Assembly (NCBI GenBank): GCA_963835515.1
Contig: CAWIFX010000043.1
Span: forward strand, 118,261-182,260
From: an uncultured Acidimicrobiia bacterium
Lineage (GTDB): Bacteria > Actinomycetota > Acidimicrobiia > Spongiisociales > JAENVV01
DNA: 64,000 nt
Direction of reading: 5' to 3'
The notes beneath the pieces are model-generated. The model saw only the letters and a program-made list of their open reading frames with translations, had not been told where the DNA came from and did no database searches. Positions 1 through 64,000 of this stretch are shown here, piece after piece (positions within the stretch are counted from its first letter, which is position 1; the number at the start of each line of letters is the position of its first letter). The translations under genes and the position numbers were made by a program.

Positions 1-765
1 GTTCTCGGTTCGGACATCGCCGGAACCGTTGAGCAAGTCGGAAGCGCTGTCGAGTTGTTCCAACCGGGCGATGAAGTCTTCGGCGATGTGATGTATCACG
101 GGGCTGGTGGGTTCGCCGAATACGTGTGCGTCTCGGGAACGGCACCGATCGTGCATAAGCCTTCGGCGTTGAGCTTTGCCGAAGCATCGACGCTTCCCCA
201 GGCGGCGCTCATCGCCCTTCAAGCGCTGTCCGACATCGAGTCAGGCGACCGGGTCCTCATCAATGGCGCTGGGGGAGGAACGGGCGGCTTCGCCGTGCAA
301 ATGGCGAAAACGAAAGGCGCCACGGTGACCGGGGTCGACAACGGCTTCAAACAGGAGTTTGTTCGGTCTTTGGGTGCCGACCACACGCTCGATTACACGC
401 AGACCGATTTTGCCGCGACCGACACGAACTACGACTTCATCTTGGACCTGGTCGCTTCACGGTCGATGTTCACCATCCGACGGGCGGTCGCACCGGGTGG
501 TCGCTACGCATTGGTTGGCGGATCAATGGGAAGGCTGCTGTCGGCAGCCACGCTGGGTCGGCTGTTGTCGACCGGTGGAAGGAGGCTCGGAGTATTCGTT
601 GAGCGTCCGAACAAAGAGGACCTGGTGCGGGTCGCCGATATGGTTGTCGCTGGTGAGCTCCGCACGTCCATCGACAGAGTCTTCCCGCTGGAGGGTGTAC
701 CCGACGCGCTCGAGCAACTCGGAAGTGGTCGCGCACTCGGGAAGCTCGTCATAGCGATGAGCTGA
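1..765 (+). CDS. Zn-dependent alcohol dehydrogenase / quinone oxidoreductase (MDR superfamily), 5'-truncated at window edge
   Basis: Frame is open from base 1 (VLGSDIAGTVEQVG...). NAD(P)-binding Rossmann motif GAGGGTGGFAVQ and C-terminal ...LGKLVI are typical of MDR enzymes. Stop at 763-765. Confidence 0.75.
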   Translation, partial: VLGSDIAGTVEQVGSAVELFQPGDEVFGDVMYHGAGGFAEYVCVSGTAPIVHKPSALSFAEASTLPQAALIALQALSDIESGDRVLINGAGGGTGGFAVQMAKTKGATVTGVDNGFKQEFVRSLGADHTLDYTQTDFAATDTNYDFILDLVASRSMFTIRRAVAPGGRYALVGGSMGRLLSAATLGRLLSTGGRRLGVFVERPNKEDLVRVADMVVAGELRTSIDRVFPLEGVPDALEQLGSGRALGKLVIAMS

Positions 766-783
766 GGCGAGTGTCGGGGCTTC

Positions 784-1597
784 TCAGATTCGATCGATCC
801 AGAGACGCGAGCGATTCTGGATGCTGAATCCCATGTCCTGATAGAAGACCAGGCCTGATCCGACCCATACGGTGCGGATGTACTCGGCCGCAACTCGTCG
901 GAGCGACTCTTGAACTACAGCTTTTCCGAGGCCCATCCGTCGGTAGTTCGGGTCGGTTGCGACGGGTTCGAGGTAGGCGACGTTGTTGTCCGGCACGGGC
1001 CACAATCCCGCATATGCTGCGTAGTCGCCATTTGGTGCCACGGCCACGATGGTGAGATCCTTGCGGAAGTGAGGTGCTTGTTGGGCACGCCGACGGCCCT
1101 CGAGTTCTTGGTCGGGCGGCGTTCCCACGTGGTCGAACCCTCGCCAGAGAACCCGGTTGATCTTCTCGAAGTCGTTGTCGTCGGCGAGACTCTGTCAAGC
1201 GGAATCCGTCTGGTAGTTGCGGCTCTTTGATCGGCTTTTCGATTTGGTAGCGGGCATGTTCTTCGACGATGTCCGGTTGGGGTTCGAAGCCTCGTTCGGC
1301 GACCCGCTGTTCGAGGTAGTTGTCCCAGTCGCTTACGTAGACGCCGAGCACGTCCTGCCCGAAGGCCACAGACTCGCCACCCAAATGCGACTGGGCCCAG
1401 TCGAGTAGTCCGTCGGTGGCTCGCTCGTGTCCTGGGCGGATCTGCAGATAGTTGAAAGCGGGGTCGTCTTCGAAGTGAATGAATCCGACGATCTGTCCGT
1501 CGATCTCGGCGATACCGCACTTCTCGAACGGCAGCCCGTTTGACATCGAGTGATAGTGCAGGTACTCCCAGCGAGGCTGCAGCCAGGCGGACAGCAC
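784..1597 (-). CDS. GNAT family N-acetyltransferase, apparently frameshifted (N-terminal part in frame of ORF 749..1597, C-terminal acetyl-CoA-binding part in frame of ORF 784..1128)
   Basis: N-terminal ~140 aa are coherent (…GIAEIDGQIVGFIHFEDD…) and then become low-complexity out-of-frame text. The second frame gives a typical GNAT C-terminus (…YRRMGLGKAVVQESLRRVAAE…). A single indel near 1130-1200 would join them. Confidence 0.5.
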
Positions 1598-1763
1598 TTC
1601 ACCTGGTCGATAGATCTCAATGAAGAACTGACTGATCCGGTCGTAGTCAGTGTCGTGATTGTACGCTCGAAGCGTGGTTCACCTCCATCGTGATACATCG
1701 AAAACTACCCGCTTGTCGATGCTTCGTGGGGCTCTCGGTTCAGCAACCGGTCGCCAGTACGTG

Positions 1764-2910
1764 TCACTGCAGCTGCGCTGCCCACGTGAGAATGGCACCC
1801 ATCGCGGCGAAGTCGCCCGAGTTGAGTTCGACCTGGCTCATCCAGACAACCAGACGTTGTTGCGATGGGAAAACGTAGGCGGCGGTGCCGGTACCGCCCA
1901 CCCATCCATATCGGCCCGAGATATTCCACGGTGCCGTCGGGGCCAGATCTACGCTTCCCCCGAAACCCCAACCGTGGCCATCGAGGAAGGGGTGGTCGGG
2001 CGCGGATGCAACATGGCCCGTCATCATTAGGCGAACCGCTTCAGACGAGAGAACTTGCTGTCCGCGAAATTGACCGTTGGCCAGCAGCATGCGACCGAAC
2101 CTGCACCAGTCGTCGGCCGTGGAGACCAATCCGCCGGCGCCAGACTGAAACGCCGGGTCGGAGGTCCACTGTCCATCCGGCGGATCGATCAGGGTGAATT
2201 CGCCGGTGGCCGGGTCGCGTCCGATAACTACTGGTCATGCGGTCCCTCGCACTGGCTGGCACCGCGAACCCGGTGTCGACCATCTCAAGTGGCCCCAGCA
2301 CGGTGTCCTTGAGCACATCGCCGAGCTGCGCGTCTTGCACCCGGGACAACAGAACCCCGAGCACGTCGCTCCCTGTGTTGTAGGTCCATCCCTCTCCCGG
2401 CTGATGCAGCAGCGGCATGGTCGCCAGGAGGGCCATCCAATCATCGGGTGGGGGAAACGTCGCGGGTTGGGGTGGCCCCTGGTGGAGGTCCGTCAGAAAG
2501 CGGGAGACTTCAGGGTTAGAGGAATCGGCAGGAAACCCGTGGCCGGCTGTCAGGGTGAGCAGATGGCGAACCGTGATCGGGCGCACAGCGGGTACTACGT
2601 CGTCGAGCGGGCTGTCAGGCTGGCGCAGGACGACGGGATCGGCGAGTTCTGGTAGCCAGTCTCTGACAGGATCGTCCAGACCGATCCGCCCTCGATCGAT
2701 CAGGGCCATCGCTGCTGCTGCCACGATCGGTTTGGTGAGCGAAGCAATGCGGAACAGGCTGTCGCGAGTCATTGGGGCTCCGCCCACGCTCGCCGAGCCA
2801 GCGGTGGCTACCGAGACATCCGACCCTTCAGCAAACAGCGCAACTGCGCCCGGAACGCGACCGGCGTCGACCAGCGCATCGACGATTTCCTGCAGGCTCT
2901 CCACACTCAC
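1764..2910 (-). CDS. Serine hydrolase, beta-lactamase/penicillin-binding-protein family (class C-like), apparently frameshifted near 2130-2230
   Basis: N-terminal frame has the S-x-x-K active-site motif (…FRIASLTKPIV…). The C-terminal frame (ORF 1764..2129) has the typical …GWGFGG…WVGGTGTAAYV… beta-lactamase fold end. The two frames are joinable by one indel. Confidence 0.55.
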
Positions 2911-2999
2911 TCCTGAATTGCTTGGCGTGTCGGGTCCAGGGTCACGGTAACTGGTGAACGACGCTCTAGGCGGCCATCCGGGGTGGGGGCGCCGCTTGG

Positions 3000-4190
3000 T
3001 TATCCGGTATCGAGGAATTCGATGCGGCCGAGTGGTTGGCCGTTGGCTCGATAGAACCTAGGTTCGTGGCCGGTACCCCGCAATGTGAACTTGCCTGCGT
3101 GGATGAGTGAGTGGTGGTGACGACAAAGCAGGATCATGTTGCTGGTCGAGGTTGGCCCGCCTTCCCACCAGGGGATGATGTGGTGAGCATCGCACCATTG
3201 TGGGGGACGATCACAGCCGGGGAAGGCGCACTGCCGGTCCCGGGCGATCATCGCGTCGCGCATTGGCTTCGTGACCAGGCGGAGTCTGCGACCGACGTCG
3301 ATGATTTCTGACTTCGGACCGAACACGATCCGCCGGAAGTCGGCGTCGCAGGCCAGTCGATCTACGGTGTACTTCTCGAGCACGTCCCGTCCGATCTCGG
3401 CCAGGCTTGGATAGTTGTCGCGCAGCGTTTCGGCGCTCACATGAATGAGCATCGTTGGGGTGGCGGGCCGTTCGCCGTCAGACACCACTAGATCGAACAG
3501 GGCAGTGGCTCGACGTTGTGATGGCGTGGATGGTTCGCCTTCGGTTGGAGCGGGAGTAGCAGCCTTGATCGCTTCGATGAGTTGAGCGCCCCGTTCGGAG
3601 TCGAGAAGGCCATCGAGTTTGACCATGTCCTCGAAGGTTCTTGAAACGTAGAGGTAGGAGGCGTTTCGCTGGTCGTCCAGTGTCGGATAGGACGGCAACG
3701 GAGCCGCAGCTTGCTGCCAGTAGGCAGTGGCTTTTCGGAGATCGGCCACCCATTCCAGCGTTTCCGCGATGTTGCACAGTTCCTTTTCGTCGGAGGCGAA
3801 TTGGTCGGGAGCGGATTGTTTGGCAGAGATGAGCGTCCGCACTTGATCGCTGCTCAGCCGACCCAGCTCGGCGAGCTGGCGGGTTCGTGGCATCTCTTGC
3901 AGGGCTCGCACCTCGGCAACTTGTCGCGTTGCCCGGCCACCCGTGGTTCGGAACCGGTGCTTCAGGTAAGCCGTCGTCGAGGTATATCCGTCGGTCTTGT
4001 ACGACTGTCGTTCGTCAACGACGGCGAGGCGACGCTGCGCCTGCGCATGAAAGAGGTCTCCAAGCATTCGGAGATGTTCGTAGCTCGACGTGAGCTCATT
4101 GTTGTTGAAGTCAACGACTACTTCATCCTCGGCCCAGGCCAGGGCCGTGACGGCGACGGCAAGCACGTCATCGTTTGTGTCCTGGATCAA
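3000..4190 (-). CDS. DUF222 + HNH endonuclease domain protein (mycobacterial '13E12 repeat' type)
   Basis: C-terminal HNH motif …CAFPGCDRPPQWCDAHHIIPWWEGGPTSTSNMILLCRHHHSLIH…. The N-terminal DUF222-like region is typical of actinobacterial HNH proteins. Confidence 0.8.
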   Translation of the reverse strand: MIQDTNDDVLAVAVTALAWAEDEVVVDFNNNELTSSYEHLRMLGDLFHAQAQRRLAVVDERQSYKTDGYTSTTAYLKHRFRTTGGRATRQVAEVRALQEMPRTRQLAELGRLSSDQVRTLISAKQSAPDQFASDEKELCNIAETLEWVADLRKATAYWQQAAAPLPSYPTLDDQRNASYLYVSRTFEDMVKLDGLLDSERGAQLIEAIKAATPAPTEGEPSTPSQRRATALFDLVVSDGERPATPTMLIHVSAETLRDNYPSLAEIGRDVLEKYTVDRLACDADFRRIVFGPKSEIIDVGRRLRLVTKPMRDAMIARDRQCAFPGCDRPPQWCDAHHIIPWWEGGPTSTSNMILLCRHHHSLIHAGKFTLRGTGHEPRFYRANGQPLGRIEFLDTG

Positions 4191-4343
4191 AGCCTTCTTC
4201 TGTATCGAACATATGTTCGATTATGGCGCAAGACGATTTTCCTGTCAAGGGGTCTGTTTCGAGGAGATTCCTGAGATAGATCGGCACCCGACAAGGGGCA
4301 TTTGATCACCGATTTCTCAGACGGGATCAGGTATCTTCAGCCG

Positions 4344-6011
4344 ATGAAATCAGGCCCTATCGTGGCAATCCCGTTCGCCCTTCTGTCCCTGTTGGGCGCC
4401 TGCACTTCCGGCAGCAGTTCTGCCTCGTCGACCGTTCAGGAGACGCCATCGTCGAGTACGTCGGTTGCTTCCGCCACCACCACCACTACCGCAGATCTCA
4501 CGAACAACCCAACTGTGCCACAGACCGACAGCAATGGTGCCTTCGTCGGCACGCTGCTCGACGGGACTGAATACACGGTCTTCATTGAACCGAAGCGCCC
4601 GAACGAGGCCATCGGGGGAGTGACCGCCGTGATCGCCGCAGAGCTCGGTGACGTGTCGGCGTTTCTTGAGGTGTCGGTTGAGCCGGAGGCGGTCGAAGAC
4701 TCATCATGGGAGGGCGACACCTATCTTCTGCCGGTCGGCGATTGGACGGTGCGAATCTCGGGCGTGGCACCTGACGAACGAGAGCTACGCCAGGCAGTTG
4801 AATCGATTGACGGGCAAGAGTCGGCGGGTCTGCCGGTCTTGAAGCTAAAACCGCCACTGCGGTGGGCGTCCGACATTGAGACCGAAACAGTAATGCAGGT
4901 TCAGTACTCGACGTTCTCGGTCCGCCGGGGCTGCCAAACCCTGGCAGCCACCTGCAGCGTCGGGCACGCAGTCCAACTTGCCAACGTCGAGGCTTCCGAC
5001 GATGACTTCTTGTTCCTCGAGTCTGGGGCTCCTCGGCCGACTACCGATGCCTGGTTCGTCGACCCGGGGCCGCTCGTCCCACGCGGAGGTCATCAGGTCA
5101 TGTGGACCGGCGAGGAGATGATCGTGTGGGGTGGATCGATCGGAGACACACCGCCGAATTTGGTGGATGGAGCCGCTTTCGATCCAGATACTTCAACCTG
5201 GCGGTCGCTGGCCGCCGCACCGGCCGAAGCCCCTCAGCAAACTGCGGCCGTCTGGGCCGGTGATCGCATGATTGTGGTTAGTGGCGACTCCACCCTCGCC
5301 TACGACGCAGATAGGGACACCTGGGAGACGATCGGCGACGGGATCGACCTCTCGAGTGAGGTTCATATCCGTTGGACCGGTTCGACCGTGGCCGTTTGGA
5401 CGGCGAACGGCATATCGACGTTCACTCCGACGACCGGGCTGTGGACCCAGCTGCCGGATCCAGGGTTCGGTGGGCCGGGCCGTTGGGAAGGTTATCTCCT
5501 CTCAGCAAGTGGCGGTCTCGTCGCCGTCGGTCTGGATGCGCCAGTTTGTTCGGGGCGTCTAGCCGCTAGGTGGAATGGTTTGGAATGGGACCCCGTGCCG
5601 GAGGTCGATCTCACGAACGGTGAGCTGGCGGACTGTGGCTTGGCTAACCAGTCGGGGGTCATCGATGGCCAGCTCATCTTCTGGGAGGATCGTGATCACC
5701 CGACCATGGCGTTCGACTTTCGGACGGATAGGTGGGAGAAGGTCGACACTATCCCGCTGTCAGGTACTGAAGGCGCCTCAGGTGCGATTGAGGTCGGCTC
5801 AGGCATTCTGGTGCCACAGGGGACTCAAGCCGCCTGGCTGCCGAGTGTGGACGCCAGTTGGATCATGCTCGACATGCCAGGACAGGGCTCAGATCTAGAC
5901 ATGATCTGGACTGGCGACCTAGTCGTGATGTGGGGTGCCACATGCTGTTATGGCGCCGGAGACGTTCCCTTCACCATCGACGCCTGGCGCTGGACCATGC
6001 TCGGGCCCTAA
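4344..6011 (+). CDS. Secreted lipoprotein with Kelch/beta-propeller-like W-x-G repeats
   Basis: Signal peptide with lipobox LLGAC|T. Ser/Thr-rich linker. Four or more repeats of the type MxWTGxxMIVWGG / VWAGDRMIVVSG / MIWTGDLVVMWG. The start is taken at the internal Met preceding the signal peptide. Confidence 0.65.
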   Translation: MKSGPIVAIPFALLSLLGACTSGSSSASSTVQETPSSSTSVASATTTTTADLTNNPTVPQTDSNGAFVGTLLDGTEYTVFIEPKRPNEAIGGVTAVIAAELGDVSAFLEVSVEPEAVEDSSWEGDTYLLPVGDWTVRISGVAPDERELRQAVESIDGQESAGLPVLKLKPPLRWASDIETETVMQVQYSTFSVRRGCQTLAATCSVGHAVQLANVEASDDDFLFLESGAPRPTTDAWFVDPGPLVPRGGHQVMWTGEEMIVWGGSIGDTPPNLVDGAAFDPDTSTWRSLAAAPAEAPQQTAAVWAGDRMIVVSGDSTLAYDADRDTWETIGDGIDLSSEVHIRWTGSTVAVWTANGISTFTPTTGLWTQLPDPGFGGPGRWEGYLLSASGGLVAVGLDAPVCSGRLAARWNGLEWDPVPEVDLTNGELADCGLANQSGVIDGQLIFWEDRDHPTMAFDFRTDRWEKVDTIPLSGTEGASGAIEVGSGILVPQGTQAAWLPSVDASWIMLDMPGQGSDLDMIWTGDLVVMWGATCCYGAGDVPFTIDAWRWTMLGP

Positions 6012-6034
6012 CGGGCGCCAGAAACGACAAATAG

Positions 6035-6065
6035 AAGTGGGCCGCTCGATGAGCGGCCCACTTCT
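6035..6065. terminator. Bidirectional intrinsic terminator hairpin between convergent lipoprotein gene and nrdJ
   Basis: Perfect 14-bp inverted repeat GAAGTGGGCCGCTC-GAT-GAGCGGCCCACTTC, 24 nt after one stop codon and 22 nt before the other. Confidence 0.6.
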
Positions 6066-6086
6066 TACACCGGAATTACTTGCTGG

Positions 6087-9000
6087 CTAGCTACACCCGG
6101 TTGTGTCACCACACGTCAGGCAGACGTAGCACGAGCCGTTTCTCACCGTCATGTGGCCGCAATTGGAGCAGACGGGGGCGTCGCCCATGTTCTCCGCCAG
6201 GGCGGCGTCAGCGATGTTGGCCTTGGTCATAGCCGGGGCATGGGCCTCGGCCATTGCTGCGTGGGCAGCGCCTCCACCGTTGCTACCGCTACCCACCGGG
6301 ACTGGCTGGGGAGCAGACATTCCTGCATCCGAGTCGGCGAAAGCGGCAGCTGATTGCACAGCGTCCACATCACGTTCGGCGGCGGCGTCGGTCAGGTCCA
6401 ACTGGACTCCCGCGTCGACAGCCATGCCGGATGGTGGCTCGGGCAGGTCGCCCAATTCACGATCTGGCGGGATCTGAGCCAGGTCGTCACGGTGCAGGTA
6501 CTCGACACCGAGAGCCCGGAACACGTAGTCGACGATCGAGTTCGACATTTTGATGTTCGGATGGCCTTCGACCATGCCCCGAGGCTCAAACGTCTGGAAC
6601 GTGAACGTGTTGACGAACTCCTCGAGTGGCACGCCGTACTGCAAGCCCTTGCTCACCGCAATGGCAAAGCACGACAAGATGCCCTTGAGCGTGGCGCCTT
6701 CCTTCGCAAGATCGATGAAGATCTCACCTAAGGTGCCGTCGTCGTACTCGCCGGTACGCATGAACACCTTGTGGCCACCAATCCGGGCTTCCTGGTTGAA
6801 GCCGGCCCGACGGGACGGCAACAAGAAGCGCGGCGGACGCATCCCGGCGGCGTAAGCAGCCGTTGGCGACATCCCCGCGGGGATCTTGCCCCACGCGATC
6901 TCGGCCTCCTTCTCGATAGCGTCGATGATGTCATCGGAGACGTCATCATCAGCGCCATCATCGGAACTCGACGAGAGCGGTTGTGATGCCTTTGAGCCGT
7001 CCCTGTACAAGGCCATGGCCTTGACCCCCAATTGGTAGGACATCCAATAGGCATCTTCAACCTCTTCGACTGAGATCTCGTTTGGCATGTTGATGGTCTT
7101 GGAGATGGCACCCGAGATGAACGGCTGCGCCGCAGCCATCATCTTGATGTGACCGGTGTGGTGAATGAATCGCTCGCCGTACTTGCCGTTGCGGTTGGCA
7201 CAGTCGAACACGGCCAGGTGCTCGGGGGCCAACCCGGGGGCGCCTTCGATCGTCTGGCGGCCACAAATGTGATCGCCAGCCTCGATGATCTCGGCCCGGG
7301 TGAACCCGAGAGCCTGAAGCATGTCGAAGTCCCATGCCGTGTACTGCTCCTCGGTGAACCCGAGACTGTGCATGGCATCTTCGCCAACCACGAACACGTT
7401 GAAGGCATGCTTCAGTTCGAACACGCCCGGCAGGGCAGATTCGATCCTGGCAATCTCTTCGGTCGTGAAACCCTTGGCAGCCAACGTCTGCTTGTTGATG
7501 GCCGGGGCGTCCTCGAGAGACATGGTGCCGACAACGTGGGTCACGATGCGGGCGATGTCTTCTTCGGAATAACCAAGGTTGCGTAGCGCCGGAGCGATCG
7601 ACTGATTGGCGATCTTGAAGTATCCGCCTCCAGCGAGCTTCTTGAACTTCACGAGTGCGAAATCAGGCTCGACGCCGGTGGTGTCACAGTCCATGAGCAG
7701 ACCGATCGTGCCGGTCGGTGCCAGGACAGTCGCCTGAGCGTTGCGATAGCCGTGCCGTTCGCCACGATCAACCGCCAGGTCCCACGCCGAACGGGCAGCT
7801 TCGAGCATGTCCGACGGTGCCAGTTCAGCATCAATCGGCATGACGTAGTGCGTCACCCCTTCGTAGTCGGTGCGGTTGTAAGCAGCCCGACGGTGGTTGC
7901 GCATAACCCGCAGCATGTTGTCGCGGTTCTCTTCGAACCGAGGGAACGGACCGATCGGCGTTGATGCCACCTCGGCCGATGTCGCATAGGACATACCGGT
8001 CATGATGGCCGTCAATGCGCCGGCGATGGCCCGACCCTTGTCGGAGTCGTAGGGGATGCCCATCCGCATGAGGAGGGAACCGAGGTTGGCGTAGCCAAGA
8101 CCCAGCGTGCGGTAGTCGTACGAACCCTGGGCGATTGAAGCCGACGGGAAGTGTGCCATCGCCACCGAGATCTCCAGGACGACGGTCCAGATGCGGATGG
8201 CGTGACGGTATCCATCGAGGTCGAAGTCGCCCGTGTCCTCGTCGTAGAACTTCACCAGGTTCATCGAGGCCAGGTTGCAGGCCGTGTCGTCGAGGAACAT
8301 GTATTCCGAGCAAGGGTTCGATCCACGGATCTCGCCGCCGGCCGGAGACGTGTGCCACTGGTTGACCGTTGTGTGATATTGCATGCCCGGATCGGCGCAT
8401 GCCCAGGCGGCATCGGCGATCTGGCGCCACAAGTCACGAGCCTTCAGTGTCTTACGAATGCCGCCGGTACGGTTGGTCAGGTTCCAGTCCTCGTCGTTTT
8501 CGACTGCATCGAGGAAGGCCTTGTTTACCCGGACCGAGTTGTTCGAGTTTTGGCCCGAGACGGTGAGGTAGGCCTCGCCGTTGAAGTCGGCAGCGAAGCC
8601 ACCGTGCTGGATGAGCACCCGGGCCTTGTCCTCTTCGATCTTCTTCCAGGCAATGAACTCTTCGATGTCGGGATGATCAACGTCGAGGATGACCATCTTG
8701 GCCGCCCGACGGGTCGTGCCACCGGACTTGATGGCCCCGGCGGCCCGGTCGCCAACCTTGAGGAACGACATGAGTCCCGAGCTCTTGCCGCCACCGGATA
8801 GCGGCTCGCCGCCAGCCCGGATGTTGGAGAAGTTCGAACCGGTACCCGAACCCATTTTGAACAGGCGAGCTTCACGAACCCAGAGGTCCATAATGCCGCC
8901 TTCATTAACAAGGTCATCGTCGACCGCCTGGATGAAGCAGGCATGCGGGGCCGGCCGAGAGTACGAGTCGGGGGAGGGGGTCAGTTCTTTCGTGTCAGGA

Positions 9001-9509
9001 TCGATGAACCAGAACCCTTGGGGAGTACCGGTGATTCCGTACTTGTGGGCAAGCCCCGTGTTGAACCACTGCGGCGAGTTGGGGGCAGCCATCTGGGCGG
9101 CGAGCATGAACTTCAGTTCATCCTCGAAAACATCCGCGTCGGTCGAAGAGGCGAAATAGCCTTCCTTCTCACCCCACATGCGCCATGTTTCGGCAAGACG
9201 ATCGAAGACCTGGCGAGAAGAGGTCTCGGGTCCGGTAACCACGTCGCCGTTCTCATCGCGAGTCAGTTCGCCGTTGTCGTCGGTTTGGGGAACTCCGGCC
9301 TTGCGGAAGTACTTGGAGACCATGATGTCGCCGGCCACCTGGGACCATCCGGCGGGGATCTCAGCCCCCTTCATTTCGAAGACGACGGAGCCGTCCGGAT
9401 TGGTGATCTTGGAGTCTCGTAAGCTCCACTCGATGGCGTCGTAGGCGCCTGACGTTCCGTCAGTGCGTGCCTCGGTGAATCGGCGGGTGAACCGCAATCC
9501 TTCTGTCAT
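6087..9509 (-). CDS. nrdJ: Adenosylcobalamin-dependent ribonucleoside-diphosphate reductase, class II (NrdJ), long form with C-terminal Cys-rich zinc-ribbon
   Basis: 1140-aa product. N-terminal ATP-cone-less class II RNR signature and strong overall similarity to actinobacterial NrdJ (…GIPYDSDKGRA…, C-terminal CSNCGHMTVRNGSCYVCLTCG). Confidence 0.9.
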   Translation of the reverse strand: MTEGLRFTRRFTEARTDGTSGAYDAIEWSLRDSKITNPDGSVVFEMKGAEIPAGWSQVAGDIMVSKYFRKAGVPQTDDNGELTRDENGDVVTGPETSSRQVFDRLAETWRMWGEKEGYFASSTDADVFEDELKFMLAAQMAAPNSPQWFNTGLAHKYGITGTPQGFWFIDPDTKELTPSPDSYSRPAPHACFIQAVDDDLVNEGGIMDLWVREARLFKMGSGTGSNFSNIRAGGEPLSGGGKSSGLMSFLKVGDRAAGAIKSGGTTRRAAKMVILDVDHPDIEEFIAWKKIEEDKARVLIQHGGFAADFNGEAYLTVSGQNSNNSVRVNKAFLDAVENDEDWNLTNRTGGIRKTLKARDLWRQIADAAWACADPGMQYHTTVNQWHTSPAGGEIRGSNPCSEYMFLDDTACNLASMNLVKFYDEDTGDFDLDGYRHAIRIWTVVLEISVAMAHFPSASIAQGSYDYRTLGLGYANLGSLLMRMGIPYDSDKGRAIAGALTAIMTGMSYATSAEVASTPIGPFPRFEENRDNMLRVMRNHRRAAYNRTDYEGVTHYVMPIDAELAPSDMLEAARSAWDLAVDRGERHGYRNAQATVLAPTGTIGLLMDCDTTGVEPDFALVKFKKLAGGGYFKIANQSIAPALRNLGYSEEDIARIVTHVVGTMSLEDAPAINKQTLAAKGFTTEEIARIESALPGVFELKHAFNVFVVGEDAMHSLGFTEEQYTAWDFDMLQALGFTRAEIIEAGDHICGRQTIEGAPGLAPEHLAVFDCANRNGKYGERFIHHTGHIKMMAAAQPFISGAISKTINMPNEISVEEVEDAYWMSYQLGVKAMALYRDGSKASQPLSSSSDDGADDDVSDDIIDAIEKEAEIAWGKIPAGMSPTAAYAAGMRPPRFLLPSRRAGFNQEARIGGHKVFMRTGEYDDGTLGEIFIDLAKEGATLKGILSCFAIAVSKGLQYGVPLEEFVNTFTFQTFEPRGMVEGHPNIKMSNSIVDYVFRALGVEYLHRDDLAQIPPDRELGDLPEPPSGMAVDAGVQLDLTDAAAERDVDAVQSAAAFADSDAGMSAPQPVPVGSGSNGGGAAHAAMAEAHAPAMTKANIADAALAENMGDAPVCSNCGHMTVRNGSCYVCLTCGDTTGCS

Positions 9510-9636
9510 GTCCTTGGTTACCTTCCCATAAATGTCTCTCGCCCAGACCTGGCTCCAGGTCCTCCCTGGAGTCCAAGCCGCCCCGCTGATGCCCTATCTT
9601 CTTATAAGGCCGCCAGCGAGGCGTGAATACCAACAA

Positions 9637-9765
9637 CCACTACATGTAGTGGTTCGAGGGGAAGTAAACCACTGTATATTGGGTGCGTTACGGCACTGTA
9701 ATTACAGAGTTGTTAGTTGTCAACGACCACAAGATGTGGTGGTTCTGAGGCCACAAAGTGTGGTG
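9637..9765 (-). promoter_or_regulatory. Cluster of NrdR-box-like palindromes in the nrdJ 5' region
   Basis: CCACTACATGTAGTGG (9637-9652), CACTGTATATTGGGTG (~9670-9685), CACTGTAATTACAGAG (~9693-9708), CCACAAGATGTGGTGG (~9727-9742), CCACAAAGTGTGGTG (~9751-9765). All resemble the NrdR operator consensus acaCwAtATaTwGtgt and lie 130-260 nt upstream of the nrdJ start. Confidence 0.5.
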
Positions 9766-10041
9766 CCGCGCCGATTCGTGACCCGTTTCCGGTCCACGAA
9801 CCAACGCGGCTGGCACCCGTAGGGAGGTCAACAAATGTTGACGCGGTGCCACTATTGGGGAAGTGTACGACCGGGTTTTTGTCCAGCCCCCCTGGACCCG
9901 ACCGTCGAACAGTTTCCAATGTACGCGGTGACCCTTGGGTCGCGAAAACTGAGGACCAGAAAACTTTTCGCGACCTGCAATTTGTGGACGAGCCTGCATC
10001 CACGACGTTATATCAGGCCTGGATGCACACTCGATGAAGGG

Positions 10042-10692
10042 TTAGGCGCTTGCGGGGCTTCTCCGCCGAGGCCGGGTGGCTCGAATCCACAGTTCGGCCA
10101 CGCCCAGGTTGATTGTGAAGGCCAACCAGAACGAGGCGCCGAAGCTCTCCTCGAGAGTCATACCGAAGAACGCTCCTGCCAAACCGCCCAGAGCCCGGAT
10201 GGTGGCTACGGCCAGGGCAAGCGAGAACATCCTGATCATCCACTCTCGATGATCTTGAACCTCCCGGCGCCGGATGTGGGTTACGGCTCGCCACAAGGCA
10301 TATAGGAACACCACCCCAAATAGGACCGTGGCGCCGATCGTCGGCCAGCCTCCAAACGCCGGCAGCGTGAAAGCTGCCACCAGTGCGTAGATGCCGCTGA
10401 CCGCCGCCAGGGGCACCAGCATCCAACCGTTCTTACGATGGAATCCGATCCGCTTGCGCCGGATACGTTTGATGAACTGCAGGGGAGCGAACACGATGAA
10501 CACGAGTCCCGGCAGGAAGTGGATGAAGGCCACAACCGGATGTTCGGCGTAGCGCACGGCGAAGGCGTCGCTCGGGGGAGGGGTAGCGAGGGTTTCGGCG
10601 ATCCTGATCCCACCGAACACGAGTAGGACCACGATCGACAACACGATCCATCCCCAACCGAGCACCTTGAGCGTTGCTTTCATGGTTTTCAA
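10042..10692 (-). CDS. DUF2306-like polytopic membrane protein
   Basis: 216-aa hydrophobic product with 5-6 predicted TM helices and a basic C-terminus. No catalytic motifs were recognised. Confidence 0.55.
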   Translation of the reverse strand: MKTMKATLKVLGWGWIVLSIVVLLVFGGIRIAETLATPPPSDAFAVRYAEHPVVAFIHFLPGLVFIVFAPLQFIKRIRRKRIGFHRKNGWMLVPLAAVSGIYALVAAFTLPAFGGWPTIGATVLFGVVFLYALWRAVTHIRRREVQDHREWMIRMFSLALAVATIRALGGLAGAFFGMTLEESFGASFWLAFTINLGVAELWIRATRPRRRSPASA

Positions 10693-10709
10693 CCATACGC
10701 GGAGCTAGC

Positions 10710-11614
10710 TCAGGATTCTCGCCCGAATCGGTCAACCCGGGTATCAAGGTCGACTCCCACCGATCGAGCAGCGGCTTCGATTTCGGCTGCGGGAAAGACC
10801 GATGGCTTCGGCCAGGTCGGGAGAGTGGCGACGCGTTCGGCGAGGTTGGCGACCGTCCACTGGTCCGGGTCGGTTGTGGCCAGCTCATCCCAGGTGATCG
10901 GGGTGCTGACCGAAGCTTTCGGTCGAGGCCGGATTGAGAACGGAGATACCACCGACGCTCCCGGGTGGTTGCGCATCCAGTCGACAAACACCCTACCTTT
11001 CCGGTTCTTTTTGAGGAACTCCGTTGTGGCCAGGTCAGGGTTGGCGGCAACGACGAGTCCGGCGACGGACTGGGCGGCAGTTGCTACATCCTGCCACGGC
11101 ACGTCAGGCACGATCGGCGCCCAGACGTGATAGCCCTTCGATCCGGTGGCCACCGGGATGCGATTCGACGCCGAACGACGTCAGCACCTCCCTGGACCGC
11201 CTCGGTTGCCGACCGGGCCTGGCCCACGTCGCCGGCTTCCGGGTCGAGGTCCATGACGAAGTAATCCGGATGATCGAGGTCGGGGGCCCGGCTCGTCCAG
11301 ATGTGGAAGGAGACTGTGCCCTGGTTGGCGAGGTAGGGGACATCGCCTGGTTCGGTAATCACCGGGAAGGTGGTTATTCCTCCGTCGGTCTTCGGCACTT
11401 CGTAGCGTTCGATGCTCGCAGGAAAGTGGTCGGCCGCGTTCTTCTGCATGAAGCCTTTGGCGCCAATGCCCCGCGGATAGCGCTCCAGGGTCAACGGTCG
11501 CGCGACGAGGAATGGAAAGATCAGGTCGGCCATGGTCTCGTAGTAGCCGACCATCTCGCCCTTGGTCAGGCCGATCTCAGGGAACATGATGCGGTCGGCG
11601 CTGCTGACTTCCAT
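10710..11614 (-). CDS. Stand-alone LigD polymerase/primase domain (NHEJ PolDom), apparently frameshifted near 11155-11225
   Basis: N-terminal frame reads …FPEIGLTKGEMVGYYETMADLIFPFLVARPLTLERYPRGIGAKGFMQKNAADHFP…FVMDLDP… (the LigD-Pol signature). The second frame reads …GSKGYHVWAPI…VFVDWMRNHPGASVVSPFSIRPRPKASVSTPITWDEL…, the PolDom C-terminus. Confidence 0.55.
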
Positions 11615-11735
11615 GTGGTGAGCCTATTAGGTGATTGAGTCCAATGGGTCTTCTGCCTCTGGTCGAAGGCTCCTTGGTCGGGGACCGTGGCACTCGGACC
11701 TAGGAGACCATGACACTGTCCCTCGAGGGAGATAG

Positions 11736-12377
11736 TTGATGACATCCAAAATCACGCTGACTGTGCTGATACTGCTGCTGGCTAGCTGCGGCGGGGAGTC
11801 GGCACCAGTCGTCGCCGCCGGGGAGGCTGCGACCCAGGTGCCTACGACCCAGGTGCCAACGACGCAGGCGACCCTACCCGAGGTCACCACGACGGTTCAG
11901 GTCGATGATTCGATCGCCGAACCCATGGACGAGGACATGGACACGGATGGTGACGAGCACGCGACCGATGAGTCTGACCATATGATGGAGATGGACCATT
12001 CAGCGACGACTGCCGATCTTGCCGACGAAGGGGCGCTAGTCGATCGGACCATCGAGGTTGTGATGACCGAATTCATGTTCGATCCGGGTCCGATTGATGT
12101 CGCAGCTGGTGAGACCGTTGAGTTCGTCGTGGTTAACGAAGGGGCGATTCGGCATGAGTTCCGCGTCACCACCCAGGAAGACATCGATCATCACATTGCC
12201 GAGGGTCACAGCGATCACTCCGAAGCTATCGAACCCGGGGTATTGGTCCTCGATCCCGGCGAGACCGGCTCCTTGCTCGTAACCTTCCACGAAGCCGGAG
12301 AGTTCGACATGATCGCCTGCCTCATCCCAACCCACTTCGAAGCAGGCATGGGTACCGAGCTGAACATCAAAGGCTGA
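11736..12377 (+). CDS. Cupredoxin-like (type-1 copper site) lipoprotein with acidic His-rich linker
   Basis: Lipobox LLASC|GG. Tandem QVPTT repeats. Acidic/His-rich segment (DEDMDTDGDEHATDESDHMMEMDHS). The C-terminal beta-sandwich has candidate T1Cu ligands H…C(LIPT)H(FEAG)M. Confidence 0.6.
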   Translation: MMTSKITLTVLILLLASCGGESAPVVAAGEAATQVPTTQVPTTQATLPEVTTTVQVDDSIAEPMDEDMDTDGDEHATDESDHMMEMDHSATTADLADEGALVDRTIEVVMTEFMFDPGPIDVAAGETVEFVVVNEGAIRHEFRVTTQEDIDHHIAEGHSDHSEAIEPGVLVLDPGETGSLLVTFHEAGEFDMIACLIPTHFEAGMGTELNIKG

Positions 12378-12383
12378 ATACGG

Positions 12384-12962
12384 TCAGGCAGCTGCGAATT
12401 CTCCGAGCAAACGGATCCAGCGTTCAAACGACTCGAGCAGCTCGACGAGCCGGCCGGCTGTCGTTGCGTCTGTTATGCGCCCTTCGGTGTCGAACAGGCT
12501 GTCGGCTCGAGGTATAAATAAGCTGGGGCTAGGCAGCACAAAAGCGCCCACCGAGACAAGCATCTGCTGAAGGGTCACTTGAGCCACCCGGGTTCCCCAC
12601 GGGCCGGTGGTGGCACCGGTGACCGCGACAGGTCGGCCATCGAGTCCCTGGGGGAGTTCCGATACCGAGAGCCAATCGATCATGTTCTTCACAACTCCCG
12701 GTACGGATCGGTTGTACTCCGGGGTAGCGATGAGAACGCCATCGGCTCGAGCGACTGACTCCCGCAATGCGGTCACGCCCTCGGGCGGTTGGTCGCTCAG
12801 GTCGTCGCTGAACACAGGCAACTCGTCTAGTCGGTCGAAGACTTCGAGATGGATCGACGGAGGGGCCAGGGACGTGGCCGCGTCCAATAGCCCCCGGTTG
12901 TAAGAGGCTTTGCGAAGACTCCCGGCGATACCGATTATTCGGACGGGCGTTTGATCGTGCAT
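12384..12962 (-). CDS. NAD(P)H-dependent FMN reductase (ChrR/YieF-like flavodoxin-fold reductase)
   Basis: …IIGIAGSLRKASYNRGLL… and …LIATPEYNRSVPGVVKNMIDWLS… are diagnostic of the NADPH-dependent FMN reductase family. Confidence 0.8.
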   Translation of the reverse strand: MHDQTPVRIIGIAGSLRKASYNRGLLDAATSLAPPSIHLEVFDRLDELPVFSDDLSDQPPEGVTALRESVARADGVLIATPEYNRSVPGVVKNMIDWLSVSELPQGLDGRPVAVTGATTGPWGTRVAQVTLQQMLVSVGAFVLPSPSLFIPRADSLFDTEGRITDATTAGRLVELLESFERWIRLLGEFAAA

Positions 12963-13606
12963 TAGACGGCTCCTTCGGGCTCAATTGCTGGTTGTGACCG
13001 GTTCGTGACGGAGAACCAGGCGATGAAGTACTGCGAGAGGGGTCCGATCGACAGTGCGTAAGCGACGGTTCCCACGCCAACCGAACCGCCGAGAGCCCAA
13101 CCGGCGATCAGGACGGCGATCTCGAGGACGGTGCGGACCGATCGGATGGATCGGCCGGTGCGGTGAGCCCATCCGGTCATCAGTCCGTCGCGCGGTCCCG
13201 GACCCAATCCAGCCCCGATGTACATACCAGTTGCGACCCCGTTCAATACGATGCCACTCGTGAGAACGATCGCTCGGAGGGCCAGCCCTCGGGGCGCCTC
13301 GATGATCCCGAGCGTGAGGTCAGCAACCAGGCCGACTACAAGGGCGTTCGCCAAGGTGCCGAACCCGGGCATTTGTCGGAGCGGAATCCACAGCAGCAGC
13401 ACCGCTCCGCTGATGACTATCACGACTGTCCCGAGCGACAGTCCGGTACGGATTGCTACTCCCTGATGGAAGACATCCCAGGCGTCCAAACCGAGTTCGG
13501 CCCTCACCATCAAGCCGATGCTTGCCCCATAGAGGAACAGTCCGGTAGCGAGCTGGGTAAGGCGCCTCAGTAGTTGGGGGGAACGATGGGAGTTGTGGCG
13601 CTCCAT
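12962..13606 (-). CDS. YczE-family membrane protein
   Basis: 5-6 TM helices. N-terminus RRLTQLATGLFLYGASIGLMVRAELGLDAWDVFHQG is typical of YczE. Divergent from a MarR regulator, which is the usual context. Confidence 0.6.
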   Translation of the reverse strand: MERHNSHRSPQLLRRLTQLATGLFLYGASIGLMVRAELGLDAWDVFHQGVAIRTGLSLGTVVIVISGAVLLLWIPLRQMPGFGTLANALVVGLVADLTLGIIEAPRGLALRAIVLTSGIVLNGVATGMYIGAGLGPGPRDGLMTGWAHRTGRSIRSVRTVLEIAVLIAGWALGGSVGVGTVAYALSIGPLSQYFIAWFSVTNRSQPAIEPEGAV

Positions 13607-13665
13607 AACAATCTTCCTATTTACATGACGCATCATATAACTAGAAACATGACACGTCAAGTAGT

Positions 13666-14145
13666 ATGCTGGCAGCCATGACATCGCGATGGTTGGAGCC
13701 TGACGAAGACCGAGCCTGGCGGAACTACCGGCGGATGTTCACCTTGCTGGAAGCCCGCCTGGCACAGGAGCTGATCGACGGCACAGGCCTGTCAATGGCC
13801 GACTATTCGGTCCTAACCAACCTGGTCGAAGCCGAGAACCGGCGATGGCGGGTTACCGAGCTTGCCGACCATATGCGATGGTCTCAGAGTCGCCTGTCGC
13901 ATCAGGTGCGGCGGATGGAAGAGCGCGGTCTGCTGAAGCGCGAGCCGGCGGCCGACGACGGGCGGGGGAGTTTCGTGGTGATCACCAAGCCAGGGGTCCG
14001 GGCGATCGCCGCAGCCGCTCCAAAACACTTTGAGGGCGTGCGGGTCCACCTGATCGACCTGTTGTCACCTGAGCAAGTCCGATCGTTGGCAGAGATCGCC
14101 GAAACCGTGACGAATCATCTCTCCAGTGACGCTCCGTCGGGTTAA
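13666..14145 (+). CDS. MarR-family transcriptional regulator
   Basis: Winged-HTH region …MADYSVLTNLVEAENRRWRVTELADHMRWSQSRLSHQVRRMEERGLLKRE…. Confidence 0.8.
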   Translation: MLAAMTSRWLEPDEDRAWRNYRRMFTLLEARLAQELIDGTGLSMADYSVLTNLVEAENRRWRVTELADHMRWSQSRLSHQVRRMEERGLLKREPAADDGRGSFVVITKPGVRAIAAAAPKHFEGVRVHLIDLLSPEQVRSLAEIAETVTNHLSSDAPSG

Positions 14146-15695
14146 CTGACCAGAATTGAATCGAGCATGATGTCGGGGTGGCGGTCGCGGGTGGCTTCCA
14201 TCCGGTACTTGCCTTTGAAGAGCGCCAGGAGGGTGCCGTCGCGGCGTTCGACAACTTCGCAGTCTCGTTCACCGGCCAGTGCCTCGGCGCCCGCGGCGTC
14301 GGTGCGGCGTGCCTCGGTAAACGGGGTGGCCGACAGTTCGAGCTTGGCACCGTATTCGCCCTCGAGTCTGGCTACGGCGACGTCGTATTGGAGTTGTCCG
14401 ACGGCCGCCAGGATCGGTTGCTGCTCGCCCCAGAGTGGGTGATGGAGCACCTGGATGGCGCCTTCTTCGTCGAGTTCGGCCATGCCCCGGCGGAACTGCT
14501 TGTACCGGGAGGTGTCCAGGTTCAGCGCCTTCATGAACAGTTCGGGAGCAAAGGTGGGAATTGGTGGGTATTGCAGTTTCCCCGACTCAGAAAGGGTGTC
14601 GCCGATCTGGAGGTTGCCGGAGCTGATCAAACCGATGATGTCGCCCGGGTAAGCCGTCGCCACGGTTTCGCGGTCCCTGCCGAATAGCTGATGGGCGAAG
14701 TTGGCGGCGAAGGACCGTTGGGTCCGGTGGTTGGTGAGTTGGATACCTCGCTCGAACTGACCGGAATTGACCCGGAGGTAGGCAATGCGGTCGCGGTGGC
14801 GTGGGTCAAGGTTCGCCTGGATCTTGAAAACGAATCCGGAGAACTCACCATCGATCGGCTGGCGGTCCTCGTTGATCGTTAGCCGTGGCGACGGCGCCGG
14901 AGCGAGGTCGGCGATGGCGTCGAGCAGCAAACGGATGCCGAAGTTCCAAACAGCTGAGCCAAAGAACACCGGGGTGGTTTCGCCGGCGAGAAACAGTTCG
15001 AGGTCGTGGTCGGCCCCGACTCCGTCGAGCAGATCGAGTTCCCCGGCGGCGGTAATACCGACATCGCCATGGGAGGCGAGATCGGCGCCTTCGAAACGTT
15101 CTTCGGCTGCCGCCTTGGCTCCGTGGTCGGTTCGTCCGAACTTCCAGAACGCATTGTCCCGACGATCGACGACGCCCACGAAGTCTGGACCCATTCCGAC
15201 CGGCCAGGTCAGCGGGGTGGCGACGATGCCGAGCTGGTCCTCGATGTCGTCGAGGAGTTCGAGTGGAGCCAGCCCAGGCCGGTCACACTTGTTGATCAGT
15301 GTGATGATCGGCGTCTTCTTGCGTTTGGCGACTTCGAAGAGTTTCTTGGTCTGAGCTTCGATGCCTTTGGCAGCGTCGAGGACGATGATGGCCGCATCAA
15401 CCGCTGAGAGAACCCGATATGTGTCCTCGGAGAAGTCGCGGTGACCGGGCGTATCGAGCAGGTTGAAGACATGCCCGTCGTAGTTGAACTGGAGTACGGT
15501 CGACGTAATAGAGATCCCGCGTTCGCGTTCCATCTCCATCCAGTCAGAAGTTACGTCGCGCTGTTTCCCGGCGCGTGCTTTCACAGCGCCCGCCTCGCTG
15601 ATCGCTCCCGAGTACATGAGGAGCTTTTCGGTCAGCGTTGTTTTACCGGCGTCCGGATGAGAAATGATGGCGAACGTGCGGCGCGGCGTGGTCAT
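14142..15695 (-). CDS. prfC: Peptide chain release factor 3 (translational GTPase)
   Basis: G1-G4 GTPase motifs (AIISHPDAGKTT, DTPGH, NKCD) and RF3-specific C-terminal domains. The start is taken at the internal Met (MTTPRRTFAIISHPDAGKTT). Confidence 0.9.
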   Translation of the reverse strand: MTTPRRTFAIISHPDAGKTTLTEKLLMYSGAISEAGAVKARAGKQRDVTSDWMEMERERGISITSTVLQFNYDGHVFNLLDTPGHRDFSEDTYRVLSAVDAAIIVLDAAKGIEAQTKKLFEVAKRKKTPIITLINKCDRPGLAPLELLDDIEDQLGIVATPLTWPVGMGPDFVGVVDRRDNAFWKFGRTDHGAKAAAEERFEGADLASHGDVGITAAGELDLLDGVGADHDLELFLAGETTPVFFGSAVWNFGIRLLLDAIADLAPAPSPRLTINEDRQPIDGEFSGFVFKIQANLDPRHRDRIAYLRVNSGQFERGIQLTNHRTQRSFAANFAHQLFGRDRETVATAYPGDIIGLISSGNLQIGDTLSESGKLQYPPIPTFAPELFMKALNLDTSRYKQFRRGMAELDEEGAIQVLHHPLWGEQQPILAAVGQLQYDVAVARLEGEYGAKLELSATPFTEARRTDAAGAEALAGERDCEVVERRDGTLLALFKGKYRMEATRDRHPDIMLDSILVS

Positions 15696-15856
15696 GCGAC
15701 GTGACCCCGGTGGGGCAGGCGTGGCGCAGGCGCGTTCGGCAATACGGACATGACAGAGGGTTCCTCTCGATAGCACACCACCGATCGCCAACGCGGTCGG
15801 GCGGGTGTGTAGACCAGTCTACGGGGTTTTTGGGGATGGGCTAGCGGCAGCGACCG

Positions 15857-16897
15857 TCAGCGGATGAAAGTGATGGCGCCCTTCGTGCCATATTCGGTGA
15901 CTTCACCGCCAATGGTTATGAGGAACGCGTCGCCGAAGGTCAGGGTGGCATCGGTATCGAACGTGATCTCGGCTACGGCGACGGTCACGTCGTCGAAATC
16001 GGTGATAGCCCAACCGGGGAAGTCGGCCGTGGCCGTCAAAGGGATCCCGAGGTCGATATCGGTGAAGACCCGATCGGTGGCCAGGTCATAGATGACCAGA
16101 TTCGACGAGCCTGACAGGTACGCAACGGTTTGACCGTCCGATGAAACCCATGGGCGTCGGGGGCAGGTCCCGGTGAAGCACGGGACGATGACTTCGTTCT
16201 CGGTGCCGTCGAAACCGACCGTCTTCAGGAAGGCCTCACCCTCGGCGCGAATTCCCAGCACAAATCCGGTGGGGCTGAGCGAAGCAGACACCAGGGTGGA
16301 CTCGAACCCGGCAACGACACCGTAATCGGTGATTTCTCCGGTGCCGATGTCGATGGTGACCAGGTGTTCATTGAGCGTTTCGACACCCTCGACGACCGCT
16401 GGCTCAAGGATCTTGGCAACCGCCAACGGAGCCTCGTCTTTGAAACCGAGCGACAACAACCGCAATTGATTGGTCGCGGCGCTGGTGAGCACGTCGGCGC
16501 CCGCCCCTCGATCGACAAAAATGGGGCTATCGGCGCCGGGGAGTTGGTAGACAAGCGAACGGTTGACCGCAAAGGCGACGGCGCCTTGAGAGCCCGTCAG
16601 CCGGGTTCCGTTGGAGGCGTAGATCCCCGAGGAACGTGATTGGATCGTGGTTGCCTCGTTACGGCTGGGGAGTGCGGACCGACCGGCCGGCTGATCGACA
16701 AATCCGGGCTCGGGCGGGTTGACCACCTGCGGGACATCGTCGATGGTGATGGTGGTCGAGGTAGTGGTCGTAGGCGCCCCGGGGTCGGCGGTCGGCGGCT
16801 CCGACCCGCTGAAAGCGCCAGAAACCGCCAGTGCGATCAGCGCACCGACGACAGCTCCGACCGGAAGGCCGAAGAGAAATCCCTTGCGTTGTTCCAA
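15857..16897 (-). CDS. Hypothetical membrane-anchored secreted protein (N-terminal TM helix, Thr/Pro linker, beta-rich ectodomain)
   Basis: Single N-terminal TM (LPVGAVVGALIALAVSGAF) followed by a Thr-rich linker and a ~280-aa beta-strand-rich domain. No recognisable family. Confidence 0.5.
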   Translation of the reverse strand: MEQRKGFLFGLPVGAVVGALIALAVSGAFSGSEPPTADPGAPTTTTSTTITIDDVPQVVNPPEPGFVDQPAGRSALPSRNEATTIQSRSSGIYASNGTRLTGSQGAVAFAVNRSLVYQLPGADSPIFVDRGAGADVLTSAATNQLRLLSLGFKDEAPLAVAKILEPAVVEGVETLNEHLVTIDIGTGEITDYGVVAGFESTLVSASLSPTGFVLGIRAEGEAFLKTVGFDGTENEVIVPCFTGTCPRRPWVSSDGQTVAYLSGSSNLVIYDLATDRVFTDIDLGIPLTATADFPGWAITDFDDVTVAVAEITFDTDATLTFGDAFLITIGGEVTEYGTKGAITFIR

Positions 16898-17038
16898 CGA
16901 ACTCCCCTTTATCCAGCAGCCAATCTAACGCGCCTCGGAAAGCACAGCTTCCGTTTCGCGAAAGCGGGGTCGGTCAAAGGGCATAACCGACCCCGCTTGC
17001 ATTGCGTTGGGCCGCACGGGCCCACCTGGCAGGGAGGA

Positions 17039-18418
17039 CTACTCCCGGTTGTTGGTGAACTTGAAGACTTTCCGTCCGCCCTCGCCTTCGATCACCACCT
17101 CGAAGGTCTTTCCGGCCGGCGCTTCAGGAAACTCCACCCGGATCTCCCAGTGGCCTTCGCCGGACACCGTGGTTGTGCCCCCGCCGTACGGCGATCCGAC
17201 CCACACCGTGCTGCCCGGCTTGCCAGTGCCCCAGAAGACGTCGTAGGGAACCTCTTCTGCACATGAGCCGTATTTCTGGTTCGCCGTGAAAGCGACGACA
17301 TCACGTTCCGGATTGGTGAACTCAAACACCTTGGAGTGACCATTGGCGTCGCTGACGGTAACCCGAAAGGATGTCCCGGCAGGAGCCTCAAACCGGACTT
17401 TCATCTCCCACCCGCCCTTGGCATTCACCTCGGCCGATGCGCCACCGTACTCAGAGCGAGCGGTCACCTTCGTGCCAGGCTCTGCCGTTCCCCAAAAGAC
17501 ATCCCAGTTTTCCGGGTTGGTCCCCAGCTTTTGGTGGGCGGTGAATTCGACGTTGACGTTACGCCGATAGGCGACCATCTCGAACACGGCCCTTCCGCCA
17601 TCGGAAGACTCGACGACAACCCGGAACGGCTCCGCATGAGGAGCTTCCGGAAACTTGACCGACACGGCCCATTCGCCCGATTCGGCCGCCCTGGTCGATC
17701 CTGAACCGTACTTCGACTCGACGAAGATCTTGGCGCCGGGAGTGGCGGTGCCGTAGTAGCGGTTGCCGGGGATCTCGGCGTCACTCGCTTCATACTTCTG
17801 GTGAGCGGTGAACTTGACCTCTCGGACCACGTAGACAACGGTGATCGAAGCCTCGGACTTGTTACCCGCCTGGTCGGTTGCCACGAACGCAGCGCGGTTG
17901 CGGCCCGGATTCAGGCGGAGCTTGATCGCCCAGTGGCCCTCGGCGTCGACGTCGGCCTCCCAGTCACCCGCATGCACCGTGGCGCCTGGTTCGGTGATAC
18001 CGCGGAACACAACGAACTCCTCGGTAAGTTCGGCCCCGTCCTCCGGTGAGGTAATCCTCAGGATCGGTGGCGTGGTGTCGACGTCACGAACCTTGTCGAC
18101 CACTTCGTCGGTCGGCTCATCCTTTTCAGTGTCGACCTCAGCGGTGTCGACTTCGGGCTTATCTTTCGGCTCTTCGGCCGGTTCGTCTTTGACCGGTTCG
18201 TCTTTGACCGGCTTATCAACGGGTGCCTCGGAATCGAACCATCCGCCGGTGGTGTCGGTCACGACCGTGTCGACCGTGTCTTTGGTTGGTTCAGGGCTAT
18301 CGAGTCGGAAGAATGAAAAGACGGAAGACCCGTCCGGATTGGCTACTTGAGCCGCGGCGACGCCTGCCGTAAGTACGACAAGAAACGTCGCCAGCAAGAT
18401 GATGAACTTCTTTTGCAT
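17039..18418 (-). CDS. Secreted repeat protein: signal peptide, acidic KDEP linker, Ig-like domain, then 3-4 tandem ~85-aa 'FxANQKYG…DVFWGT(A/G)xPG(S/T)KV…G(G/E)WE…FPEAPAG' domains
   Basis: N-terminal signal peptide (MQKKFIILLATFLVVLTAGVAAAQ). Internal repeats are clearly alignable to each other and to the C-terminal ectodomain of the anti-sigma factor at 19086..20039. Confidence 0.65.
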   Translation of the reverse strand: MQKKFIILLATFLVVLTAGVAAAQVANPDGSSVFSFFRLDSPEPTKDTVDTVVTDTTGGWFDSEAPVDKPVKDEPVKDEPAEEPKDKPEVDTAEVDTEKDEPTDEVVDKVRDVDTTPPILRITSPEDGAELTEEFVVFRGITEPGATVHAGDWEADVDAEGHWAIKLRLNPGRNRAAFVATDQAGNKSEASITVVYVVREVKFTAHQKYEASDAEIPGNRYYGTATPGAKIFVESKYGSGSTRAAESGEWAVSVKFPEAPHAEPFRVVVESSDGGRAVFEMVAYRRNVNVEFTAHQKLGTNPENWDVFWGTAEPGTKVTARSEYGGASAEVNAKGGWEMKVRFEAPAGTSFRVTVSDANGHSKVFEFTNPERDVVAFTANQKYGSCAEEVPYDVFWGTGKPGSTVWVGSPYGGGTTTVSGEGHWEIRVEFPEAPAGKTFEVVIEGEGGRKVFKFTNNRE

Positions 18419-18485
18419 GGGCTACCCCCCGGTAACTGGTCCGTTTGTGGTCACTTTGAGTGGTCACTCGCCTCAGCTCCGTGAA

Positions 18486-18528
18486 AGGTTTACTTCGGGG
18501 GAATCTTTTTTGGAAAGTAAACCTCAGA
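18486..18528. promoter_or_regulatory. 9-bp perfect inverted repeat (GGTTTACTT…AAGTAAACC) in the divergent promoter region between the secreted repeat protein gene and the ECF sigma gene
   Basis: Seen directly: GGTTTACTT-cgggggaatcttttttgga-AAGTAAACC, 50 nt upstream of the sigma start. It is preceded by the direct repeat TGGTCACT(N5)TGGTCACT at ~18448-18468. Confidence 0.35.
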
Positions 18529-18576
18529 GGGTGCCGATACGAGTAACAAGCGACACGAAACGGTTCCGGACCGCAG

Positions 18577-19089
18577 ATGAGACAGATGGAAGAGACCCAG
18601 GTCGTTTCCCGACCTGAACGCTTTGACGACTTCTACCGCCGCGAATTCAGGCTGGTAGTTGGTCTGGCATATGTGTTGTCGGGATCGCGCAACAGCGCAG
18701 AGGATCTGGCGCAGGAGGCGTTCATGGCCGCTCATCGCGAGTGGGAGAAACTCCAAGCCTATGACAACCCGGGTGCCTGGGTTCGTCGGGTGGTGGCCAA
18801 CAAAGCAGTTTCTGGCTTCCGTCGTTCGGCTACCGAGATGAAGGCCCTCGCCAAGCTCGCCGCCCGCCGGATCGAACCACTCAACGAGATGGAACCCGAA
18901 GACGCCGAGTTCTGGGGCCATGTCCGTGATCTCCCGAAGCGCCAGTCGCAGGCGATCGCCTTGTTTTATCTCGAGGATCGGCCCGTCGAAGAGATCGCCC
19001 GCATCCTCGGATGCGCAACATCTACCGCCAAGGTACATCTGCACAAGGGACGAGCCAACCTTGCGACGCGCCTGGGGGTGGAGGCATGA
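18577..19089 (+). CDS. ECF (group 4) RNA polymerase sigma-70 factor
   Basis: Region 2 (…EDLAQEAFMAAHREW…) and region 4 HTH (…EIARILGCATSTAKVHLHKGR…). The stop overlaps the start of the downstream gene (ATGA). Confidence 0.85.
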   Translation: MRQMEETQVVSRPERFDDFYRREFRLVVGLAYVLSGSRNSAEDLAQEAFMAAHREWEKLQAYDNPGAWVRRVVANKAVSGFRRSATEMKALAKLAARRIEPLNEMEPEDAEFWGHVRDLPKRQSQAIALFYLEDRPVEEIARILGCATSTAKVHLHKGRANLATRLGVEA

Positions 19090-20039
19090 ACCTCGACGAA
19101 CGCGCTCGCCAGGCCTCGGCCGGACTGCGGGCCACGGTCGCCGCCTCTCCGGTCTCGAGTCCGATCCCCGGTATGGCTCGCTGGGAATGGGTGCCCCGCG
19201 CCCTGGCAGCCGTCGGTACTGCTGCGGCGATAGTCGTCGTCGCCATCCTGACGATCCAGGTTGCTCCTCAGACCCCGGCCCCGATTACCCAGCCCCCGGA
19301 CGGCACGGTCATCCCGGAATTTATCCCACCGGTCGAAGACTCACTGCTCACAACGGATACCACCGAACCGACGACAACGACGTCGGCCAGAGAGGGCGAT
19401 CCGATAGCTCCATCCGGCACCGGGGAGACCGGCGAATCCGGCCAGGTACTCGTCGTTGACACTGAGGCTCCTGCGCTGGTGATCCTTTCGCCGGAGAACG
19501 GCCAGGTCTTTGAAACGGACGTCGTGAGGTTCTCGGGCACTACCGAACCTGGTGCCGCGGTCAGAGCAGGCCGCTACGAGGCAGATGTCTCATCGGACGG
19601 TAAATGGTCGATTGTGCTGGTCTTGAGTCCTGGCTCCAACCGGGCGTTGTTCACCGCTACGGACGAGGCCGGCAACGAAGCTACCGCGCAGGTGGTGGTT
19701 GATTTCAAACGGCCAGTCGCATCAACCACGACGACCAAGCCGAAGAAGGACACGACCACGACGACCAAGGCTGATTTTGTAGAGTTTTCAGCGAACCAGG
19801 TCTACGGGACGTGCCCATCGTCGCCGCCGTTCGATGTCTTCTGGGGCACTGCCCAACCGGGCTCCAAGGTGATTGTCACGTCCGATTACGGTAGCGGCTC
19901 GGTCCTTGCCAACGCCGACGGGGGTTGGGAGCTGCGCGTGGAGTTCCCGGAAGCTCCCGCCGACGTTTTCTTCCTCGTGACCGCCAAATCCGTGGCTACG
20001 GGTCGGGCCAAGTCGTTCGAGTTCGCCTACAAGCCCTAG
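19086..20039 (+). CDS. Anti-sigma factor: single TM, extracytoplasmic Ig-like plus one 'FxANQ…FPEAPA' repeat domain
   Basis: Translationally coupled to the ECF sigma (ATGA overlap). Short cytoplasmic N-terminus, TM helix (ALAAVGTAAAIVVVAILTI), and an ectodomain homologous to the 17039..18418 product. Confidence 0.7.
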   Translation: MNLDERARQASAGLRATVAASPVSSPIPGMARWEWVPRALAAVGTAAAIVVVAILTIQVAPQTPAPITQPPDGTVIPEFIPPVEDSLLTTDTTEPTTTTSAREGDPIAPSGTGETGESGQVLVVDTEAPALVILSPENGQVFETDVVRFSGTTEPGAAVRAGRYEADVSSDGKWSIVLVLSPGSNRALFTATDEAGNEATAQVVVDFKRPVASTTTTKPKKDTTTTTKADFVEFSANQVYGTCPSSPPFDVFWGTAQPGSKVIVTSDYGSGSVLANADGGWELRVEFPEAPADVFFLVTAKSVATGRAKSFEFAYKP

Positions 20040-20164
20040 GCATCCAGGTCGTGATCCAGGTTTCCTTTCGCTCCGTATAACCGTGCGGACCAAAAGAGGA
20101 AATCATTAACGATTCACAGGCGCTACCCGAACAAACCACAAAACGGCTGCGGACGTTCAACCTC

Positions 20165-20878
20165 GTGATGGGAGCGGCCCATCTCATTCAATCGATCGCG
20201 GTCCTGTTCCTCGCCAACGACTTCTCGCTTCCGGTGGTCGGCTCCTTCCTGTCCGGCCCGCCTGGATCGGGGGATTTCGAGGTTGTCAACCTGTTTGATG
20301 TGCGAGTGGCCTACGGGGTTGCTGGCTTCCTGTGGCTTTCGGCAGCTGCCCATTTCCTCGTGGCGTCGCCGGGTATCAACGATTGGTACAACCGGAATTT
20401 GGCACAACGTCGCAATTACGCTCGATGGATCGAATACTCGATCAGCTCATCGTTGATGGTCGTGCTGATCGCCATGCTCACTGGTATCGCCGAAGTGTCG
20501 GCACTTGTAGTCATCTTTGGCGTGAACGCGTCGATGATTCTCTTCGGATGGCTCATGGAAAAGTATGAGCAGCCCGGCTCGACCAACTGGCTCTCATATT
20601 GGTTCGGAGTTATTGCTGGCCTGTTTCCCTGGCTGGCTATCGGCATCTATCTCTGGACACCTGGGTCGGAGTCGTCACCTCCAGGGTTCGTCTATGCGAT
20701 CTTTGTCTCGCTCTTCGTGTTCTTCAACACGTTTGCGGTGAACATGGTGCTCCAGTACCGCCAGACCGGCAAGTGGCGTGACTACATCTACGGGGAGCGC
20801 GCCTACATCTGGTTGAGCCTGCTCGCTAAGTCAGCCCTCGCCTGGCAGGTATTCGGAGGAACCCTCGCCACCGGGTAG
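20165..20878 (+). CDS. Heliorhodopsin (7-TM retinal-binding protein with inverted topology)
   Basis: 237 aa with 7 TM helices. Matches hallmark heliorhodopsin blocks recalled from HeR 48C12: RW(I/V)EYS(I/L)SSS with the counterion Glu, FGVNASMILFGW, GERAYI(W/V)LSL(L/V)AKSALAWQ(V/I)F with the Schiff-base Lys in TM7, and (P)GFVY(A/G)I. Confidence 0.8.
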   Translation: MMGAAHLIQSIAVLFLANDFSLPVVGSFLSGPPGSGDFEVVNLFDVRVAYGVAGFLWLSAAAHFLVASPGINDWYNRNLAQRRNYARWIEYSISSSLMVVLIAMLTGIAEVSALVVIFGVNASMILFGWLMEKYEQPGSTNWLSYWFGVIAGLFPWLAIGIYLWTPGSESSPPGFVYAIFVSLFVFFNTFAVNMVLQYRQTGKWRDYIYGERAYIWLSLLAKSALAWQVFGGTLATG

Positions 20879-20917
20879 TGGCGTTTCAGTTCTGCTGGTG
20901 TTGGGTAAGCCCCGTCC

Positions 20918-21571
20918 ATGGGCGTATTCGAGCTGGATCGGGATGAACAGGGTCGGGGCGTAGCTCCTCAGGAGCTTCGTTGGGCGTTGGCTGGCGGAGC
21001 GCTGGTCGCCATTTTCGGATTCGGAATGATGGCTATCGCCGGTGGTATCTCCTCGTTCGAAGCCCGCAATCTGCTCGACGCAGCCCTTCCAACCATTCGA
21101 TTCCTCGCCTCGACGCTGGTCGCCGCCTCGACAACGATCCTTGCGCTGATGCTGGCGCTCATCGGCATCACGGCCAGCCACGACGCCAACTTCAAACCGG
21201 GATTCTTCAAACGCATACGACAGATCTCGACGCTGTGCATCCTGCTTCTCGCAGGTTCGGCACTGCTGTTGCTGTTCCTGACGGTCCCGATCGACGAGGC
21301 GGAAGGAATACAGCGTCGCTACGAAATCGTCTACTACCTCGTACTGGCCGGGGCAGCTGCCTCAACCGGGATGCTCGTGACGGTCATGCTGATGCTTCGA
21401 TATGCGGTCGAAGGAGTTATCGACGTGTTGACGCCCGGTGCCGACAGTCCGTTCGTGATGGATGAGGAAGACGCCGACGAAGGACACGAAGAAATCTCGG
21501 CGTTGGTCACTGACCCGACCACTCCCGTGGTGAGTGAGGCCGAGCTAGTTAGCGATCGAAACGCGAATTGA
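20918..21571 (+). CDS. Hypothetical polytopic membrane protein (acidic C-terminal tail)
   Basis: 4-5 TM helices. An internal ~75-nt stretch (21170-21245) recurs at 93% identity at 31741-31815. Confidence 0.5.
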   Translation: MGVFELDRDEQGRGVAPQELRWALAGGALVAIFGFGMMAIAGGISSFEARNLLDAALPTIRFLASTLVAASTTILALMLALIGITASHDANFKPGFFKRIRQISTLCILLLAGSALLLLFLTVPIDEAEGIQRRYEIVYYLVLAGAAASTGMLVTVMLMLRYAVEGVIDVLTPGADSPFVMDEEDADEGHEEISALVTDPTTPVVSEAELVSDRNAN

Positions 21572-21928
21572 CGACGACCGCTCGTTCGACTCGAAAGTGA
21601 TATCGGTAGCCACCGATCCCAGCACCATGCCCCCGATGGAATCACTCCAATCGACAGGGGGCCATGCGTCGGCCGATGTTTCTACTGACATGACGAACTC
21701 AACTGTGTGGGCGTTCCCTGCCAGAGCCGTACGGAGGGTGGTGTCGGTCGCCAGATCTAGGAGCGCCGTAGCGGATTCATCAATGGCCAGGCCAAGGTCC
21801 TCGACCCGGTCATAACCGAGGCCGGCCAGGTCGGCGGCTCGATTCGCCATGGACCGGACCACCCGTACCATCGCCGGATGGCCGGGCAGTTCCACAATCA
21901 TTGTCTCCGGGGTCGCAGGGTGTTCCAT
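21545..21928 (-). CDS. Anti-sigma regulatory factor, RsbW/UsfX-like with degenerate ATPase motifs
   Basis: ~128 aa with fold-level resemblance to GHKL anti-sigma kinases (…DLGLAIDESATALLD…), but the N-box Asn/His are absent. Divergent from the STAS gene. Confidence 0.45.
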   Translation of the reverse strand: MEHPATPETMIVELPGHPAMVRVVRSMANRAADLAGLGYDRVEDLGLAIDESATALLDLATDTTLRTALAGNAHTVEFVMSVETSADAWPPVDWSDSIGGMVLGSVATDITFESNERSSSIRVSIAN

Positions 21929-21966
21929 GGCTCGTATACTACGGCACCATCCAAGGGGAGGTCTCG

Positions 21967-22302
21967 TTGACACATCTAACGATTGAACAAAGTGAATCGA
22001 ACGGCAAGTGTGTCCTGACTACCGTCGGAGAGATTGACCTGGCCTCAGCGCCAGATCTGGAAAGTCGGCTCAGCCAGTGCTTGGGTGACGGACCGGTGGT
22101 AGTCGACCTGTCAGCGGTTTCCTTTATCGATTCGACCGGGCTGCGCGTACTCCTGGCTGCTCACTCGGGGGCCGGTGATGGCGGTAACGAGCTCGGACTC
22201 GTCGTGACCGACGGTCCCGTCACCAAACTCTTGTCGATAACGGGTGTTGATGGACACCTGAATATCTTCCGATCGGTGGATGCCGCCAGTTCTGATGCGT
22301 AA
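21967..22302 (+). CDS. STAS-domain anti-sigma-factor antagonist (RsbV/SpoIIAA-like)
   Basis: …VDLSAVSFIDSTGLRVLL… is the STAS signature with the phosphorylatable Ser in DST. TTG start preceded by AAGGGGAGG RBS. Confidence 0.75.
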   Translation: MTHLTIEQSESNGKCVLTTVGEIDLASAPDLESRLSQCLGDGPVVVDLSAVSFIDSTGLRVLLAAHSGAGDGGNELGLVVTDGPVTKLLSITGVDGHLNIFRSVDAASSDA

Positions 22303-22684
22303 TCAGCCTGACGGTCCCTTTAAGCTGATAATCCCAAGCAGCGCGGATCACGTCGCCACGGCTCGCTTGTTCATCGCCAGTCTGGGAAGGACGCTCGGAC
22401 TGCATGCCGAGGTGATCGATGATCTGCGGTTGGCTGTCTCGGAAGCCGTAACTGCCGCGATTCTTTCCGCCCGGTCATCCGAAGTCACCATCAGTGGGAC
22501 GATCGGCCCCGAAGGCGTCTCGGTGCGAGTTGGGCCGCTCTCTGACAATGGTGCCGCAGGCGAACCCGCCCCAACCGATCAGCCCTCCCTCGATCTCGGA
22601 TCGATCGTTCGGGCGCTTTTTCACAACGCTGCGTTTGAAGGAGATACGTTGGTTATTGCCGTCTCGTGGCGACCGCCCACATGA
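22295..22684 (+). CDS. Anti-sigma regulatory factor, RsbW-like (degenerate ATPase motifs)
   Basis: Overlaps the STAS stop (ATGCGTAA) and the sigma start (ATGA). …DDLRLAVSEAVTAAIL… is an N-box-like region lacking Asn/His. Confidence 0.5.
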   Translation: MRNQPDGPFKLIIPSSADHVATARLFIASLGRTLGLHAEVIDDLRLAVSEAVTAAILSARSSEVTISGTIGPEGVSVRVGPLSDNGAAGEPAPTDQPSLDLGSIVRALFHNAAFEGDTLVIAVSWRPPT

Positions 22685-23409
22685 CCGGTTCGGTCGAACA
22701 CGAGAACTGGTTCGACCGGCGCGACGATCCTGACGTCAGGCGTCAGATCGTTGAACGGTACGACGCGCTCGCCATTGGACTGGCCCAACGATTCCGGGGG
22801 AGGGGCGAGGCGACCGATGACCTGGTTCAGGTTGCTCGATACGGTCTCCTGAAGACTATCGATCGGTTCGACGTATCGGTCGGTGTGCAGTTCTCGACGT
22901 TTGCGACGAAGTCGATTCTCGGCGAGCTCAAACGCCACCTTCGAGACAAGGCTTGGTCGGTCCGGGTTCCGCGGTCGCTGCAAGAGACTTACTTGCGAAC
23001 CGGTCGAACCGTCGAAGAGTTGACCCAGAAACTAGGTCGCTCGCCGACGATTGCCGAGATTGCCGAGGAGCTGGAGATAACGGCTGAAGAAGTCCTCGAC
23101 GCCATGGATGCCGGCTCGGCCTTCACGGCAGCTTCGCTCGACCTGCCGGTCGGCGACGATGACGGTGGCTCAACGCTCGGCGACCTGTTGCCGTTCGAAG
23201 ACGAGATCCTTGGTCGATCAGACGAACGGGCCACGGTGTCGGAACACTTGAAGGCGCTTCCGGAGCGGGAACGGCAAATCATCTATCTCAGGTTCTTCGA
23301 AGCCAAGTCGCAGCGGGAGGTCGCCGACGAACTCGGCATATCTCAGATGCATGTTTCCCGACTCTTGAGGAAAGCTCTGTCGGACCTTCGGGTAGCCATC
23401 GACGCTTAA
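22681..23409 (+). CDS. Group 3 sigma-70 factor, SigB/SigF/SigG family
   Basis: Regions 2.x (…DLVQVARYGLLKTIDRFD…), 3 and 4 (…QREVADELGISQMHVSRLLRKAL…). Last gene of the STAS-RsbW-sigma operon. Confidence 0.85.
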   Translation: MTGSVEHENWFDRRDDPDVRRQIVERYDALAIGLAQRFRGRGEATDDLVQVARYGLLKTIDRFDVSVGVQFSTFATKSILGELKRHLRDKAWSVRVPRSLQETYLRTGRTVEELTQKLGRSPTIAEIAEELEITAEEVLDAMDAGSAFTAASLDLPVGDDDGGSTLGDLLPFEDEILGRSDERATVSEHLKALPERERQIIYLRFFEAKSQREVADELGISQMHVSRLLRKALSDLRVAIDA

Positions 23410-23414
23410 CGAAA

Positions 23415-23443
23415 ATGGGGACGGACCCGGTCCGTCCCCATTC
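23415..23443. terminator. Intrinsic terminator hairpin after the sigB-like operon
   Basis: AATGGGGACGGACC-C-GGTCCGTCCCCATT, a perfect 14-bp stem, followed by a CTTCTACTTTGTTGG T-rich tract. Confidence 0.6.
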
Positions 23444-23461
23444 TTCTACTTTGTTGGTTGG

Positions 23462-23722
23462 CTAGGCAGTCACGCCACGGGACCGGGCAGCCCGGTACAC
23501 GAGCAGGGTCACGATCGAACCTACGATCGAACCGATGATTCCCGAGGCGGAAAGCTCCAGGTTCCCTTCGAACACGAGGGCAGCAAGGGACCCACCAACG
23601 AAAGAACCAACGACGCCGAGCAGGATGGTGCCGAGCACGCCCATCGGGTCGTCACCTGGCACGATGAATCGGGCCAGAGCTCCGGCGATCAAGCCGACGA
23701 TAAGAAACGTAATGATGCCCAT
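23462..23722 (-). CDS. GlsB/YeaQ/YmgE-family small stress membrane protein (transglycosylase-associated protein)
   Basis: ~86 aa with Gly-zipper TM helices (GIITFLIVGLIAGALARFIVPG…) and a GGAGGA RBS. Start taken at the internal ATG. Confidence 0.7.
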   Translation of the reverse strand: MGIITFLIVGLIAGALARFIVPGDDPMGVLGTILLGVVGSFVGGSLAALVFEGNLELSASGIIGSIVGSIVTLLVYRAARSRGVTA

Positions 23723-23880
23723 GATTGATCCTCCTATTGGTTGGGCTTTCTTGTTGCCGGCCTGTACCCCGTGTCCTGGGAATCCAAACATGGTTCTTCT
23801 TCCTTTTCGGTGTTCTTTCTCTCCACGTTTGAAGCCTCGCTTGGAGGGGTAGGACAGGCCTACCTAGTGGAGGGCATTGG

Positions 23881-24909
23881 ATGTTGGATGAGCGTGACCG
23901 GGTTGACGTTCCTGAGCGGTTGAATGGCCCGGCAATTGCCGAGATGAAGAATGTGTCGAAGGTCTTCGCCTCGGGCGATGGCGTTCACGGCATCAATCTT
24001 TCGATTCCAAGCGGTTCCATCTTCGGTTTCATCGGTCCGAGCGGCTCGGGCAAGACGACCACCGTGAGACTGCTCACCTCGATCCTCGAGCCCACCGAAG
24101 GCGACGTGCGGGTCATGGACGAGGATCCGTCGAAATTCACTGAAGAGACCCGCAGTCGGATCGGCTACATGCCGCAGCGGTCGGTGCTCTACCCCAACTT
24201 GTCGGTTTGGGAGAACCTGCGATTCTTCGCGTCTCTGTACGGGATCGGTCGGGATCGGTCCCCACTCGACAAAGTGCTCGAGCTCGTCGAGCTTGATAGT
24301 CACGATCGCAAAAGGGTGTCGCAGATCTCGGGAGGGATGCGCCGACGGCTGAGTCTCGCCGCGGCCCTGGTTCATGATCCCCAGCTGATTTTCCTAGACG
24401 AACCCACTGCCGGAATCGACCCGGTGCTGCGGCGCAAGATGTGGGACCACTTCGAGTCGCTTCGTTCCGAAGGACGGACGCTGTTCGTGACGACTCAGTA
24501 CGTAGGCGAAGCGGCGTACTGCGACTATGTCGGCGTGCTGGCTGAGGGTCGTTTGCTACTCGTTGACACGCCTACCGGTCTTCGTCATGCCGCGTTCGGT
24601 GGCGATGTCCTACATGTTGACTTCCCGGCGCCGCCGACCCGTGACCTGGTCGCCCGGATCGCCACCGCTGTCGGCGCATCGGATCATGGATTTCTATCAG
24701 GACGCCGGGTGCGCTTTGTCGTGGAGGAGGCTTCCGAGGCCCTCCCGTTGTTGGGTGCATTCGTGAGCGACGAAGGTGTCGAGGTCGACGCCTTTGAAGA
24801 ATTCCTTCCTCCCTTCGACGACGTCTTTGTAGAGCTGATCGAGCAGCATCGGGCGAACGATTCGACGTTGGACGAAAGTGAAGAATCAGGCGAGCTGGTC
24901 CATGTTTAG
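23881..24909 (+). CDS. ABC transporter ATP-binding protein (ABC-2 exporter type) with C-terminal extension
   Basis: Walker A GPSGSGKTT, signature SGGMRRRLSLA, Walker B LIFLDEPTAGID. Confidence 0.85.
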   Translation: MLDERDRVDVPERLNGPAIAEMKNVSKVFASGDGVHGINLSIPSGSIFGFIGPSGSGKTTTVRLLTSILEPTEGDVRVMDEDPSKFTEETRSRIGYMPQRSVLYPNLSVWENLRFFASLYGIGRDRSPLDKVLELVELDSHDRKRVSQISGGMRRRLSLAAALVHDPQLIFLDEPTAGIDPVLRRKMWDHFESLRSEGRTLFVTTQYVGEAAYCDYVGVLAEGRLLLVDTPTGLRHAAFGGDVLHVDFPAPPTRDLVARIATAVGASDHGFLSGRRVRFVVEEASEALPLLGAFVSDEGVEVDAFEEFLPPFDDVFVELIEQHRANDSTLDESEESGELVHV

Positions 24910-26374
24910 CACCAACGGATTCATTCGCTCCTGGGCTTTCTTCCGCAAGGAAGTCGCTGAGCTGGTGCGCCAGCCCAAGCTGGTTGTCACGCTCGTGCTG
25001 GCTCCCTTCTTGATCCTGGCCCTTTTCGGCGCCGGCTACCGGCAAACGAATGGTCCGCTCCGAACGATCTTTGTGTCGGCGGATGAGGAGACCTTTCAGA
25101 CCGTGATAGAACCGCGCCTTGCCGAGCTTGGGAACGCGCTGGAGTCGGCCGGAGTCACCGGGTCGCGCGACTCTGCCATCGGAATGCTTCGGAGCGGGGA
25201 AGTCGACGTCGTGGTCGTCGTGCCCGACGACCCGGAGGCGACCATCCGCACCAACGAGCAAGCTGTCTTTGAAGTACTCCACGATCAGCTTGACCCATAC
25301 GAGCGAGCCACGATCGGCCTCATAACTCAGGCTGCCGTCGACGCAGTAAACCGGTCGATTCTTGAGGAGCTCGTTGCCGAAGGCCAGGTCCGGTCCGACG
25401 ACGCGGCCCTAACCGAAGCGCGTCAGACAAGTACGGCGTTGCGAGCAGCCATGGAGCAGGGTGATCAGCTTGCGGCTCGGAACGAGCGGAACCGACTCAT
25501 GGAGCAGCTGGACGCTTGGGCATCAGCCGACGCTGGGAACGGTTCGAGCGGACTCGAATCGGAGGAGGCCGGTTCGAACCCAACCGTGTTGCGCGACCGC
25601 GCCCAGCAGCTCGACGTTTCAAGTCAGGATTCATCCGAACTTGAAACCGTCAGGTCACTCGAAGCGGACCTGATAGAACTCGACGATGCGGCCGCAGAGT
25701 TTCGTTCCATCGAGCCGACGGTGATCGTAAGCCCGTTTGAAGTGGCCACCGACCTGGTTGGCTCGACCGAACTCAGCGTGACCGACTTTTATGCGCCCGG
25801 GGTAATTGCCCTGCTTCTCCAACATCTGGCGATCACCTTTGCCGGCTTGTCGCTCGTCCGCGAACGTGCGCTCGGTACGACGGAACTGTTCAAGGTTGCT
25901 CCGTTGCGCGCCACGCAGATGCTCGTGGGAAAGTACCTCGGCTATGCAGTTGTTGCTGCCGTCGTAGCGGTTGCTTTGAGCGGCCTCATGTTCTGGGGGT
26001 TCGGCGTTCCGTTCCTGGGGTCAGTCGCCGACTATGCCATTGTCCTGGCGCTGCTGGTGGTGGCGTCGCTCGGGGTTGGGTTCGTCGTTTCGTCCGTGGT
26101 CTCGTCCGATACCCAGGCGGTGAATGCCTCAATGATCATGCTGCTGATGAGCATCTTCTTCTCTGGCTTCTTCCTTTCCATCGAGCGGCTCGTGCCAGAA
26201 GTTCAGGCCGTGTCTTGGGCGCTGCCGATTACGCACGCCCTTGACAGCCTGCGCGATGTCCTGTTTCGGGGGTCCGGGATCGATCTGCGCACCACATTCG
26301 CTCTTGGGGGTGGTGCCCTTGCCCTGTTCGTCGCCGCCGCTGTCCTTACCCACCGCCGCTTAGCGGCAGACTGA
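24902..26374 (+). CDS. ABC-2 family permease with large extracytoplasmic loop between TM1 and TM2
   Basis: N-terminal TM, a ~230-aa periplasmic/coiled-coil loop, then 5 C-terminal TM helices. Overlaps the ATPase gene by 8 nt. Confidence 0.8.
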   Translation: MFSTNGFIRSWAFFRKEVAELVRQPKLVVTLVLAPFLILALFGAGYRQTNGPLRTIFVSADEETFQTVIEPRLAELGNALESAGVTGSRDSAIGMLRSGEVDVVVVVPDDPEATIRTNEQAVFEVLHDQLDPYERATIGLITQAAVDAVNRSILEELVAEGQVRSDDAALTEARQTSTALRAAMEQGDQLAARNERNRLMEQLDAWASADAGNGSSGLESEEAGSNPTVLRDRAQQLDVSSQDSSELETVRSLEADLIELDDAAAEFRSIEPTVIVSPFEVATDLVGSTELSVTDFYAPGVIALLLQHLAITFAGLSLVRERALGTTELFKVAPLRATQMLVGKYLGYAVVAAVVAVALSGLMFWGFGVPFLGSVADYAIVLALLVVASLGVGFVVSSVVSSDTQAVNASMIMLLMSIFFSGFFLSIERLVPEVQAVSWALPITHALDSLRDVLFRGSGIDLRTTFALGGGALALFVAAAVLTHRRLAAD

Positions 26375-26385
26375 AGAGGCCTCCC

Positions 26386-26886
26386 ATGTTTTCATTAAGC
26401 CCGGTTCCCCCCGGCGACCTAACCCAAGCCCGAATCGAGGGCCTTGCCGAAGATGCAGTACCCGGAGACGTGGCGGTCGAACTCGAGCATTGGGATGTCA
26501 AAGGCTGGTTCATCGATGTCACATTCGGCGTGCTGGCCGTTGTAGCCGGCGTGGCCGGTCTGGTCCTCCCGTTTCTGCCGGGATGGGCTCCGATCATCGG
26601 AGGAGTCGTGCTTTTGGCAGGCCGCATTCCGCCGCTCCGCCGCTTGCTGAGCCGCTTCATCATGCTCTCGCCGTGTCAGGGATTCCTCGATCGGTTGGCC
26701 CGGAATCCGAAACTGAGAAAGGTGATGGCCAAGGCACTCCTCCGCAAGAAAGTTCGCAGCGCCGTTGAGCCGAATGCCCGGCGTGAAATGGTAAATATCC
26801 TGGTCCGCAACGACGCCGAGAAGGCGGGGACCGGAGAAACGAATGCAAACACCGATCAAGCCTACGGCGGGGATAAGATGGTCTAA
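26386..26886 (+). CDS. PGPGW-type small membrane protein
   Basis: Two TM helices with the LPFLPGW motif and a basic C-terminus. Confidence 0.45.
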   Translation: MFSLSPVPPGDLTQARIEGLAEDAVPGDVAVELEHWDVKGWFIDVTFGVLAVVAGVAGLVLPFLPGWAPIIGGVVLLAGRIPPLRRLLSRFIMLSPCQGFLDRLARNPKLRKVMAKALLRKKVRSAVEPNARREMVNILVRNDAEKAGTGETNANTDQAYGGDKMV

Positions 26887-27836
26887 TGGATTGGTATCTG
26901 GACGACGGCGACAGCGAAGGCGCCACGGTCATCCGTCGCGAATTCGTCGATTATCTTCGCCGGCATGCCGACCCGTCCTCCGAGATTGATCTCGCCGCTC
27001 TGGCTTTCGCTGAGCTGGTCAACAACGGAGTGGAACACGCCGGAGGCCCGGTTTGGGTCTCGGTCGACTGGGCAGGTCGTCATCCGATCGTCTCAGTCAA
27101 TGATCTCGGGTCTTCCTTCCAGATGAGCGAGGTTGCAATGCCTGACCCAACCGCGGTCAGGGGACGAGGTCTAGCCATCGCCGCTGATCTGGCCGCCAGG
27201 CTCGAGGTGGCTCAAAAAGCCGGCGGCGGTGCCCGGGTTGAGGCCGAACTCAACGTTGATCGAGGTGACCAGCAGGATCTGGATCCGCCGCGCCGCACCC
27301 GCAACGTGCTCCCTGATTTAGCCGAAGCCGGTCCGGACGGTTTCGGCAGAGAGTCCTTCCTTCGGTCACTGGTGGTCCAAATGGCACAGGGGGTCGAACA
27401 CGCTCTCGGACCCATGGCGGCGGAGTCGGCGGTTGCCCAGGTGGGCGCCGATGTGGGTGGCCAGATGGAGACCGAGTTTCGATCGAGTCACCCCGGGCTT
27501 CGTGAGCTCATGACCCCCACCGAGACTGGCGACTGCTATGTGCGGCTCAAGCAAGCCATCGGTGGTGATTTCTACGTGCTGGAGGCCGACGAGGATCGAA
27601 TCGTTTTGGCCAATCGGGCGTGTCCGTTCGGTGAGGCAGTCCTGCGAGCTCCTGCGCTATGCCGGATGACTTCGAGTGTTTTCGGGGGAATCGCGGCTCG
27701 CAATTTTGGTGAGGCGACCGTGGTGCTTGAGGAGCGGATCGCGGTTGGCGACCCGGCGTGCCGCGTCGTTGTCTACCTCGGCGAGCAACCCGAGATTCCG
27801 CACGGGCATCGCTACCAGGCGCCAGTCCGTACCTAA
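26886..27836 (+). CDS. RsbW-type GHKL ATPase (anti-sigma regulatory factor-like) fused to a C-terminal V4R (4-vinyl-reductase-type small-molecule-binding) domain
   Basis: Intact N-box ELVNNGVEHAGG and a G-box-like region in the N-terminus. The C-terminus (…ANRACPFGEAVLRAPALCRMTSSVFGGIAARNFGEATVVLEERIAVGDPACRVVV…) fits the V4R Cys pattern. Confidence 0.6.
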   Translation: MDWYLDDGDSEGATVIRREFVDYLRRHADPSSEIDLAALAFAELVNNGVEHAGGPVWVSVDWAGRHPIVSVNDLGSSFQMSEVAMPDPTAVRGRGLAIAADLAARLEVAQKAGGGARVEAELNVDRGDQQDLDPPRRTRNVLPDLAEAGPDGFGRESFLRSLVVQMAQGVEHALGPMAAESAVAQVGADVGGQMETEFRSSHPGLRELMTPTETGDCYVRLKQAIGGDFYVLEADEDRIVLANRACPFGEAVLRAPALCRMTSSVFGGIAARNFGEATVVLEERIAVGDPACRVVVYLGEQPEIPHGHRYQAPVRT

Positions 27837-28798
27837 GCCAAGTAGTCTTCGGCGCCTTCCCTCACCGTCGCGTCGACGATCGCCGGACCATCTCCAACGA
27901 CGGCTAGAACAGCTCGCACCAATGATGATGCTGTCGGACTCCCGGCTGCCTCGGATCGGCGCTGTTGCCAGTCTGCCTGGTCGCGGAGAATGGCAGGCTC
28001 GTCGCACAGCAACGCGGCATTGAGGCATCGCAGCATCCAGACACCATCGAGAACCGCCTCGGTGGGCAGGTTCTTGATGGTGTCAGATAGCCGGGCTGCC
28101 AGCCTGTGGATCCGCAGGTCGAGCCATTCAAACCCTTCGGAGCGCTCGTGCGTGACGGGACCGACTGGAGCGGCCGGAACCTTCACAGATTCGATGGCTC
28201 GGCCGAGGTCCCGGATGTCGCGGCCGTATGCGTTGGCTCCCAGCAGTAGGGCGCGTTCGGCGGTCACGGCCGACCCGCCCATCACCACGGGCGTTCCCGA
28301 TTCGCGGGCAGTTGCCGCCATGCGACGAGCGCCAGGCAGGTTGCCGACCATCTGGCAGGACACGGTTATGCATCGGGGTGCCAGCTCGTGCAGAAAGGGG
28401 AGGAGCTGGCCGGGTGGGATCGGACCGTCCAGCGTGACAGTCTCAAAGCCTTGTGAACGGAGAGCTTGGGAAACCATTGAGAGACCCAACGTATGCCACT
28501 CGCCCTCGGCGCTCGTGACGAGAACCTCGCCAGGGGCGGTGGACTCCCGATCCACGTCGAGTAAACCGATCGTCTGCGACGTTATCGCCGTTGCACGATG
28601 CTCCTGGGCAACATTCCAGACGCCGCTTTCCCATTGAGACCCAACCCAATGTTGGGCCGGCGCAAGTAGCAGATCCATCAGCTCCGGTATCGCCATCCCG
28701 CCGGCGAGGGTCTGGTCGACCTGCGCCTTGAATGCCCGTGCGTCGAATCGGTTGAGCGCGTCGATGAGGTCGGTGCGGATGGCTTCGACAGCCGTCAT
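27833..28798 (-). CDS. Stand-alone cobalamin (B12)-binding domain protein, CarH/LitR C-terminal-module-like (no DNA-binding domain)
   Basis: N-terminal four-helix B12-binding-2 cap (…WVGSQWESGVWNVAQEHRATAI…) and a Rossmann B12-binding domain with an E-x-H-x-x-G variant of the DxHxxG motif (EGEWHTLGL). Overlaps the upstream PP2C gene stop by 4 nt. Confidence 0.65.
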   Translation of the reverse strand: MTAVEAIRTDLIDALNRFDARAFKAQVDQTLAGGMAIPELMDLLLAPAQHWVGSQWESGVWNVAQEHRATAITSQTIGLLDVDRESTAPGEVLVTSAEGEWHTLGLSMVSQALRSQGFETVTLDGPIPPGQLLPFLHELAPRCITVSCQMVGNLPGARRMAATARESGTPVVMGGSAVTAERALLLGANAYGRDIRDLGRAIESVKVPAAPVGPVTHERSEGFEWLDLRIHRLAARLSDTIKNLPTEAVLDGVWMLRCLNAALLCDEPAILRDQADWQQRRSEAAGSPTASSLVRAVLAVVGDGPAIVDATVREGAEDYLA

Positions 28799-30459
28799 AA
28801 AGCTGTGATCGCCAGAACGGTGATGTCGTCTTGGGACTTGCCGGCCGACCAGCCGTCAACTGCTGAAGCAATGGCATTCGAGATGGCCTTCGCTCCTGAG
28901 GCCGCCGCTGCGGAAGCGGTCTCGGCCAACCGATCCCGGCCGAACTCCTCTACGCCAAGACGGGCTTCGATGACCCCATCTGAGAACAGAAGCAGGGTAT
29001 CGCCGGGTGACAGTACGCCAGTGGTCGGGATCCACTCGGCGTCATCCATGAAGCCGAGTAGGACGCCGTGTGCATCGATGTCGCGTGTGGTGCCATTCGC
29101 GCAGATCACCATGGGGGCCGGGTGGCCGGCGGATGAGACCGAGTAGCGATGAGTGCCATCAGGGTCGGTGTCGATCTGGGCCAATACCAAGCTCGCGAAC
29201 GGGCGATTGTCCTGGGAACGGAGCATCTGGTTGATCGTACGGATAGTCGTGTCGGGGCAGCTACCGGCCAATGAGGCTGCTTTGACGGCCGAACGCATGA
29301 GTCCGGCCTGGGCAGCCGCGACAATGCCCTTCCCGGTCATATCGCCGATGGCCGCTATCGACCTGGTCGGGGACAGGGCGAAACAATCGTAGAAATCGCC
29401 TCCGAGAAGGGAAAGGTTCGTGGCGGCCTGGTAACGGGCAGAGGTCTCGAAAGATATGGGGGCCTCGAGAATGGTGGGTCGCACGGACGACACCAGTAAA
29501 TTCGTTACCGAAGCCTGTTCTTGAAAGAGCGCTGCATTGTCCAGGGCCACGGCCGCCCGGCGGGTGATGGCCGTGATCAGGGCGAGGGCCCGATCCGACC
29601 AAACTCCATCGTCACGTTCGACGAGGACGCTGCCGATTCTGACGCCTCGAGCCGCGATCGGGACGACCGTTCCGGATGCACTTGGGGATCTCGCCGGGTG
29701 GGGGGTCATCTCGGTGAGTTCGTCGTAGCCGACCTTACCCGATGCGTGGGCCAGTCGGTGCTCGGTAAGTTCCTTGAGCCTGCCCAGGGTCACGAGACGA
29801 CCCTGGTTGTTCGAGACGGCGGTCGCCACCTGTCCAGACAGAGCATCGGTTTGAAGATCGACCGTGCATCGATCCGCCAGGCTGGGTGCGATCAAGCCAG
29901 CCAAACGGTCAAGAATCCGGTCGACATTCAGTGCTCCCGAGAAGCTATCGCTGGCTTCGATGAGAAGAGCCAGATCCTGTTCGGTGGCGGTACGGGCGGC
30001 GTCGGCTGCCCGCTCGGCGATGCGCAGGCGGTCCCGTTCCAGTTCGACAGAGCTGCGTTCCGTGACGTCGTACACGACCCCGTAACCCGCCACGGGGACA
30101 CCATCCTCGACCTCGATGTGGCCTTGACCCTCGACCCACCTCACCACCCCCGACGGGTGGATGATGCGATGCTTGGTCGTGTAGTCCCCTCCGCGTTCGG
30201 CGAGACCCGCAACCAGTCCCGTGACGTCCTCGAGGTCATCGGGATGGATGAGCGCCGAGTATTCCTCGAATGTCCCGGCAAATCCGGTGTCCGTCACCCC
30301 GTAAATGCGCCGGGTGGTTTCGTCCCAGTTCACCTTGCCGGAGGCTGGGTTCCAACTCCACGTTCCGATGCCTGCAGCCGAGAGCAGGGCAGCCAGGTCG
30401 GGTGGTAGACGATTTGAAGGTGGCACGACAAGATCATAGGCGTTAGGCGGAGAGCCCAT
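28795..30459 (-). CDS. PAS-GAF-PP2C (SpoIIE/RsbU/RsbP-like) serine phosphatase
   Basis: N-terminal PAS (…WSWNPASGKVNWDETTRRIYG…), central GAF, and C-terminal PP2C metal-binding blocks (…GGDFYDCF…IGDMTGKG…FSDGVIEA…DDITVLAI…). Confidence 0.8.
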   Translation of the reverse strand: MGSPPNAYDLVVPPSNRLPPDLAALLSAAGIGTWSWNPASGKVNWDETTRRIYGVTDTGFAGTFEEYSALIHPDDLEDVTGLVAGLAERGGDYTTKHRIIHPSGVVRWVEGQGHIEVEDGVPVAGYGVVYDVTERSSVELERDRLRIAERAADAARTATEQDLALLIEASDSFSGALNVDRILDRLAGLIAPSLADRCTVDLQTDALSGQVATAVSNNQGRLVTLGRLKELTEHRLAHASGKVGYDELTEMTPHPARSPSASGTVVPIAARGVRIGSVLVERDDGVWSDRALALITAITRRAAVALDNAALFQEQASVTNLLVSSVRPTILEAPISFETSARYQAATNLSLLGGDFYDCFALSPTRSIAAIGDMTGKGIVAAAQAGLMRSAVKAASLAGSCPDTTIRTINQMLRSQDNRPFASLVLAQIDTDPDGTHRYSVSSAGHPAPMVICANGTTRDIDAHGVLLGFMDDAEWIPTTGVLSPGDTLLLFSDGVIEARLGVEEFGRDRLAETASAAAASGAKAISNAIASAVDGWSAGKSQDDITVLAITAL

Positions 30460-30502
30460 TGCCCGGAACTAGCTATTACGCGCGTTGGTAGTCTGATCTC
30501 TG

Positions 30503-31489
30503 ATGTCGGGCCTATGGGAGAAAATTCAGGAGCGGATCGCGCCGCTGTTGGCCGTCGTGGAACGGTATGGCAGCGATCATGGCGCCCGGTTGGCCGCGTC
30601 GTTGGCCTATCGAGCGGTTTTCGCCCTGGCTCCCTTGCTGCTCGTCGCCGTTTCTGTAGCTGGATTCGTGTATGGGACGGCAGATGCCCAGGCTCGCCTG
30701 GTTGCAGAGATCCAACCGTATGTCGGCGCAGAAGCCTCATCATTGGTTTTTGATTTGCTCGATCAGGCAGCGGCGAGTCGCAACTCGACGGGCATCATCG
30801 GGCTCCTGCTCATGACGTGGACGGCGAGCGCCTTGTTCCTGGAAGCACAGGGCTCGCTCAATCTCATTTTCGGGTCGGATCCGACCCCCAAAGGCGGGGT
30901 AGGGGCGTGGATTCTCAGACGAGCCCTGGCGGTCGCGGCCGCCCTATCGATGGGAGTTGTCCTGCTCGTGGTGATCGGCTCTGGGGCGGCCTGGGGCATG
31001 GTCGAATCGCAGGTTGACCTTGCCGAACCGGTCAAGCAGGTATTGGATTGGCTCACACCCGTCGTGGCATGGCTGGTTCTCGCGGGACTGTTCACGATTG
31101 TCTTCCGGTTCGTCCCGAGTCGCGACATTCCGTGGCGAGGTGCCAGGATTGGTGGAGCAATCACCGCGGTCGGGTTTGCGGTCGCCTCGCTGGTCATCGG
31201 CAGCTATTTCAACCCGGAGCGGTTTACTGGCACCGGCTTTGCCGGTGGTTTCGTACTGATTCTCTTCAGCGTTTACGTACTCGCCCAGGTTGTGTTGTTT
31301 GGCGCCGAAATCATTGATGTGCATCTGATCCATGACGCTCAGGCGCCGGTTGAGGAGGCGGCGGCCCCGTTTGCCCCAACAATGCCAACCACCGCTGCAA
31401 ACGATCCGGGAGCGACGCCGGTCGGATGGTTCGCAGCCGGGCTGGCAGTTGGGGCGTATCTGGTGGCGAGGATTCGGCCCGAGAAATAG
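30503..31489 (+). CDS. YihY/BrkB (ribonuclease BN-like) family membrane protein
   Basis: …SLAYRAVFALAPLLLVAVS… and six TM helices. Its 3' ~250 nt are part of repeat copy A. Confidence 0.8.
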   Translation: MSGLWEKIQERIAPLLAVVERYGSDHGARLAASLAYRAVFALAPLLLVAVSVAGFVYGTADAQARLVAEIQPYVGAEASSLVFDLLDQAAASRNSTGIIGLLLMTWTASALFLEAQGSLNLIFGSDPTPKGGVGAWILRRALAVAAALSMGVVLLVVIGSGAAWGMVESQVDLAEPVKQVLDWLTPVVAWLVLAGLFTIVFRFVPSRDIPWRGARIGGAITAVGFAVASLVIGSYFNPERFTGTGFAGGFVLILFSVYVLAQVVLFGAEIIDVHLIHDAQAPVEEAAAPFAPTMPTTAANDPGATPVGWFAAGLAVGAYLVARIRPEK

Positions 31490-31752
31490 GCTTCCGGCAA
31501 ACCCCGCACTCAAGATTCCCCGGCTGTCAGCCGCAGTTATCTAGATAGCAGACTTTGTCCCAGAACTGGCACCAACTGACGGAACTGTAGAGAAAAGCTG
31601 GGTCATCCGTTCAACCGAACAGAACTTTGTTCGGTTCATGCGCGATATCGGGCTCGGCCTCTCTCCGGTTTTCTTCGGCATTGCGCTAGTGACCGGTGAG
31701 CCTGCCTTCCTATTCCTGGCGGCGCTGGCGGCGCTGTCCGGTATCACGGCCA
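31240..31752. repeat. Direct repeat copy A (~513 bp, ~85% identical to 33869..34390): yihY 3' end plus intergenic region plus the first ~130 nt of the histidine-kinase ORF, fused at 31741-31815 to a ~75-nt fragment 93% identical to 21170-21245
   Basis: Seen by direct alignment of nucleotide strings. For example, …GGCTTTGCCGGTGGTTTCGT(A/T)CTGATTCTCTTCAGCGT… and …GTTCGGTTCATGCGCGAT(A/G)TCGGGCT… are shared. Chimeric ORF 31638..31919 results. Confidence 0.8.
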
Positions 31753-31943
31753 GCCACGACGCCAATTTCAAACCGGGATTCTTCAAGCGGATACGACAGA
31801 TATCGACGCTGTGGAGGCGCGGCGGCCATTTCGTCGACGAGTTCGCCGGTTTCCTGACCCAGATCCTCGACGCGTTCGGACCGGCCGGCTGGCTCTCCTC
31901 TCACCATTACTTTGGCTAGCTATTTTGGACGGCGGGCGAAGGC

Positions 31944-33302
31944 CTAGACGACGCCGTAGGCGAGCATGGCATCGGCGACCTTGACGAAGCCGGCGATGTT
32001 TGCGCCCTTGACATAGTCGATGTGATCGGTTCCTGGTGAACCCCCGTACTCGACACAACGCCCGTGGATCGCGGCCATGATGTCGACGAGGTGCTTCTGG
32101 AGCTCGTCTTCTTTCCATGAGATGCGTGCCGAGTTCTGGCTCATCTCGAGGCCCGACACCGCAACACCACCGGCATTGGCCGCCTTGCCAGGAGCAAACA
32201 GGGTCTGGGCATTCTTGAAGCAGTGCACGCCGTCGAGATCCGTCGGCATATTTGCACCCTCGGACACGGCCTTGACGCCGTTGGCGACAAGCGTTTCGGC
32301 GTCGGCGCCGACGAGCTCGTTCTGGGTTGCGCACGGCAACGCAACGTCGCACGGGACCCCCCACGGGCGCTTTCCCTCGTGGTACTCCGAGCCGCTGAAC
32401 TGCTCGGTGTATTCCTGGATACGGCCGCGCCGTTCGCCCTTGAGAGCCTTGACCCATGCGAGCTTCTCTGCGTCGATCCCGGCGGGGTCATGGATGAAGC
32501 CACCCGAGTCCGAGAGCGTGACGGCGGTGCCGCCGAGGTGGTTGATCTTTTCGACCGCGTGCAATGCGACATTGCCCGAGCCGGAGACGACGCACGTCTT
32601 TCCTTCGACGCTGTCGCCGATATGCGTGAGCATGTTCTCGAGGAAATACACCGCGCCGTGGCCGGTCGCCTCGGTGCGGATGAGGCTGCCGCCGAACTCG
32701 AGGCCCTTGCCGGTCAGCACGCCCGTGAAGTGGTTGGTAATGCGTTTGTACTGCCCGAACATGTAGCCGATCTCTCTTGCCCCGACGCCGATGTCACCGG
32801 CCGGCACATCGATGTCGGCGCCAACATGGCGGTAGAGCTCGGTCATGAACGACTGGCAGAAGCGCATTACCTCGTGGTCGCTCTTGCCGCGGGGATTGAA
32901 GTTCGATCCGCCCTTGCCTCCGCCCATCGGCAAACCCGTGAGGCTGTTCTTGAACGTCTGCTCGAACGCCAGGAACTTGAGCACGCTCTCGGTCACCGAA
33001 GGATGGAAGCGCAGACCGCCCTTGTACGGGCCAATCGCATTGTTGTTCTGCACGCGCCAGCCGCGCTGAACTCGAATGTTGTTGTTGTCGTCTTCCCAGC
33101 AAACCCGGAAACTCACGACCCTGTCCGGCTCGGCGATGCGGCGAAGGATCTGGTACTCGTGGTACTCGTCCTTGTCCAATGTGTAGTCGAACACATCTTC
33201 GGCAACTTCTTGCACGGACTGCACGAATTCGGGCTGGCCCGGATTCCGCTTGCGCACCCCTTCGATGAACTGCGCGAGATCCGCATGCTCAGTAGCGGTC
33301 AT
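31944..33302 (-). CDS. gdhA: NADP-specific glutamate dehydrogenase
   Basis: Glu/Leu/Phe/Val dehydrogenase signature (…LPMGGGKGGSNFNPRGKSD…) and NAD(P)-binding GxGNVA (SGSGNVALHA). Start at internal ATG with AAGGGGGAA RBS; a GTG 60 nt upstream is an alternative. Confidence 0.9.
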   Translation of the reverse strand: MTATEHADLAQFIEGVRKRNPGQPEFVQSVQEVAEDVFDYTLDKDEYHEYQILRRIAEPDRVVSFRVCWEDDNNNIRVQRGWRVQNNNAIGPYKGGLRFHPSVTESVLKFLAFEQTFKNSLTGLPMGGGKGGSNFNPRGKSDHEVMRFCQSFMTELYRHVGADIDVPAGDIGVGAREIGYMFGQYKRITNHFTGVLTGKGLEFGGSLIRTEATGHGAVYFLENMLTHIGDSVEGKTCVVSGSGNVALHAVEKINHLGGTAVTLSDSGGFIHDPAGIDAEKLAWVKALKGERRGRIQEYTEQFSGSEYHEGKRPWGVPCDVALPCATQNELVGADAETLVANGVKAVSEGANMPTDLDGVHCFKNAQTLFAPGKAANAGGVAVSGLEMSQNSARISWKEDELQKHLVDIMAAIHGRCVEYGGSPGTDHIDYVKGANIAGFVKVADAMLAYGVV

Positions 33303-33448
33303 TAGTTCCCCCTTCGAGACCACGGACGTACCCGCAATGGCTGCCGACAGTACCAGTCGCACCTCACCACCGCATCGGGCCGACTCTCCAGAGGGTCAGT
33401 TCGAGGATCGTAGATGGCTCCGAGTATCGGTATTCCACACAGAGTACG

Positions 33449-33868
33449 TTGCATGTAATGGCCGCGCCGATCCCCGAGGATGAGGCAGATCGGCTAGTCG
33501 CGCTCTATCGGCTCGACCTTCTGGATCAACCCGGGAATGAGAACTTCGATCGGCTGACACGCATCCTTGCCCATGTCCTCGATGTTCCGATTGCGTTGTT
33601 GTCGCTCGTCGACGATGACCGTCTGTGGGGTGGTGGTTCGAGATATGGCCCCACCGCCACCGGGACACCGCGACGCGACGCCTTCTGCGCCCATGCGATC
33701 CTCGATTCCCAAGTGTTGGTCGTCGGCGATGCACAGCTCGATGTTCGTTTCCGGGACAACCCCCCTGGTGACCGGTGCGCCGGCGATTCGGTTTTATGCC
33801 GGCGCACCAATCAGCGCACCAAGTGGTCACCGGCTCGGGAGCGGCTTGGGGAATGGTGGAATCACGTC
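33449..33868 (+). pseudogene. GAF-domain gene remnant, frameshifted and truncated at the repeat boundary
   Basis: …RLVALYRLDLLDQPGNENFDRLTRILAHVLDVPIALLSLVDDDRLW…FCAHAIL…VVGDA…DVRFRDNP… then a frame slip (PLVTGAPAIRFYAGAPI continues in the +1 frame), ending inside repeat copy B. Confidence 0.45.
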
Positions 33869-34390
33869 TTGAAGCACAGGCTTTGCCGGTGGTTTCGTTC
33901 TGATTCTCTTCAGCGTGTACGTTCTCGCCCACGTCGTGTTGTTCGGTGCCGAGATTATCGACGTGCATCTGGTCCCTGACCCCCGAGCATCGGCCGACGA
34001 TGCTGCGGCATCGTTCGTCCCGACGGACGTGCCGGAAAGTCCGAGCGAGCCGGCCGCCACAACGGTCGGATGGTTCGCAGCCGGGCTGGCGGTTGGAGCC
34101 TATCTGGTCGCAAGGATTCGGCCCCGGGGATAATCTGATCGGGCAAAGGTGGCGCTCAAGATTGCCCCGACGTCAGCCGAAGTTATATAAATGGCAGACT
34201 TTGTCCGGGATTCGGCGTTAACTGACAGAGCTGGAGCGAAAAGCTCGGTGATCCGTTTGACCGAAGAGAGATTTGTTCGGTTCATGCGCGATGTCGGGCT
34301 TGGCCTGTCTCCGGTCTTTCTTGGCATCGCACTGGCGACTGGCGAGCCTGCCTTTCTATTCCTGGCGGCTTTGGCCGCGTTGTCAGGTGC
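33869..34390. repeat. Direct repeat copy B (~522 bp), containing an orphan yihY 3' fragment (ORF 33915..34133) and running into the 5' end of the hybrid histidine kinase gene
   Basis: Aligns with 31240..31752 and encodes …VLFGAEIIDVHL…GWFAAGLAVGAYLVARIRP…, nearly identical to the YihY C-terminus. Confidence 0.8.
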
Positions 34391-37300
34391 CATGGCCTTT
34401 CTTCAGATTCGTATTGGACGGGTTCGAGCCGCGGTCCTGATGATCGTGGTCGTGACGCTGGCAGCTGCACAGACGTTTACGCTCGACCCGGCGGTACTTG
34501 AAGCGTTATGGGTGGCGATCGCGGCCCTGGGTGCCATCGGCAGTTCCTTTGTCTCTTCCCGGAGGCGATGGAGCTATCACACGTATGTCGGGCTCATCTG
34601 GATTGCCCAACCGCTGTTTCATCGCCATGACGAAAAAGCCTTCTTTATGGCCGTCCAGCTTTGCGTGTATTTACTCATCGCACTTGGTCTCCGGCAAACA
34701 CTCCGGTCGTTGGAGTCCACCGAGCACCGCTATGAGAATCTGTTTCTCAAGACGCCGATCGCCACGTTCCAGGAGGACTTCTCCCAGGCGGCTCGGTGGC
34801 TTGAAAGTCTCCGAGCCGACGGTGTCGAGGATCTGAAGGCTCATCTCGATGACAATCCTGAGCTGGTCAGGTACGCGTTCGGGCTCATTGGCGTTGCTGC
34901 CGTCAACGACGCGACCGTCGAGCTTCTCGGGGCCACGAGTGCCGACCAGTTGACCGGCACCCTTAACCCCGATCACTACCGATCCGAGACGCACGACAGC
35001 GTCGTCGCCCAGTTGCTCGGCATATGGAATCGGCAGGAATCTGTCGCCACTGAGATGGCCGGGCAAACCTTGCAGGGCGAAGATATCGACTGCGTTCTGT
35101 ATTGGACCGCGCCGCGCACCCGAGCCGGGTTTGACTATTCGAAAGTGGTCGTCTCGCTCGTAGACGTCTCGCCGCTCAAGGCGTCTGAGCGCGAGGCCAA
35201 GATGCAACTACGCCTGGCCAAACAAGAGCGTCGGCTGCAGATTATCGCTTCCAACGCGACCGACCTTCTGTTCATTCTGGGCAGTGATGGGAAGGTCTCC
35301 TGGATATCGGCGTCTGTTACCCGTCTGCTGGGCTATGAGATTCCCGAGATGATCGGTAAAGCGTTCCACGAGTTTGTTCACGCCGAGGATGCGGCAGCCA
35401 TCGTGGGTGCCGGGGTTGCGCTTGCCTCCGGTGACACCAGCGATCCCGTGGTACACCGGGTGCGTCACAACGATGGCTCATGGCACTGTTTTGAAGCGAC
35501 GGCTCGGAACATGGTCGATGATCAGTTTGTTGAAGGCTATGTCATTTCGTCGCGTGACATCACGGATCGGGTGGGCGCCGAGGAAGCTTTGCGTGACAGC
35601 GAGGCGCGTTTCCGGTTGATGGCCGAAAACTCCACCGACATGATCTCGAGCCACGATCCATCCGGGGTATACCGGTACGTATCGCCGGCTTCGATGCGTC
35701 TGCTGGGGCGGTCCCCCGAGGAGATCGTGGGGCTAACTCCTTATGATCTCGCCCACCCCGATGATGTAGCAGGCATGACTGCCGCTCATCAGAGCGCTTT
35801 TGAAGCCGGCAAGGACATCGTCACTGTCGACTATCGCATGGCGCATGCAGACGGATCATGGCAATGGTTTGCCTCCAACTTCAAGATGATCTTTGAGGAG
35901 GGGAATCAGGAATTGGTGCGGCTGCACGCTTCGACGAGAAACATTTCCGAGCGCAAACAAGCCGAGGAAGCCCTCGTTGAAGCCAAGGTGGCCGCCGAGC
36001 GCGCCACCGAAACAAAATCTCAGTTTCTCGCCAACGTCAGCCACGAGATCCGCACCCCGATGAATGCGATCCTCGGTATGACCGAGTTGGCTCTCGGCAC
36101 CGAAGTAACGGCCGAACAGCGCGAATACCTGGTTACGACGCGGAGTTCGGCCGACGCTCTGATCACCCTCGTCAACGACCTGCTGGACATCGCAAAAATC
36201 GAGGCCGGGAAGCTCGAGTTCGAGGCGATACCGTTTGAGCTTCGTGACACGCTCAGCGACACATTGAGAACCCTCGGTGTGAAAGCTTCTGAGAAGGGTA
36301 TCGCTCTTACCCAGGATGTTGCTCCATCTGTGCCGGCTGTCCTGGTCGGCGATCCGGGACGGGTGCGGCAGATCCTCTTCAACCTCGTCGGAAATGCCCT
36401 CAAGTTCACCCACGAGGGGAGCGTCCGTGTCGGGGTCGAGGTAGTCGAAGAGTCGGATCAGGCAGTTGACCTGCATATCTGGGTGGAAGACACCGGGATT
36501 GGCATCCCACCGGACGGGCTCGAATCCATTTTCGAGGCGTTCTCGCAAGCGGAAGGTTCGACCGCCCGGCGGTTTGGTGGGACCGGTCTTGGCCTATCGA
36601 TTTCGACCCAACTCGTGAAGATGATGCAAGGCAAGTTATGGGTTGAGAGCGAAGTCGGCGTTGGCAGTACTTTCCACTTCACGGCCAAGCTTGCGCTAGC
36701 TCCGCTCGAAAGCGAATCTGAATCGGATGCCGTGGGCAGCGCGACCACCGTGCTGGTCATTGCAGACAGCGAAGAAGCCCGCCGCGGCACCACCGAGATG
36801 CTTCGGCTGGGAGGCTTGCGCTCGATTGTTGCAAACGACCTGGCTGGCGCTCTCGACCTAATCTTCGAGGCCGGTCATGCCCACCCGAGACCGGGCGCAG
36901 TTGTTATCGATGTGCGGGCCGGGACCGCCGAGCTCGCCAGCCGGCTCGTCAAAGAACCCACCTTCAAGGACTTGCCCATTGTGGTGCTTACGCCAACCGG
37001 CGAACGCGGCGACGCAGCCGTCTATCGGGCGGCGGGTGCTGCGGGCTACCTGTCAAAGCCGTTGGGGGCGGGTGAACTCAGCGACACGATTGCGGCCGTT
37101 TCGGGCGGCACCCGACCGGACGGCGAATTAGTCACCCGTCATTGGTTGCGGGCCCGACGACCCCGGATGAACTTGTTGGTGGTCGATGACAGTGCGACCA
37201 ATCGGACCATGGTGACCCGGCTCCTCGAGAAACGGGGTCATACGGTGACCGTTGCCGAGAATGGCCGGGACGCCGTTGAGTTGGTGCTGGCCATCAAGTT

Positions 37301-37916
37301 CGATGCAGTGCTGATGGACGTCGAAATGCCCGAGATGGACGGACTCGAAGCAACCTCCACGATCCGCGGTCAGGAGACGGGTCACATCCCGATCATCGGA
37401 TTGACCGGACGTGCGTCTGAGGAAGACCGGCGGACCTGTCTCGATAGCGGCATGGACAACGTGGTGTCGAAACCGTTCCGACCCGAGGCGCTGTTCACGG
37501 CGGTGGAGCAGGTCTTCAATGGACTCATTGACATTGATTCGATTCCGAAACGCCAGGGACGCCCGGCTGATCTGCTTGACCGATTTGAAGCGCTCGAACG
37601 ACTCGGCGGAATGCCCGATCTGGCCGTCGAGTTGATGCAGGAGTTCCAGAAGGAGTACCCGGTCGATCTCGAGTTGATTCGCGAGGCCTTTGCCGCCCGG
37701 GACTTTCAGCGCGTGTCGCGAGTCGCCCATCGAATGAAGGGCAGTCTTGGGCTGCTTTCGGCAGGCCCTGCCGCCCAGGCAGCCGCACTGCTGGAACGGC
37801 ACGCGGCAGATGGCACTGGGCACGCCGAAACGGCGTGGAAGCTCCTGCAAGAAGAGATGGAAAGCCTCGAGCCGGTAATTGTCAGACTGGCCGAATCGGC
37901 CGGAGCTTGGGCTTAG
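34191..37916 (+). CDS. Hybrid sensor histidine kinase: N-terminal membrane domain, three PAS domains, HisKA/HATPase_c, two receiver domains, C-terminal HPt
   Basis: H-box SHEIRTPMNAILGM, N/G-boxes (NLVGNALKFT, GGTGLGLSIS), REC Asp blocks (LVVDDSATNR…VLMDVEMPEMDG) and HPt (…RVAHRMKGSLGLL…). The true start may be the internal Met at ~34284 because the upstream part lies in repeated sequence. Confidence 0.85.
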   Translation: MADFVRDSALTDRAGAKSSVIRLTEERFVRFMRDVGLGLSPVFLGIALATGEPAFLFLAALAALSGAMAFLQIRIGRVRAAVLMIVVVTLAAAQTFTLDPAVLEALWVAIAALGAIGSSFVSSRRRWSYHTYVGLIWIAQPLFHRHDEKAFFMAVQLCVYLLIALGLRQTLRSLESTEHRYENLFLKTPIATFQEDFSQAARWLESLRADGVEDLKAHLDDNPELVRYAFGLIGVAAVNDATVELLGATSADQLTGTLNPDHYRSETHDSVVAQLLGIWNRQESVATEMAGQTLQGEDIDCVLYWTAPRTRAGFDYSKVVVSLVDVSPLKASEREAKMQLRLAKQERRLQIIASNATDLLFILGSDGKVSWISASVTRLLGYEIPEMIGKAFHEFVHAEDAAAIVGAGVALASGDTSDPVVHRVRHNDGSWHCFEATARNMVDDQFVEGYVISSRDITDRVGAEEALRDSEARFRLMAENSTDMISSHDPSGVYRYVSPASMRLLGRSPEEIVGLTPYDLAHPDDVAGMTAAHQSAFEAGKDIVTVDYRMAHADGSWQWFASNFKMIFEEGNQELVRLHASTRNISERKQAEEALVEAKVAAERATETKSQFLANVSHEIRTPMNAILGMTELALGTEVTAEQREYLVTTRSSADALITLVNDLLDIAKIEAGKLEFEAIPFELRDTLSDTLRTLGVKASEKGIALTQDVAPSVPAVLVGDPGRVRQILFNLVGNALKFTHEGSVRVGVEVVEESDQAVDLHIWVEDTGIGIPPDGLESIFEAFSQAEGSTARRFGGTGLGLSISTQLVKMMQGKLWVESEVGVGSTFHFTAKLALAPLESESESDAVGSATTVLVIADSEEARRGTTEMLRLGGLRSIVANDLAGALDLIFEAGHAHPRPGAVVIDVRAGTAELASRLVKEPTFKDLPIVVLTPTGERGDAAVYRAAGAAGYLSKPLGAGELSDTIAAVSGGTRPDGELVTRHWLRARRPRMNLLVVDDSATNRTMVTRLLEKRGHTVTVAENGRDAVELVLAIKFDAVLMDVEMPEMDGLEATSTIRGQETGHIPIIGLTGRASEEDRRTCLDSGMDNVVSKPFRPEALFTAVEQVFNGLIDIDSIPKRQGRPADLLDRFEALERLGGMPDLAVELMQEFQKEYPVDLELIREAFAARDFQRVSRVAHRMKGSLGLLSAGPAAQAAALLERHAADGTGHAETAWKLLQEEMESLEPVIVRLAESAGAWA

Positions 37917-38383
37917 TCGAGGGAATCTTCAGCCACGGTTTTGAGTCGGGACAAGCCCTTCTCGAAGTCGGGTCCGATCATTTTGTCCATGCTCGTGAAG
38001 AGGCCCATGAGCTTCATGGCGAAAGTCTTCGCTCCGGTCATCGTCCAGGTCACCCGGGTCGAATCACCGTCTGGTTGGAGTGAAAACGTCGTGACGCTGC
38101 TCGACTTGAACGGTTTCAGGAAGTCGAGGGCGACCTGAACCTTGGTTGCCTCGGCCACCTCGGTAATCTCCATCCGTCCTTCGCCAGCCTTGCGGTTACC
38201 CGACCAGTTGTACACGGCGCCTTCACCTGACCCGGCGCCCGAGTAGGTGCGCTTTAGGTTCGGGTCCAGGTCCTCCCACGGAGACCAGCCGGTCCAGTTG
38301 TGGAAGTCGACGATCTCGTTGTAAATGCTCTGAGCGGGTGCTTGCACGGTGGTCGAACGCTCGACCTTAAAGGTGTCTGCCAT
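37913..38383 (-). CDS. SRPBCC (START/Bet v1-like, polyketide cyclase SnoaL-unrelated) family protein
   Basis: 156 aa. …VQAPAQSIYNEIVDFHNWTGWSPWE… is typical of the actinobacterial SRPBCC family. Confidence 0.75.
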   Translation of the reverse strand: MADTFKVERSTTVQAPAQSIYNEIVDFHNWTGWSPWEDLDPNLKRTYSGAGSGEGAVYNWSGNRKAGEGRMEITEVAEATKVQVALDFLKPFKSSSVTTFSLQPDGDSTRVTWTMTGAKTFAMKLMGLFTSMDKMIGPDFEKGLSRLKTVAEDSLD

Positions 38384-38421
38384 CTGGCCAGAATAGCGCC
38401 AGGTCTCGGCTCAGGTATGGG

Positions 38422-39801
38422 CTATGAGACGTCCTCGGGGTCTGCTTGCCTAGCGCTCCCTGTGTCTGCAGGAGCTCCGGGCGGAGGGGGAGGGACGCTG
38501 GTCGGGTCGCTGCCCGCGGCGTGGGCACCACTGTCACGTCGTTTTTGTCGCCGCCAGAAAAGGAATCCAGCGATCAGCACCAGAATCGGAGCAAGGCCGA
38601 TGATGAACCCCACCAGGACGTTGCCAGCCGACCAGGTGATCTGGAGTAGCTCCCAGCCGCTGTCGAGTCCGTCACTGAAGCCGGGCAGTCCGCCCGGGTC
38701 TACAACGTCGATGATGAGCGACGACGTATTCGAAATCGTCCGTCCCGCCACCGGATTGCCGTCCTGATCCACCGCAGTAGCCGTGATGCGGGTCTGGGTG
38801 CGGGTGCGCCGTTCCGGCGTGACTTCTGCGGCAAGGATGATTGACTGACCCGGTTCAAGCGCGTCTTCCAAACTGCCGAACACCACGATCATGTCACTTA
38901 CCGCTACGTCTATCACCGGGTCCTGGAGGGTGAACTGGGTGAGTGGGGTGTCGCCGACATTGAGGATCTCGTAGCAAACGGTGGTGGCCTCGTTGCCTTG
39001 GTCGACGGCCAGTTCCTGGCTCCCCGGGCAAGATGCCCCGCCGTCCTCGTGGCCCGGGTAGGCCGTGACGGTAACGTTGAAGGCGGGCTGGCTCAGCGCT
39101 TCGGTAATCGTGAGGGTGATAGTGGCGAGATCGACCGCGTCGCTCAGAGTCCGTAGTGAACCTCGCAGGGTTTCGAGTTGGGTCTCTCGCTCAAGGAGTT
39201 CGTTCTCCAGTTCGACGACCTGCTCAATATCTGTGGCGGCTTCGAGCAGGGCTTGGAGACGGGCAACAGAGGCGGCGGCCGTGGAGATGCGGCTTTCCAG
39301 ATCGACCACTCGTTCGGTGACATCGTCGGCGTTGACGGATTGCGAGCGGATCTCGCCAACGCTGCCAAGTTCGGCCAGAGCGGCCTGGAACTGGTTCGGC
39401 GGAACCTTGAACACCAGGACTGTGCGGGGGGTCGGCAGTCCGACTGTGTCTTGACCGAACAGGAATCCCCCGAGGCCTTCGATCACGCCTGTCGCCTGAG
39501 ATGAGGCGTCGCCCACATTGTTGACCGCCACGGTCATGGTGGCGGTGAAGATGATGTCGCGTCCCAGGTTCACCGGGACTTGTGCTCCGACGATGCCGCC
39601 GTCGCCGAGGTCGTCGAGTGCGGTGGGCGATTCTGCCGCGGTGCGCTCACCCTCGATCGGTAAGCCATTCGCGTCCACGGCTCCGAAGTCTTCGATCAAG
39701 CCCTGTTCCCCTGAATCGGAGGTATCCCCGCTACAGGCCGCTGCCACCATTCCGAGGACCAACAGTCCGGCCAGTAGTCGGGTGATCAGGTTCGGTTTCA
39801 T
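38422..39801 (-). CDS. DUF4349-like lipoprotein with central coiled coil and C-terminal TM anchor
   Basis: Lipobox LGMVAAAC|S, a coiled-coil segment (…RISTAAASVARLQALLEAATDIEQVVELENELLERETQLETLRG…) and a C-terminal TM followed by a basic stop-transfer (WRRQKRR). Confidence 0.55.
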   Translation of the reverse strand: MKPNLITRLLAGLLVLGMVAAACSGDTSDSGEQGLIEDFGAVDANGLPIEGERTAAESPTALDDLGDGGIVGAQVPVNLGRDIIFTATMTVAVNNVGDASSQATGVIEGLGGFLFGQDTVGLPTPRTVLVFKVPPNQFQAALAELGSVGEIRSQSVNADDVTERVVDLESRISTAAASVARLQALLEAATDIEQVVELENELLERETQLETLRGSLRTLSDAVDLATITLTITEALSQPAFNVTVTAYPGHEDGGASCPGSQELAVDQGNEATTVCYEILNVGDTPLTQFTLQDPVIDVAVSDMIVVFGSLEDALEPGQSIILAAEVTPERRTRTQTRITATAVDQDGNPVAGRTISNTSSLIIDVVDPGGLPGFSDGLDSGWELLQITWSAGNVLVGFIIGLAPILVLIAGFLFWRRQKRRDSGAHAAGSDPTSVPPPPPGAPADTGSARQADPEDVS

Positions 39802-39889
39802 AGGCATCCTCCGCAACATGTACAGCTGGCGGCCTCGTCAGCCGTTGGTTCTCTGACGCAGCCAAGCAGGCGGATGGTTCCGCCGCTGG

Positions 39890-40760
39890 CTAGTAACGCC
39901 TCTTTTTGAACTGCCCGATGATGTCGACCACGGCTTGGCCGACCGTGTCCTGGTTGGTGAGTTCCGGGTGGGCGATACCTGTCAGTGCCCGACCGAGGCC
40001 CCGTCGGATCTGCCCGATCCAGCTCCGGGCCGCGATGACTCCTGCACCCACCTGGACGATGAGCGCACCGAGGCCTGCCGCCAAACCGACCAGCATTCCG
40101 ACGCCGATACCAAGACCGATGAACAGTCCCAATCCGACGACCGCCCCGGACGCGGCTAGACCGAGCCCGGTCCAATAGGCCGGGGCGGTGCTGGCTCGCA
40201 GCGTGATCACGTGCTGGTTGTCGGTGATGGTTTCGACCCGGTGGGCGACTTTGACGCTGCGGAGTGCTCCGGTGCCCTGAGCAATCTTGAGACCCTGGCG
40301 CAATGAGTTCACCGGGCTGGCGCGCTTGGTCCAGACCGTCGTCTGCGGAGTGGTCCTGGTCACTTGAAGCCCTTCGTGACGGGTCATCCAGTCGGCGATG
40401 TTCGTTTCGGCTTCCGGGCGAGTGGCGGTCACGAGGATTTGATCGGAGATCTGTTTGGGTCCGAATACCCGTTCAGCCAAGCCGTCTGGCGGGACATGGT
40501 CGGGCCGGGAAAGTTCTTCTGCGAGAGCTTTCGCCACGATGTCGCGATGCACGCCGAGTTCGTCTGCGACCCGATTGAGCGTCTCGACATCGACCCGGGC
40601 ATCGTCGTAGTCGGAGTCTGTCTGTAGTTCGATCGCGCGCCGCAAAATCCGATCAGCGCGCGCTGGCGACAGTTTCTGCAGGCGGTCAGATACGTCGTCG
40701 CTGGGGTTGGTTCGGCGTTGAGATGGCCGCGGCGGTTGCTGTTGAGAGGACTCCACGATT
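39890..40760 (-). CDS. Hypothetical membrane protein (Gly-zipper TM pair, C-terminal); start uncertain
   Basis: ORF is open 39890..40939 but the upstream part overlaps the next gene. The coding region plausibly begins near 40760. Confidence 0.4.
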
Positions 40761-40796
40761 TCAAGTATCGCGCAGATCGCAGTTTGTGATCGGCGG

Positions 40797-42011
40797 TTAG
40801 AAGAACATTCCCGGATGGGGGCTTGGCAACAGGAAGGCCTCGTCGAGTTGAGCAAGCAGTCCAGCTGGTCCTCGTAGCTGGTCGGTGAGGGCCAGACTCG
40901 AAGCAGGATGCACGCCAAACCACATCCGACTGAACGCATTGATGGAGGCCGTCAGGGTCGGGATGGATCCATCTACGCCAGGCTCGATGAACGAGTCCTT
41001 ACCAACGTTGATCCGGTATTGACCGGATAGTCCGATTCGGTTGCCGTGTTCGTTCAAAGGATCTGACAGGTCGAGGTTGAACGTGATCTCGTCGCCTGGC
41101 CAGGAACGCTGCGCCACCACATGGCCCAGATCGAGGATGCGAAGTTGCCACCACGCCAGGGCTTGATGCCGGGCCTCATGTGGTGACTTGGCTGTCTGGA
41201 TTCGTTGTCGGATCGGATGCCGGAGCAGATCGTGGAGTTGTATCTCGGGTGGTTCGACCATCTTGACGCTGCGGATCTGGTCACCGAATTCGCGAACCAA
41301 CGCCAGGAGTTCAAGGATCTGTTCCGGAGCCTCATACGACATGAGGATTATGGCGAGCGGCCCCGAATATTCCCGCTTGACCGCCCAGATGAAATGGGTG
41401 AGCCGATCTCCCTCGTAGTAGCCCCATCCCGCCCCGTCGGTGTCCGTGGACAACTCGGCTTTGGTGTAGCCAGGTGTATTGATGGTCACGCCTCCGTGCG
41501 ACCGTTTCCTGCGGAGATGGGCGGCGTGGATCTCCTCCCAATCGTCGGCGCCCAAACGGCTCGGAGTTCGATAGGGAGCGTCGACAGTCAAGGAACTCGG
41601 ATCAAAGACCATCTGGTTCATGTACGCCGAGGTGCCGAATCCGAGCCGGTCATAGAAGCCTTGCTCGAACATCCCGAGCGCCGCGACATGGACACCGCGT
41701 TCGAGCGCATTCGCCACGACCGAGGCCGTGGTCCCGGTTGCCAGGCCTTGTTTGCGTCCGACCAGACTTGTGGTGACGGCGGTGACGCAGGCAAGATCCA
41801 GATCGTTGTCGAGGTAGCGGATGGTCCCGTCGTGTACCGCCGCCAGGGCTTCGGCCTCACCGTTGATCAAGCCGACGGCGACGTCGGCTTCCTCGACGTA
41901 CCATTCCATGGCCGCCTGCTCTTCGGGGCTGGTCGCCCAACCGATTTCCTTCCACATCCGCTGGATGTGAGGCAGGTCTGATCCTTGATACGCTCGAATG
42001 GTCACGGGCAA
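40797..42011 (-). CDS. Eis-like GNAT N-acetyltransferase with C-terminal SCP2-like domain
   Basis: ~400-aa tripartite architecture: GNAT (…GLATGTTASVV…), a second GNAT-like lobe, and an SCP2-fold C-terminus ending in aromatic residues. Matches the Eis (enhanced intracellular survival) family. Confidence 0.6.
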   Translation of the reverse strand: MPVTIRAYQGSDLPHIQRMWKEIGWATSPEEQAAMEWYVEEADVAVGLINGEAEALAAVHDGTIRYLDNDLDLACVTAVTTSLVGRKQGLATGTTASVVANALERGVHVAALGMFEQGFYDRLGFGTSAYMNQMVFDPSSLTVDAPYRTPSRLGADDWEEIHAAHLRRKRSHGGVTINTPGYTKAELSTDTDGAGWGYYEGDRLTHFIWAVKREYSGPLAIILMSYEAPEQILELLALVREFGDQIRSVKMVEPPEIQLHDLLRHPIRQRIQTAKSPHEARHQALAWWQLRILDLGHVVAQRSWPGDEITFNLDLSDPLNEHGNRIGLSGQYRINVGKDSFIEPGVDGSIPTLTASINAFSRMWFGVHPASSLALTDQLRGPAGLLAQLDEAFLLPSPHPGMFF

Positions 42012-42024
42012 AACCTAACCAGAT

Positions 42025-43452
42025 CTACTGAGATCTGAGGTGGCTTTTTTGGACCTTGCCCATCGCGTTGCGGGGGATAGCGTCCAGGAACTCGTAGTGG
42101 CGCGGCTGTTTGTAGCGGGCGAGATGGCTGTCAGCATGGCTCCGGAGCTCAGCTTCATCGCAATCACCCACCACGAACGCCACGGGGATCTCACCGAGAT
42201 CGTCGTCAGGCACGCCCACCACAGCAGATTCCACGACGCCAGGGACCTCATTGAGGACTCGCTCGACTTCTTTCGGGTATACGTTGAATCCGCCGGTGAC
42301 GATCAAGTCATGGGATCGCCCGAGCAGGCTGATCCGGCCGTCATGATCGGATCTGGCGAGGTCACCGGTTCGGAAATATCCGTCCGGGGTGAACGACTCA
42401 GCAGTTTGTTCTGGTCGCTGCCAGTACCCACCGAACAGGCTCGGTCCATGAATCTGGAGCGTTCCTACCTCGCCCGCCGACAGGGCCTGATCGTCGCCAT
42501 CAGCGACGCGGACCATGTACCGGGGGAGCGGAAAGCCGACGGTTCCAGCCAGTCGCTCACCGTCGTAGGGGTTGGAGCAGATCATGCCAGCTTCGGTCAT
42601 GCCGTACCGCTCCAGGATGTTGTGGCCGGTGCGAGATTTGAACGCGGCGAATGCTGCTTCGGAAAGCGGTGCGGAACCGGAGATGAACAGGCGCATGTTG
42701 ACGCAGTCCGCGGAACGGAACGCCGGGTCGGCGAGCAACCGGGCGTAGTAGGTCGGCACGCCCATCATCACGGTCGCCGAGGGGAGTTGGCGGCGTACCG
42801 TTTCGGGGTCGAACCGATCCAGGAAGATAACGCGCGACCCTCCGAGGAGCGCGCAGTGCAGCGCTACGAAGAGTCCATGCACGTGGAAGATAGGCAGCGC
42901 GTGGAGCAACACGTCGTCGGGCTGCCATCTCCAGATCTCGAAAAGCGTCCTTGCATTCTCCAACAAGCAGCCGTGGGTGAGCATCGCCCCCTTTGATCGG
43001 CCGGTGGTACCCGAGGTGTACAACAGCGCAGCGATGTCGGTGGCGGCCCGCTCGACGACGGTGTCGAAGCGCTCGTCCTCCTGGAGGAGAGTGCCACTGC
43101 CGTCGGGGCCCAGGGTGAGCGTCGGCGTACCGGAAAGCAGCTGGGTGGCGACGATGACGACCGGGCTGGCGTCGTCTACGAAATAGGAAATCTCTGGCGG
43201 TGTGTAGGACGGATTCAGCGGTACATAAATCGCCCCGATTCTCAGGCAGGCGAGGTACAGGGCGACTGCGTACGCCGACTTCTCCAACACGACCACCACT
43301 CGGTCACCAGCTTCCACCCCCGCCGACCGGAGCGCCCCACCCATGACGCTGGTGAGTTCGAGGATGTCGCCGAAGGTCCAGAGCCGGTCGGAGGTGTCGA
43401 GGAACGGGTCATCGTGAGCGAGATGATCGGTTAGGGCCGAGAACAGGTTCAC
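42025..43452 (-). CDS. AMP-dependent acyl-CoA synthetase/ligase (malonyl-CoA synthetase MatB-like)
   Basis: AMP-binding motifs YTSGTTGRSKGAML, …YGMTEAG… and …GDLARSDHDGRISLLGRSHDLIV…GGFNVYPKEVE…. Confidence 0.8.
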   Translation of the reverse strand: MNLFSALTDHLAHDDPFLDTSDRLWTFGDILELTSVMGGALRSAGVEAGDRVVVVLEKSAYAVALYLACLRIGAIYVPLNPSYTPPEISYFVDDASPVVIVATQLLSGTPTLTLGPDGSGTLLQEDERFDTVVERAATDIAALLYTSGTTGRSKGAMLTHGCLLENARTLFEIWRWQPDDVLLHALPIFHVHGLFVALHCALLGGSRVIFLDRFDPETVRRQLPSATVMMGVPTYYARLLADPAFRSADCVNMRLFISGSAPLSEAAFAAFKSRTGHNILERYGMTEAGMICSNPYDGERLAGTVGFPLPRYMVRVADGDDQALSAGEVGTLQIHGPSLFGGYWQRPEQTAESFTPDGYFRTGDLARSDHDGRISLLGRSHDLIVTGGFNVYPKEVERVLNEVPGVVESAVVGVPDDDLGEIPVAFVVGDCDEAELRSHADSHLARYKQPRHYEFLDAIPRNAMGKVQKSHLRSQ

Positions 43453-43510
43453 AGCAGTGCTTGCTGCCGGTCTGAGCTACTACGGCGCCGACCGAGGATC
43501 AGACAGCGGA

Positions 43511-44239
43511 TCATTCGATCCGGGATTTCGATCCGCCCCAGACGAAGGTCTGGTGTGCGTCACGTGGTGGCCAGTAGTCGTCGTTTTTGTAGGCCCAGTA
43601 TTCGAACGGGTTGTTGAAGTAGGCGAACGTCTCAACGACCGGCCAAATGGGCTCCCGGCGAACCAGGGCTGCGACGATGCCAACCGCTCCGGCTCCGAGA
43701 AGCCAGCCGACGTAGCCGATCTGATACAGCGGTCCGAACCAGCGGTTCTGCCATACGTGCAGGGCTTCGTGACGCTTGATGAACTGTCGACGGCCTGCAG
43801 ATTTCTCGAGGTCGTCGAAGTCGATCGAGCCGGCGGCTCCTGAGATCACATTGCCGACGGTGAAGGCATACCCGCGCTTGAGAGCGATGCCCGCCGCATA
43901 CACCTGATGGTTTTGTCGGTAGGTCAGATCAAATCGATACCCGGCGGCGGGGCGCGGCATGTTGGCGAGGTTCAAAAGTAATCCGGCCGTGGTGCCCAGC
44001 AGGCCCCACGTGCTGTCGAGTGTCAGCGCCAGCGCACCGCGACCTTTCCAGTCATACATCCATCGCCAGCCGGAGATGGCGCCATTGGCTGCCCCGGCGA
44101 TCGCGGCGGGAACGGGTAATCCGATGAGGCTGCCGACGCCCCAGGCCAAACCGCCGCCGACTGCCGCGGTAGCGATCGACTCGGCTAGTCGCCGGGGCCA
44201 GACGGTTTTCGCTTCTGGTTTTGGCAGGTTTAGGGCCAC
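43511..44239 (-). CDS. Hypothetical membrane protein with an HExxH motif (RHEALHVWQ)
   Basis: GTG start 4 nt after an AAGGAG RBS, immediately after the upstream CPBP gene stop. Three or four TM helices. HEALH is a possible zinc site. Confidence 0.5.
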   Translation of the reverse strand: MALNLPKPEAKTVWPRRLAESIATAAVGGGLAWGVGSLIGLPVPAAIAGAANGAISGWRWMYDWKGRGALALTLDSTWGLLGTTAGLLLNLANMPRPAAGYRFDLTYRQNHQVYAAGIALKRGYAFTVGNVISGAAGSIDFDDLEKSAGRRQFIKRHEALHVWQNRWFGPLYQIGYVGWLLGAGAVGIVAALVRREPIWPVVETFAYFNNPFEYWAYKNDDYWPPRDAHQTFVWGGSKSRIE

Positions 44240-45039
44240 AGCACTCCTTGGTGCGTTAGGGCGGCGATATCCATCGTCGCCGCTACCGCGATGTGGAGGG
44301 CGGCACCCCACCACACCGAATTGGTTCGTAGAGATAGCGTACCCAGTGTTACCCCGCCCAGGATGGCGCCAAACGCCTCGGCCAAGGGTTTTGCAAAATG
44401 AATCATGTTGTAGGGGATCACCATGACGAAAATGGCGGCGTAGCCCATGCGCCATTTGAGCCCATGGACCATGAAGCCGCGAAAGAAGAACTCGAGCGCA
44501 ACGAACTGGGCGGCATACATGACCCACCAAATAACCATGTTGGGCCACAAGCCCTCACCGGGGAGTAGGTCGTAGAACGGGTACTTGGCGAGAAATGCCG
44601 GTGAGAATGACGCCCAGATCACTACCGGCAACGAGATGAGAAACAGCAGGACATAAGGCTTCCAGTGGGTGGCGATCCCCCGAAGAGCCACGCCGAATTC
44701 TGCGACCGGTTTTCGGATCAAAAACTTGATGGCGATCACGGGAAGCGCCACGTAGGCGAACAGCTGCACGAGTGTCCAGACGGTCAGCCGGGCGAGCTGG
44801 GCGCTGTCGGGCGACGAAAGCCAGCGGTCCACGGAGGTCGGATTGAGTCCCACTCCTCGGATGAACCCGCTCACCCAGGCCGGATCCTTGGCGAAGAAGT
44901 TGATCACTGTGAGCGCCACGGCCGAGGTGAGCGCCACGATCACCATCATCCGGTTGGCCTCACCGGGTGTCCTGCGGCGGTAGTCGTCAGACGCCGCATC
45001 GGCGGCGACGGCAGTCTGGCGAACGTAGGTGTCGAACAT
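44230..45039 (-). CDS. CPBP-family (CAAX/Abi) intramembrane metalloprotease
   Basis: Motif 1 ALEFFFRGF (E-E-x3-R variant), motif 2 FxxxH, and motif 3 HIAVAATMD in a 7-TM protein. Confidence 0.7.
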   Translation of the reverse strand: MFDTYVRQTAVAADAASDDYRRRTPGEANRMMVIVALTSAVALTVINFFAKDPAWVSGFIRGVGLNPTSVDRWLSSPDSAQLARLTVWTLVQLFAYVALPVIAIKFLIRKPVAEFGVALRGIATHWKPYVLLFLISLPVVIWASFSPAFLAKYPFYDLLPGEGLWPNMVIWWVMYAAQFVALEFFFRGFMVHGLKWRMGYAAIFVMVIPYNMIHFAKPLAEAFGAILGGVTLGTLSLRTNSVWWGAALHIAVAATMDIAALTHQGVLWP

Positions 45040-45100
45040 GACTGAGCACCCTACCGGCGGTCGTCAAACGGAAACCGACAAGGAAACGAATGTTGAAAGT

Positions 45101-46351
45101 TCAGGGCTGAGCATCATTCTTTCGGAGGACCGTAACGATGTCATGGCTCCCGTGCCCCCGTAGGTCGATGCGGGTGGGCTCTGATAGGAGGTAGTCGCTG
45201 TTCAGTTCGGTTGCGGTTTCGATGGATATCCGCACTTCCCCGGCTGCGCCGGTTGACTCGATCCTGCTCGCGACGTTGACGGTGTCCCCCCACAAGTCGT
45301 ACGAGAACTTCCTTTTGCCAATCACACCTGCCACGACCTCGCCCGAATGTATGCCGATGCGGATCGTCCAGGGGAGGTCGTTGACCTGGGCGAATCGGGT
45401 GGTCGCCGCCTGCATCTCAAATGCCAGACCCACGATCACGGCCGCGTGGTCGCTGCGACGCGTGGGGACACCTGCCGCGACCATATAGCCATCTCCGATG
45501 GTCTTGATTTTCTCGACCCCTGCTTGATCGACGAGATCGTCGAACTCGGAGAAGAGTCCGTTGAGCAGATCGACAACCGTGCTGGCATCTGATGCTGCGG
45601 TGAATGCCGTGAAGCCAACGAGGTCGGCGAACAGGACGGTGACGTCTGTGAAACGCTCTGCCACCGCTTCGCCAGAGTTTTTGAGGCGTTCAGCGATCTC
45701 ATCCGGCAAGACGTTGCGCAGGAGTGCATCGGAGCGGTGTTGCTCGGCCTGTAGTGCCGCCTCGGCGAGAAAGACGCTGCGGTACGCCTTGTCAACCAAG
45801 ATCCAGCAGCCGATCGCGAACGCCGCAGCGATTAACAACCACCAGAGCATGTTGTTGACGACTGCTGCGTCAACTCCGGCCGCCTTCATCGCGCCCCAAG
45901 GAATCGATGCGCCGAGGACAACATCGATGACGGCCTGGCGGAGCCGAACCGCCACCACCGGGATCCACACAAACAGTAATAACAACGAGGGGGCGGCGAG
46001 TTCGAAAACTTCCAGGCGATAATAGGTAACCGGCAGTCCGACCGCGATCGAAGCAAATCCCAACACTTCGAGCACTGTGAAGTATTTCACTGCCTTGGTG
46101 TACGTAAGCGCCCAAGCGAGGAGAAAGCCGACGACTATGGCCAGCCTGATTGGCGTTGCCAACGCGGCTTTTTCGGGAGCGACCTGGTAGTCCCAGATGA
46201 TGAAGAGGGGGATGGAAGGTATGGCGATAAGGGCGGCGGCCCGCGCCGTCCGGATGCCGCGTTCCAGGGCACGTTCTTGATAGGCAGCCTCGATTTCACT
46301 GCTGAATGCAAGCGTCGGGAACTTGATCCGACCCTCCAAATTGTGGGTCAT
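45101..46351 (-). CDS. Membrane-anchored class III adenylate/guanylate cyclase
   Basis: Six N-terminal TM helices, then the CHD domain (…VTVLFADLVGFTAF…KTIGDGYMVAAG…IGIHSGEVVAGVIGKRKFSYDLWGDTVNVASR…). Confidence 0.8.
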   Translation of the reverse strand: MTHNLEGRIKFPTLAFSSEIEAAYQERALERGIRTARAAALIAIPSIPLFIIWDYQVAPEKAALATPIRLAIVVGFLLAWALTYTKAVKYFTVLEVLGFASIAVGLPVTYYRLEVFELAAPSLLLLFVWIPVVAVRLRQAVIDVVLGASIPWGAMKAAGVDAAVVNNMLWWLLIAAAFAIGCWILVDKAYRSVFLAEAALQAEQHRSDALLRNVLPDEIAERLKNSGEAVAERFTDVTVLFADLVGFTAFTAASDASTVVDLLNGLFSEFDDLVDQAGVEKIKTIGDGYMVAAGVPTRRSDHAAVIVGLAFEMQAATTRFAQVNDLPWTIRIGIHSGEVVAGVIGKRKFSYDLWGDTVNVASRIESTGAAGEVRISIETATELNSDYLLSEPTRIDLRGHGSHDIVTVLRKNDAQP

Positions 46352-46423
46352 GGAATAGTACCGATGGGCGAACGGTGTCAGGGGGTCGACGGCTCACCTA
46401 GGCTGACCTTCGAGGAGGTAGCG

Positions 46424-47104
46424 ATGGGTGAGATGGTGCAATTCCCCTCAGATGGGTCGACGGCCAGCGGTTATCTAGCCGTGCCGAGAAGTGGTTCTGG
46501 TCCAGGGGTCATCGTGATTCAGGAATGGTGGGGCCTGGTCCCGCACATCAAAGATGTCGCCGACCGATTTGCCTCGGCCGGGTTCGTGGCGCTAGCACCC
46601 GACCTCTATGACGGTCATGCCACCACCGAGCCGGACGAAGCCGGGAAAGCGATGATGAACCTGGAACTCCAACGAGCTGCCAATCACATGACCGGAGCGG
46701 TTGACTTCCTGATCGGCCACAACGCGACGACGAGCGATCGAATCGGAGCCGTCGGGTTCTGCATGGGGGGAGGGTTGGTGTTGTGGTTGTCGACGATCAA
46801 ACCGGAGATCACCGCCTGTGTGCCTTTCTACGGGGCGATTCCGTGGGACTCGATGCAACCGGACTACACCGAAGCCCAGGCCGCGTATATGGGGCATTAC
46901 GCCGAGAACGACGGATGGGCCACCCAGGATGGGGCTCGCAAACTTGAAGAACACTTGATCGATCTTGGCAAGGACGCAGTCTTCTACTTCTACGAGAACA
47001 CGGATCACGCCTTCTTCAATGATGATCGCGCCGAGGTGTACGACGAAGCGGCTTCCCAGTTGGCCTGGGATCGCACCATCGACTTCTTTCGCGATCGCTT
47101 GTAA
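46424..47104 (+). CDS. Dienelactone hydrolase family protein
   Basis: …GVIVIQEWWGL…, nucleophile elbow GFCMGG, and a catalytic His near the C-terminus. GAGGAGG RBS. Confidence 0.8.
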   Translation: MGEMVQFPSDGSTASGYLAVPRSGSGPGVIVIQEWWGLVPHIKDVADRFASAGFVALAPDLYDGHATTEPDEAGKAMMNLELQRAANHMTGAVDFLIGHNATTSDRIGAVGFCMGGGLVLWLSTIKPEITACVPFYGAIPWDSMQPDYTEAQAAYMGHYAENDGWATQDGARKLEEHLIDLGKDAVFYFYENTDHAFFNDDRAEVYDEAASQLAWDRTIDFFRDRL

Positions 47105-47743
47105 GTGACCGATAGACCACTCTTCTTCCGCCCCATCCAGCATCGTATCGTTGCCCGGGCCTTGCGCCCTGCGCTTGTGTGGGCGTATGTGGCCGTGTTC
47201 GTAGCGGCCTTGCTGGTGATTTTGGTTTGGCTACTGGCAATCGGGGTGGGCGCCGGTGTCTGGGTGTTCAACCGCGACCACGTGATTATGGAATCCGCTG
47301 CCCAGGTCGTGCGATACGCATTATGGGTTTCCGGACCGGTGACCGTTGGCGTGGCCGTGGCGGGCGCTGCCTACGGGTCGACCGAGTCGCGCTCGTTTCC
47401 GAGAACGATGACGGGCACGATCATTGGAGTCGGTTTTGGGGCCGCCCTCCTGGGAGTTGGCGCCTCCGGGTTTGCGGCGGCTGGCCTGGCAGCCGGGTGG
47501 GGGAGTGCGATCCCGGCCGATCGCACGAGTCGGATCGCCGCCAGGGGATTACCGATGTTGATCGCGGCTATCGCCGCGACGGTCTGGCCGATTGGTCGGA
47601 TTGCCGATCTGGGGCGCGGACCGCTCGTGGCCGTGTTCGCCCTGTCTCCACTGCTTGCTGCGCTTGTAGTGTGGGCGGGGGATGCTGCTTGGGCGGCGAT
47701 CTCTGGCGGAAAAGAGGAACCGAAATCGGCCCCGGTCGGTTGA
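47105..47743 (+). CDS. Hypothetical polytopic membrane protein (Gly/Ala-rich)
   Basis: ORF contiguous with the upstream stop. Five TM helices. No family recognised. Confidence 0.4.
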   Translation: MTDRPLFFRPIQHRIVARALRPALVWAYVAVFVAALLVILVWLLAIGVGAGVWVFNRDHVIMESAAQVVRYALWVSGPVTVGVAVAGAAYGSTESRSFPRTMTGTIIGVGFGAALLGVGASGFAAAGLAAGWGSAIPADRTSRIAARGLPMLIAAIAATVWPIGRIADLGRGPLVAVFALSPLLAALVVWAGDAAWAAISGGKEEPKSAPVG

Positions 47744-47762
47744 TACCCAAAGGAGCGCAACC

Positions 47763-48416
47763 GTGTTAGGTGTCTACATCTTCTGTGCGATCGTCGGTAT
47801 TCCGCTCGTTCTCATGATGGCGTTCCTCGGTGGTGATACCGACCTCGACTTCGACGCTGACCTCGATCTGGACCTCGACCTGGACATGGACGTCGACCTG
47901 GACATGGATATGGACGTCGACGTCGACGTCGATCCGGACCTTGAGACTGGTCTTGACATCGCTAGTGCGGGTGGGGTTGCCGGGGATGCGTTCACAAGCA
48001 TGCTGTCGATTCGAGCAGCGATTTTCGCCCTGGCGGGATTCGGCACCGGCGGCCTGGTTGGTTATTGGTCCGGTTTACCCCTTGTGGTTCATGTTGTTAT
48101 GGCCATCGTGGCGGGACTCGGCTTTGCTTTCGCCTCGTCGTTTGCCCTGGCATGGGTCAAGCAGAACGAGACCAACTCGGAAGTTCGCAAGATCGATCTT
48201 CAGGGCAAAGCTGCCCGGGTCACGGTTCCCGTCGCGCACCATCAGCGAGGCAAAGTCACCTTGTTGGTACAGGGCAAACCGACGCAAATGACCGCCAAAT
48301 TGTTTAGCGAAAAAGGCGATCAGCAGCTGTCGGTCGGTGACCAGGTCGTGGTCGTCGAAGTTGACGAGTCGGGTACGGCGCTCATCGCCCGGCTCGACTC
48401 ACTCGCCAACGAATAG
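47763..48416 (+). CDS. NfeD-like (YuaF-type) membrane protein with an inserted acidic (D-L/D-M/D-V)n low-complexity tract
   Basis: GTG start after an AAGGAG RBS. N-terminal TMs, then a C-terminal OB-fold beta-barrel (…GKAARVTVPVAHHQRGKVTLLVQGKPTQMTA…). Lies upstream of the flotillin gene, which is the canonical pairing. Confidence 0.7.
   Translation: MLGVYIFCAIVGIPLVLMMAFLGGDTDLDFDADLDLDLDLDMDVDLDMDMDVDVDVDPDLETGLDIASAGGVAGDAFTSMLSIRAAIFALAGFGTGGLVGYWSGLPLVVHVVMAIVAGLGFAFASSFALAWVKQNETNSEVRKIDLQGKAARVTVPVAHHQRGKVTLLVQGKPTQMTAKLFSEKGDQQLSVGDQVVVVEVDESGTALIARLDSLANE
47836..47940 (+). repeat. Hexanucleotide-based tandem repeat (GACCTC/GACATG/GACGTC units) encoding DLDFDADLDLDLDLDMDVDLDMDMDVDVDVDPDLE
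   Basis: Seen directly in the sequence, within the NfeD ORF. Confidence 0.8.
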
Positions 48417-48438
48417 TTCACATACAGAAAGGGTAAAC

Positions 48439-49743
48439 ATGTTGCCGTGGATCATTAGCGGAGTGTTAGTAGTGGTTGCGGTGTTGATCATCGCCGCCGT
48501 CATCTCCAGTCTCGTAGTAGTAGTGCCACCCAACCGGGTGGCCGTGTTTTCGGGTTCAGGTGGTGGAGCCCGTCAGGGCTACAAAGTCGTCGTGGGTGGG
48601 AGAAAAGTTCGGCGGCCCATCATTGAGAAGGTGGATTGGATGGATCTATCCACGATCGCCATCGACGTCTCCGTCAGCAATGCCTACTGCAAGGGCACGA
48701 TCCCACTGAACGTTCAGGGCGTTGCCAACGTCAAGATTTCCTCGAAGGAGGGCATTCTCGACAACGCCATCGAACGGTTCCTGGGTCGACCCATTGACGC
48801 GGTTGCGAAGATCGCCAAGGAAACGTTGGAAGCCAACCTCCGTGGGGTTCTTGCCACCCTGACGCCCGAAGAGGTGAACGAGGATCGGCTGAAGTTCGCG
48901 ACGACCTTGATTGACGAGGCCGATGACGATATGCGCACGCTGGGTCTGGAACTCGACGTGCTGAAGATCCAGAACGTCACCGATGAGGTCGGTTATCTCG
49001 AATCGGTTGGTCGGCGACAGACCGCCCAGGTCCTCAAGGAAGCCCGGGTGTCGGAAGCGTCCCAGCGGGCAGAGGCAGAGGAGCAAGAGGCAGAGTCCCG
49101 GCGGCGGGCGGAGATGGCCGGATTGCAGGCCGATGAGGCGATCATCGTGCAACGCAACGAACTGCGCATGCGAACCGCCGATCTTGAAGCTGAAGCCGTT
49201 GTCAAAGAGCAGCAGGCACTGGTAGCAGGCGAGAAGGCCCGGGCCGTTGCCGAGCAAGACCTCGAGCAAGCCCGCATCGAACTCCAGAAGCGGCGACTCG
49301 AAGCCGATGTCATCACGCCGGCCAGGGCCAAGAAGGAAGCCTCGGAGCTCGAAGCCAAAGGTAACGCGGCCTCGATCATCGAAGACGGTACGGCCCAGAT
49401 TGAGGTCTTCAATCGGCTGGTCACCCAATACAAGGCAGCTGGTGCAGACGCAGAGCGCATCTTCGTGCTCAACATGTTGCCGGACCTGGTTGCCAAAATC
49501 GTCGACACGGTCAATAACGTTTCGATCGACAAGGTGTCGGTCATCGATGGGGGCGGCAATGGCTCCGGCCAGGGTATCCCGGGCTTGTTGTCGCAGCTGC
49601 CGGCTTCGGTGATCAAGATCACCGAACAGATAGAGAACGCCACCGGTGTCAACATTCTGTCCGGATTGAATCATCCCGCCAAGGTTGATGATCTGCCGGT
49701 CGTCGAAACGGTCCCGCCAGTTCCCGAGTCAGCTGACGCATAA
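48439..49743 (+). CDS. Flotillin-like SPFH/band-7 protein (FloT/YuaG-like)
   Basis: N-terminal TM, SPFH domain, a long Ala/Glu-rich coiled coil (…EAEEQEAESRRRAEMAGLQADEAIIVQRNELRMRTADLEAEA…), and the flotillin C-terminal domain. Confidence 0.85.
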   Translation: MLPWIISGVLVVVAVLIIAAVISSLVVVVPPNRVAVFSGSGGGARQGYKVVVGGRKVRRPIIEKVDWMDLSTIAIDVSVSNAYCKGTIPLNVQGVANVKISSKEGILDNAIERFLGRPIDAVAKIAKETLEANLRGVLATLTPEEVNEDRLKFATTLIDEADDDMRTLGLELDVLKIQNVTDEVGYLESVGRRQTAQVLKEARVSEASQRAEAEEQEAESRRRAEMAGLQADEAIIVQRNELRMRTADLEAEAVVKEQQALVAGEKARAVAEQDLEQARIELQKRRLEADVITPARAKKEASELEAKGNAASIIEDGTAQIEVFNRLVTQYKAAGADAERIFVLNMLPDLVAKIVDTVNNVSIDKVSVIDGGGNGSGQGIPGLLSQLPASVIKITEQIENATGVNILSGLNHPAKVDDLPVVETVPPVPESADA

Positions 49744-49773
49744 GGAAGACGAACACAGAAGATGAACAGATCG

Positions 49774-49803
49774 GAGAGACCCCCGGCGGCGCCGGGGGTC
49801 TCT
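49774..49803. terminator. Intrinsic terminator hairpin after the flotillin gene
   Basis: GAGACCCCCGGCG-GC-GCCGGGGGTCTC followed by TTGGTTACC. Confidence 0.55.
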
Positions 49804-49847
49804 TGGTTACCTAGACATTCGGTCAGGCACCCGCCGTGCATTAGCCT

Positions 49848-50855
49848 GTGCAGGTGGCCCGTCTTCGCTTGTTTGCCAATCTGAGAGAACTAGCCGGCAC
49901 CGGCAGCGTCGACATCGACGCTGCCACGGTCGGCGACCTGCTGACCCAGGCCGGTTCTTCCTACGGACCGTCTTTTGTGGCGGCGCTGGACACGGCCAAA
50001 GTCTGGGTGAACGGTGAACCGGCCACTCCGGAACTGGCTGTGTCTCCCGGCGACGAAGTGGCCGTAATCCCTCCGGTATCCGGGGGAGCAGCCACCTTGA
50101 TGGACAATCCCAACATCTCCATCTTCGGAGTCCTTGGCTCGGCGGTTCTGTTGTCAGTGACGAACGCCTATTTGTCAGCCGAGTGGTTCGCCGCCTCTCT
50201 GGTGCTCGTTCTGAGTCTCTGGGCGGTGGACATTGTCCGTGAAACGAATACCGGCGGAATGGCCATGCAGCTGCCTCCGGTCCTCATTGGCATCATGGCC
50301 GGGGTCGCGTTTGTTGCGGCTTCGCCGGGTGACAATCGAGGTTTCGCAGCGTTCGGACTGGTCCTGGTGGTCTCGCTCATTGTGTCCCTGGTGTGGTCAG
50401 TGGCGGTCGAAGAGGCCCGTCACCTGTCGGCGGTAGCAAGCACCACCGTCATCACAACCATGGCAAGTTTGGCGGCGGCCTCACTGATGGCCGCTCGCTT
50501 GGTCGGGGGAGCAACGGTCACCGGCGTGTTCCTCATCCAGGTCATCGTGGCCGGCATTGCCACGGTGATCGCCTTCCGGGTGGCGATCCTCGATCCGAGC
50601 ATTGTCGGGTCGCTAGGAGCGATCATTGCCGGCGTTGTTGCGGCGATGTTGTGGGACTTGCCCGTCGTCGAGTTCGTGTTGGTAGGGGTGGCTGTGGCGC
50701 TCGCCCTGCTGGCAGGGAAAGGCTTCGGCGGTCTTTGTCGGACTGGGGAGCCATACGTTCTTGACCGACCGCCGGGCGTGCTCGGAGACCTCGATGGGGC
50801 CGTATTGGCGGCCGGTCTGCTCTTGCCAGTTTTCTATCTCGTCACCGCAGCCTGA
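49848..50855 (+). CDS. MoaD/ThiS-like beta-grasp domain ending in Gly-Gly, fused to a ~250-aa polytopic membrane domain
   Basis: The first ~80 aa (MQVARLRLFANLRELAGTGSVDID…VWVNGEPATPELAVSPGDEVAVIPPVSGG) match sulfur-carrier proteins including the terminal GG. The rest has 7-8 TM helices. Confidence 0.5.
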   Translation: MQVARLRLFANLRELAGTGSVDIDAATVGDLLTQAGSSYGPSFVAALDTAKVWVNGEPATPELAVSPGDEVAVIPPVSGGAATLMDNPNISIFGVLGSAVLLSVTNAYLSAEWFAASLVLVLSLWAVDIVRETNTGGMAMQLPPVLIGIMAGVAFVAASPGDNRGFAAFGLVLVVSLIVSLVWSVAVEEARHLSAVASTTVITTMASLAAASLMAARLVGGATVTGVFLIQVIVAGIATVIAFRVAILDPSIVGSLGAIIAGVVAAMLWDLPVVEFVLVGVAVALALLAGKGFGGLCRTGEPYVLDRPPGVLGDLDGAVLAAGLLLPVFYLVTAA

Positions 50856-50864
50856 GACTTCTGG

Positions 50865-51272
50865 CTAGGCGGCCCACACCAGGCGGCCAAGCGCCAAACC
50901 TGCGGCGGCTGCCAACACGCCGACGGCCAACGATCCTAAAAGGTTGGCGAAGCCGAGACCGATGTCGCCCCGACTGAATAGCTCAACCGACTCGACGGTC
51001 CAGGTACTGAACGTCGTGAAGCCTCCCAGGACCCCTACGGTCAGGCCCGTGCGAAGTGCCACATCCCAGTCCGGTTGAGTGGCCGCAACGGAGGCGACGA
51101 TGCCAAGGGTGAAGGCTCCAACGATGTTGACAGCGAAGGTCCCCCAGTGAATACCCGGGAGATCTTTCATCCACGTGCCGATTGCATAGCGCCCCGCCGA
51201 TCCGACGGCTCCGCCCAGTGCTACGTACATCAGCGTTCTCACGACGGGCAGCCTACTGGTCGCGAAAACCAT
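50865..51272 (-). CDS. crcB: Fluoride ion channel CrcB/FluC
   Basis: ~125-135 aa with four TM helices and the GGFTTFSTW motif. Start is either of two Mets (51272 or 51230). Confidence 0.75.
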   Translation of the reverse strand: MVFATSRLPVVRTLMYVALGGAVGSAGRYAIGTWMKDLPGIHWGTFAVNIVGAFTLGIVASVAATQPDWDVALRTGLTVGVLGGFTTFSTWTVESVELFSRGDIGLGFANLLGSLAVGVLAAAAGLALGRLVWAA

Positions 51273-51276
51273 CTTT

Positions 51277-52398
51277 GTGGCGCCAGGCGGGTTTACGCTA
51301 TCGGGTGTGCGAACCCCCACCTCAGTTTTCCTTGTGGTCGCGCTGGTGCTCGGGCTGATTGCCTGGGACCCTTCGCCGGCCATATCAGTTGACCGTCAGG
51401 CGGTCGATCAAGCTTGTGCTGCGTCCAAGCAGGCACTGTCGGTCGTCGAAGATGGAGCGGCTCGCCTTGACGAAGCCGTGCGACGCTACGTGGAAATCAA
51501 TATCCAGTTGGAGGAGCAGTCACTCGAGACCTTTGGGCTCCGGGCCGAGGCGGATGAGAAGGCCGAGGTGGTTTCCGGTCTTCGGTCTGTGGTGAACGAG
51601 CAGGCGGTCGGTTTGTACATGTCGGGCTCGGCGACCCAAGGGTCATCTTTGCTCGCGTCAAAATCTCTTACGGACTTCCTTACCGGTCGCCAGATGCTGT
51701 CGGGCCTTAGCGAGCGCACCTTCGATGCGGCTGTCGAACTTGAGAGTCAGATTCAGGACCTGTTGGCGCTGAACGAAGAACTCCAGGCGCACAATGAGGA
51801 ACTCGATGATCTGCGCGACGAGTTGGAGCAGTTGGCGCTAGAGACCAACCAGGCGCTCCAGGCTGCCCAGATGGCCTACTTCGATTTGGACACCGAATGT
51901 GCCCGCCTCTACAACGAGTACCAGGCTGAACTTCGGCGCATCGAGGCCGAACGAGTGGCCAACGCCACCGGGGGCTTGCCGCTCGAAGCGACGCCTGGAT
52001 TTGCCTGCCCGGTCAATCAGCCCTTTTCGTTCATCAACGATTGGGGATTCTCGAGGGATGGGGGAAGGCGGTCGCACAAAGGTACTGACGTCTTCACGCC
52101 GTATGGTCAGGAACAATACGCCGTGGCCAACGGAACTATCGAACTGTTGTCCGGCGGTTTGGGCGGCACGGCCATCTGGTTGGTCTCCGATTATGGCGTT
52201 CGGTTCTATTACGCTCACATGAGTGGTTATGCGCCGGGACTAACGAACGGTCAAGTCGTAGCCATCGGCGATCTTGTGGGATACACCGGGAACTCCGGGA
52301 ACGCCCGCACGACACCGCCACATCTTCATTTTGGAATACGAGCGTCGACGGGACAGTGGGTTAACCCCTATCCTACGTTGGCACGAACTTGCGGATAA
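51277..52398 (+). CDS. M23-family peptidoglycan metalloendopeptidase with N-terminal coiled coil (EnvC-like architecture)
   Basis: Signal/TM, a long coiled coil, and a C-terminal M23 domain with HKGTD…HLHFG zinc ligands. The 5' end overlaps crcB on the opposite strand, so the real start is probably downstream of 51383. Confidence 0.7.
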   Translation: MAPGGFTLSGVRTPTSVFLVVALVLGLIAWDPSPAISVDRQAVDQACAASKQALSVVEDGAARLDEAVRRYVEINIQLEEQSLETFGLRAEADEKAEVVSGLRSVVNEQAVGLYMSGSATQGSSLLASKSLTDFLTGRQMLSGLSERTFDAAVELESQIQDLLALNEELQAHNEELDDLRDELEQLALETNQALQAAQMAYFDLDTECARLYNEYQAELRRIEAERVANATGGLPLEATPGFACPVNQPFSFINDWGFSRDGGRRSHKGTDVFTPYGQEQYAVANGTIELLSGGLGGTAIWLVSDYGVRFYYAHMSGYAPGLTNGQVVAIGDLVGYTGNSGNARTTPPHLHFGIRASTGQWVNPYPTLARTCG

Positions 52399-52407
52399 GG
52401 AGCATTT

Positions 52408-52932
52408 GTGAGCGAGAAACGACGTCGAATCGATCAGATTCTTGACCCGGCCTATACGGAAAACCTGCCCGGTCTCGATCTGGGCGAGCTGCGCGCTCGG
52501 CGTCAGGTTGCGGCCGATGTCGAAAGCGAGCTTTCCTATTACCGTCGGATGCTGCATGGGCGGATGGACTTGCTCAACTTCGAGTTGGCCCGCCGCCGCG
52601 GCGACGAAAAACGATCCTTGATCGAGGCATTACCGGAAATCCTCGCCGCCGGGGAGCGAGCGGGAGGTCAGACCGGCCGGGTCCGCGGCGAGTTTGATCT
52701 GGCGCTTGCGGGCGATGGCAACCGTCCGATAGATGCCGTACTCCAGGATGACTTTCTCACCCACGTGTATGACCTTGAGGTCTCAGAACTCGAAGATATC
52801 CTCACGGCGCTCACGGAGTCAGAACGGGAAGTGTCCGAGACCCGTCGAGCGATTCAAGCTGTCTTTGACGAGGTGCAACAAGTCATCTCCAACCGGTATC
52901 GGGAGACAGTTGTTGGCGAACTCTCCGATTGA
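52408..52932 (+). CDS. RsiG-like putative c-di-GMP-binding anti-sigma factor
   Basis: Two helical repeats carry ESELSYYRRMLHGRMD (E-x3-S-x2-R-x3-H-x3-D) and EREVSETRRAIQAVFD (E-x3-S-x2-R-x3-Q-x3-D). The latter is an exact match to the RsiG c-di-GMP motif. Confidence 0.5.
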   Translation: MSEKRRRIDQILDPAYTENLPGLDLGELRARRQVAADVESELSYYRRMLHGRMDLLNFELARRRGDEKRSLIEALPEILAAGERAGGQTGRVRGEFDLALAGDGNRPIDAVLQDDFLTHVYDLEVSELEDILTALTESEREVSETRRAIQAVFDEVQQVISNRYRETVVGELSD

Positions 52933-53870
52933 GCCTTCTCGGCAACGTTATCCGCAACGGCGTTGTTGAGGCGGAGCATCACGGCGCCATAGCGGTCGTT
53001 GACCCGGACGGAAATCTGGTCGCTTCGATGGGTGATATTGATCGCTTGTTTTATGGTCGCTCGTCGCTGAAACCTTTTCAGGCCCGAGCGTCTCTCGACC
53101 TTGGGGCCTCAGTCAGTGGACCTGCGCTCGCTGTTGCTTGCGCCAGCCACGGCGGGTTGCCGATCCATGTTGCGTATGTGCGCCAGATCCTCGAGAAGGT
53201 TGGCCTCAGTGAAGCTGCCCTTCAGACTCCACCTGCCTGGCCCATGGCCGAGGACGAGGCCAGGCGACGAGTCGCCGCCGGGATGGACGAGCCGCGGCCG
53301 ATCTGGCACGGTTGCTCGGGTAAGCATGCCGCCATGCTGCAGGCCTGCGTCGCGTCCGGTTTTCCGGTCGAGACGTATGTGCAACCTGACCACCCGCTGC
53401 AGGCGCACATGCGGACGCGGATGGCTGAGGCATTGGGTCATCCCATGTCAGGACCGGCTGTCGATGGGTGCGGTGCCCCGGTTTACGAGGTGTCGGTACG
53501 CTCGATGGCAACCGGGTTCGCGCAACTGGGCACGCATCACGAATACGACGAGATTTGGACGGCGATGCATCGATATCCAGGCCTCGTCGGCGAGAATCCT
53601 CGGATTGATCAACTGGCGGCCACGATGACCGAGGCGGCCGCCAAAGTGGGCGCCGAGGGGGTCATCGGGATAGCGGTCCGATCCCGGTTCGGCATAGCCG
53701 TCAAATCGTGGGATGGTTCTACAAGAGGCATCGAAGCAGGCGTAGTCGGGACCATGGAACAACTTGGCTTGTTGAATGGTTTATCACGTCGTCTGTTGCG
53801 AGACCGCCTCGCAGTCTTTGGAGGCGGTTCGGTGCAAGGTCATATTGAGCCAACCGTGGAACTTGTGTGA
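52929..53870 (+). CDS. Asparaginase II-family (Rhizobium-type L-asparaginase) protein
   Basis: …GNVIRNGVVEAEHHGAIAVVD… and …IWHGCSGKHAAMLQAC… are characteristic of this family. Confidence 0.7.
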   Translation: MSLLGNVIRNGVVEAEHHGAIAVVDPDGNLVASMGDIDRLFYGRSSLKPFQARASLDLGASVSGPALAVACASHGGLPIHVAYVRQILEKVGLSEAALQTPPAWPMAEDEARRRVAAGMDEPRPIWHGCSGKHAAMLQACVASGFPVETYVQPDHPLQAHMRTRMAEALGHPMSGPAVDGCGAPVYEVSVRSMATGFAQLGTHHEYDEIWTAMHRYPGLVGENPRIDQLAATMTEAAAKVGAEGVIGIAVRSRFGIAVKSWDGSTRGIEAGVVGTMEQLGLLNGLSRRLLRDRLAVFGGGSVQGHIEPTVELV

Positions 53871-54771
53871 ACGAATTCGACAATCCCCACTTTGCTTTGC
53901 CGCCCGTGGCTGCCGGCCTCGGGCCGTTTCCTCATGGAGCCTATCTCGACACGCTTTGGAAGCACACCGCGACCGAACAGGACGAACTGTGGATCGTTGG
54001 CGACGACCGGGGCGTAGTTCCCTTCATGGTTCATGGACAGGTGATCCGGTTTATCGGCGACGCAGATCTTGTGGACTATCGAAGTCCCCTCGGGGAAGGA
54101 ACTGCCGATCTCATTACGAGCGCGGTGTCTGGCTGTCCATCAGGAATGCGCATCGTGGCCGATTCGCTCCCACGAGCCGCAGCTGACGTCGTAGCCAAGG
54201 GTCTTGAGTCGGCCGGTTTACGCATGTCGGTTGGTGACCACACCGTGGCCGCCGTTCTGCAACTCCCGAACGACTTTGAAGAGTACCTTTCGGCGATCGG
54301 CAAGAAGGAACGGCACGAAACCAGACGGAAGCGTCGACGCTACGAGGCGGCTCTCGGCGAGGTTCGGTTTGTTCATGCGCCCACCGATGGACACCTCTTC
54401 GATCAATTCGTGGCCCTGCACCGGTTGTCGCCCGGAGACAAAGGTTCCTTTATGTCGGACGATATGGAGTCCTACTTCCGGGCGCTGTTGTCGCTTGACG
54501 GATGGGGCATCGACGCTTTGGTCGATGAAGACAACCGAATGGTTGCCGGGGGATTCGCGTTCCAGAATGATAGAGGCTATTTCCTGTACAACAGCGCCTA
54601 CGACCCTGTGCACTCGGAGGTATCGCCCGGCGTAGTGTTGATCGCGGGCCTCATCGAACTCGCGATAGAGAGGGGGCGCGTGTCTTCGACTTCCTCAAGG
54701 GCGATGAGAGCTACAAGTTCCGTTTGGGGGCCGAGCCCCGCCAGCTCTACGTCGTGACGGCCAAGACATGA
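53867..54771 (+). CDS. GNAT acetyltransferase (FemAB/CelD-like, Acetyltransf_6 type), frameshifted at a G5 homopolymer (~54671-54675)
   Basis: In-frame up to …LIELAIERG. The +1 frame then gives the expected C-terminus …GARVFDFLKGDESYKFRLGAEPRQLYVVTAKT*, ending at 54771. Confidence 0.55.
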
Positions 54772-55988
54772 TCAAGCAACTCGCCTATTTGAGCCTGCAT
54801 ACCTCCCCACTCATTCAGCCTGGTGGCGGCGATGCCGGCGGCATGAACGTTTACATCGACGAGTTGGCGCGGACGATGGCTGATCGGGGGATCAACGTCG
54901 ACGTCTTCACTCGCAAGACCCAACCCGACCAACCTCAAGTCGTCATCGTCAACGAGCACTACCGCGTCATTCACATCACGGCAGGACCGGTATACGACCT
55001 ACCGATCGCTCAGCTGACCGAGCATGTTTTCGACTTCGCGGAGTCGGTCTGCGAGTGGGCGCAATCGACTGATACCCGGTACGACATCGTTCACTCGCAC
55101 TACTGGCTGTCCGGCTGGGCAGGGCTGATGGTCAAACGGATCCTCGGGATTCCACTGGCGAACTCGTTCCACACGCTTGCCCGAGTCAAGGACGCCACCC
55201 GTCGCCCGGATGAGCCGCCGAGCGCGCTGGTGCGGATTGCCGCCGAACACGACGTCATCGCTGGTTCCGATTGTGTCATCTCATCTACCCAGGCTGAATA
55301 CGACGATCTGTTGTTGCACTACGGCGCCGACCCGACTCGTTTGTGTACCTCGCCGCCCGGAGTTGATCACGACCTGTTTCGGCCGGCCGATCAGCTAGCC
55401 GCCCGGCAGGCTCTGGGAATCGCTCCCGGGATCCCGCTTCTCTTATTTGTGGGCCGCATTCAGGCGTTGAAAGGTGTAGACGTCGCCCTCGACGCCTTTG
55501 AGAAGGTGCAGGCCGGCCTTCCGGAGGCCCAGATGCTCATTGTGGGCGGGCCGAGCGGGCCCGGCGGGACTGATGAGGTCGCCGCGCTCCGCATGAGTGT
55601 CGAAGCACGCGGATTGTCCGATGCCGTCCGGTTCTATGACCCGGTACCTCACGGCGAGCTGGCAGTTTTCTATCAGGCGGCCGATGTTTTAGTCGTCCCA
55701 TCACGTTCCGAGTCGTTTGGTTTGGTCGCAGCCGAAGCCCAGGCCTGCGGCACCCCGGTGGTTGCCGCACGGGTGGGCGGACTCCAGTACGTAATCTCGC
55801 ACCGGCAGTCCGGCCTTCTGATTGACGGTTGGGAGTCAGCTGATTACGCCGACGCACTGACCCGTATTCTGGGCGACGCGGCATACCGGAACCGTCTGTC
55901 GCGCGGTGCGATCACCTTCTCCGAGCAGTTCTCTTGGGCGACGACTGCCAATCGGCTCCTTGAGTTGTATGCCGGCATCACAGGCTGA
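54768..55988 (+). CDS. mshA: D-inositol-3-phosphate glycosyltransferase (mycothiol biosynthesis, GT4)
   Basis: MshA-specific N-terminus SLHTSPLIQPGGGDAGGMNVYI and a GT4 C-terminal E-x7-E region (…VVPSRSESFGLVAAEAQACGTPVVAARVGGL…). Confidence 0.8.
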   Translation: MIKQLAYLSLHTSPLIQPGGGDAGGMNVYIDELARTMADRGINVDVFTRKTQPDQPQVVIVNEHYRVIHITAGPVYDLPIAQLTEHVFDFAESVCEWAQSTDTRYDIVHSHYWLSGWAGLMVKRILGIPLANSFHTLARVKDATRRPDEPPSALVRIAAEHDVIAGSDCVISSTQAEYDDLLLHYGADPTRLCTSPPGVDHDLFRPADQLAARQALGIAPGIPLLLFVGRIQALKGVDVALDAFEKVQAGLPEAQMLIVGGPSGPGGTDEVAALRMSVEARGLSDAVRFYDPVPHGELAVFYQAADVLVVPSRSESFGLVAAEAQACGTPVVAARVGGLQYVISHRQSGLLIDGWESADYADALTRILGDAAYRNRLSRGAITFSEQFSWATTANRLLELYAGITG

Positions 55989-56415
55989 CACGGCCCATCT
56001 CCTCGAAGAGGTAGTCGCGGGTTGGGTGGCAGACCCGGAAAACGACGTGGTGTATTCCGAGCACGTCGACGGGTACCTGGTGATTCGTCTGCGGCAGGTA
56101 GTGCGTGACTTCACGTCGGTCTGGTTCCTCGTGGGGGACCGGTCGGTCGACGTTGAGGCCTATGTGCTTCCCGCCCCTGACCAAGAAGACTCTCCGGCAT
56201 TCCGACAGTGCCTGGTGCGGAACCAGCGAGCCTGGCGGGTTCACTTCATGGTCGGAAAAGATGGTGGTCTCGTCCTGCACGGTCGGCTCGCCAATGGCAG
56301 TGTCACCAGCGCCGAATTGAGCTATCTCCTGGCTGAGATTTATGAGACTGTCGAAGTGAGTTTTAGGGCGCTGATACGGGCCGGATGGACTGATCAACCT
56401 GGTCGCGAAAAATAG
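55969..56415 (+). CDS. YbjN-domain protein
   Basis: ~150 aa. mshA followed by a YbjN-like gene is the conserved arrangement in mycothiol producers. Start uncertain. Confidence 0.5.
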   Translation: MPASQADTAHLLEEVVAGWVADPENDVVYSEHVDGYLVIRLRQVVRDFTSVWFLVGDRSVDVEAYVLPAPDQEDSPAFRQCLVRNQRAWRVHFMVGKDGGLVLHGRLANGSVTSAELSYLLAEIYETVEVSFRALIRAGWTDQPGREK

Positions 56416-56734
56416 GTTTGAGAAACTTCTGCACACAGGTTGTGCACAAGACCCTGTGGAAACCTGTGGATACTGTGGATTATTCACTTCTTTCCATCAT
56501 TTTGTGCATAAATTGACCAGCAAAATCACGGTTATAAGTGGTTTAGGGTTTTTAGTATTGTCTAACAGACTGGTTGACGCATAGAAATATGTTTCGTAGA
56601 TTCGTCATAAGCAAGGCCCAAGGTGCTGCGACAATTCATCAACCGTTCGGGGAAGTGCGGGAGAAGTTTGTCGGGGTTCCTTGGGCTTTTGCGCGTCGGT
56701 GATGTCCTCGGCTGGACCCGGGTTCAGGGTCGGT
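56416..56734. other. Low-GC (~40-45%) 320-bp island between convergent genes with DnaA-box-like repeats and a sigma-70-like promoter
   Basis: TTGTGCACA, three tandem CTGTGGA(A/T)(A/T)(C/A) units spaced 10 nt apart (reverse complements ≈ TTATCCACA), and TTTTGTGCATAAA. TTGACG-17-TAGATT at ~56574-56602 on the + strand. Confidence 0.5.
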
Positions 56735-57310
56735 TCAGGGCTCGAGGCCGACCCCCAACGTGGCGGCCACTCCGGCGTCGATCATGAGATCAAACGAGGC
56801 AGCGGCCGGCACGTACCCGCCCAGCGTCTCCATGAATAGCACGGTCACGTAGATGCGCCCGTTGCTGTCGACTTCCGAAGCGATTCCTACCCGGTCATAG
56901 TCGCCCATGATGTTGGCCCGATGGGTCGGCGAGGCCATGAAAGCCTTGTGGAGCTTTTCGATGTTTGGCCCGTAGCCGACGTTTTCGCCGATCGTCTGCC
57001 AGCCAGTCGTGAACTTTGTCAGGTCCGACGAGTGATAGATATCTCCACGGGCCAGCATTTCGGACGTGTGGATTGCTGCGTCGTCGACGAGGTCGTCGTA
57101 GGGGACCAGTTCGTTGAGACCCGCCGCGACACGCTCTGCGTTGAGCAGGGCCACGAACTCAAGATCCATGGACGGGTTCGCCGAGGACTGTGCCGCCATC
57201 GCCGGGGTGAAGGGAGCGATGGTATTGGCGCCCGATGGTGCCGCCGCAACCGAAGAGACGATGCTGCCCGCGATCGCAACCGTGAGGGCAAAGATGAAGG
57301 CCAGGCGCAT
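56735..57310 (-). CDS. Secreted CAP/SCP/PR-1 (YkwD-like) domain protein
   Basis: Signal peptide. CAP motifs …LNAERVAAGLNELV… and HRANIMGDYDRVGI. Confidence 0.75.
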   Translation of the reverse strand: MRLAFIFALTVAIAGSIVSSVAAAPSGANTIAPFTPAMAAQSSANPSMDLEFVALLNAERVAAGLNELVPYDDLVDDAAIHTSEMLARGDIYHSSDLTKFTTGWQTIGENVGYGPNIEKLHKAFMASPTHRANIMGDYDRVGIASEVDSNGRIYVTVLFMETLGGYVPAAASFDLMIDAGVAATLGVGLEP

Positions 57311-57368
57311 ACCTTGTCTATCGGCAAAACGGCCTCAAATGTTGAGGTGGCCGGGAAGATTTGTCGCG

Positions 57369-58253
57369 TTACAGCGCCAACCCGAACATCAGTTCACGCA
57401 GGTTGACCGGTTTGGTCTCGAAGGAGTTGAGGTCGACTCGCATGGAGCCGAGTCGCAAACCTTGCATGCCTTCGCCGTGGTTCGTCAAAACCCTCAGCAC
57501 CCCGTCGGTGTAGTCCAGTACGCCGAGACCCAGACAGGCGCCCACCCCGTCCTGGACCCCCACGACCATGCCTGCCAGGCGGTCCAGGTCAAGCCCGGTG
57601 GGAAGGGTCGGCGCAAAAACGGTCGGCCTGATTCTCCAGGCCTCCAGCGGATCGGCCAACGCTTGTTTCAGCTGGCGCACCCGGCCCTCCGAGCGGACAT
57701 CGGGTGATAGGGGAATCAGCTCGGGATGAACGTCGGCTGTTATGACGTCCACCGAAAAGAACCTTTGGAGCATTCCGATGATTGGCTCGAGTTCGGCGCC
57801 GCGTTGCAGGCCAACTACCAGCTCGGGACGGCACGTCTCGACCTTGTGATATTTCAGCGTCTGACCGACCACGCCGGATACCGCGCCAGTCGTATCGATG
57901 AGCACCAGGTCGGCTTCGGCGCGTGCCTGCTCGACAAGCGCGGCTGTAGCTAGAACCATCTGCAGGACCAGGCGTGACGGATTCGTGCTCCCGACGAAGC
58001 GCAACGCATCGGCTTCGGAAATGTTGGTCAGGTCGTCGCTGGTTCTGATCCACTTGAGTCCGACACACCCCGGCGGTCCGACGGTCGATTGGGCGACATC
58101 GGCATCCACCAATGCCGCGGCTTTCCCTTTGGCGATGCTTTGACGGAGAATCTCGCGCGCCAGGGTGGACTTTCCGGTGTCGGGCGCCCCAATAAGCATC
58201 ACGACTCCGCCCTGGTTGGCGATGGTCGCCGCAAGTTGTGTGTGATCGGTCAC
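57369..58253 (-). CDS. Clp1/Grc3-family P-loop polynucleotide-kinase-like protein
   Basis: Walker A VMLIGAPDTGKST, a 'lid' DADVAQSTVGPPG (D-x-D-x-x-Q), and a Walker B-like LVLIDTTG. This is the arrangement of the Clp1_P domain. Confidence 0.5.
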   Translation of the reverse strand: MTDHTQLAATIANQGGVVMLIGAPDTGKSTLAREILRQSIAKGKAAALVDADVAQSTVGPPGCVGLKWIRTSDDLTNISEADALRFVGSTNPSRLVLQMVLATAALVEQARAEADLVLIDTTGAVSGVVGQTLKYHKVETCRPELVVGLQRGAELEPIIGMLQRFFSVDVITADVHPELIPLSPDVRSEGRVRQLKQALADPLEAWRIRPTVFAPTLPTGLDLDRLAGMVVGVQDGVGACLGLGVLDYTDGVLRVLTNHGEGMQGLRLGSMRVDLNSFETKPVNLRELMFGLAL

Positions 58254-58406
58254 GGGCGGAATGGTAACGGCCGGCCGGGGTAGCGGGATCGCTCGTTAAC
58301 ATGGTTACCCATGAGACCTGCCACAACTTTCGTCATCATCGCCCTGCTGGCTGTTCTCGCCATTGCCGGAACCATTCAGATCATCCAGCTGAACTCGCCA
58401 TAGAGC

Positions 58407-59213
58407 TCAGATTCTTGAGAACGTAACCGGTCGCTCAAGCCCGACGGATAACTGGTCAGAGGCTCGACCTTGGCGCACGGCCAACGCGACCAGGCCCTGC
58501 GAGTCGATGACGGCCATCAGGTCACCCTCCGCGACGCGACCGAACGTGTCTACGAGTTGCACTTCCTGCTCGTTCACACCGATCTTCACCTTGATGGCGT
58601 CCCCAACGGAGATGCCGATCTCGGCTAGTTCGTCCGGTCCGATGTTGGTCTGGACGTTGCCGAATCGGTCGATCCACCAGGTGTGGCCTGACACGTGGTT
58701 GTCGCCAACTTCGGGGAGAGGCAGGATCATGGGAGTCAGCGACGCCGGGTTGACTTCATCGCCAAGGTCCGCAATGCGCGCTTCGCCGGAAGCAAGCACG
58801 GCGGCCGCCGGTCCAAAACGATCTCGCCCATCGAACGTCGCTCCCGCCGAGGGGATGATGAACTCCGGGTTCGTCAGCGTGTGAGCGATTCGCGCTCCGC
58901 CAACCATGGCGACTGCCGGAGACAGCAAACCGTTGTCCGGACCAACGAAGTAGCCCCAATCCGTTTGTACGGCGATGGGGAGGCGTTCGGTGCCAACCCC
59001 CGGGTCGACGACCGCTAGAGCGACGCCCTCGGGTAGGTACTGGATCGCCCGCATCAAGGACAACGCTCCCGACCGAACCGACCCGGGGTGGATCGAGTGG
59101 TTCACATCGATGACTCGCGTGTCGGGACTCAGTTTGGCAATGACCCCGTGCACGACTCCCACGAACTCGTCGTCGTGGCCGAAATCGGAAAGAAATGACA
59201 CAAAAGAGGGCAT
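58407..59213 (-). CDS. S-adenosyl-L-methionine hydroxide adenosyltransferase (DUF62; fluorinase/chlorinase-fold SAM hydrolase)
   Basis: …FLSDFGHDDEFVGVVHGVI…, …AVVDPGVGT…, …DRFGNVQTN… are conserved DUF62 blocks. Confidence 0.75.
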   Translation of the reverse strand: MPSFVSFLSDFGHDDEFVGVVHGVIAKLSPDTRVIDVNHSIHPGSVRSGALSLMRAIQYLPEGVALAVVDPGVGTERLPIAVQTDWGYFVGPDNGLLSPAVAMVGGARIAHTLTNPEFIIPSAGATFDGRDRFGPAAAVLASGEARIADLGDEVNPASLTPMILPLPEVGDNHVSGHTWWIDRFGNVQTNIGPDELAEIGISVGDAIKVKIGVNEQEVQLVDTFGRVAEGDLMAVIDSQGLVALAVRQGRASDQLSVGLERPVTFSRI

Positions 59214-59461
59214 TTAAGAAAAAAACTCCACAAAGTTCTCAAGGTGTACTGATCGGTGACCGATACTAGGGGGGTACGGGAGCGCTTCGGCGGTTCCGTA
59301 GGAGACAACTGAAGCACTACGGAAACCCTTGGGCACGTTCAAAAAACCCAAGGTGTATCGGAAGCCTCCCAGCCCGCCCCAGTGGTGTGGAAGTTGATTC
59401 CAAGAAAATGCCGGACCCCTCGGGGTCCGGCATTTTGTTTGGCAGGGTTCTTAGAAGGGTG

Positions 59462-60496
59462 TCAGGGAGTGGTCGTTGGAGTCGTGTCGGTCGGGATCGT
59501 GGAGTCGGTTGTCGTGCCGTCGCCCGGAGCGGTCGAGTCAGTCGTGGTGCCATCGGCTGGGGGAGTATCCAACCCGCAGTCGGTAATCGCCGCCTCGAGG
59601 CTTTCCCCACCAAACGCGACCCGTTCGTAGAGCACTACCGATCGGACTTCTTCATCGGACAATGACTCTCCCCAGGCCTGCATGCCTCCGGCGACGGGTG
59701 TGTTGTTGTCGCCGTAGGTGTTCCCGAACTCGGCTTGCCATCCCGCCGATCCGAGAGCGACCCACGTCACGTGATCTGAGCAAGAAGAGAACGTTGCGAG
59801 CACGGCCCCACCGGATAAGGCCGGGCCCGACACACCTTGACCGTTGGCGCCGTGACAGGCCGTACAGCTCGAATAGACCCCGCTACCGATGGCAATGAAA
59901 TCAGCTTGGCCGGCTCCGCCGCCGCCCACTCCGGAGTAGGCGGAGAGGTCGCAGTTGACGAGTTCATTGTTGAAGTCAACGGCTAATTGTCCCGCTTCTC
60001 CACAGTCGGGTCCTGCCGAGTTGATCGTCATATACCCAACGGCGAAGATCGGAAGGATCGTGAAGACCGCCACCATCCACGACGGAATAACCGACTTGGT
60101 TCGCTCCTTGATGCCGGAAGCTCGGACCGTGGTGACCTGGTCCCACTCGTACGACTCTTCGATAGTGACGGTGTCGGGAACCGGTGTGGCGGCGACGGCC
60201 CGGACCGGGGAAGGCTCAGACGCAGTGGGAGTCGGTGCAGGCACCGCGGGTGTCGGCGCCGAAGTCTCGTCCGGGTCTGGTGCAGAGGCTGGTGCGTCAG
60301 CTGGGCTGGCGGCCGGTGCCTCGGCTTCTACGGCGGGTGCGGGTGCGGCGGCGGCAGGTGCGGATCCGCCGCCCGCCCAGGCAGCGAGCACTTCCTCGAC
60401 AGTCGATCCCGTGGCCTGAGCTCGCGCCTTGGCGGAACGCATGACGAGATCCTCAGGTCCCCCGATATTGGCGGCAGCTGCCGATAGGTCACTCAT
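59462..60496 (-). CDS. Membrane-anchored mono-haem c-type cytochrome with conserved cytoplasmic N-terminal module and Thr/Pro-rich C-terminal tail
   Basis: CxxCH (CTACHG). Single TM. The N-terminal ~45 aa are homologous to the N-terminus of the next gene. Confidence 0.7.
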   Translation of the reverse strand: MSDLSAAAANIGGPEDLVMRSAKARAQATGSTVEEVLAAWAGGGSAPAAAAPAPAVEAEAPAASPADAPASAPDPDETSAPTPAVPAPTPTASEPSPVRAVAATPVPDTVTIEESYEWDQVTTVRASGIKERTKSVIPSWMVAVFTILPIFAVGYMTINSAGPDCGEAGQLAVDFNNELVNCDLSAYSGVGGGGAGQADFIAIGSGVYSSCTACHGANGQGVSGPALSGGAVLATFSSCSDHVTWVALGSAGWQAEFGNTYGDNNTPVAGGMQAWGESLSDEEVRSVVLYERVAFGGESLEAAITDCGLDTPPADGTTTDSTAPGDGTTTDSTIPTDTTPTTTP

Positions 60497-61290
60497 TTGG
60501 AGTCCTCCAGGAATTGAACCAACGCGGCGAGATCTGCATCCGAAAGGTAGGCGTAACTCGGCATCATCGAGTCGGGGTTGAGGCTCTTCGGGTCAACGAG
60601 AACAGTTCGGAGGATGGCGAGGTCTTCGTACCGGCTGCCGATATGGGTGAGGTCGGGTCCGATGCGAACAAATCCCAGGGTGGGTGGGCCGACGGCGGGA
60701 CTGGTTCCGGGTTCTGTGACCGGGCCCAGGCCGATATCGGTCACGACGGTTCTTACCTGCTGGGTGTGGCAGTACATGCAGCCCTGCTCCAGGTATACGT
60801 CCCGGCCGGCCAGGCCATCGGCGGACAGGATCGGCGTGGTGCCAGGGACTTGGTCGGCTGCGACATTTCGGGCATCGAGGCCGGGCAGGGCAACGGCAAA
60901 GAAGGCGCTCATCACGAACAAGACCACCAACGCAGCCGAAACCATGATCGGACTGTCGACCCGACCGACCAACAACGGTGCGGCGTCTCGATCGACTTTG
61001 GCCGCAACCATGACGGGAGCGGCGACGGCGGGTGCCTTCGGTGCCGGAAGGGCAGGAGCTTCGGACGGGGCTGGCCCGGCATTGTCCGGGGCGGTTGGCT
61101 CAACCGGTGCTTCAGCGACGGGCTCTGGCGACGGTGCCGGTGCTGCGGTGGCGACGGATCCGCCGCCTGTCCAGGCTCCGAGCACCGCATCGACGCTCGT
61201 ACCGCTGGCAGTCGCCCGAGCTTTGGCAGCTCGCACGATTAGTTCCTCAGGAACCCCCGTAGCGGCGGCGGCAGCAGCAGCGTCGCTCAT
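60493..61290 (-). CDS. CcoO-like mono-haem cytochrome c (cbb3 oxidase subunit II homologue) with ~100-aa N-terminal extension
   Basis: …GRDVYLEQGCMYCHTQQVR…GPDLTHIGSRY…MMPSYAYL… aligns with CcoO. The N-terminal module MSDAAAAAAATGVPEELIVRAAKARATASGTSVDAVLGAWTGGGS is shared with 59462..60496. Confidence 0.7.
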   Translation of the reverse strand: MSDAAAAAAATGVPEELIVRAAKARATASGTSVDAVLGAWTGGGSVATAAPAPSPEPVAEAPVEPTAPDNAGPAPSEAPALPAPKAPAVAAPVMVAAKVDRDAAPLLVGRVDSPIMVSAALVVLFVMSAFFAVALPGLDARNVAADQVPGTTPILSADGLAGRDVYLEQGCMYCHTQQVRTVVTDIGLGPVTEPGTSPAVGPPTLGFVRIGPDLTHIGSRYEDLAILRTVLVDPKSLNPDSMMPSYAYLSDADLAALVQFLEDSK

Positions 61291-62728
61291 GGGTTCACCG
61301 ACGCTTCGGCAAAGACGATCGTTTCGCGACTCGCCGTCTCACCGGAGGTGTACGTCCGCCACAGGTTGTAGAGATACACGAGGGCGGCTGCTTCGATGAT
61401 GAGCACGCCCAGCAACCCGAGTGAGTAGAGACCACCGACCGCCTCTGCTGTGGCGGAGAACCCTTCCCCGGCAATGGCCGACGTGCCGGCGTAGGCAGCC
61501 GACAACCAGGTGTAGCCAGATTGCAGTCCGGCAGCCCACAATGCCCCGGCGCCGAAAACTGCGCCGATCAGGGCGAGGCGTAGGTGGGTGCGACCGAGCG
61601 ACACGGAAAAGATTTGGCGGCCGAACGTGCGAGGAACGGCGTGGTACCCGAAAGCGCAGGCAAACAGCGTGCCGACCGCCCAGACGATCGCCAGATGGGT
61701 TCCGGTCGAGAACGTACGTCAACCCGATCACCGCAGAGACACTGCGAAAGCCCTGGATGCCGGCGATAAGCGCTACTGACGTGGCGGCGACGCTGCCGAC
61801 GATGGCGAACCGTATGGCCGGGTCGGTGCGGAACTGGTCCCACTTGCCCTGCATCGTCCCCGTGAGGTTCGCCAACACGGCTATGGCGGGGATGATCGTC
61901 CCGAACGCAAATACCGCACCGATGCTCTCTGCCCAGTCGCCCATCGGGCCAAACACCTGGCTGGCGAGACCCGCCCACAGACTCGTCACGACGAGCGACC
62001 AAAACCCGACCATGGCTAGCGACCGGCTGTAGAGGGGATTACCCGTGGCTTTCGGAATGATGTAATAGGCCGCCCCGATGCCAACGCCAACTGCCCACTG
62101 CGAGACGACCGTCGAGGTGTAGAACTGGTTTTGGGCGAGACCGCCAACTACCGCTTGGCCTGGGAAGTTACCGACGAGAGTGCCTCCGATGAGCCAGATC
62201 AGTCCGGCCAGGACGTAATACAGGCTGACGTAGGTCGACGTCTCGGTGCGATTGCCGATGGTGCGTACGGTTACGGCCAGCGGCACCAGATAGGTGAGCA
62301 GCAAGATCGCGTCGGCGATGACGTGGAAGTCGGCCAGCGGGCGACCATCGGTGTAACCCAGTCCAATCGCAACGACGGCCACGAGCGTGACGACGGCAGT
62401 GGCGATGGTGGCCGAGGACGGCCAGGGACTCGTTCCACAGCCGGGCACCGGTTAGACGGGGCAGGAGAAAGTAGATGATGGCAAGGTTCGAGAAGGTCAG
62501 CCATCCGTACAACGCCGACATGTTGGCCATCGGCTGGAGGCGACCGTACGAGAAGATGGCCGCCCCGGAGAGAAATGACGGGTAGGCAAGCTTAAGGCTG
62601 GCGAGGACCTGCAGGCCGATCGCCAGCAAGAGGAAGAGGCCCGCCAGCAAAAGCGCCACCCGATTAGCGGAGTCAGCTCCCCGGACAATGCCGGTTCGTG
62701 ATCGCTTATCTTCTGCGGTTATGGCCAA
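61287..62728 (-). CDS. cbb3-type haem-copper oxidase subunit I (CcoN) homologue lacking the canonical His metal ligands; two apparent frameshifts (~62400 and ~61650)
   Basis: Three minus-strand frames concatenate to a ~480-aa 12-TM protein. Strong block similarity to CcoN (…GRLQPMANMSALYGW…, …AYYIIPKATGNPLYSRSLAMVGFWSLVVTSLWAG…, …KWDQFRTDP…), but His at the haem-b, CuB and haem-b3 positions is replaced (PLHTN→PMANM, YGHNA→YTSTV, WAGPHH→WAGLAS). Confidence 0.45.
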
Positions 62729-62998
62729 ACCGGCGCTCCTTCAGCTATCTGCGACTGGGTGGGCGGTCGCAGCTTACTCGACTGTCGGCCCGCGTTCGAT
62801 TTCCTTGGATGGCATTCTGCCTGCCGGATACGGTCAGAGTCAAAGTGGCTGCAAACGTTATCGCATCGCCCCTGCATGCCTTAGGGTGAATTCAGAAACG
62901 GGTGTTGGATCTGCTAGAAATGCCATTGCAGCGATGCAGCTCGTGGCCGTTCGCCGTCTCGAGCAATCGGGACCCGAAGAGGAACAGAATCAGAGCCT

Positions 62999-63601
62999 AT
63001 GAATTGGGTATACGACCAAACGAAACGGAACCGGATCGGCACTGCTGCCATGGTGTTCGGGCTGTTCACGGTGGTCGTGGGTCTCGTGATAGCGGTTGCG
63101 TTCGGCAACGAGAAGATCGTAACGCCTGACTTCCTAAGAGATAGCTTCCTCAATATGCCCCGCTGGCTACCGGTCACATTCGGCCAGATCACTGCTGTGG
63201 CAGGATCCCAGTTCGTCATCCTGGGTGCCTTCCTCGTGTGGGTCACTGGACGACCGATGACCTGGACCCGGGCAGGCTACGCCACGTTTCTAACCTGGTA
63301 TCAGTTGATTCTGTACTACGGGATCATTCCCTCGGAGTGGTTGAACCTGACCCAGGGCCCACTCGGATGGACCTCACAAAAGATCTTCTTCACCGTCCCG
63401 CCGTGGCTGGTGCTCAACAATGAGGTCGAGATCTCATTCGCCGTCGTGAAAGACGCCATTTCCGGCGGATACCACGCGGTCGTTTTGGGCTTGGGCATCC
63501 TGCTGGCCTACAAGATTCAAGGGTTTGGGCTCGGTGCGCCCCAGCCGAAGCCGGAGATTGCCTCGCCGTATGGTCGCCCCCTCTCGAAGGCGACCGATTA
63601 G
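62999..63601 (+). CDS. Hypothetical membrane protein
   Basis: Four TM helices. No family recognised. Confidence 0.45.
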   Translation: MNWVYDQTKRNRIGTAAMVFGLFTVVVGLVIAVAFGNEKIVTPDFLRDSFLNMPRWLPVTFGQITAVAGSQFVILGAFLVWVTGRPMTWTRAGYATFLTWYQLILYYGIIPSEWLNLTQGPLGWTSQKIFFTVPPWLVLNNEVEISFAVVKDAISGGYHAVVLGLGILLAYKIQGFGLGAPQPKPEIASPYGRPLSKATD

Positions 63602-64000
63602 ATGGCTACTGCTCGTGACGTGTGGGTCGAAGTACCCCCAATCCGCGATGACTACCAGCTCGCCGTGGTTGACGGCGATTACTTGCTTGGCCAGGTAAAG
63701 CCCAAGCAGTTCCTGCACATCGACCAGTCAGAGTGCATCCTTTGTGAAGGCTGTGTCGATATCTGTCCGTGGAAGTGCATCCACTATCTCTCGCTCGACG
63801 CGATCGACGAAGGCAGCAACGTGGCCCATCCGCGAGAGAGCGAAGGCGCCAAGGGTTTCTTTCTCGTTGACGAGAACGAGTGCACCCGCTGTGCGCTGTG
63901 CGTTGATCGGTGCCCGACCGGGGTTATTACGCTTGGCAAGTTCGAAGGGTCACTGTCAGCAGAGGTGGCGACCGCCGGTCTCGCACCGTGGGACATTGAT
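63601..64000 (+). CDS. 2x[4Fe-4S] ferredoxin-domain protein, 3'-truncated at window edge
   Basis: ATG at 63601 overlaps the upstream stop. Two CxxCxxCxxxCP motifs (CILCEGCVDICP, CTRCALCVDRCP). The frame is open to the window end. Confidence 0.6.

Follow-up and report, generated by a model that had tools for sequence, protein, structure and literature searches.

A stand-alone photocobilin encoded with a PAS-GAF-PP2C phosphatase in an Acidimicrobiia bacterium: a candidate light input to a SigB/F-type partner-switching pathway

The locus described here raises the question of what a B12-binding protein senses, and to which partner it reports, when it has no DNA-binding domain and its gene overlaps that of a serine phosphatase. 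The sequence-only reading of the window (the whole 64,000-nucleotide stretch of DNA analysed) had proposed an AerR/LitR-style accessory photoreceptor signaling to the phosphatase. Both open reading frames were recovered as it had described them (Table 1), with the 4-nt ATGA common to both; no Shine-Dalgarno-like sequence is visible directly 5′ of this overlap. The best explanation, to which we assign a probability of about 0.62, is that a photocobilin light-switches the co-produced PAS-GAF-PP2C phosphatase and thereby a STAS/anti-sigma/sigma pathway.

Table 1. Features of the photocobilin-phosphatase locus and its surroundings, in window coordinates
Feature	Nucleotides	Strand	Residues	Basis or remark
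Photocobilin, stand-alone	27833..28798	-	321 aa	
Four-helix cap (B12-binding_2)	28559-28774	-	9-80	Pfam PF02607, E 3.7e-10
Rossmann B12-binding domain	28223-28528	-	91-192	Pfam PF02310, E 1.1e-17
Five-helix photoglobin (predicted)	27839-28141	-	about 220-320	AF2 model
Codon of predicted lower axial cobalt ligand	28493..28495	-	His102	alignment to SasPcob His108, TtCarH His177
Codon of predicted biliverdin-contacting Asp (SasPcob Asp270)	28046..28048	-	Asp251	79-sequence L-INS-i alignment
Phosphatase stop/photocobilin start overlap, ATGA	28795..28798	-		read from sequence
PAS-GAF-PPM (SpoIIE/RsbU-type PP2C) serine phosphatase	28795..30459	-	554 aa	longest ORF
PAS_3 of phosphatase			43-128	Pfam E 1.5e-15
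GAF of phosphatase			235-306	sub-threshold Pfam match, E 0.0039
SpoIIE/PP2C of phosphatase			365-552	Pfam E 4.7e-39
HATPase_c_2 (RsbW/RsbT-like Ser-kinase) + MetOD1 (V4R/H-NOX-like) fusion	26886..27836	+		Pfam
STAS anti-sigma-factor antagonist, candidate phosphatase substrate	21901..22302	+		Pfam STAS E 7.6e-19; start codon uncertain
RsbW-like anti-sigma factor	22280..22684	+		aligned to B. subtilis RsbW (6M36)
SigB/SigF/SigG-family sigma factor	22666..23409	+		NCBIfam TIGR02980, 266.9 bits vs cut-off 234.35
SigB/F-type promoter-like motif, GTTT-N16-GGGTA	23827..23851	+		
SigB/F-type promoter-like motif	23765-23789	-		divergent partner of 23827..23851
SigB/F-type promoter-like motif, third	20883-20907	+		
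SigB/F-type promoter-like motif, fourth	44350-44374	-		

The helical cap and the Rossmann B12 domain read earlier from the sequence are both matched by Pfam above the cut-off, and the absence of a MerR/HTH domain is borne out by Pfam and NCBIfam, neither of which finds one; the cap stands at the very start of the protein. The C-terminal domain, put at ~120 aa and of unknown function, does exist (~100-120 aa, five helices), but a function can be proposed for it, namely that of a photoglobin. The best PDB matches of the 321-aa protein by phmmer are the dark and light structures of SasPcob from Saccharothrix syringae (8J2W and 8J2X; E = 1.7e-25; PMC10979010), with AbPcob (8J2Y) also matched. The alignment to 8J2W spans residues 6-303, taking in the C-terminal domain, and SasPcob is the only match when the C-terminal half is searched alone. 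The AF2 model (pLDDT 91.8, pTM 0.89) gives query-normalised TM values by Foldseek of 0.82 to 8J2X, 0.80 to 8J2W, and 0.86 to 8J2Y over ~330 columns, vs only ~200 columns and a TM of 0.52 for CarH. Since the C-terminal domain is predicted to be a biliverdin-binding photoglobin, the protein is best classified, from alignment and model, as a photocobilin, that is, a putative light sensor built on vitamin B12 and a bilin-binding globin. A photoreceptor-type B12 module without DNA-binding domain was thus correctly recognized, while the assignment to the AerR/LitR type was not. The photocobilin family has been described by Schneider et al. (2021; PMC8717448) and Zhang et al. (2024; PMC10979010).

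The residues around the cobalamin are strongly conserved. W56, E66, H67, E100, and H102 are invariant in all 79 family sequences, and H102, in the motif E100-W-H102-T-L-G105, aligns with the cobalamin-ligating His of both SasPcob and TtCarH. The Glu of this motif had been taken as a deviation; however, the corresponding stretch of TtCarH is itself E-R-H-E-I-G, and the E-x-H motif is, as judged by alignment, a CarH-type signature and not an anomaly. The W-x9-EH adenosyl pocket (W56, E66-H67) corresponds to Trp61 and Glu71-His72 in SasPcob and to W131 and E141-H142 in TtCarH. Three elements of the light signature, G53-x-x-W56, E66-H67, and G99-x-x-H102, are all present, and the fourth, GxxxP, is loosely matched by the aligned D124...P128, with G125...P129 also fitting the pattern; position 124, an Asp here, is the Gly of this element in 74 of 79 relatives. 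In the photoglobin, the 79-sequence L-INS-i alignment places Asp251 and Trp277 at SasPcob Asp270 and Trp296, respectively, both as predicted biliverdin contacts. The Trp match is robust, whereas the Asp assignment is alignment-dependent because the HMMER pairwise alignment and a 17-sequence MAFFT alignment shift the Asp by one column. Only 33 of 79 relatives have Asp in this column, and bilin binding is accordingly not a trait of every family member. Cys is absent from the distal position, as it is in SasPcob. The photoglobin domain probably holds biliverdin.

SasPcob and the photocobilin here are built of the same three domains and differ little in length. Both have the axial His, the adenosyl pocket W-x9-EH, and the Trp contact, the Asp contact being subject to the alignment; identity is only about 26-28%, and His137, which in SasPcob is salt-bridged to the propionate of the bilin, is replaced by Gln131. 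In structure, the photocobilin here comes closest to AbDPcob (TM 0.86, rmsd 2.8 Å), an Acidimicrobiaceae photocobilin-diguanylate cyclase fusion from the same bacterial class, which provides experimental proof that light can switch an enzyme on via a photocobilin, although the signal there passes to a GGDEF domain in the same chain and not to a separate phosphatase. In AbPcob, whose binding of biliverdin is weak, His replaces Asp270, whereas the predicted Asp is kept here if the alignment holds. CarH and LitR (5C8D, 3WHP), the MerR-family AdoCbl photoreceptor repressors, share the B12 module fold, the ExHxxG axial His motif, and the adenosyl pocket with our protein. They differ in having a MerR HTH and no photoglobin, and in acting on DNA, where we infer a protein partner for the photocobilin, which scores 57.6 bits against the NCBIfam CarH model (cut-off 400). 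TtCarH His132, located by the pocket Trp and serving as upper ligand in the light state, is Glu57 here (A, Q, E, L, or V across the family), and a bis-His light state is therefore not expected.

For the phosphatase, the PAS-GAF-PP2C architecture suggested from the sequence was confirmed by Pfam for PAS_3 and SpoIIE, and the weak GAF call is supported by the orthologous upstream phosphatases, as 43 of 69 match GAF (best E 1.8e-9). SpoIIE is matched in 69/69 and PAS_3 in only 6/69, so that this phosphatase carries a PAS domain beyond what most orthologues have. Metal-binding residues D355, D373, D494, D544, and D545 are invariant in the 69 orthologues, and the catalytic residues of the predicted phosphatase are accordingly read as intact. 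The start of the phosphatase is uncertain because gene callers give 543 aa for orthologues vs 554 aa here. In the PDB, the phosphatase is closest to Rv1364c of M. tuberculosis (E = 7.5e-14).

Of 80 loci from species-representative genomes, 74 have a PP2C homologue as the immediate upstream, same-strand neighbor of the photocobilin gene; these span Mycobacterium, Micromonospora, Streptomyces, Pseudonocardia, Nocardioides, and Acidimicrobiia. An NTGA overlap is possible in 47 of these 74, and the synteny holds down to 25-33% photocobilin identity. This is far above chance expectation; the pairing of photocobilin with a stress-signaling phosphatase is real and conserved across Actinomycetota. The Saccharothrix gene order is PP2C, photocobilin, STAS, with the genes overlapping. 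In Saccharothrix algeriensis the gene of the SasPcob relative (P0019) overlaps that of the SpoIIE/PP2C protein just upstream by 4 nt, as here. A Saccharothrix relative has the STAS gene directly downstream, where our locus has a convergent kinase-MetOD1 gene. STAS genes directly follow photocobilin in many Actinomycetota, such as Saccharothrix and many Micromonospora loci. The sequence-only reading had staked its idea on two points, the alignment of the His with the cobalamin ligand and the conservation of the gene pair; both were checked, and the idea survived. That such proteins signal to SpoIIE/PP2C phosphatases has been proposed before from genomic data: actinobacterial operons joining B12-photoglobin proteins with PAS/GAF-SpoIIE and STAS were reported by Schneider et al. 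(PMC8717448), and Zhang et al. (PMC10979010) listed predicted SasPcob partners, namely STAS, SpoIIE, and PP2C. What stand-alone photocobilins do has been called "less clear" in the literature.

A complete partner-switching set of STAS, anti-sigma, and SigB/F-type sigma genes is found 4.4 kb from the photocobilin pair as a separate transcription unit, and the corresponding operon lies directly upstream of the pair in loci L010, L011, and L020. The STAS gene is the only one detected in the window; its product exceeds the NCBIfam ant_ant_sig cut-off and carries a phosphorylatable D-S-T-G motif, and it may be the true substrate of the phosphatase. The anti-sigma factor has neither the kinase N-box Asn and His (SEACTNAVQHA of RsbW is SEAVTAAILSA here) nor the G-boxes and is therefore probably a pseudokinase; the same loss is kept in loci L002, L003, L010, and L020. 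Pfam matches regions r2, r3, and r4 of the sigma factor.

The convergent HATPase_c_2-MetOD1 gene overlaps the photocobilin stop by 4 nt. In its product, the ATP-binding residues E43, N47, D73, G75, G93, and G95 do not vary across 32 homologues, nor do C246, C259, C292, and H308, and Foldseek matches the C-terminal MetOD1 domain to the sensor domains of PoxR, MopR, and DmpR, to Bet3, and to H-NOX. The gene adjoins photocobilin in loci L002-L011 and L014, but only within the Acidimicrobiia-like clade and not in Micromonospora or Jiangellales. Its product may be a STAS kinase or a co-regulator of the phosphatase.

These neighbors bear on whether the phosphatase is the direct target at all. The stop/start coupling could serve co-expression only, with the photocobilin acting on the STAS antagonist or on the HATPase_c_2-MetOD1 kinase, as the position of the STAS gene in Saccharothrix and many Micromonospora loci and the abutting kinase-MetOD1 gene in the Acidimicrobiia-like clade would suggest. 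We consider this rather unlikely, given that PP2C is the constant neighbor while the STAS and kinase neighbors differ by lineage, that a stop/start overlap favors equal amounts of two complex-forming subunits, and that fusions of photoglobin and B12 domains with SpoIIE, among other domains, are on record (Schneider et al., PMC8717448). A different question is whether light is the signal. A chemical sensor of corrinoid or bilin availability, or of redox state, could report to the phosphatase in the dark: AdoCbl binding alone lowers AbDPcob enzyme activity compared with the apo form, the organism uses and depends on AdoCbl, as its gene for a class II B12-dependent ribonucleotide reductase shows, and neither heme oxygenase, as a source of biliverdin, nor cobalamin synthesis or uptake genes were found among the ~57 window ORFs scanned. 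However, this is unlikely in view of the GxxW, EH, and GxxH elements, which separate photoreceptor from enzymatic B12 domains, and of the two characterized photocobilin homologues, both of which are light-switched. A heliorhodopsin gene 7 kb away also speaks against it and suggests a light-exposed lifestyle.

Control of a DNA-binding regulator, in the manner of an AerR/LitR-style accessory, is very improbable. AerR and PpaA are stand-alone B12-binding antirepressors of CrtJ/PpsR that act by protein-protein contact, and AerR as the antirepressor of CrtJ gives a precedent for a B12 module without HTH. To our knowledge, no photoglobin domain has been described in AerR or PpaA, and their target is a transcription factor; on this general description we set them apart, and the analogy does not go beyond the general logic. 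No transcription-factor gene conserved alongside photocobilin was found in the compared loci, the photoglobin present here is absent from the CarH and LitR structures, and Glu57 stands in place of TtCarH His132. A corrinoid methyl carrier of the MtbC/MtaC type is brought to mind by the JGI name of one homologue ("methanogenic corrinoid protein MtbC1", P0007) and by a weak MttC match (E = 2.9e-9), but this is effectively refuted: the NCBIfam corrinoid protein models score 28-41 bits vs cut-offs of 215-450, photoreceptor matches score far higher, and the W-x9-EH pocket is present. Nor did the surrounding genes yield a methyltransferase.

Light switching of the phosphatase by the photocobilin would proceed as follows. 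The CarH-type adenosylcobalamin photoreceptor module and the photoglobin domain would together form a sensor that the overlapping stop/start keeps in fixed proportion to the phosphatase. In photocobilin homologues, AdoCbl is the direct target of green light, while red light works via biliverdin; either one cleaves the Co-C bond and converts the dark dimer to monomers, and stand-alone photocobilins can alter enzyme activity by protein-protein contact (PMC10979010). A similar dimer-to-monomer change in light could alter the contact between the photocobilin and the sensor and linker portion at the N-terminus of the phosphatase and thereby switch phosphatase dimerization and activity, by activation or inhibition, a step that we model on RsbT-RsbU and on the proposed RsbQ-RsbP control (PMC12143880). 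The phosphatase would then remove phosphate from the STAS antagonist, which in its dephosphorylated form would trap the kinase-dead anti-sigma factor and free the sigma factor for GTTT-N15/N16-GGGTA promoters, with the convergent HATPase_c_2-MetOD1 protein as a possible opposing STAS kinase. Against this model stand the 4.4-kb distance and separate transcription of the STAS/sigma genes here, the restriction of the adjoining kinase-MetOD1 gene to one clade, the Asp at position 124, the alignment-dependent match of Asp251, and the negative result for biliverdin and cobalamin supply genes among the ORFs scanned.

In the RsbT-RsbU and RsbQ-RsbP systems of B. subtilis (Baral et al. 2025; PMC12143880), a small partner controls a sensor-linked PPM phosphatase that dephosphorylates the STAS antagonist of a SigB-type sigma factor, and rsbQ/rsbP, like the gene pair here, forms a dedicated signaling unit in which a partner protein goes with a PAS-PPM phosphatase. 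The partner there is a kinase-fold protein or an alpha/beta hydrolase, whereas here it would be a dual-chromophore photoreceptor. The M. tuberculosis SigF network likewise has an anti-sigma factor without the kinase N-box Asn (RsbW/UsfX, 8IH8), a sigma factor of the SigB/F/G family, and, in Rv1364c (PAS-PPM, 3KE6), the best PDB match of our phosphatase; it differs in that Rv1364c joins phosphatase, kinase, and STAS in one chain, encoded by separate genes here, and in having no known light input.

SigB/F-type promoter-like motifs occur four times in the window, vs 0.69 expected, and 0 of 100 shuffles reached four. The one at 23827 precedes an operon that runs from ABC-2 transporter genes through a gene for a 166-aa membrane protein to the HATPase-MetOD1 gene. 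Together with its divergent partner it is conserved in position in loci L002 and L003, despite altered spacer sequence.

Judged from its sequence and from a predicted structure, the 321-aa B12 protein is a photocobilin, with all features of that group found except one aspartate whose placement depends on the alignment. The top matches in a sequence search of the PDB are the stand-alone photocobilin of Saccharothrix syringae, SasPcob (8J2W dark and 8J2X light, E = 1.7e-25), and the photocobilin-diguanylate cyclase of an Acidimicrobiaceae bacterium, AbPcob (8J2Y, E = 7.8e-20); CarH, LitR and corrinoid carrier proteins rank lower (~E 1e-9 to 1e-10). The alignment to SasPcob spans residues 6 to 303 and so includes the C-terminal domain, and SasPcob is the sole PDB match when the C-terminal half is searched alone. 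An AlphaFold2 model built from 18 homologues is confident (pLDDT = 91.8, pTM = 0.89), with five terminal helices at residues 220 to 320. In a whole-chain Foldseek search it gave query-normalised TM-scores of 0.82 for 8J2X, 0.80 for 8J2W, and 0.86 for 8J2Y (rmsd ~2.8 Å), while CarH structures match the first ~200 residues only (TM = 0.52). The C-terminal domain, which the sequence-only reading had called one of unknown function, is thus matched by both searches to photoglobin-bearing photocobilins.

Coupling of the photoglobin domain to B12-binding domains was predicted by Schneider et al. (PMC8717448). Zhang et al. (PMC10979010) reported that SasPcob and the cyclase-linked protein, as AbDPcob, bind AdoCbl and biliverdin, that green or red light alone suffices to cleave the Co-C bond, that light turns the dark SasPcob dimer into a monomer, a light state that activates an enzyme, and that stand-alone photocobilins can alter enzyme activity through protein-protein contact.

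The chromophore residues were compared in an alignment of the query, SasPcob, and 77 homologues from species-representative genomes (n = 79), with the SasPcob numbering of the paper equal to the PDB chain index plus 6, an offset that holds for all five residues named. W56, E66, H67, E100, and H102 are invariant in all 79 sequences and correspond to Trp61, Glu71, His72, Glu106, and the axial ligand His108 of SasPcob, and to W131, E141-H142, and E175-x-H177 of TtCarH. The histidine of the E100-W-H102-T-L-G105 motif does therefore lie in the cobalamin-ligating position, aligned with both His108 and H177. The glutamate of this motif had been read as a deviation from D-x-H; since the aligned TtCarH motif is itself E-R-H-E-I-G, and E100 is invariant, glutamate is the norm for these photoreceptors. 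The predicted equivalents of the biliverdin contacts are D251 for SasPcob Asp270 and W277 for Trp296 (L-INS-i, n = 79). The W277 assignment is robust; D251 moves by one column in HMMER and small MAFFT alignments, and an Asp occupies the Asp270 column in only 33 of the 79 relatives. The protein differs from SasPcob in having Gln131 at the place of His137, and Asp124 occupies the site of the GxxxP glycine, which is kept in 74/79 relatives.

The protein had also been likened to AerR/LitR-style accessory photoreceptors. It keeps the photoreceptor residues of TtCarH and fails on what defines CarH and LitR: there is no HTH domain, and TtCarH His132 is replaced by Glu57, so that a bis-His light state is not expected, as in SasPcob. 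The defining features of corrinoid carrier proteins are likewise absent. Pfam recovers B12-binding_2 (residues 9-80) and B12-binding (91-192), that is, the cap and Rossmann domain described earlier, with zero HTH matches.

Principal features of the window (coordinates are window positions)
Feature	Position	Strand	Remarks
Class II B12-dependent ribonucleotide reductase	6087-9509	-	with TSCPD domain
LigD primase-polymerase domain, C-terminal half	10710-11153	-	overlaps next ORF
LigD primase-polymerase domain, N-terminal half	11084-11614	-	
Heliorhodopsin	20165-20878	+	Pfam PF18761, E = 5.8e-99
SigB/F-type promoter-like motif	20883-20907	+	
Membrane protein, 217 aa	20918-21571		next after heliorhodopsin and motif
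STAS antagonist	21901-22302	+	DSTG site
RsbW-like anti-sigma	22280-22684	+	
SigB/SigF/SigG-family sigma	22666-23409	+	
SigB/F-type promoter-like motif	23765-23789	-	
SigB/F-type promoter-like motif	23827-23851	+	
Kinase-MetOD1 protein, 316 aa	26886-27836	+	Pfam; RsbW/RsbT-like HATPase_c_2 and MetOD1
Photocobilin, 321 aa	27833-28798	-	
PP2C phosphatase, 554 aa	28795-30459	-	
Diverged direct repeat, copy 1	31230-31751		
Copied 100-nt piece	31714-31813		copies part of the 217-aa ORF (21138-21237)
Glutamate dehydrogenase	31944-33362		
Diverged direct repeat, copy 2	33874-34397		
Hybrid histidine kinase	34191-37916	+	at least 2 PAS, then HisKA, HATPase, two receiver domains, Hpt
SigB/F-type promoter-like motif	44350-44374	-	
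MASE8-linked adenylate/guanylate cyclase	45101-46351	-	
RsiG-like protein	52408-52932	+	

The pairing of this protein with a PAS-GAF-PP2C phosphatase through a 4-nt overlap was borne out, with both reading frames recovered and an ATGA at 28795-28798 common to the phosphatase stop and the photocobilin start; no obvious Shine-Dalgarno sequence precedes this overlap. The phosphatase carries PAS_3 (residues 43-128), GAF (235-306, sub-threshold), and SpoIIE/PP2C (365-552) domains by Pfam, and its metal-binding aspartates are invariant among orthologues. A scan for sigma-70 promoters and terminators round the pair was uninformative, the phosphatase gene itself has no upstream SigB-type motif, and Rfam returned no riboswitch or other RNA family, cobalamin riboswitches included, anywhere in the window.

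The two genes are indeed conserved together. In close and distant metagenome homologues a PP2C gene is followed by the photocobilin gene, the stop of one overlapping the start of the other, and this order persists to photocobilin identities as low as 25-33%. At least 560 relatives turned up in a pattern scan covering one genome for each GTDB species; of the best 80, 74 have a PP2C homologue next upstream in the same orientation. An NTGA overlap is possible in 47 of the same 80 loci and one of 13 nt in 9, counts that are somewhat biased towards overlap by choosing the start candidate nearest the stop; independent gene calls concur at the loci checked. Hosts include Mycobacterium/Mycolicibacterium, Micromonospora, Streptomyces, Pseudonocardia, Nocardioides, and Acidimicrobiia, the closest genome relative among the best 80 being an Acidimicrobiia MAG at 75% identity. 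SpoIIE is present in all 69 upstream phosphatases analysed, GAF in 43, and PAS_3 in 6, so the conserved partner is a GAF-PP2C, with PAS a clade-specific addition. Apparent PP2C-photocobilin fusions at two homologous loci (L015 and L037) were rejected as frameshifts in MAG assemblies: tblastn recovers the PP2C match as two fragments in separate frames, and translation through the junction yields meaningless Arg/Pro-rich sequence.

An operon for a STAS antagonist, an RsbW-like anti-sigma, and a sigma factor sits 4.4 kb from the pair, and at three of the fetched homologous loci (L010, L011, and L020) such an operon is directly upstream of it. The anti-sigma lacks the Asn and His of the kinase N-box as well as both G-boxes, the N-box region reading SEAVTAAILSA against SEACTNAVQHA in B. 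subtilis RsbW (6M36), and it is therefore probably a pseudokinase. This N-box loss is kept at L002, L003, L010, and L020, and resembles that of M. tuberculosis anti-sigma-F.

The kinase-MetOD1 gene is convergent with the photocobilin gene, with a 4-nt overlap at the photocobilin stop, and adjoins it throughout the Acidimicrobiia-like clade. Its N-box and G-box ATP-binding residues and a Cys3-His set are invariant in 32 homologues, and the C-terminal MetOD1 domain is related in fold to the V4R phenol-sensor domains of PoxR, MopR, and DmpR, to Bet3, and to H-NOX; a PDB sequence search gave no meaningful match for the kinase domain. MetOD1 was first defined as an output domain specific to methanogens, and in the literature searched we found no functional study of an actinobacterial HATPase_c_2-MetOD1 fusion. 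The case for this protein being essential to the system is weakened by the size of the family (at least 1610 clusters, actinobacterial and highly conserved, with 53-60% identity to Micromonospora members) and by its occurrence in Micromonospora and Jiangellales in unrelated contexts, away from photocobilin. As the family is large and stands alone elsewhere, its link to the system is tentative.

The consensus GTTT-N13-17-GGGTA is that of B. subtilis SigB and mycobacterial SigF promoters. It occurs four times in the window against 0.69 expected, with 3 of the 4 sites in the neighbourhood of the pair: one upstream of an operon running from ABC-2 transporter genes to the kinase-MetOD1 gene, a second divergent from it and upstream of a small Transgly_assoc-like gene, and a third (20883-20907) upstream of the 217-aa membrane protein gene. 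The divergent pair keeps its position at L002 and L003 despite a changed spacer sequence. At L010, a ferritin/DUF2383 operon and a second HATPase_c_2 gene have such motifs upstream. The third motif directly follows the stop codon of the heliorhodopsin gene, which precedes the STAS/anti-sigma/sigma operon by ~1 kb and lies ~7 kb from photocobilin; no heliorhodopsin homologue was found within the flanks of any fetched locus. Homologues of the 217-aa gene adjoin the kinase-MetOD1 gene at L010, L011, and L020.

RsbT binds the N-terminal domain and linker of RsbU, leading to its dimerisation and activation, and the scheme has been proposed to extend to RsbQ-RsbP and to PAS- or GAF-linked PPM phosphatases such as OsaC and Rv1364c (PMC12143880). 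By analogy, the photocobilin may take the role of RsbT or RsbQ for the PAS-GAF-PP2C, its binding state being set by light. The phosphatase would then act on the phosphorylated STAS protein, which would titrate the kinase-dead anti-sigma and so free the sigma factor. With an anti-sigma unable to phosphorylate STAS, a separate kinase would be needed, and among the proteins encoded nearby kinase-MetOD1 stands out as the candidate; light might turn the pathway either on or off. The locus may be the native output of a stand-alone photocobilin, with a photoreceptor-gated PP2C set against a V4R/H-NOX-like kinase-MetOD1 on STAS, the kinase-dead anti-sigma, and the SigB/F-type sigma, a tentative reading to which we give a probability of about 0.3. 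Were this native-output reading correct, a non-phototrophic member of the Acidimicrobiia would combine full-spectrum light with a second, chemical signal in the control of a general-stress-type regulon, one that would take in the kinase's own operon and the membrane protein gene beside heliorhodopsin.

Because the association of photocobilins with SpoIIE/PP2C and STAS is already in print as a genomic observation (PMC8717448, PMC10979010), the locus adds little new in principle; we found no report of an experiment on the photocobilin-PP2C/STAS association in the literature searched. What is new here is the count of how broadly the coupling is conserved, and a proposed locus-level model with a pseudokinase anti-sigma, a candidate separate kinase, and conserved promoter motifs. 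Photocobilins were characterised only in 2024, and action of a stand-alone member has been shown only on a borrowed diguanylate cyclase (PMC10979010). The present locus, together with its numerous relatives, suggests a specific native partner: a GAF-PP2C that feeds a partner-switching cascade of the SigB/F type. If confirmed, this would show by what route Actinomycetota common in soil and water, mycobacteria and streptomycetes among them, convert green-to-red light into a sigma-factor response, and would offer a light-switchable phosphatase for optogenetics.

On cofactor supply, the ~57 window ORFs scanned contain no genes for heme oxygenase, cobalamin synthesis or uptake, or carotenoids. The class II B12-dependent ribonucleotide reductase indicates that the organism uses and needs AdoCbl.

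The window also holds a ~520-bp diverged direct repeat (~80% identity), a copy of the 3′ end of a BrkB-like gene and the 5′ end of the hybrid histidine kinase gene, flanking a ~2.1-kb insert with the glutamate dehydrogenase gene and a GAF-domain fragment. The syntenic loci L002 and L003 lack this insert. A 100-nt piece there copies part of the 217-aa ORF at 86% identity. This region is the product of recombination involving a related strain or, alternatively, of chimeric assembly. The split LigD ORFs seem to stem from a frameshift in the gene or an error in sequencing. Other signalling genes encode the MASE8-linked cyclase and an RsiG-like protein, whose family in Streptomyces is the c-di-GMP-binding anti-sigma factor of WhiG. 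The hybrid histidine kinase is syntenic with the BrkB-like gene and the phosphatase at L002 and L003, and several Mycolicibacterium loci have shorter matches to its kinase core a few kb from photocobilin.

What the first reader, a model, noticed from the sequence alone, without database searches (positions are those of the whole stretch)
31240..34390. Mosaic ~0.5-kb direct repeat flanking gdhA, creating chimeric gene fragments
Copy A (31240-31752) and copy B (33869-34390) are ~85% identical. Each spans the yihY 3' end, the intergenic region and the first ~130 nt of the histidine-kinase reading frame. Copy A belongs to the intact yihY; copy B belongs to the intact kinase. Between them sit gdhA (opposite strand) and a frameshifted GAF-domain remnant. 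This is too long for a transposon target-site duplication. It looks like integration of a gdhA-bearing segment by homologous recombination (Campbell-type) or a duplication followed by insertion, followed by divergence. It also means the annotated 5' end of the large hybrid kinase lies in duplicated sequence.
Basis: seen in the sequence. Interest (0 to 1): 0.6.

Follow-up and report, generated by a model that had tools for sequence, protein, structure and literature searches.

The report
gdhA insertion scar with allelic flanking repeats
A 2.1-kb patchwork of DNA carrying an intact glutamate dehydrogenase gene sits between two genes that are direct neighbours in all related genomes, and the half-kilobase repeats on either side are two different lineages' versions of the same sequence; this is an ordinary recombination scar that can be read in unusual detail.

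Summary
The repeat is real. Copy A is 31230-31751 and copy B is 33874-34397: 522 nt, 77-78% identical (not 85%), E 6e-118. Each copy covers the yihY 3' end, a 57-nt spacer and the first 69 kinase codons.

Five related uncultured Acidimicrobiia contigs have yihY directly next to the kinase and hold this sequence once. The 2.1-kb insert is therefore derived and, so far, unique to this genome.

The insert is a patchwork:
- a 71-nt piece of a membrane-protein gene (X) that lies 10.6 kb upstream
- 130 nt of unknown origin
- an intact gdhA
- a truncated, frameshifted GAF gene

Both resolvable junctions lie in short imperfect homologies.

The copies are not diverged duplicates. Copy A groups with another organism's single copy (100% bootstrap) and never with copy B. 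Their differences are mostly synonymous (16:3 in kinase codons 32-66), and neither dead fragment shows excess private mutations. They look like two alleles from different lineages, joined recently.

Best reading: an alternative allele of the locus, X'-gdhA-'yihY-kinase, came in laterally. It was joined by one homologous exchange and one illegitimate junction (HFIR or single-crossover type). This is a known kind of event and of modest interest.

The parts
20918..21571 (+). Gene X: a 217-aa membrane protein with no Pfam family, next to a heliorhodopsin gene. Its codons 84-107 are the homologue of the fragment found at junction J1.
   Evidence: ORF and translation; no Pfam hit. Window 21163-21237 matches 31739-31813 at 70/75.
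30503..31489 (+). Intact yihY/BrkB-family membrane protein gene (328 aa).
   Evidence: Pfam PF03631, E 8.8e-35. Full-length matches of 82-94% aa to relatives of 327-329 aa.
31230..31751 (+). Repeat copy A: yihY codons 243-328, a 57-nt spacer and kinase codons 1-69. Its allele type is close to that of relative L010.
   Evidence: 85.4% identical to L010 against 77.0% to copy B; A+L010 has 100% bootstrap. A run of L010-like informative sites covers 30694-31625.
31545..31751 (+). Dead 5' fragment of the kinase gene (69 codons) inside copy A. The conserved start codon is mutated from ATG to ATA.
   Evidence: The peptide is still conserved, and its differences from copy B are mostly synonymous.
31739..31751 (.). 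Junction J1: kinase codons 66-69 joined to X codon 84 within a short imperfect homology. The window reads GGTATCACGGCC, the kinase GGTGCCATGGCC and X GGCATCACGGCC.
   Evidence: Alignment; sequence. About 25 nt of patchy similarity between the two transmembrane-helix codings lies upstream of the core.
31743..31813 (+). S2: fragment of gene X (codons 84-107) in the same orientation as X. It is an allelic variant, not a decayed copy of the resident X.
   Evidence: It differs from window X at 5 of 75 sites and from L001 X at 5 of 75, all synonymous. The encoded peptide is identical in the window, L001 and L012.
31638..31919 (+). Chimeric 93-aa ORF: kinase codons 32-69, then X codons 84-107, then 35 codons of unknown origin. 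It is probably a by-product of the rearrangement.
   Evidence: The only library match is itself (P0260).
31814..31943 (.). 130 nt of unknown origin between the X fragment and the gdhA stop codon. It may be the 3' end of a gene that was convergent with gdhA in the source genome. J3 is at 31813/31814.
   Evidence: No similarity to the 11 kb upstream, to the relatives or to 1.84 billion representative proteins.
31944..33302 (-). Intact NADP-type glutamate dehydrogenase gene gdhA (452 aa from the ATG at 33302).
   Evidence: Pfam PF00208 and PF02812. The best non-self homologues are 85% aa over the full length. GC3 is 0.81 against a window mean of 0.706, sd 0.039. Only the coding sequence matches homologous loci at the DNA level, at 77-80%.
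33458..33843 (+). Remnant of a stand-alone GAF-domain gene: about 128 of about 165 codons. It has a +1 frameshift in a C6 run at 33760-33765, substitutions at conserved residues and no C-terminus.
   Evidence: The best homologue is 65% identical.
33823..33871 (+). S4: yihY piece (codons 156-172, ..VVTGSGAAWGMVESRL). Its first roughly 20 nt (33823-33843) can also be read as the end of the GAF homology, which makes this junction J2, again in a short imperfect homology.
   Evidence: Local alignment score 47 against 21.5 +/- 2.5 for shuffles; protein alignment; sequence.
33874..34397 (+). Repeat copy B: a dead yihY 3' fragment (codons 243-328, stop at 34131-34133), the spacer and the live kinase 5' end. 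Its allele type is closest to relative L001.
   Evidence: A run of L001-like informative sites covers about 34050-34595.
34191..37916 (+). Intact hybrid sensor histidine kinase (1241 aa; PAS x2, HisKA, HATPase, REC x2, Hpt).
   Evidence: The orthologue in L001 is 1242 aa. A significant change of affinity from L001-like to L010-like occurs at about 34595, codon 135.

Best explanation
This is the scar of a lateral, homology-assisted illegitimate recombination event, not an element with a function of its own.

Shown:
- The ancestral order is heliorhodopsin, X, a 9.7-kb regulatory/ABC cluster, yihY, kinase.
- The window keeps that standard arrangement up to kinase codon 69.
- There it is joined (J1) to X codons 84-107, 130 nt of unknown DNA, gdhA, a truncated GAF gene, yihY codons 156-172 and 243-328, and then the whole kinase.
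- This right-hand part keeps the ancestral order and orientation (X, then yihY, then kinase).

Inferred:
- The right-hand part is a second, alternative allele of the same locus. In it, the stretch between X codon 107 and yihY codon 156 had been replaced by about 2 kb of unrelated DNA carrying gdhA.
- A fragment of that allele from a related lineage entered the cell. It recombined homologously on one side, inside the yihY-3'/kinase-5' region; the candidate crossover is at about 34595.
- Its other end was joined illegitimately at a 12-nt imperfect microhomology in kinase codons 66-69.
- Because this illegitimate joint fell inside the region shared by both alleles, that region is now present twice, once from each lineage. 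That is the 522-nt 'repeat'.

Consequences:
- yihY keeps its own 3' end.
- The kinase keeps its own upstream region and start codon.
- gdhA is gained with its own upstream region.
- The kinase 5' piece, the yihY 3' piece, the X piece and the GAF gene are left as dead fragments.

Variants I cannot separate from this are the mirror-image version (homologous crossover at about 30694 and illegitimate joint at J2) and single-crossover integration of a circularised fragment.
For: 1. Relatives L001, L002, L010, L012 and L013 all have yihY directly followed by the kinase. In each, the left-flank and right-flank alignments of the window overlap on the same 510-522 nt.
2. J1 joins a downstream gene to a gene 10.6 kb upstream in the same orientation. 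Everything right of J1 is collinear with the ancestral order.
3. The copies are allelic. A+L010 has 100% bootstrap and A+B 0%. Kinase codons 32-66 differ by 16 synonymous and 3 non-synonymous changes (pS 0.52, pN 0.04), the same pattern as between functional orthologues. P = 4e-4 against the neutral-decay mix. All 5 differences between the X fragment and the resident X are synonymous. Neither dead fragment has excess singletons.
4. Informative sites show significant changes of phylogenetic affinity at about 30694 and about 34595 on either side of the insert (0 of 300 permutations reached the observed value, so p < 0.004). The flanks are mosaics in general, so these lineages exchange DNA by homologous recombination.
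5. Both resolvable junctions lie in short imperfect homologies.
6. The gdhA/GAF segment has no counterpart elsewhere in the window or in the relatives. No protein in 5.8 billion is more than 85% (gdhA) or 65% (GAF) identical apart from the window's own gdhA. gdhA has the highest GC3 in the window.
7. The interval between heliorhodopsin and yihY is variable among lineages. L002 holds 1.9 kb of different genes there.
8. In the E. coli experiments of PMC3240628, integration with one-sided homology mostly gave duplications of 109-950 bp of the homologous segment flanking the insert.
Against: - The postulated alternative allele (X'-gdhA-'yihY-kinase without J1) was not found in any collection. The nearest gdhA is 85% aa.
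- The direction of the event cannot be decided. Each version explains one of the two breakpoints and leaves the other as older mosaicism.
- The last ~125 nt of copy A are not L010-like (75% to L010, 79% to L001, 81% to copy B). This needs an extra small mosaic patch.
- Classical HFIR usually deletes recipient DNA rather than duplicating it.
- The tests rest on short segments (35 codons, 75 nt, 522 nt).
- No reads were available, so the junctions are not verified on single molecules.
Confidence: 0.55

Rival explanations
1. In-situ event followed by allelic overwriting. A tandem duplication arose within this lineage, either 0.8 kb with captured filler DNA or 10.6 kb from X to kinase codon 69 with its interior later replaced. 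It could have formed by microhomology-mediated template switching or by unequal sister-strand joining. Ordinary homologous recombination with divergent lineages then overwrote one or both copies, and the resident X gene as well.
For: - J1 has exactly the form of a tandem-duplication join point, downstream to upstream in the same orientation at a microhomology.
- Short templated pieces from nearby genes (71 nt of X, 49 nt of yihY) are typical of template switching.
- Homologous recombination among these lineages is clearly frequent.
Against: - It needs at least two or three further, well-placed recombination events after a recent rearrangement. One crossover would have to fall inside the last ~120 nt of copy A.
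- Even the last 114 nt of the two copies differ by 19%, almost all of it synonymous.
- The X fragment already looks like a normal foreign allele, with at most one private change.
- Neither dead fragment has excess private mutations, so there has been little time for such overwriting.
Confidence: 0.22
2. One reading: a duplication, or Campbell integration of identical sequence, in this genome, followed by slow divergence of the two copies to the present 77%.
For: The geometry fits: a direct repeat flanks an insert, the outer parts belong to intact genes and the inner parts are dead fragments.
Against: - Copy A and copy B are never sisters (0 of 500 bootstraps), and copy A groups with L010.
- The divergence is 16 synonymous to 3 non-synonymous in a fragment that would have been non-functional throughout.
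- Singleton counts are no higher than in live orthologues.
- Five relatives, including one with 94% aa identity in yihY, lack the insert. The event is therefore younger than the divergence between the copies.
Confidence: 0.04
3. Assembly or library artefact. The contig comes from a metagenome (relatives are MAGs), and two co-occurring strains plus an unrelated gdhA fragment could have been stitched together by a chimeric read or a mis-join.
For: - The two sides of the insert have different closest relatives.
- The source could not be identified or its reads inspected. The window's own gdhA is recorded on a single 182-kb contig from NCBI/ENA.
- The GAF frameshift lies in a homopolymer, which hints at error-prone reads.
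Against: - The junctions share only 4-12 nt of imperfect identity, too little for k-mer or overlap joins.
- Three separate junctions plus an internal 211-nt deletion and a mutated start codon in one fragment are signs of real history.
- The whole right part is collinear with the ancestral gene order, which a random chimera would not give.
- Mosaic affinity occurs all along the flanks, not only at the insert.
Confidence: 0.08
4. Strict Campbell-type single crossover. A small circle carrying yihY'(156-end), the spacer, kinase(1-69), X', gdhA and GAF' recombined once with the resident yihY-kinase region.
For: - It gives exactly this geometry.
- In E. coli, most products of one-sided-homology substrates were such single-crossover duplications of 109-950 bp (PMC3240628).
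- Copy A switches from L010-like to L001-like at about 31625. That could be the crossover.
Against: - The reciprocal switch expected in copy B at the matching position (about 34271) is not seen. Copy B stays L001-like to 34595.
- The L010-like tract of copy A begins at 30694, left of the repeated segment.
- The insert holds no replicon, integrase or plasmid gene.
- The circle itself would still need three illegitimate junctions.
Confidence: 0.11

Closest known systems
Homology-facilitated illegitimate recombination (HFIR): de Vries & Wackernagel 2002, Prudhomme et al. 2002 and Meier & Wackernagel 2003 (as cited in PMC5361080); in E. coli conjugation, PMC3240628
   Same: Foreign DNA is integrated next to a homologous anchor. 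There is one homologous exchange and one illegitimate joint at a short GC-rich microhomology, and no dedicated recombinase is involved. Here J1 has a GGCC core within a 9/12 match, and the affinity breakpoints at about 34595 or 30694 are candidate homologous crossovers.
   Different: Textbook HFIR deletes recipient DNA between the anchor and the joint. Here the joint lies inside the anchor, so 522 nt is kept twice. The event is inferred from a natural genome rather than observed, and the uptake route (transformation, conjugation or other) is unknown.
Single-crossover duplications seen with one-sided-homology substrates in E. coli (PMC3240628)
   Same: A duplication of part of the homologous segment (109-950 bp in that study) flanks the inserted DNA as direct repeats. 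The size range and geometry match the 522-nt (originally at least 784-nt) repeat here.
   Different: Those were plasmid circles in the laboratory, with identical homology. Here the copies differ by 23%, no plasmid functions are present, and the reciprocal mosaic expected of a single crossover is not evident.
Orphan 3' fragments and immunity-gene arrays at T6SS/Rhs loci, explained by HFIR-like displacement (PMC5361080)
   Same: An incoming allele is stacked next to the resident one instead of replacing it. This leaves repeated gene ends whose copies group with other strains' alleles rather than with each other, and the paper uses the same phylogenetic argument against duplication.
   Different: No toxin-immunity logic or selection for retained immunity applies here. 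The genes are a membrane protein, a sensor kinase and a metabolic enzyme. It is a single event, not an array.
Tandem duplication join points formed at microhomologies
   Same: J1 fuses a downstream sequence (kinase codon 69) to an upstream one (X codon 84) in the same orientation at a microhomology. The second unit is collinear with the first.
   Different: The two units are different alleles. The second (2.65 kb) has 9.7 kb replaced by 2 kb of unrelated DNA, and the shared parts are 77-93% identical rather than identical.

Membership tests
HFIR product | An illegitimate joint at a short (about 3-12 nt), often GC-rich microhomology at one end of the inserted DNA | tested here: met
   At J1 the window reads GGTATCACGGCC, the kinase GGTGCCATGGCC and X GGCATCACGGCC, with a perfect GGCC core. 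J2 has about 20 nt readable as both GAF and yihY.
HFIR product | A homologous crossover (anchor) at the other end, visible as a donor/recipient switch | tested here: inconclusive
   Significant affinity breakpoints occur at about 30694 and about 34595 (0 of 300 permutations). The flanks are mosaic in general, so neither breakpoint can be tied to this event.
HFIR product | Recipient DNA between the anchor and the illegitimate joint is deleted | tested here: not met
   Nothing is missing relative to the relatives. Instead 522 nt, plus a 49-nt piece, is present twice.
HFIR product | Arises from linear DNA taken up by transformation or conjugation | not testable with these tools
   There is no information on competence or on the donor molecule.
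Campbell-type (single-crossover) integration | Direct repeats equal to the shared homologous segment flank the insert | tested here: met
   The outer parts are continuous with intact yihY and kinase genes.
Campbell-type (single-crossover) integration | A reciprocal donor/resident mosaic of the two copies around one crossover point | tested here: not met
   Copy A switches at about 31625, but copy B shows no matching switch at about 34271 and stays L001-like to 34595. The power of this test is limited.
Campbell-type (single-crossover) integration | The insert derives from a circular replicon or element (rep, integrase or attachment site) | tested here: not met
   Only gdhA and gene fragments are present. 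There is no integrase, transposase, tRNA or Rfam hit.
Transposon insertion with target-site duplication | A short (2-14 bp) identical duplication, terminal inverted repeats and a transposase | tested here: not met
   The repeat is 522 nt and 77% identical. No terminal inverted repeats lie at the insert ends and no transposase domain was found.
In-situ tandem duplication | The join point links a downstream sequence to an upstream one in the same orientation | tested here: met
   Kinase codon 69 is joined to X codon 84, and X lies 10.6 kb upstream on the same strand.
In-situ tandem duplication | The copies are each other's closest relatives, and the non-functional copy evolves neutrally | tested here: not met
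   A+B has 0% bootstrap and A+L010 100%. Differences are 16 synonymous to 3 non-synonymous. There are no excess singletons.

The most novel reading that the evidence does not exclude
The locus may be a natural example of how alternative 'island alleles' get stacked in tandem instead of replacing each other in uncultured Acidimicrobiia, giving a way for islands to grow by accretion. The event may also have had a regulatory result. The duplicated kinase upstream region and 5' end in copy A now point into the 3' end of gdhA. They could drive an antisense transcript or the 93-aa chimeric membrane peptide, which would tie gdhA expression to whatever signal controls the kinase.
Probability: 0.08. 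Interest if true: 0.5.

Novelty: new member of a known kind. Interest (0 to 1): 0.3.

Why it matters
The case shows that a diverged direct repeat flanking an insert need not be an old duplication. Here the two copies are alleles from different lineages, so their 23% divergence says nothing about the age of the event. For annotation, the 93-aa ORF, the GAF ORF and the yihY 3' ORF are fragments, while the kinase start at 34191 is genuine. For biology, the locus documents gain of an intact gdhA by illegitimate, homology-assisted recombination in an uncultured actinobacterial lineage that also shows dense homologous-recombination mosaics. It is a clear natural footprint of a process known mostly from laboratory experiments, not a new mechanism.

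Tried and rejected
- **Source genome.** Exact look-ups of the window's yihY, the 472-aa gdhA call and the 93-aa chimeric ORF found no record. The source contig and its reads could not be reached.
- **Metagenome scan with yihY.** It returned only the same contig as L002.
- **Origin of the gdhA-GAF segment.** The contexts of the nearest gdhA homologues are Sulf_transp/Pyr_redox, an IS-rich region, and an Ilumatobacter cox cluster. The contexts of the nearest GAF homologues are an MS channel with a response regulator, and GGDEF. None shows gdhA next to GAF, and no flanking DNA matches.
- **Origin of the 130 nt at 31814-31943.** A search of 1.84 billion representative proteins with its reading frame found only the window's own ORF.
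- **Further remnants of the upstream 11 kb inside the insert.** None scored above the shuffled controls.
- **Step change in identity at the insert.** I first looked for a simple step in identity to L001 at the insertion point. The profile is too variable for that. The informative-site analysis replaced it.
- **Integrative element or tRNA target.** No tRNA and no Rfam hit.
- **Promoter/terminator scan of the insert.** Nothing above chance.
- **Conserved hairpin in each copy (31613-31635, 34260-34282).** I take this to be coding sequence (..TEE.FVRF..), because it is not kept as a hairpin in L002.

Full report
**Observation**

The reported repeat is real.
- blastn of 30400-32000 against 33300-35000 gives one alignment, 31230-31751 with 33874-34397: 412/530 identical, 14 gap columns, E 6e-118.
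- The repeat finder recovers the same pair as three ungapped blocks at spacing 2644-2646.
- MAFFT gives 403/522 = 77.2%. The identity is therefore 77-78%, not about 85%.

- intact yihY/BrkB, 30503-31489
- gdhA on the minus strand, 31944-33302 (452 aa, full length against homologues)
- a GAF N-terminal remnant from 33458
- an intact 1241-aa hybrid kinase, 34191-37916

The kinase reading frame starts at the conserved ATG at 34191. Between it and the second ATG, six orthologues have no indels or stops and differ mostly at third positions. The repeat therefore holds 86 yihY codons, a 57-nt spacer and 69 kinase codons. In copy A the start codon reads ATA.

**Comparative evidence**

yihY relatives were found in uncultured Acidimicrobiia:
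- L001: MAG contig CAWKAG010000070
- L002 (the same contig as L006): JAOUMT010000030
- L010, L011, L012 and L013: Logan assemblies

In L001, L002, L010, L012 and L013 the window's left flank aligns up to 31741-31751. The right flank aligns from 33874-33876 onward. Both alignments overlap on the same 510-522 nt of the relative. The kinase directly follows yihY in the gene calls. L011 ends too early to be informative.

yihY-kinase adjacency is therefore ancestral, and the 2122 nt between the copies is an insertion seen only here. This includes the closest relative, which is 94% identical in yihY protein.

**Anatomy of the insert**

1. Window 31739-31813 matches an internal piece (codons 84-107) of a 217-aa membrane-protein gene, X (20918-21571). 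X lies 10.6 kb upstream on the same strand. The piece also matches X in L001, L012 and L013.
2. Junction J1 lies in a 12-nt imperfect homology. The window reads GGTATCACGGCC, the kinase GGTGCCATGGCC and X GGCATCACGGCC.
3. 31814-31943 has no detectable relative anywhere. In frame it ends at a stop codon 24 nt from the gdhA stop, so it may be the tail of a gene that was convergent with gdhA in the source.
4. gdhA is intact.
5. The GAF gene is the first ~128 of about 165 codons of a stand-alone GAF protein; the best homologue is 65% identical. It has a +1 frameshift in a C6 run, changes at conserved residues and no C-terminus.
6. 33823-33871 is a further yihY piece (codons 156-172, AAWGMVES motif). 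Its local alignment score is 47, against 21.5 +/- 2.5 for shuffles. Its first ~20 nt can also be read as the end of the GAF homology, which makes this junction J2.
7. Between that piece and copy B, 211 nt of yihY is missing, and the deletion is out of frame.

The insert has no transposase, integrase, tRNA or Rfam family. No other gdhA or GAF copy occurs in the window or in the relatives' loci.

**The copies are alleles, not diverged duplicates**

- *Tree.* In a seven-sequence alignment of the 522 nt, copy A is 85.4% identical to L010 but 77.0% to copy B. Copy B is closest to L001 (81.9%). A+L010 has 100% bootstrap and A+B has 0 of 500.
- *Kinase fragment.* In kinase codons 32-66, which are non-functional in copy A, the copies differ by 16 synonymous and 3 non-synonymous changes (pS 0.52, pN 0.04). 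Pairs of live orthologues show the same pattern. If copy A had drifted neutrally since a duplication, about 44% of differences should be synonymous. The observed 16 of 19 has P = 4e-4.
- *yihY fragment.* The dead yihY fragment in copy B has pN/pS of 0.13-0.27 against live orthologues.
- *Private changes.* Neither fragment has more private substitutions than the live orthologues do.
- *X fragment.* It differs from the resident X at five sites, all synonymous. Its peptide is identical in the window, L001 and L012, and it has at most one private change.

Almost all of the divergence therefore arose while these sequences were parts of working genes in separate lineages. They came together recently.

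**Mosaic flanks**

Identity to each relative changes every few hundred bases. I scored sites where L010 and L001 differ and the window matches one of them.
- Left side: L001-like from about 30000 to 30690, L010-like from 30694 to 31625, then mixed to L001-like up to 31751.
- Right side: mixed from 33875 to 34050, L001-like from 34050 to 34595, then L010-like to 35100.
- Both main breakpoints are significant (0 of 300 permutations reached the observed value).

These lineages clearly exchange DNA by homologous recombination.

**Interpretation**

Everything right of J1 keeps the ancestral order and orientation: X codons 84-107, unrelated DNA with gdhA, yihY codons 156-172 and 243-328, then the kinase. 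I read it as a second, alternative allele of the locus. In that allele the 9.7-kb interval between X and yihY had been replaced by about 2 kb carrying gdhA. That interval is variable in any case; L002 holds different genes there.

The window is then the standard allele up to kinase codon 69, joined at J1 to the alternative allele. The most economical route is a laterally acquired fragment of the alternative allele. It recombined homologously in the kinase (about 34595), and its other end was joined illegitimately at the J1 microhomology. This is homology-facilitated illegitimate recombination with the joint inside the anchor, so the shared region is kept twice.

Two variants fit about equally well: the mirror-image version (crossover at about 30694, illegitimate joint at J2), and a single crossover with a circularised fragment. 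Laboratory work in E. coli found that one-sided-homology substrates mostly gave exactly such duplications of 109-950 bp (PMC3240628). Stacked alleles that group with other strains rather than with each other have been explained the same way at Vibrio T6SS loci (PMC5361080).

**Rivals**

- *In-situ duplication or template switch, later overwritten by recombination.* This is possible but needs several further well-placed events in a short time.
- *Slow divergence of an in-situ duplicate.* Contradicted.
- *Assembly chimera.* Unlikely. The junctions share only 4-12 nt, there are three of them plus an internal deletion and a mutated start codon, and the structure is collinear with the ancestral order. 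Without reads it cannot be excluded.

**Origin of gdhA**

The origin is undetermined.
- The best non-self hits are 85% aa, from unnamed metagenome proteins and one alphaproteobacterial MAG. Ilumatobacter-type proteins are 83%.
- At the DNA level an Ilumatobacter locus is closest, at 79.7%.
- gdhA has the highest GC3 in the window: 0.81 against 0.706 +/- 0.039.
- No close orthologue from the relatives' lineages is in the protein collection.
- One homologue sits in an IS-rich region.

**Verdict**

This is a well-resolved natural example of a known kind of recombination scar, of modest interest.

Noticed in passing
window 20165-20878 (+): A heliorhodopsin gene (Pfam PF18761, E 6e-99) lies directly upstream of gene X. 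Between them and yihY lies a cluster of STAS, anti-sigma-kinase-like, sigma-factor, ABC-transporter, MetOD1, B12-binding-domain and PAS-PP2C genes. This could be a light- or stress-sensing neighbourhood. The cluster from X to the PAS-PP2C gene is absent from L002.
   Followed up: partly
window 39876-41475: A 1.6-kb tract is 98-99% identical to relative L001, while neighbouring sequence is 85-94%. It covers a 349-aa ORF with no Pfam family (39890-40939, minus strand) and the start of a GNAT/SCP2 gene. It is either a very recent exchange between the two lineages or an unusually constrained gene.
   Followed up: partly
window 34160-34215 and 31515-31570; relatives: The AT-rich motif GAAGTTATATAAATGGCAGACTTTGTC around the kinase start is strongly conserved in all relatives of this GC-rich group. 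An upstream GCGCTCAAGATT box is conserved too. It could be a promoter or leaderless-start signal. Copy A keeps the motif except for the ATG-to-ATA change.
   Followed up: no
L014 and L015 (ENA contigs ctg125378 and ctg457611), 1-13359: A gdhA homologue (84% aa) sits among at least six transposase or recombinase genes (IS3/rve, DDE_Tnp_1, IS21, IS110, resolvase). Genes of this gdhA clade can therefore lie in mobile contexts.
   Followed up: no
window 28512-28911 and 31312-31711 against L001: Identity to L001 falls locally to about 70% inside otherwise 80-90% identical genes: the boundary between the B12-binding-domain gene (27833-28798) and the 3' end of the PAS-PP2C gene (28795-30459), and the yihY C-terminal tail. 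The yihY tail (codons ~275-305) is hypervariable in all lineages, at 44-61% nt identity.
   Followed up: partly

Follow-up and report, generated by a model that had tools for sequence, protein, structure and literature searches.

The DNA analysed here, which we call the window, is a stretch of 64 kb from an uncultured member of the Acidimicrobiia. The gene under study lies at 52408..52932 (+) and encodes a protein of 174 aa, with a GTG start and a TGA stop. A Shine-Dalgarno sequence, AAGGAG, can be read at 52397..52402 (+), 5 nt before the GTG, and overlaps the TAA stop of the gene upstream. We name the gene rsiG, as the orthologue encoding a twin-motif RsiG-family protein, a predicted c-di-GMP-dependent anti-sigma factor. 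The upstream gene, at 51277/51307..52398 (+) with GTG 51307 as the probable start from alignment of orthologues, encodes an M23 metallopeptidase (Pfam Peptidase_M23) with an architecture like that of EnvC and PcsB: it is anchored in the membrane, contains about 180 residues of coiled coil and carries its catalytic domain at the C-terminus. Its stop is 9 nt from the rsiG start. On the other side is a gene of the Asparaginase_II family (PF06089, E=2e-83) at 52929..53870 (+), with a TTG start that overlaps the rsiG stop (TTGA), and then genes for a GNAT protein of the Acetyltransf_6 family at 53867..54757 (+) and an MshA-like GT4 glycosyltransferase at 54768..55988 (+), both assigned by Pfam and synteny. 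The original prediction had placed the gene between an M23 peptidase and an asparaginase-family gene, and Pfam confirms both neighbours. The overlap of the rsiG stop with the asparaginase start, and the 9 nt between the M23 stop and the rsiG start, suggest a single transcript, and on this arrangement M23 and rsiG are probably co-transcribed.

The gene had been picked out for two motifs of the form E(x)3S(x)2R(x)3(H/Q)(x)3D, and both can be read directly as described. Motif 1, on helix alpha1, is at 52522..52569 (+) (E39 S43 R46 H50 D54; ESELSYYRRMLHGRMD) and motif 2, on the C-terminal helix, is at 52822..52869 (+) (E139 S143 R146 Q150 D154; EREVSETRRAIQAVFD); each is predicted to bind c-di-GMP, and the spacing between them is 100 residues. 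Motif 2 is an exact E(x)3S(x)2R(x)3Q(x)3D, while motif 1 has the same spacing with His (H50) for Gln. This His was taken as unusual but is ordinary, as in the family the motif 1 Gln "is frequently replaced by a histidine", the His being able to make the same stacking contact (PMC8325347), and in the Acidimicrobiia His is the rule. When the window is translated in six frames, the pattern E...S..R...[QH]...D is found at two places and no more, both of them in the rsiG reading frame, and amino-acid shuffles gave a mean of 0.18 occurrences per window with a maximum of 2. The pair of motifs in one gene is far beyond chance. The two halves of the protein gave no match when compared with each other by BLASTP, and their relation as a repeat is visible only in the Pfam profile and the register of the motifs. 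The dN/dS ratio of rsiG against close relatives is 0.02-0.035, indicating purifying selection, and together with the reading frame and the motifs this shows rsiG to be a functional coding gene.

With regard to family, the Pfam RsiG model (PF22802) matches the protein in two stretches, one for each helix, at E=3e-23; the score is 81.7 bits and the gathering cut-off 27. The same model was present in all 120 homologues among the matches listed. NCBIfam has no model that names the protein. In a search of PDB sequences, residues 15-167 align at E=1.6e-10 to RsiG of Streptomyces venezuelae, for which the entry 6pfj_T has the name "AmfC protein", and the single-motif RsiGs 7lq2, 7lq3 and 7lq4 align to the N-terminal helix (E about 1e-3, residues 16-66/95). 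An AlphaFold2 model built with 42 homologues as input has a mean pLDDT of 77.9. In it residues 25-64 and 125-173 each form a long helix, for which the block means are 84-96, and in the linker that joins them residues 84-112 have pLDDT <50 and are disordered and unreliable. When this model was compared with the PDB by Foldseek, only four matches had an E below 0.01, every one of them an RsiG chain of 6PFV or 6PFJ (TM 0.61-0.75, 32% identity, probability 1.00); the next match has E=0.74. The two-helix hairpin expected from the original prediction is thus what the model gives, with two long helices that are matched to RsiG chains, although this is a predicted structure. The assignment as a twin-motif RsiG is supported by four independent lines that agree: the profile match, the alignment to 6pfj_T, a predicted fold like that of 6PFJ and 6PFV, and the retention of both motifs in 88 relatives. 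The placing of the two motifs on two helices and an orthologous position within the Actinomycetota point the same way, and the family proposed at the outset is therefore upheld.

The motif residues are strongly conserved. The alignment of 42 homologues shows no variation at S43, R46, H50, D54, E139, S143 or R146 and a conservation of 90% or more at D154, and the core residues of the motifs remain invariant in homologues down to about 47% identity. For a survey of the motifs 88 RsiGs were taken from related loci, with 86 Acidimicrobiia RsiGs entering the counts. Motif 1 is [E/D]SRHD in 81 of the 86, and motif 2 is ESR[Q/Y/H/F][D/E] across all 86. Uncultured Acidimicrobiia widely have this twin-motif form, in which motif 1 has His and the stacking position in motif 2 is Q, Y, H or F. 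Relatives are encoded by 335 GTDB species representatives, and 1084 homologues are present in a large protein database. MAG contigs JAGXFS01, CAWKAG01, JAOUMT01 and CBDTUI01 carry this same protein at 96-99% identity. Most of the best 80 RsiG loci have titles that name a MAG of the Acidimicrobiia or the Actinomycetota, and a few are labelled otherwise or as unclassified; the few homologues named for their source are called "aerial mycelium formation protein" or "hypothetical protein" and come from MAGs of the same two groups.

The order of genes is also conserved. The string ThiS-like membrane fusion, (CrcB), M23, rsiG, Asparaginase_II, Acetyltransf_6, MshA-like GT4 and YbjN is kept in loci that are 76%, 61% and 53% identical. 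In the 87 loci found by tblastn, M23 is directly upstream of rsiG wherever the contig extends that far, and Asparaginase_II is directly downstream in almost all of these Acidimicrobiia loci. This conserved order of M23, rsiG and asparaginase II in more than 80 Acidimicrobiia loci is a new detail. For a check on the ancestral order, metagenome contigs were scanned with the S. venezuelae RsiG sequence. Among the twin-motif loci, 30 extended far enough downstream to be counted, with identities to the query of 37-82%. Asparaginase_II is within 400 nt of rsiG in 14 of these Streptomyces-like and other twin-motif loci and within 1.8 kb in 8 more (22/30), and in several of the 30 MshA and YbjN lie downstream or a ThiS-like gene lies upstream. 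Since Streptomyces-like loci have it too, the asparaginase neighbour is an old trait of the rsiG locus and speaks for orthology; the rsiG-Asparaginase_II locus is ancient and common to Streptomyces-like actinomycetes, which supports vertical inheritance. In contrast M23 is largely absent near rsiG in the Streptomyces-like loci, the only case being locus L147, where it is about 2 kb upstream, and M23 as a neighbour of rsiG is specific to the Acidimicrobiia.

The reference for the family is S. venezuelae RsiG (Vnz_19430, formerly AmfC; 6PFJ/6PFV), a twin-motif monomeric anti-sigma factor of WhiG. The protein from the window is in the same Pfam family, with an alignment over nearly its full length and 32% identity in the structural alignment, and likewise has its motifs on two long antiparallel helices with a poorly ordered linker. 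Like many Streptomyces-like loci, its locus has the ancestral neighbours Asparaginase_II, MshA, YbjN and ThiS-like. There are also differences: at 174 aa the protein is shorter than the S. venezuelae-like orthologue of locus L124, which has about 224 aa, it has His for Gln in motif 1, and in the Acidimicrobiia rsiG is probably co-transcribed with M23, whereas the order in L124 is nitrobindin, Fur, YgfZ, rsiG and an Eis-like acetyltransferase. The original prediction also remarked that no sigma gene is adjacent to rsiG. This is true but normal, as some 1.5 Mbp separate rsiG and whiG in S. venezuelae (2020 Mol Cell, PMC7005675), and as far as the window shows rsiG is unlinked to whiG here too.

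The 2021 PNAS paper reported 130 twin-motif RsiGs and found this form in "the Acidimicrobiales (3 of 4 species)", its supplementary table including Acidithrix ferrooxidans AXFE_25810, Ferrithrix thermotolerans and Ilumatobacter coccineus YM304_37910 (PMC8325347). These are of the same class as our protein and have the same twin-motif architecture, predicted from sequence only, but unlike them the lineage in the window is uncultured and represented by MAGs only (JAGXFS01, CAWKAG01 and others). It is thus to be expected for the family that the protein has the His variant, has no sigma gene adjacent and occurs in the Acidimicrobiia (PMC8325347, PMC7005675). The single-motif RsiGs of Rubrobacter radiotolerans and Thermoleophilia (7LQ2-7LQ4) have a homologous N-terminal motif helix and are likewise from unicellular actinobacterial hosts, and the output of their switch is type IV pili, not sporulation. 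They are homodimeric, whereas here both motifs are in one chain and a monomer is expected. As the host is almost certainly unicellular and non-sporulating, the output of RsiG in the window's organism cannot be sporulation either. Geodermatophilus obscurus RsiG is another twin-motif RsiG outside Streptomyces, and its interaction with WhiG2 has been confirmed by two-hybrid analysis, which makes it a model for the pairing with a sigma clade; it does not bind the sigma factor of the related WhiG1 clade (PMC12871210). In contrast to G. obscurus, for the window's organism only RsiG has been read and the WhiG2 gene is known from the class.

RsiG is reported to be found always together with a WhiG homologue and to pair with WhiG2 (PMC12871210), and a WhiG gene was looked for. 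The query was S. venezuelae WhiG, verified against 6pfj_A. With it tblastn found no WhiG/FliA gene in the 64 kb window, the only hit being a gene of SigB/F type, and no WhiG was found within 10 kb of rsiG in 87 related loci. WhiG genes of the class were reached by going from 50%-identity representatives through cluster look-ups to Acidimicrobiales WhiG and then to contigs, and WhiG2-type sigma factors are present in Acidimicrobiales MAGs. Four of them (P0259, P0436, P0450 and P0457) score 262-275 bits with FliA_WhiG, for which the cut-off is 189.6, and have the WhiG equivalog model as best family (318-329 bits). P0259 keeps all eight of the S. venezuelae WhiG residues that were checked (K57, G61, R62, T235, L236, Y239, E240 and L242), which are reported to contact c-di-GMP or RsiG. 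The gene order is xerC-whiG-rpsB-tsf-pyrH-frr and, in another lineage, dprA-whiG-M23-rpsB. The WGS prefixes of the WhiG contigs match none of those of 80 RsiG loci, and as nine contig look-ups placed no WhiG2 gene in the same MAG as an RsiG of the window's clade, the partner is shown for the class and not for this genome.

Further downstream of rsiG, on the opposite strand, is a gene at 56735..57310 (-) for a secreted CAP/SCP-domain protein of 191 aa, with an N-terminal signal peptide and a PF00188 match of 37.9 bits (cut-off 21.1). The published WhiG consensus is T(A/C)AA-N16-GCCGATAA (PMC12871210), and a promoter-like site of the sigma-28/WhiG type that matches this consensus, TCAA-N16-GCCGATAG, is at 57318..57345 (-), 7 nt upstream of the ATG of the CAP gene. 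In 24 of 30 loci, drawn from across the class, the CAP orthologue likewise has TCAA-N15-17-GCCGATA in front of it. The strict motif was found 31 times in 1.39 Mb, against none in the reversed sequence and a mean of 1.15 in triplet shuffles. A conserved promoter of this type indicates that a sigma factor of the sigma-28 family is active in the lineage, and the CAP gene promoter is a candidate target of the sigma factor under predicted RsiG control. A similar motif lies before the M23-rsiG operon in 9 of 86 loci and is absent there in the window; a promoter at this place in one sub-clade would make a feedback loop.

Other matches to the promoter pattern were set aside. The loose pattern T[AC]AA-N15/16-GCCGA with 1 mismatch gave 40-61 matches, mostly intragenic and uninformative, and the stricter GCCGATA form alone was useful. 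A match at 4279-4305 (-) is probably due to chance and is upstream of a clear sigma-70 promoter and a LexA box, and those at 18513 and 59239 have no gene downstream of either.

We think it likely that the gene is an orthologue of Streptomyces RsiG acting in the canonical c-di-GMP-RsiG-WhiG2 switch. RsiG would be a monomeric twin-motif anti-sigma factor in which helices of about 25-64 and 125-173 pack as an antiparallel coiled coil, the two motifs together clamping a c-di-GMP dimer. Loaded with its ligand, it would bind and sequester a WhiG of the sigma-28 family (WhiG2 clade) encoded elsewhere in the genome. A drop in c-di-GMP would free WhiG to transcribe from promoters of the form T(A/C)AA-N15-17-GCCGATA, such as that 4.4 kb downstream of rsiG, before the gene for the secreted CAP-domain protein, which is probably in the WhiG regulon. 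We infer c-di-GMP binding, the identity of the partner and its presence in this genome, and the direction of regulation.

The association with M23 allows for another possibility, that in the Acidimicrobiia a c-di-GMP receptor of the RsiG family has been rewired to a partner other than WhiG, either the co-transcribed EnvC-like M23 protein, which would tie cell-wall hydrolysis or division to c-di-GMP, or a different sigma factor. M23 is adjacent to rsiG in essentially all 87 Acidimicrobiia loci and, but for L147, not in the Streptomyces-like loci, and in the window the genes are 9 nt apart with the Shine-Dalgarno sequence of one overlapping the stop of the other; the searches of the window and of the 10 kb around rsiG in the 87 loci also gave no WhiG. 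However adjacency, even if conserved, does not by itself show interaction, and three observations favour WhiG as the partner: the conserved sigma-28-type promoter in the neighbourhood, and so an active WhiG-like sigma factor in the lineage, the presence in the class of WhiG2 sigma factors that keep the contact residues for RsiG and c-di-GMP, and the published surveys in which RsiG is found only alongside WhiG (PMC12871210). We consider rewiring unlikely.

In the case of the sigma gene at 22681..23409, the original prediction had noted it as a group-3 sigma encoded in the same stretch. It is indeed of group 3, as is WhiG, and when it was used as the query for phmmer no second reading frame of the sigma-70 family came up in the 64 kb of the window; if it were the partner, RsiG would be its anti-sigma factor. 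However it does not stand as a plausible partner. It is of the SigB/SigF/SigG subfamily (TIGR02980, 267 bits with a cut-off of 234) and not of the WhiG/FliA family, scoring only 110.9 bits with FliA_WhiG (cut-off 189.6), and among PDB chains it is closest to 8x6g_H and to SigF bound by SpoIIAB (1l0o_C), with WhiG far lower. It also has an anti-sigma factor of its own, as directly upstream of it and overlapping it is an RsbW-like gene with a HATPase_c_2 domain at 22280..22684, and near it is a gene for a PAS-SpoIIE PP2C phosphatase at 28795..30459 (both by Pfam). The RsbW-like protein and the SpoIIE-type PP2C give it a complete partner-switching module, and we conclude from this that it is not the partner of RsiG. 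As G. obscurus RsiG does not bind even the sigma factor of the WhiG1 clade (PMC12871210), we rejected this pairing as highly improbable.

It is just as improbable that the protein is a chance reading frame, or a decayed or structural coiled coil that no longer binds c-di-GMP, as might be argued from the low confidence of the central third of the model and the lack of an internal repeat detectable by BLASTP between the halves, given that both motifs are complete and far beyond chance as a pair, with a core that is invariant to about 47% identity, and that the gene has a dN/dS of 0.02-0.035, a canonical RBS and relatives in 335 GTDB species.

The family, the twin-motif architecture, the His variant and the presence in the Acidimicrobiales are all already published, and with regard to these the gene is a routine orthologue; all that is added here is the conservation of the operon and a candidate target of WhiG. 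The value of the locus is comparative, as the promoter before the CAP gene is a concrete candidate for the output of the switch in members of the phylum that are non-sporulating and probably unicellular. The class-wide M23-rsiG operon and the WhiG-type promoter at the CAP gene raise the possibility that in the Acidimicrobiia the output is in cell-envelope or secreted functions, which is undescribed for c-di-GMP-RsiG-WhiG, and we put this forward tentatively, with rather more doubt than confidence. If it holds, a WhiG regulon would be defined for abundant, uncultured actinobacteria of aquatic habitats and sediments.

With regard to c-di-GMP enzymes, a crude regular-expression search gave no credible GGDEF, EAL or HD-GYP domain in the 64 kb window or the related loci, and there was none in the window genes scanned with Pfam, from about 19 to 63 kb, but as the window is a small part of the genome this absence says little. 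The sole nucleotide cyclase found in the window is a class III MASE8-cyclase at 45101..46351 (Pfam). A 105-nt leader repeated at 31.5 and 34.2 kb was considered as a riboswitch and rejected, having no match in Rfam; the repeat is part of a segmental duplication of roughly 520 nt that includes coding sequence.

Many actinomycete loci, Streptomyces-like ones among them, have the asparaginase-family (Asparaginase_II) gene directly 3' of rsiG, the gene for the predicted c-di-GMP-dependent anti-sigma factor of WhiG, as seen in a set of metagenome loci (L126-L166) in which RsiG is 37-82% identical to that of S. venezuelae. In some of them MshA/YbjN is farther downstream and a ThiS-like gene is upstream. 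From these common neighbours, the asparaginase gene included, it follows that the rsiG neighbourhood is ancient across the phylum. In the window the ThiS-like gene (49848-50855, + strand) encodes a 335-aa protein with a ThiS/MoaD-like ubiquitin-fold domain fused to a polytopic membrane region. Nearly all Acidimicrobiia loci keep this fusion gene, about 2.2-2.6 kb upstream of rsiG, and a ThiS-like match upstream of rsiG is also found in some loci from outside the Acidimicrobiia.

RsiG itself varies in both of its motifs for c-di-GMP binding. At the stacking position of motif 2 Streptomyces RsiG and the window protein have Gln, and 44 of 86 Acidimicrobiia RsiGs (L001-L087) have Tyr, His or Phe. 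In the same homologues the His of motif 1 is almost universal and the first Glu is often replaced by Asp.

With regard to expression, a sub-clade (L035, L049, L056-L058 and L078) has a sigma-28-like motif, TCAAG-N-GCCGATCA, just 5' of the M23 peptidase gene that forms an operon with rsiG, and L054, L066 and L067 are further loci with a motif of this type before the operon. Its position suggests that in the sub-clade WhiG directs the expression of its own anti-sigma. There is no such motif before the M23-rsiG operon in the window.

The window does have a sigma-28/WhiG-type promoter-like motif, TCAA-N15-17-GCCGATA(N), at 57318-57345 (- strand), directly 5' of a gene for a secreted CAP/SCP-domain protein (56735-57310, - strand). 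The distance from rsiG to the CAP gene and motif region is about +4.4 to +4.9 kb (L001, L005-L012 and L018-L087), and the motif is kept ahead of the CAP gene in 24 of the 30 loci that carry the gene. In 1.39 Mb of sequence about 1 strict match to TCAA-N15-17-GCCGATA would be expected, and 31 occur. A conserved block (57369-62448, - strand) lies downstream of the CAP gene and encodes a CLP1_P P-loop protein, a SAM hydroxide adenosyltransferase and the cbb3-type oxidase subunits cytochrome c, FixO and COX1.

In Acidimicrobiales and related MAGs the WhiG-type sigma genes are in a fixed housekeeping context adjoining rpsB-tsf, the gene order being xerC-whiG-rpsB-tsf-pyrH-frr (L088-L123 and L194-L198) or, in one lineage (L184-L193), dprA-whiG-M23-rpsB-tsf, with a small M23 peptidase gene between whiG and rpsB.

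Elsewhere in the window a heliorhodopsin gene (20165..20878; PF18761, E=6e-99) is close to a partner-switching module, the whole occupying 20165-30459. The genes of the module encode an RsbW-like kinase (22280..22684), a SigB/F-type sigma (22681..23409), a HATPase_c_2-MetOD1 protein (26886..27836), a B12-binding-domain protein (27833..28798) and a PAS-SpoIIE PP2C phosphatase (28795..30459), and together with the heliorhodopsin gene may constitute a stress-sigma circuit linked to light or B12. A single nucleotide-cyclase gene was seen in the window (45101-46351, - strand); its product is a class III adenylate/guanylate cyclase whose N-terminal domain is a MASE8 membrane sensor.

Segments 31230-31751 and 33874-34397 form a segmental duplication, about 520 nt long and about 80% identical, and 21138-21237 is likewise paired with 31714-31813. 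The duplication runs from a gene 3' end across an intergenic leader into the 5' part of the following ORF. One downstream ORF is of 93 aa and the other encodes a 1241-aa hybrid histidine kinase, for which the ATG near 34284 is the probable true start; Rfam gave no match. Finally, a perfect actinobacterial LexA/SOS box, TCGAACATATGTTCGA, is at 4205-4220, ahead of the ORF at 3000..4190 (- strand), with a TTGACA-N17-CATAAT promoter just upstream of the box.
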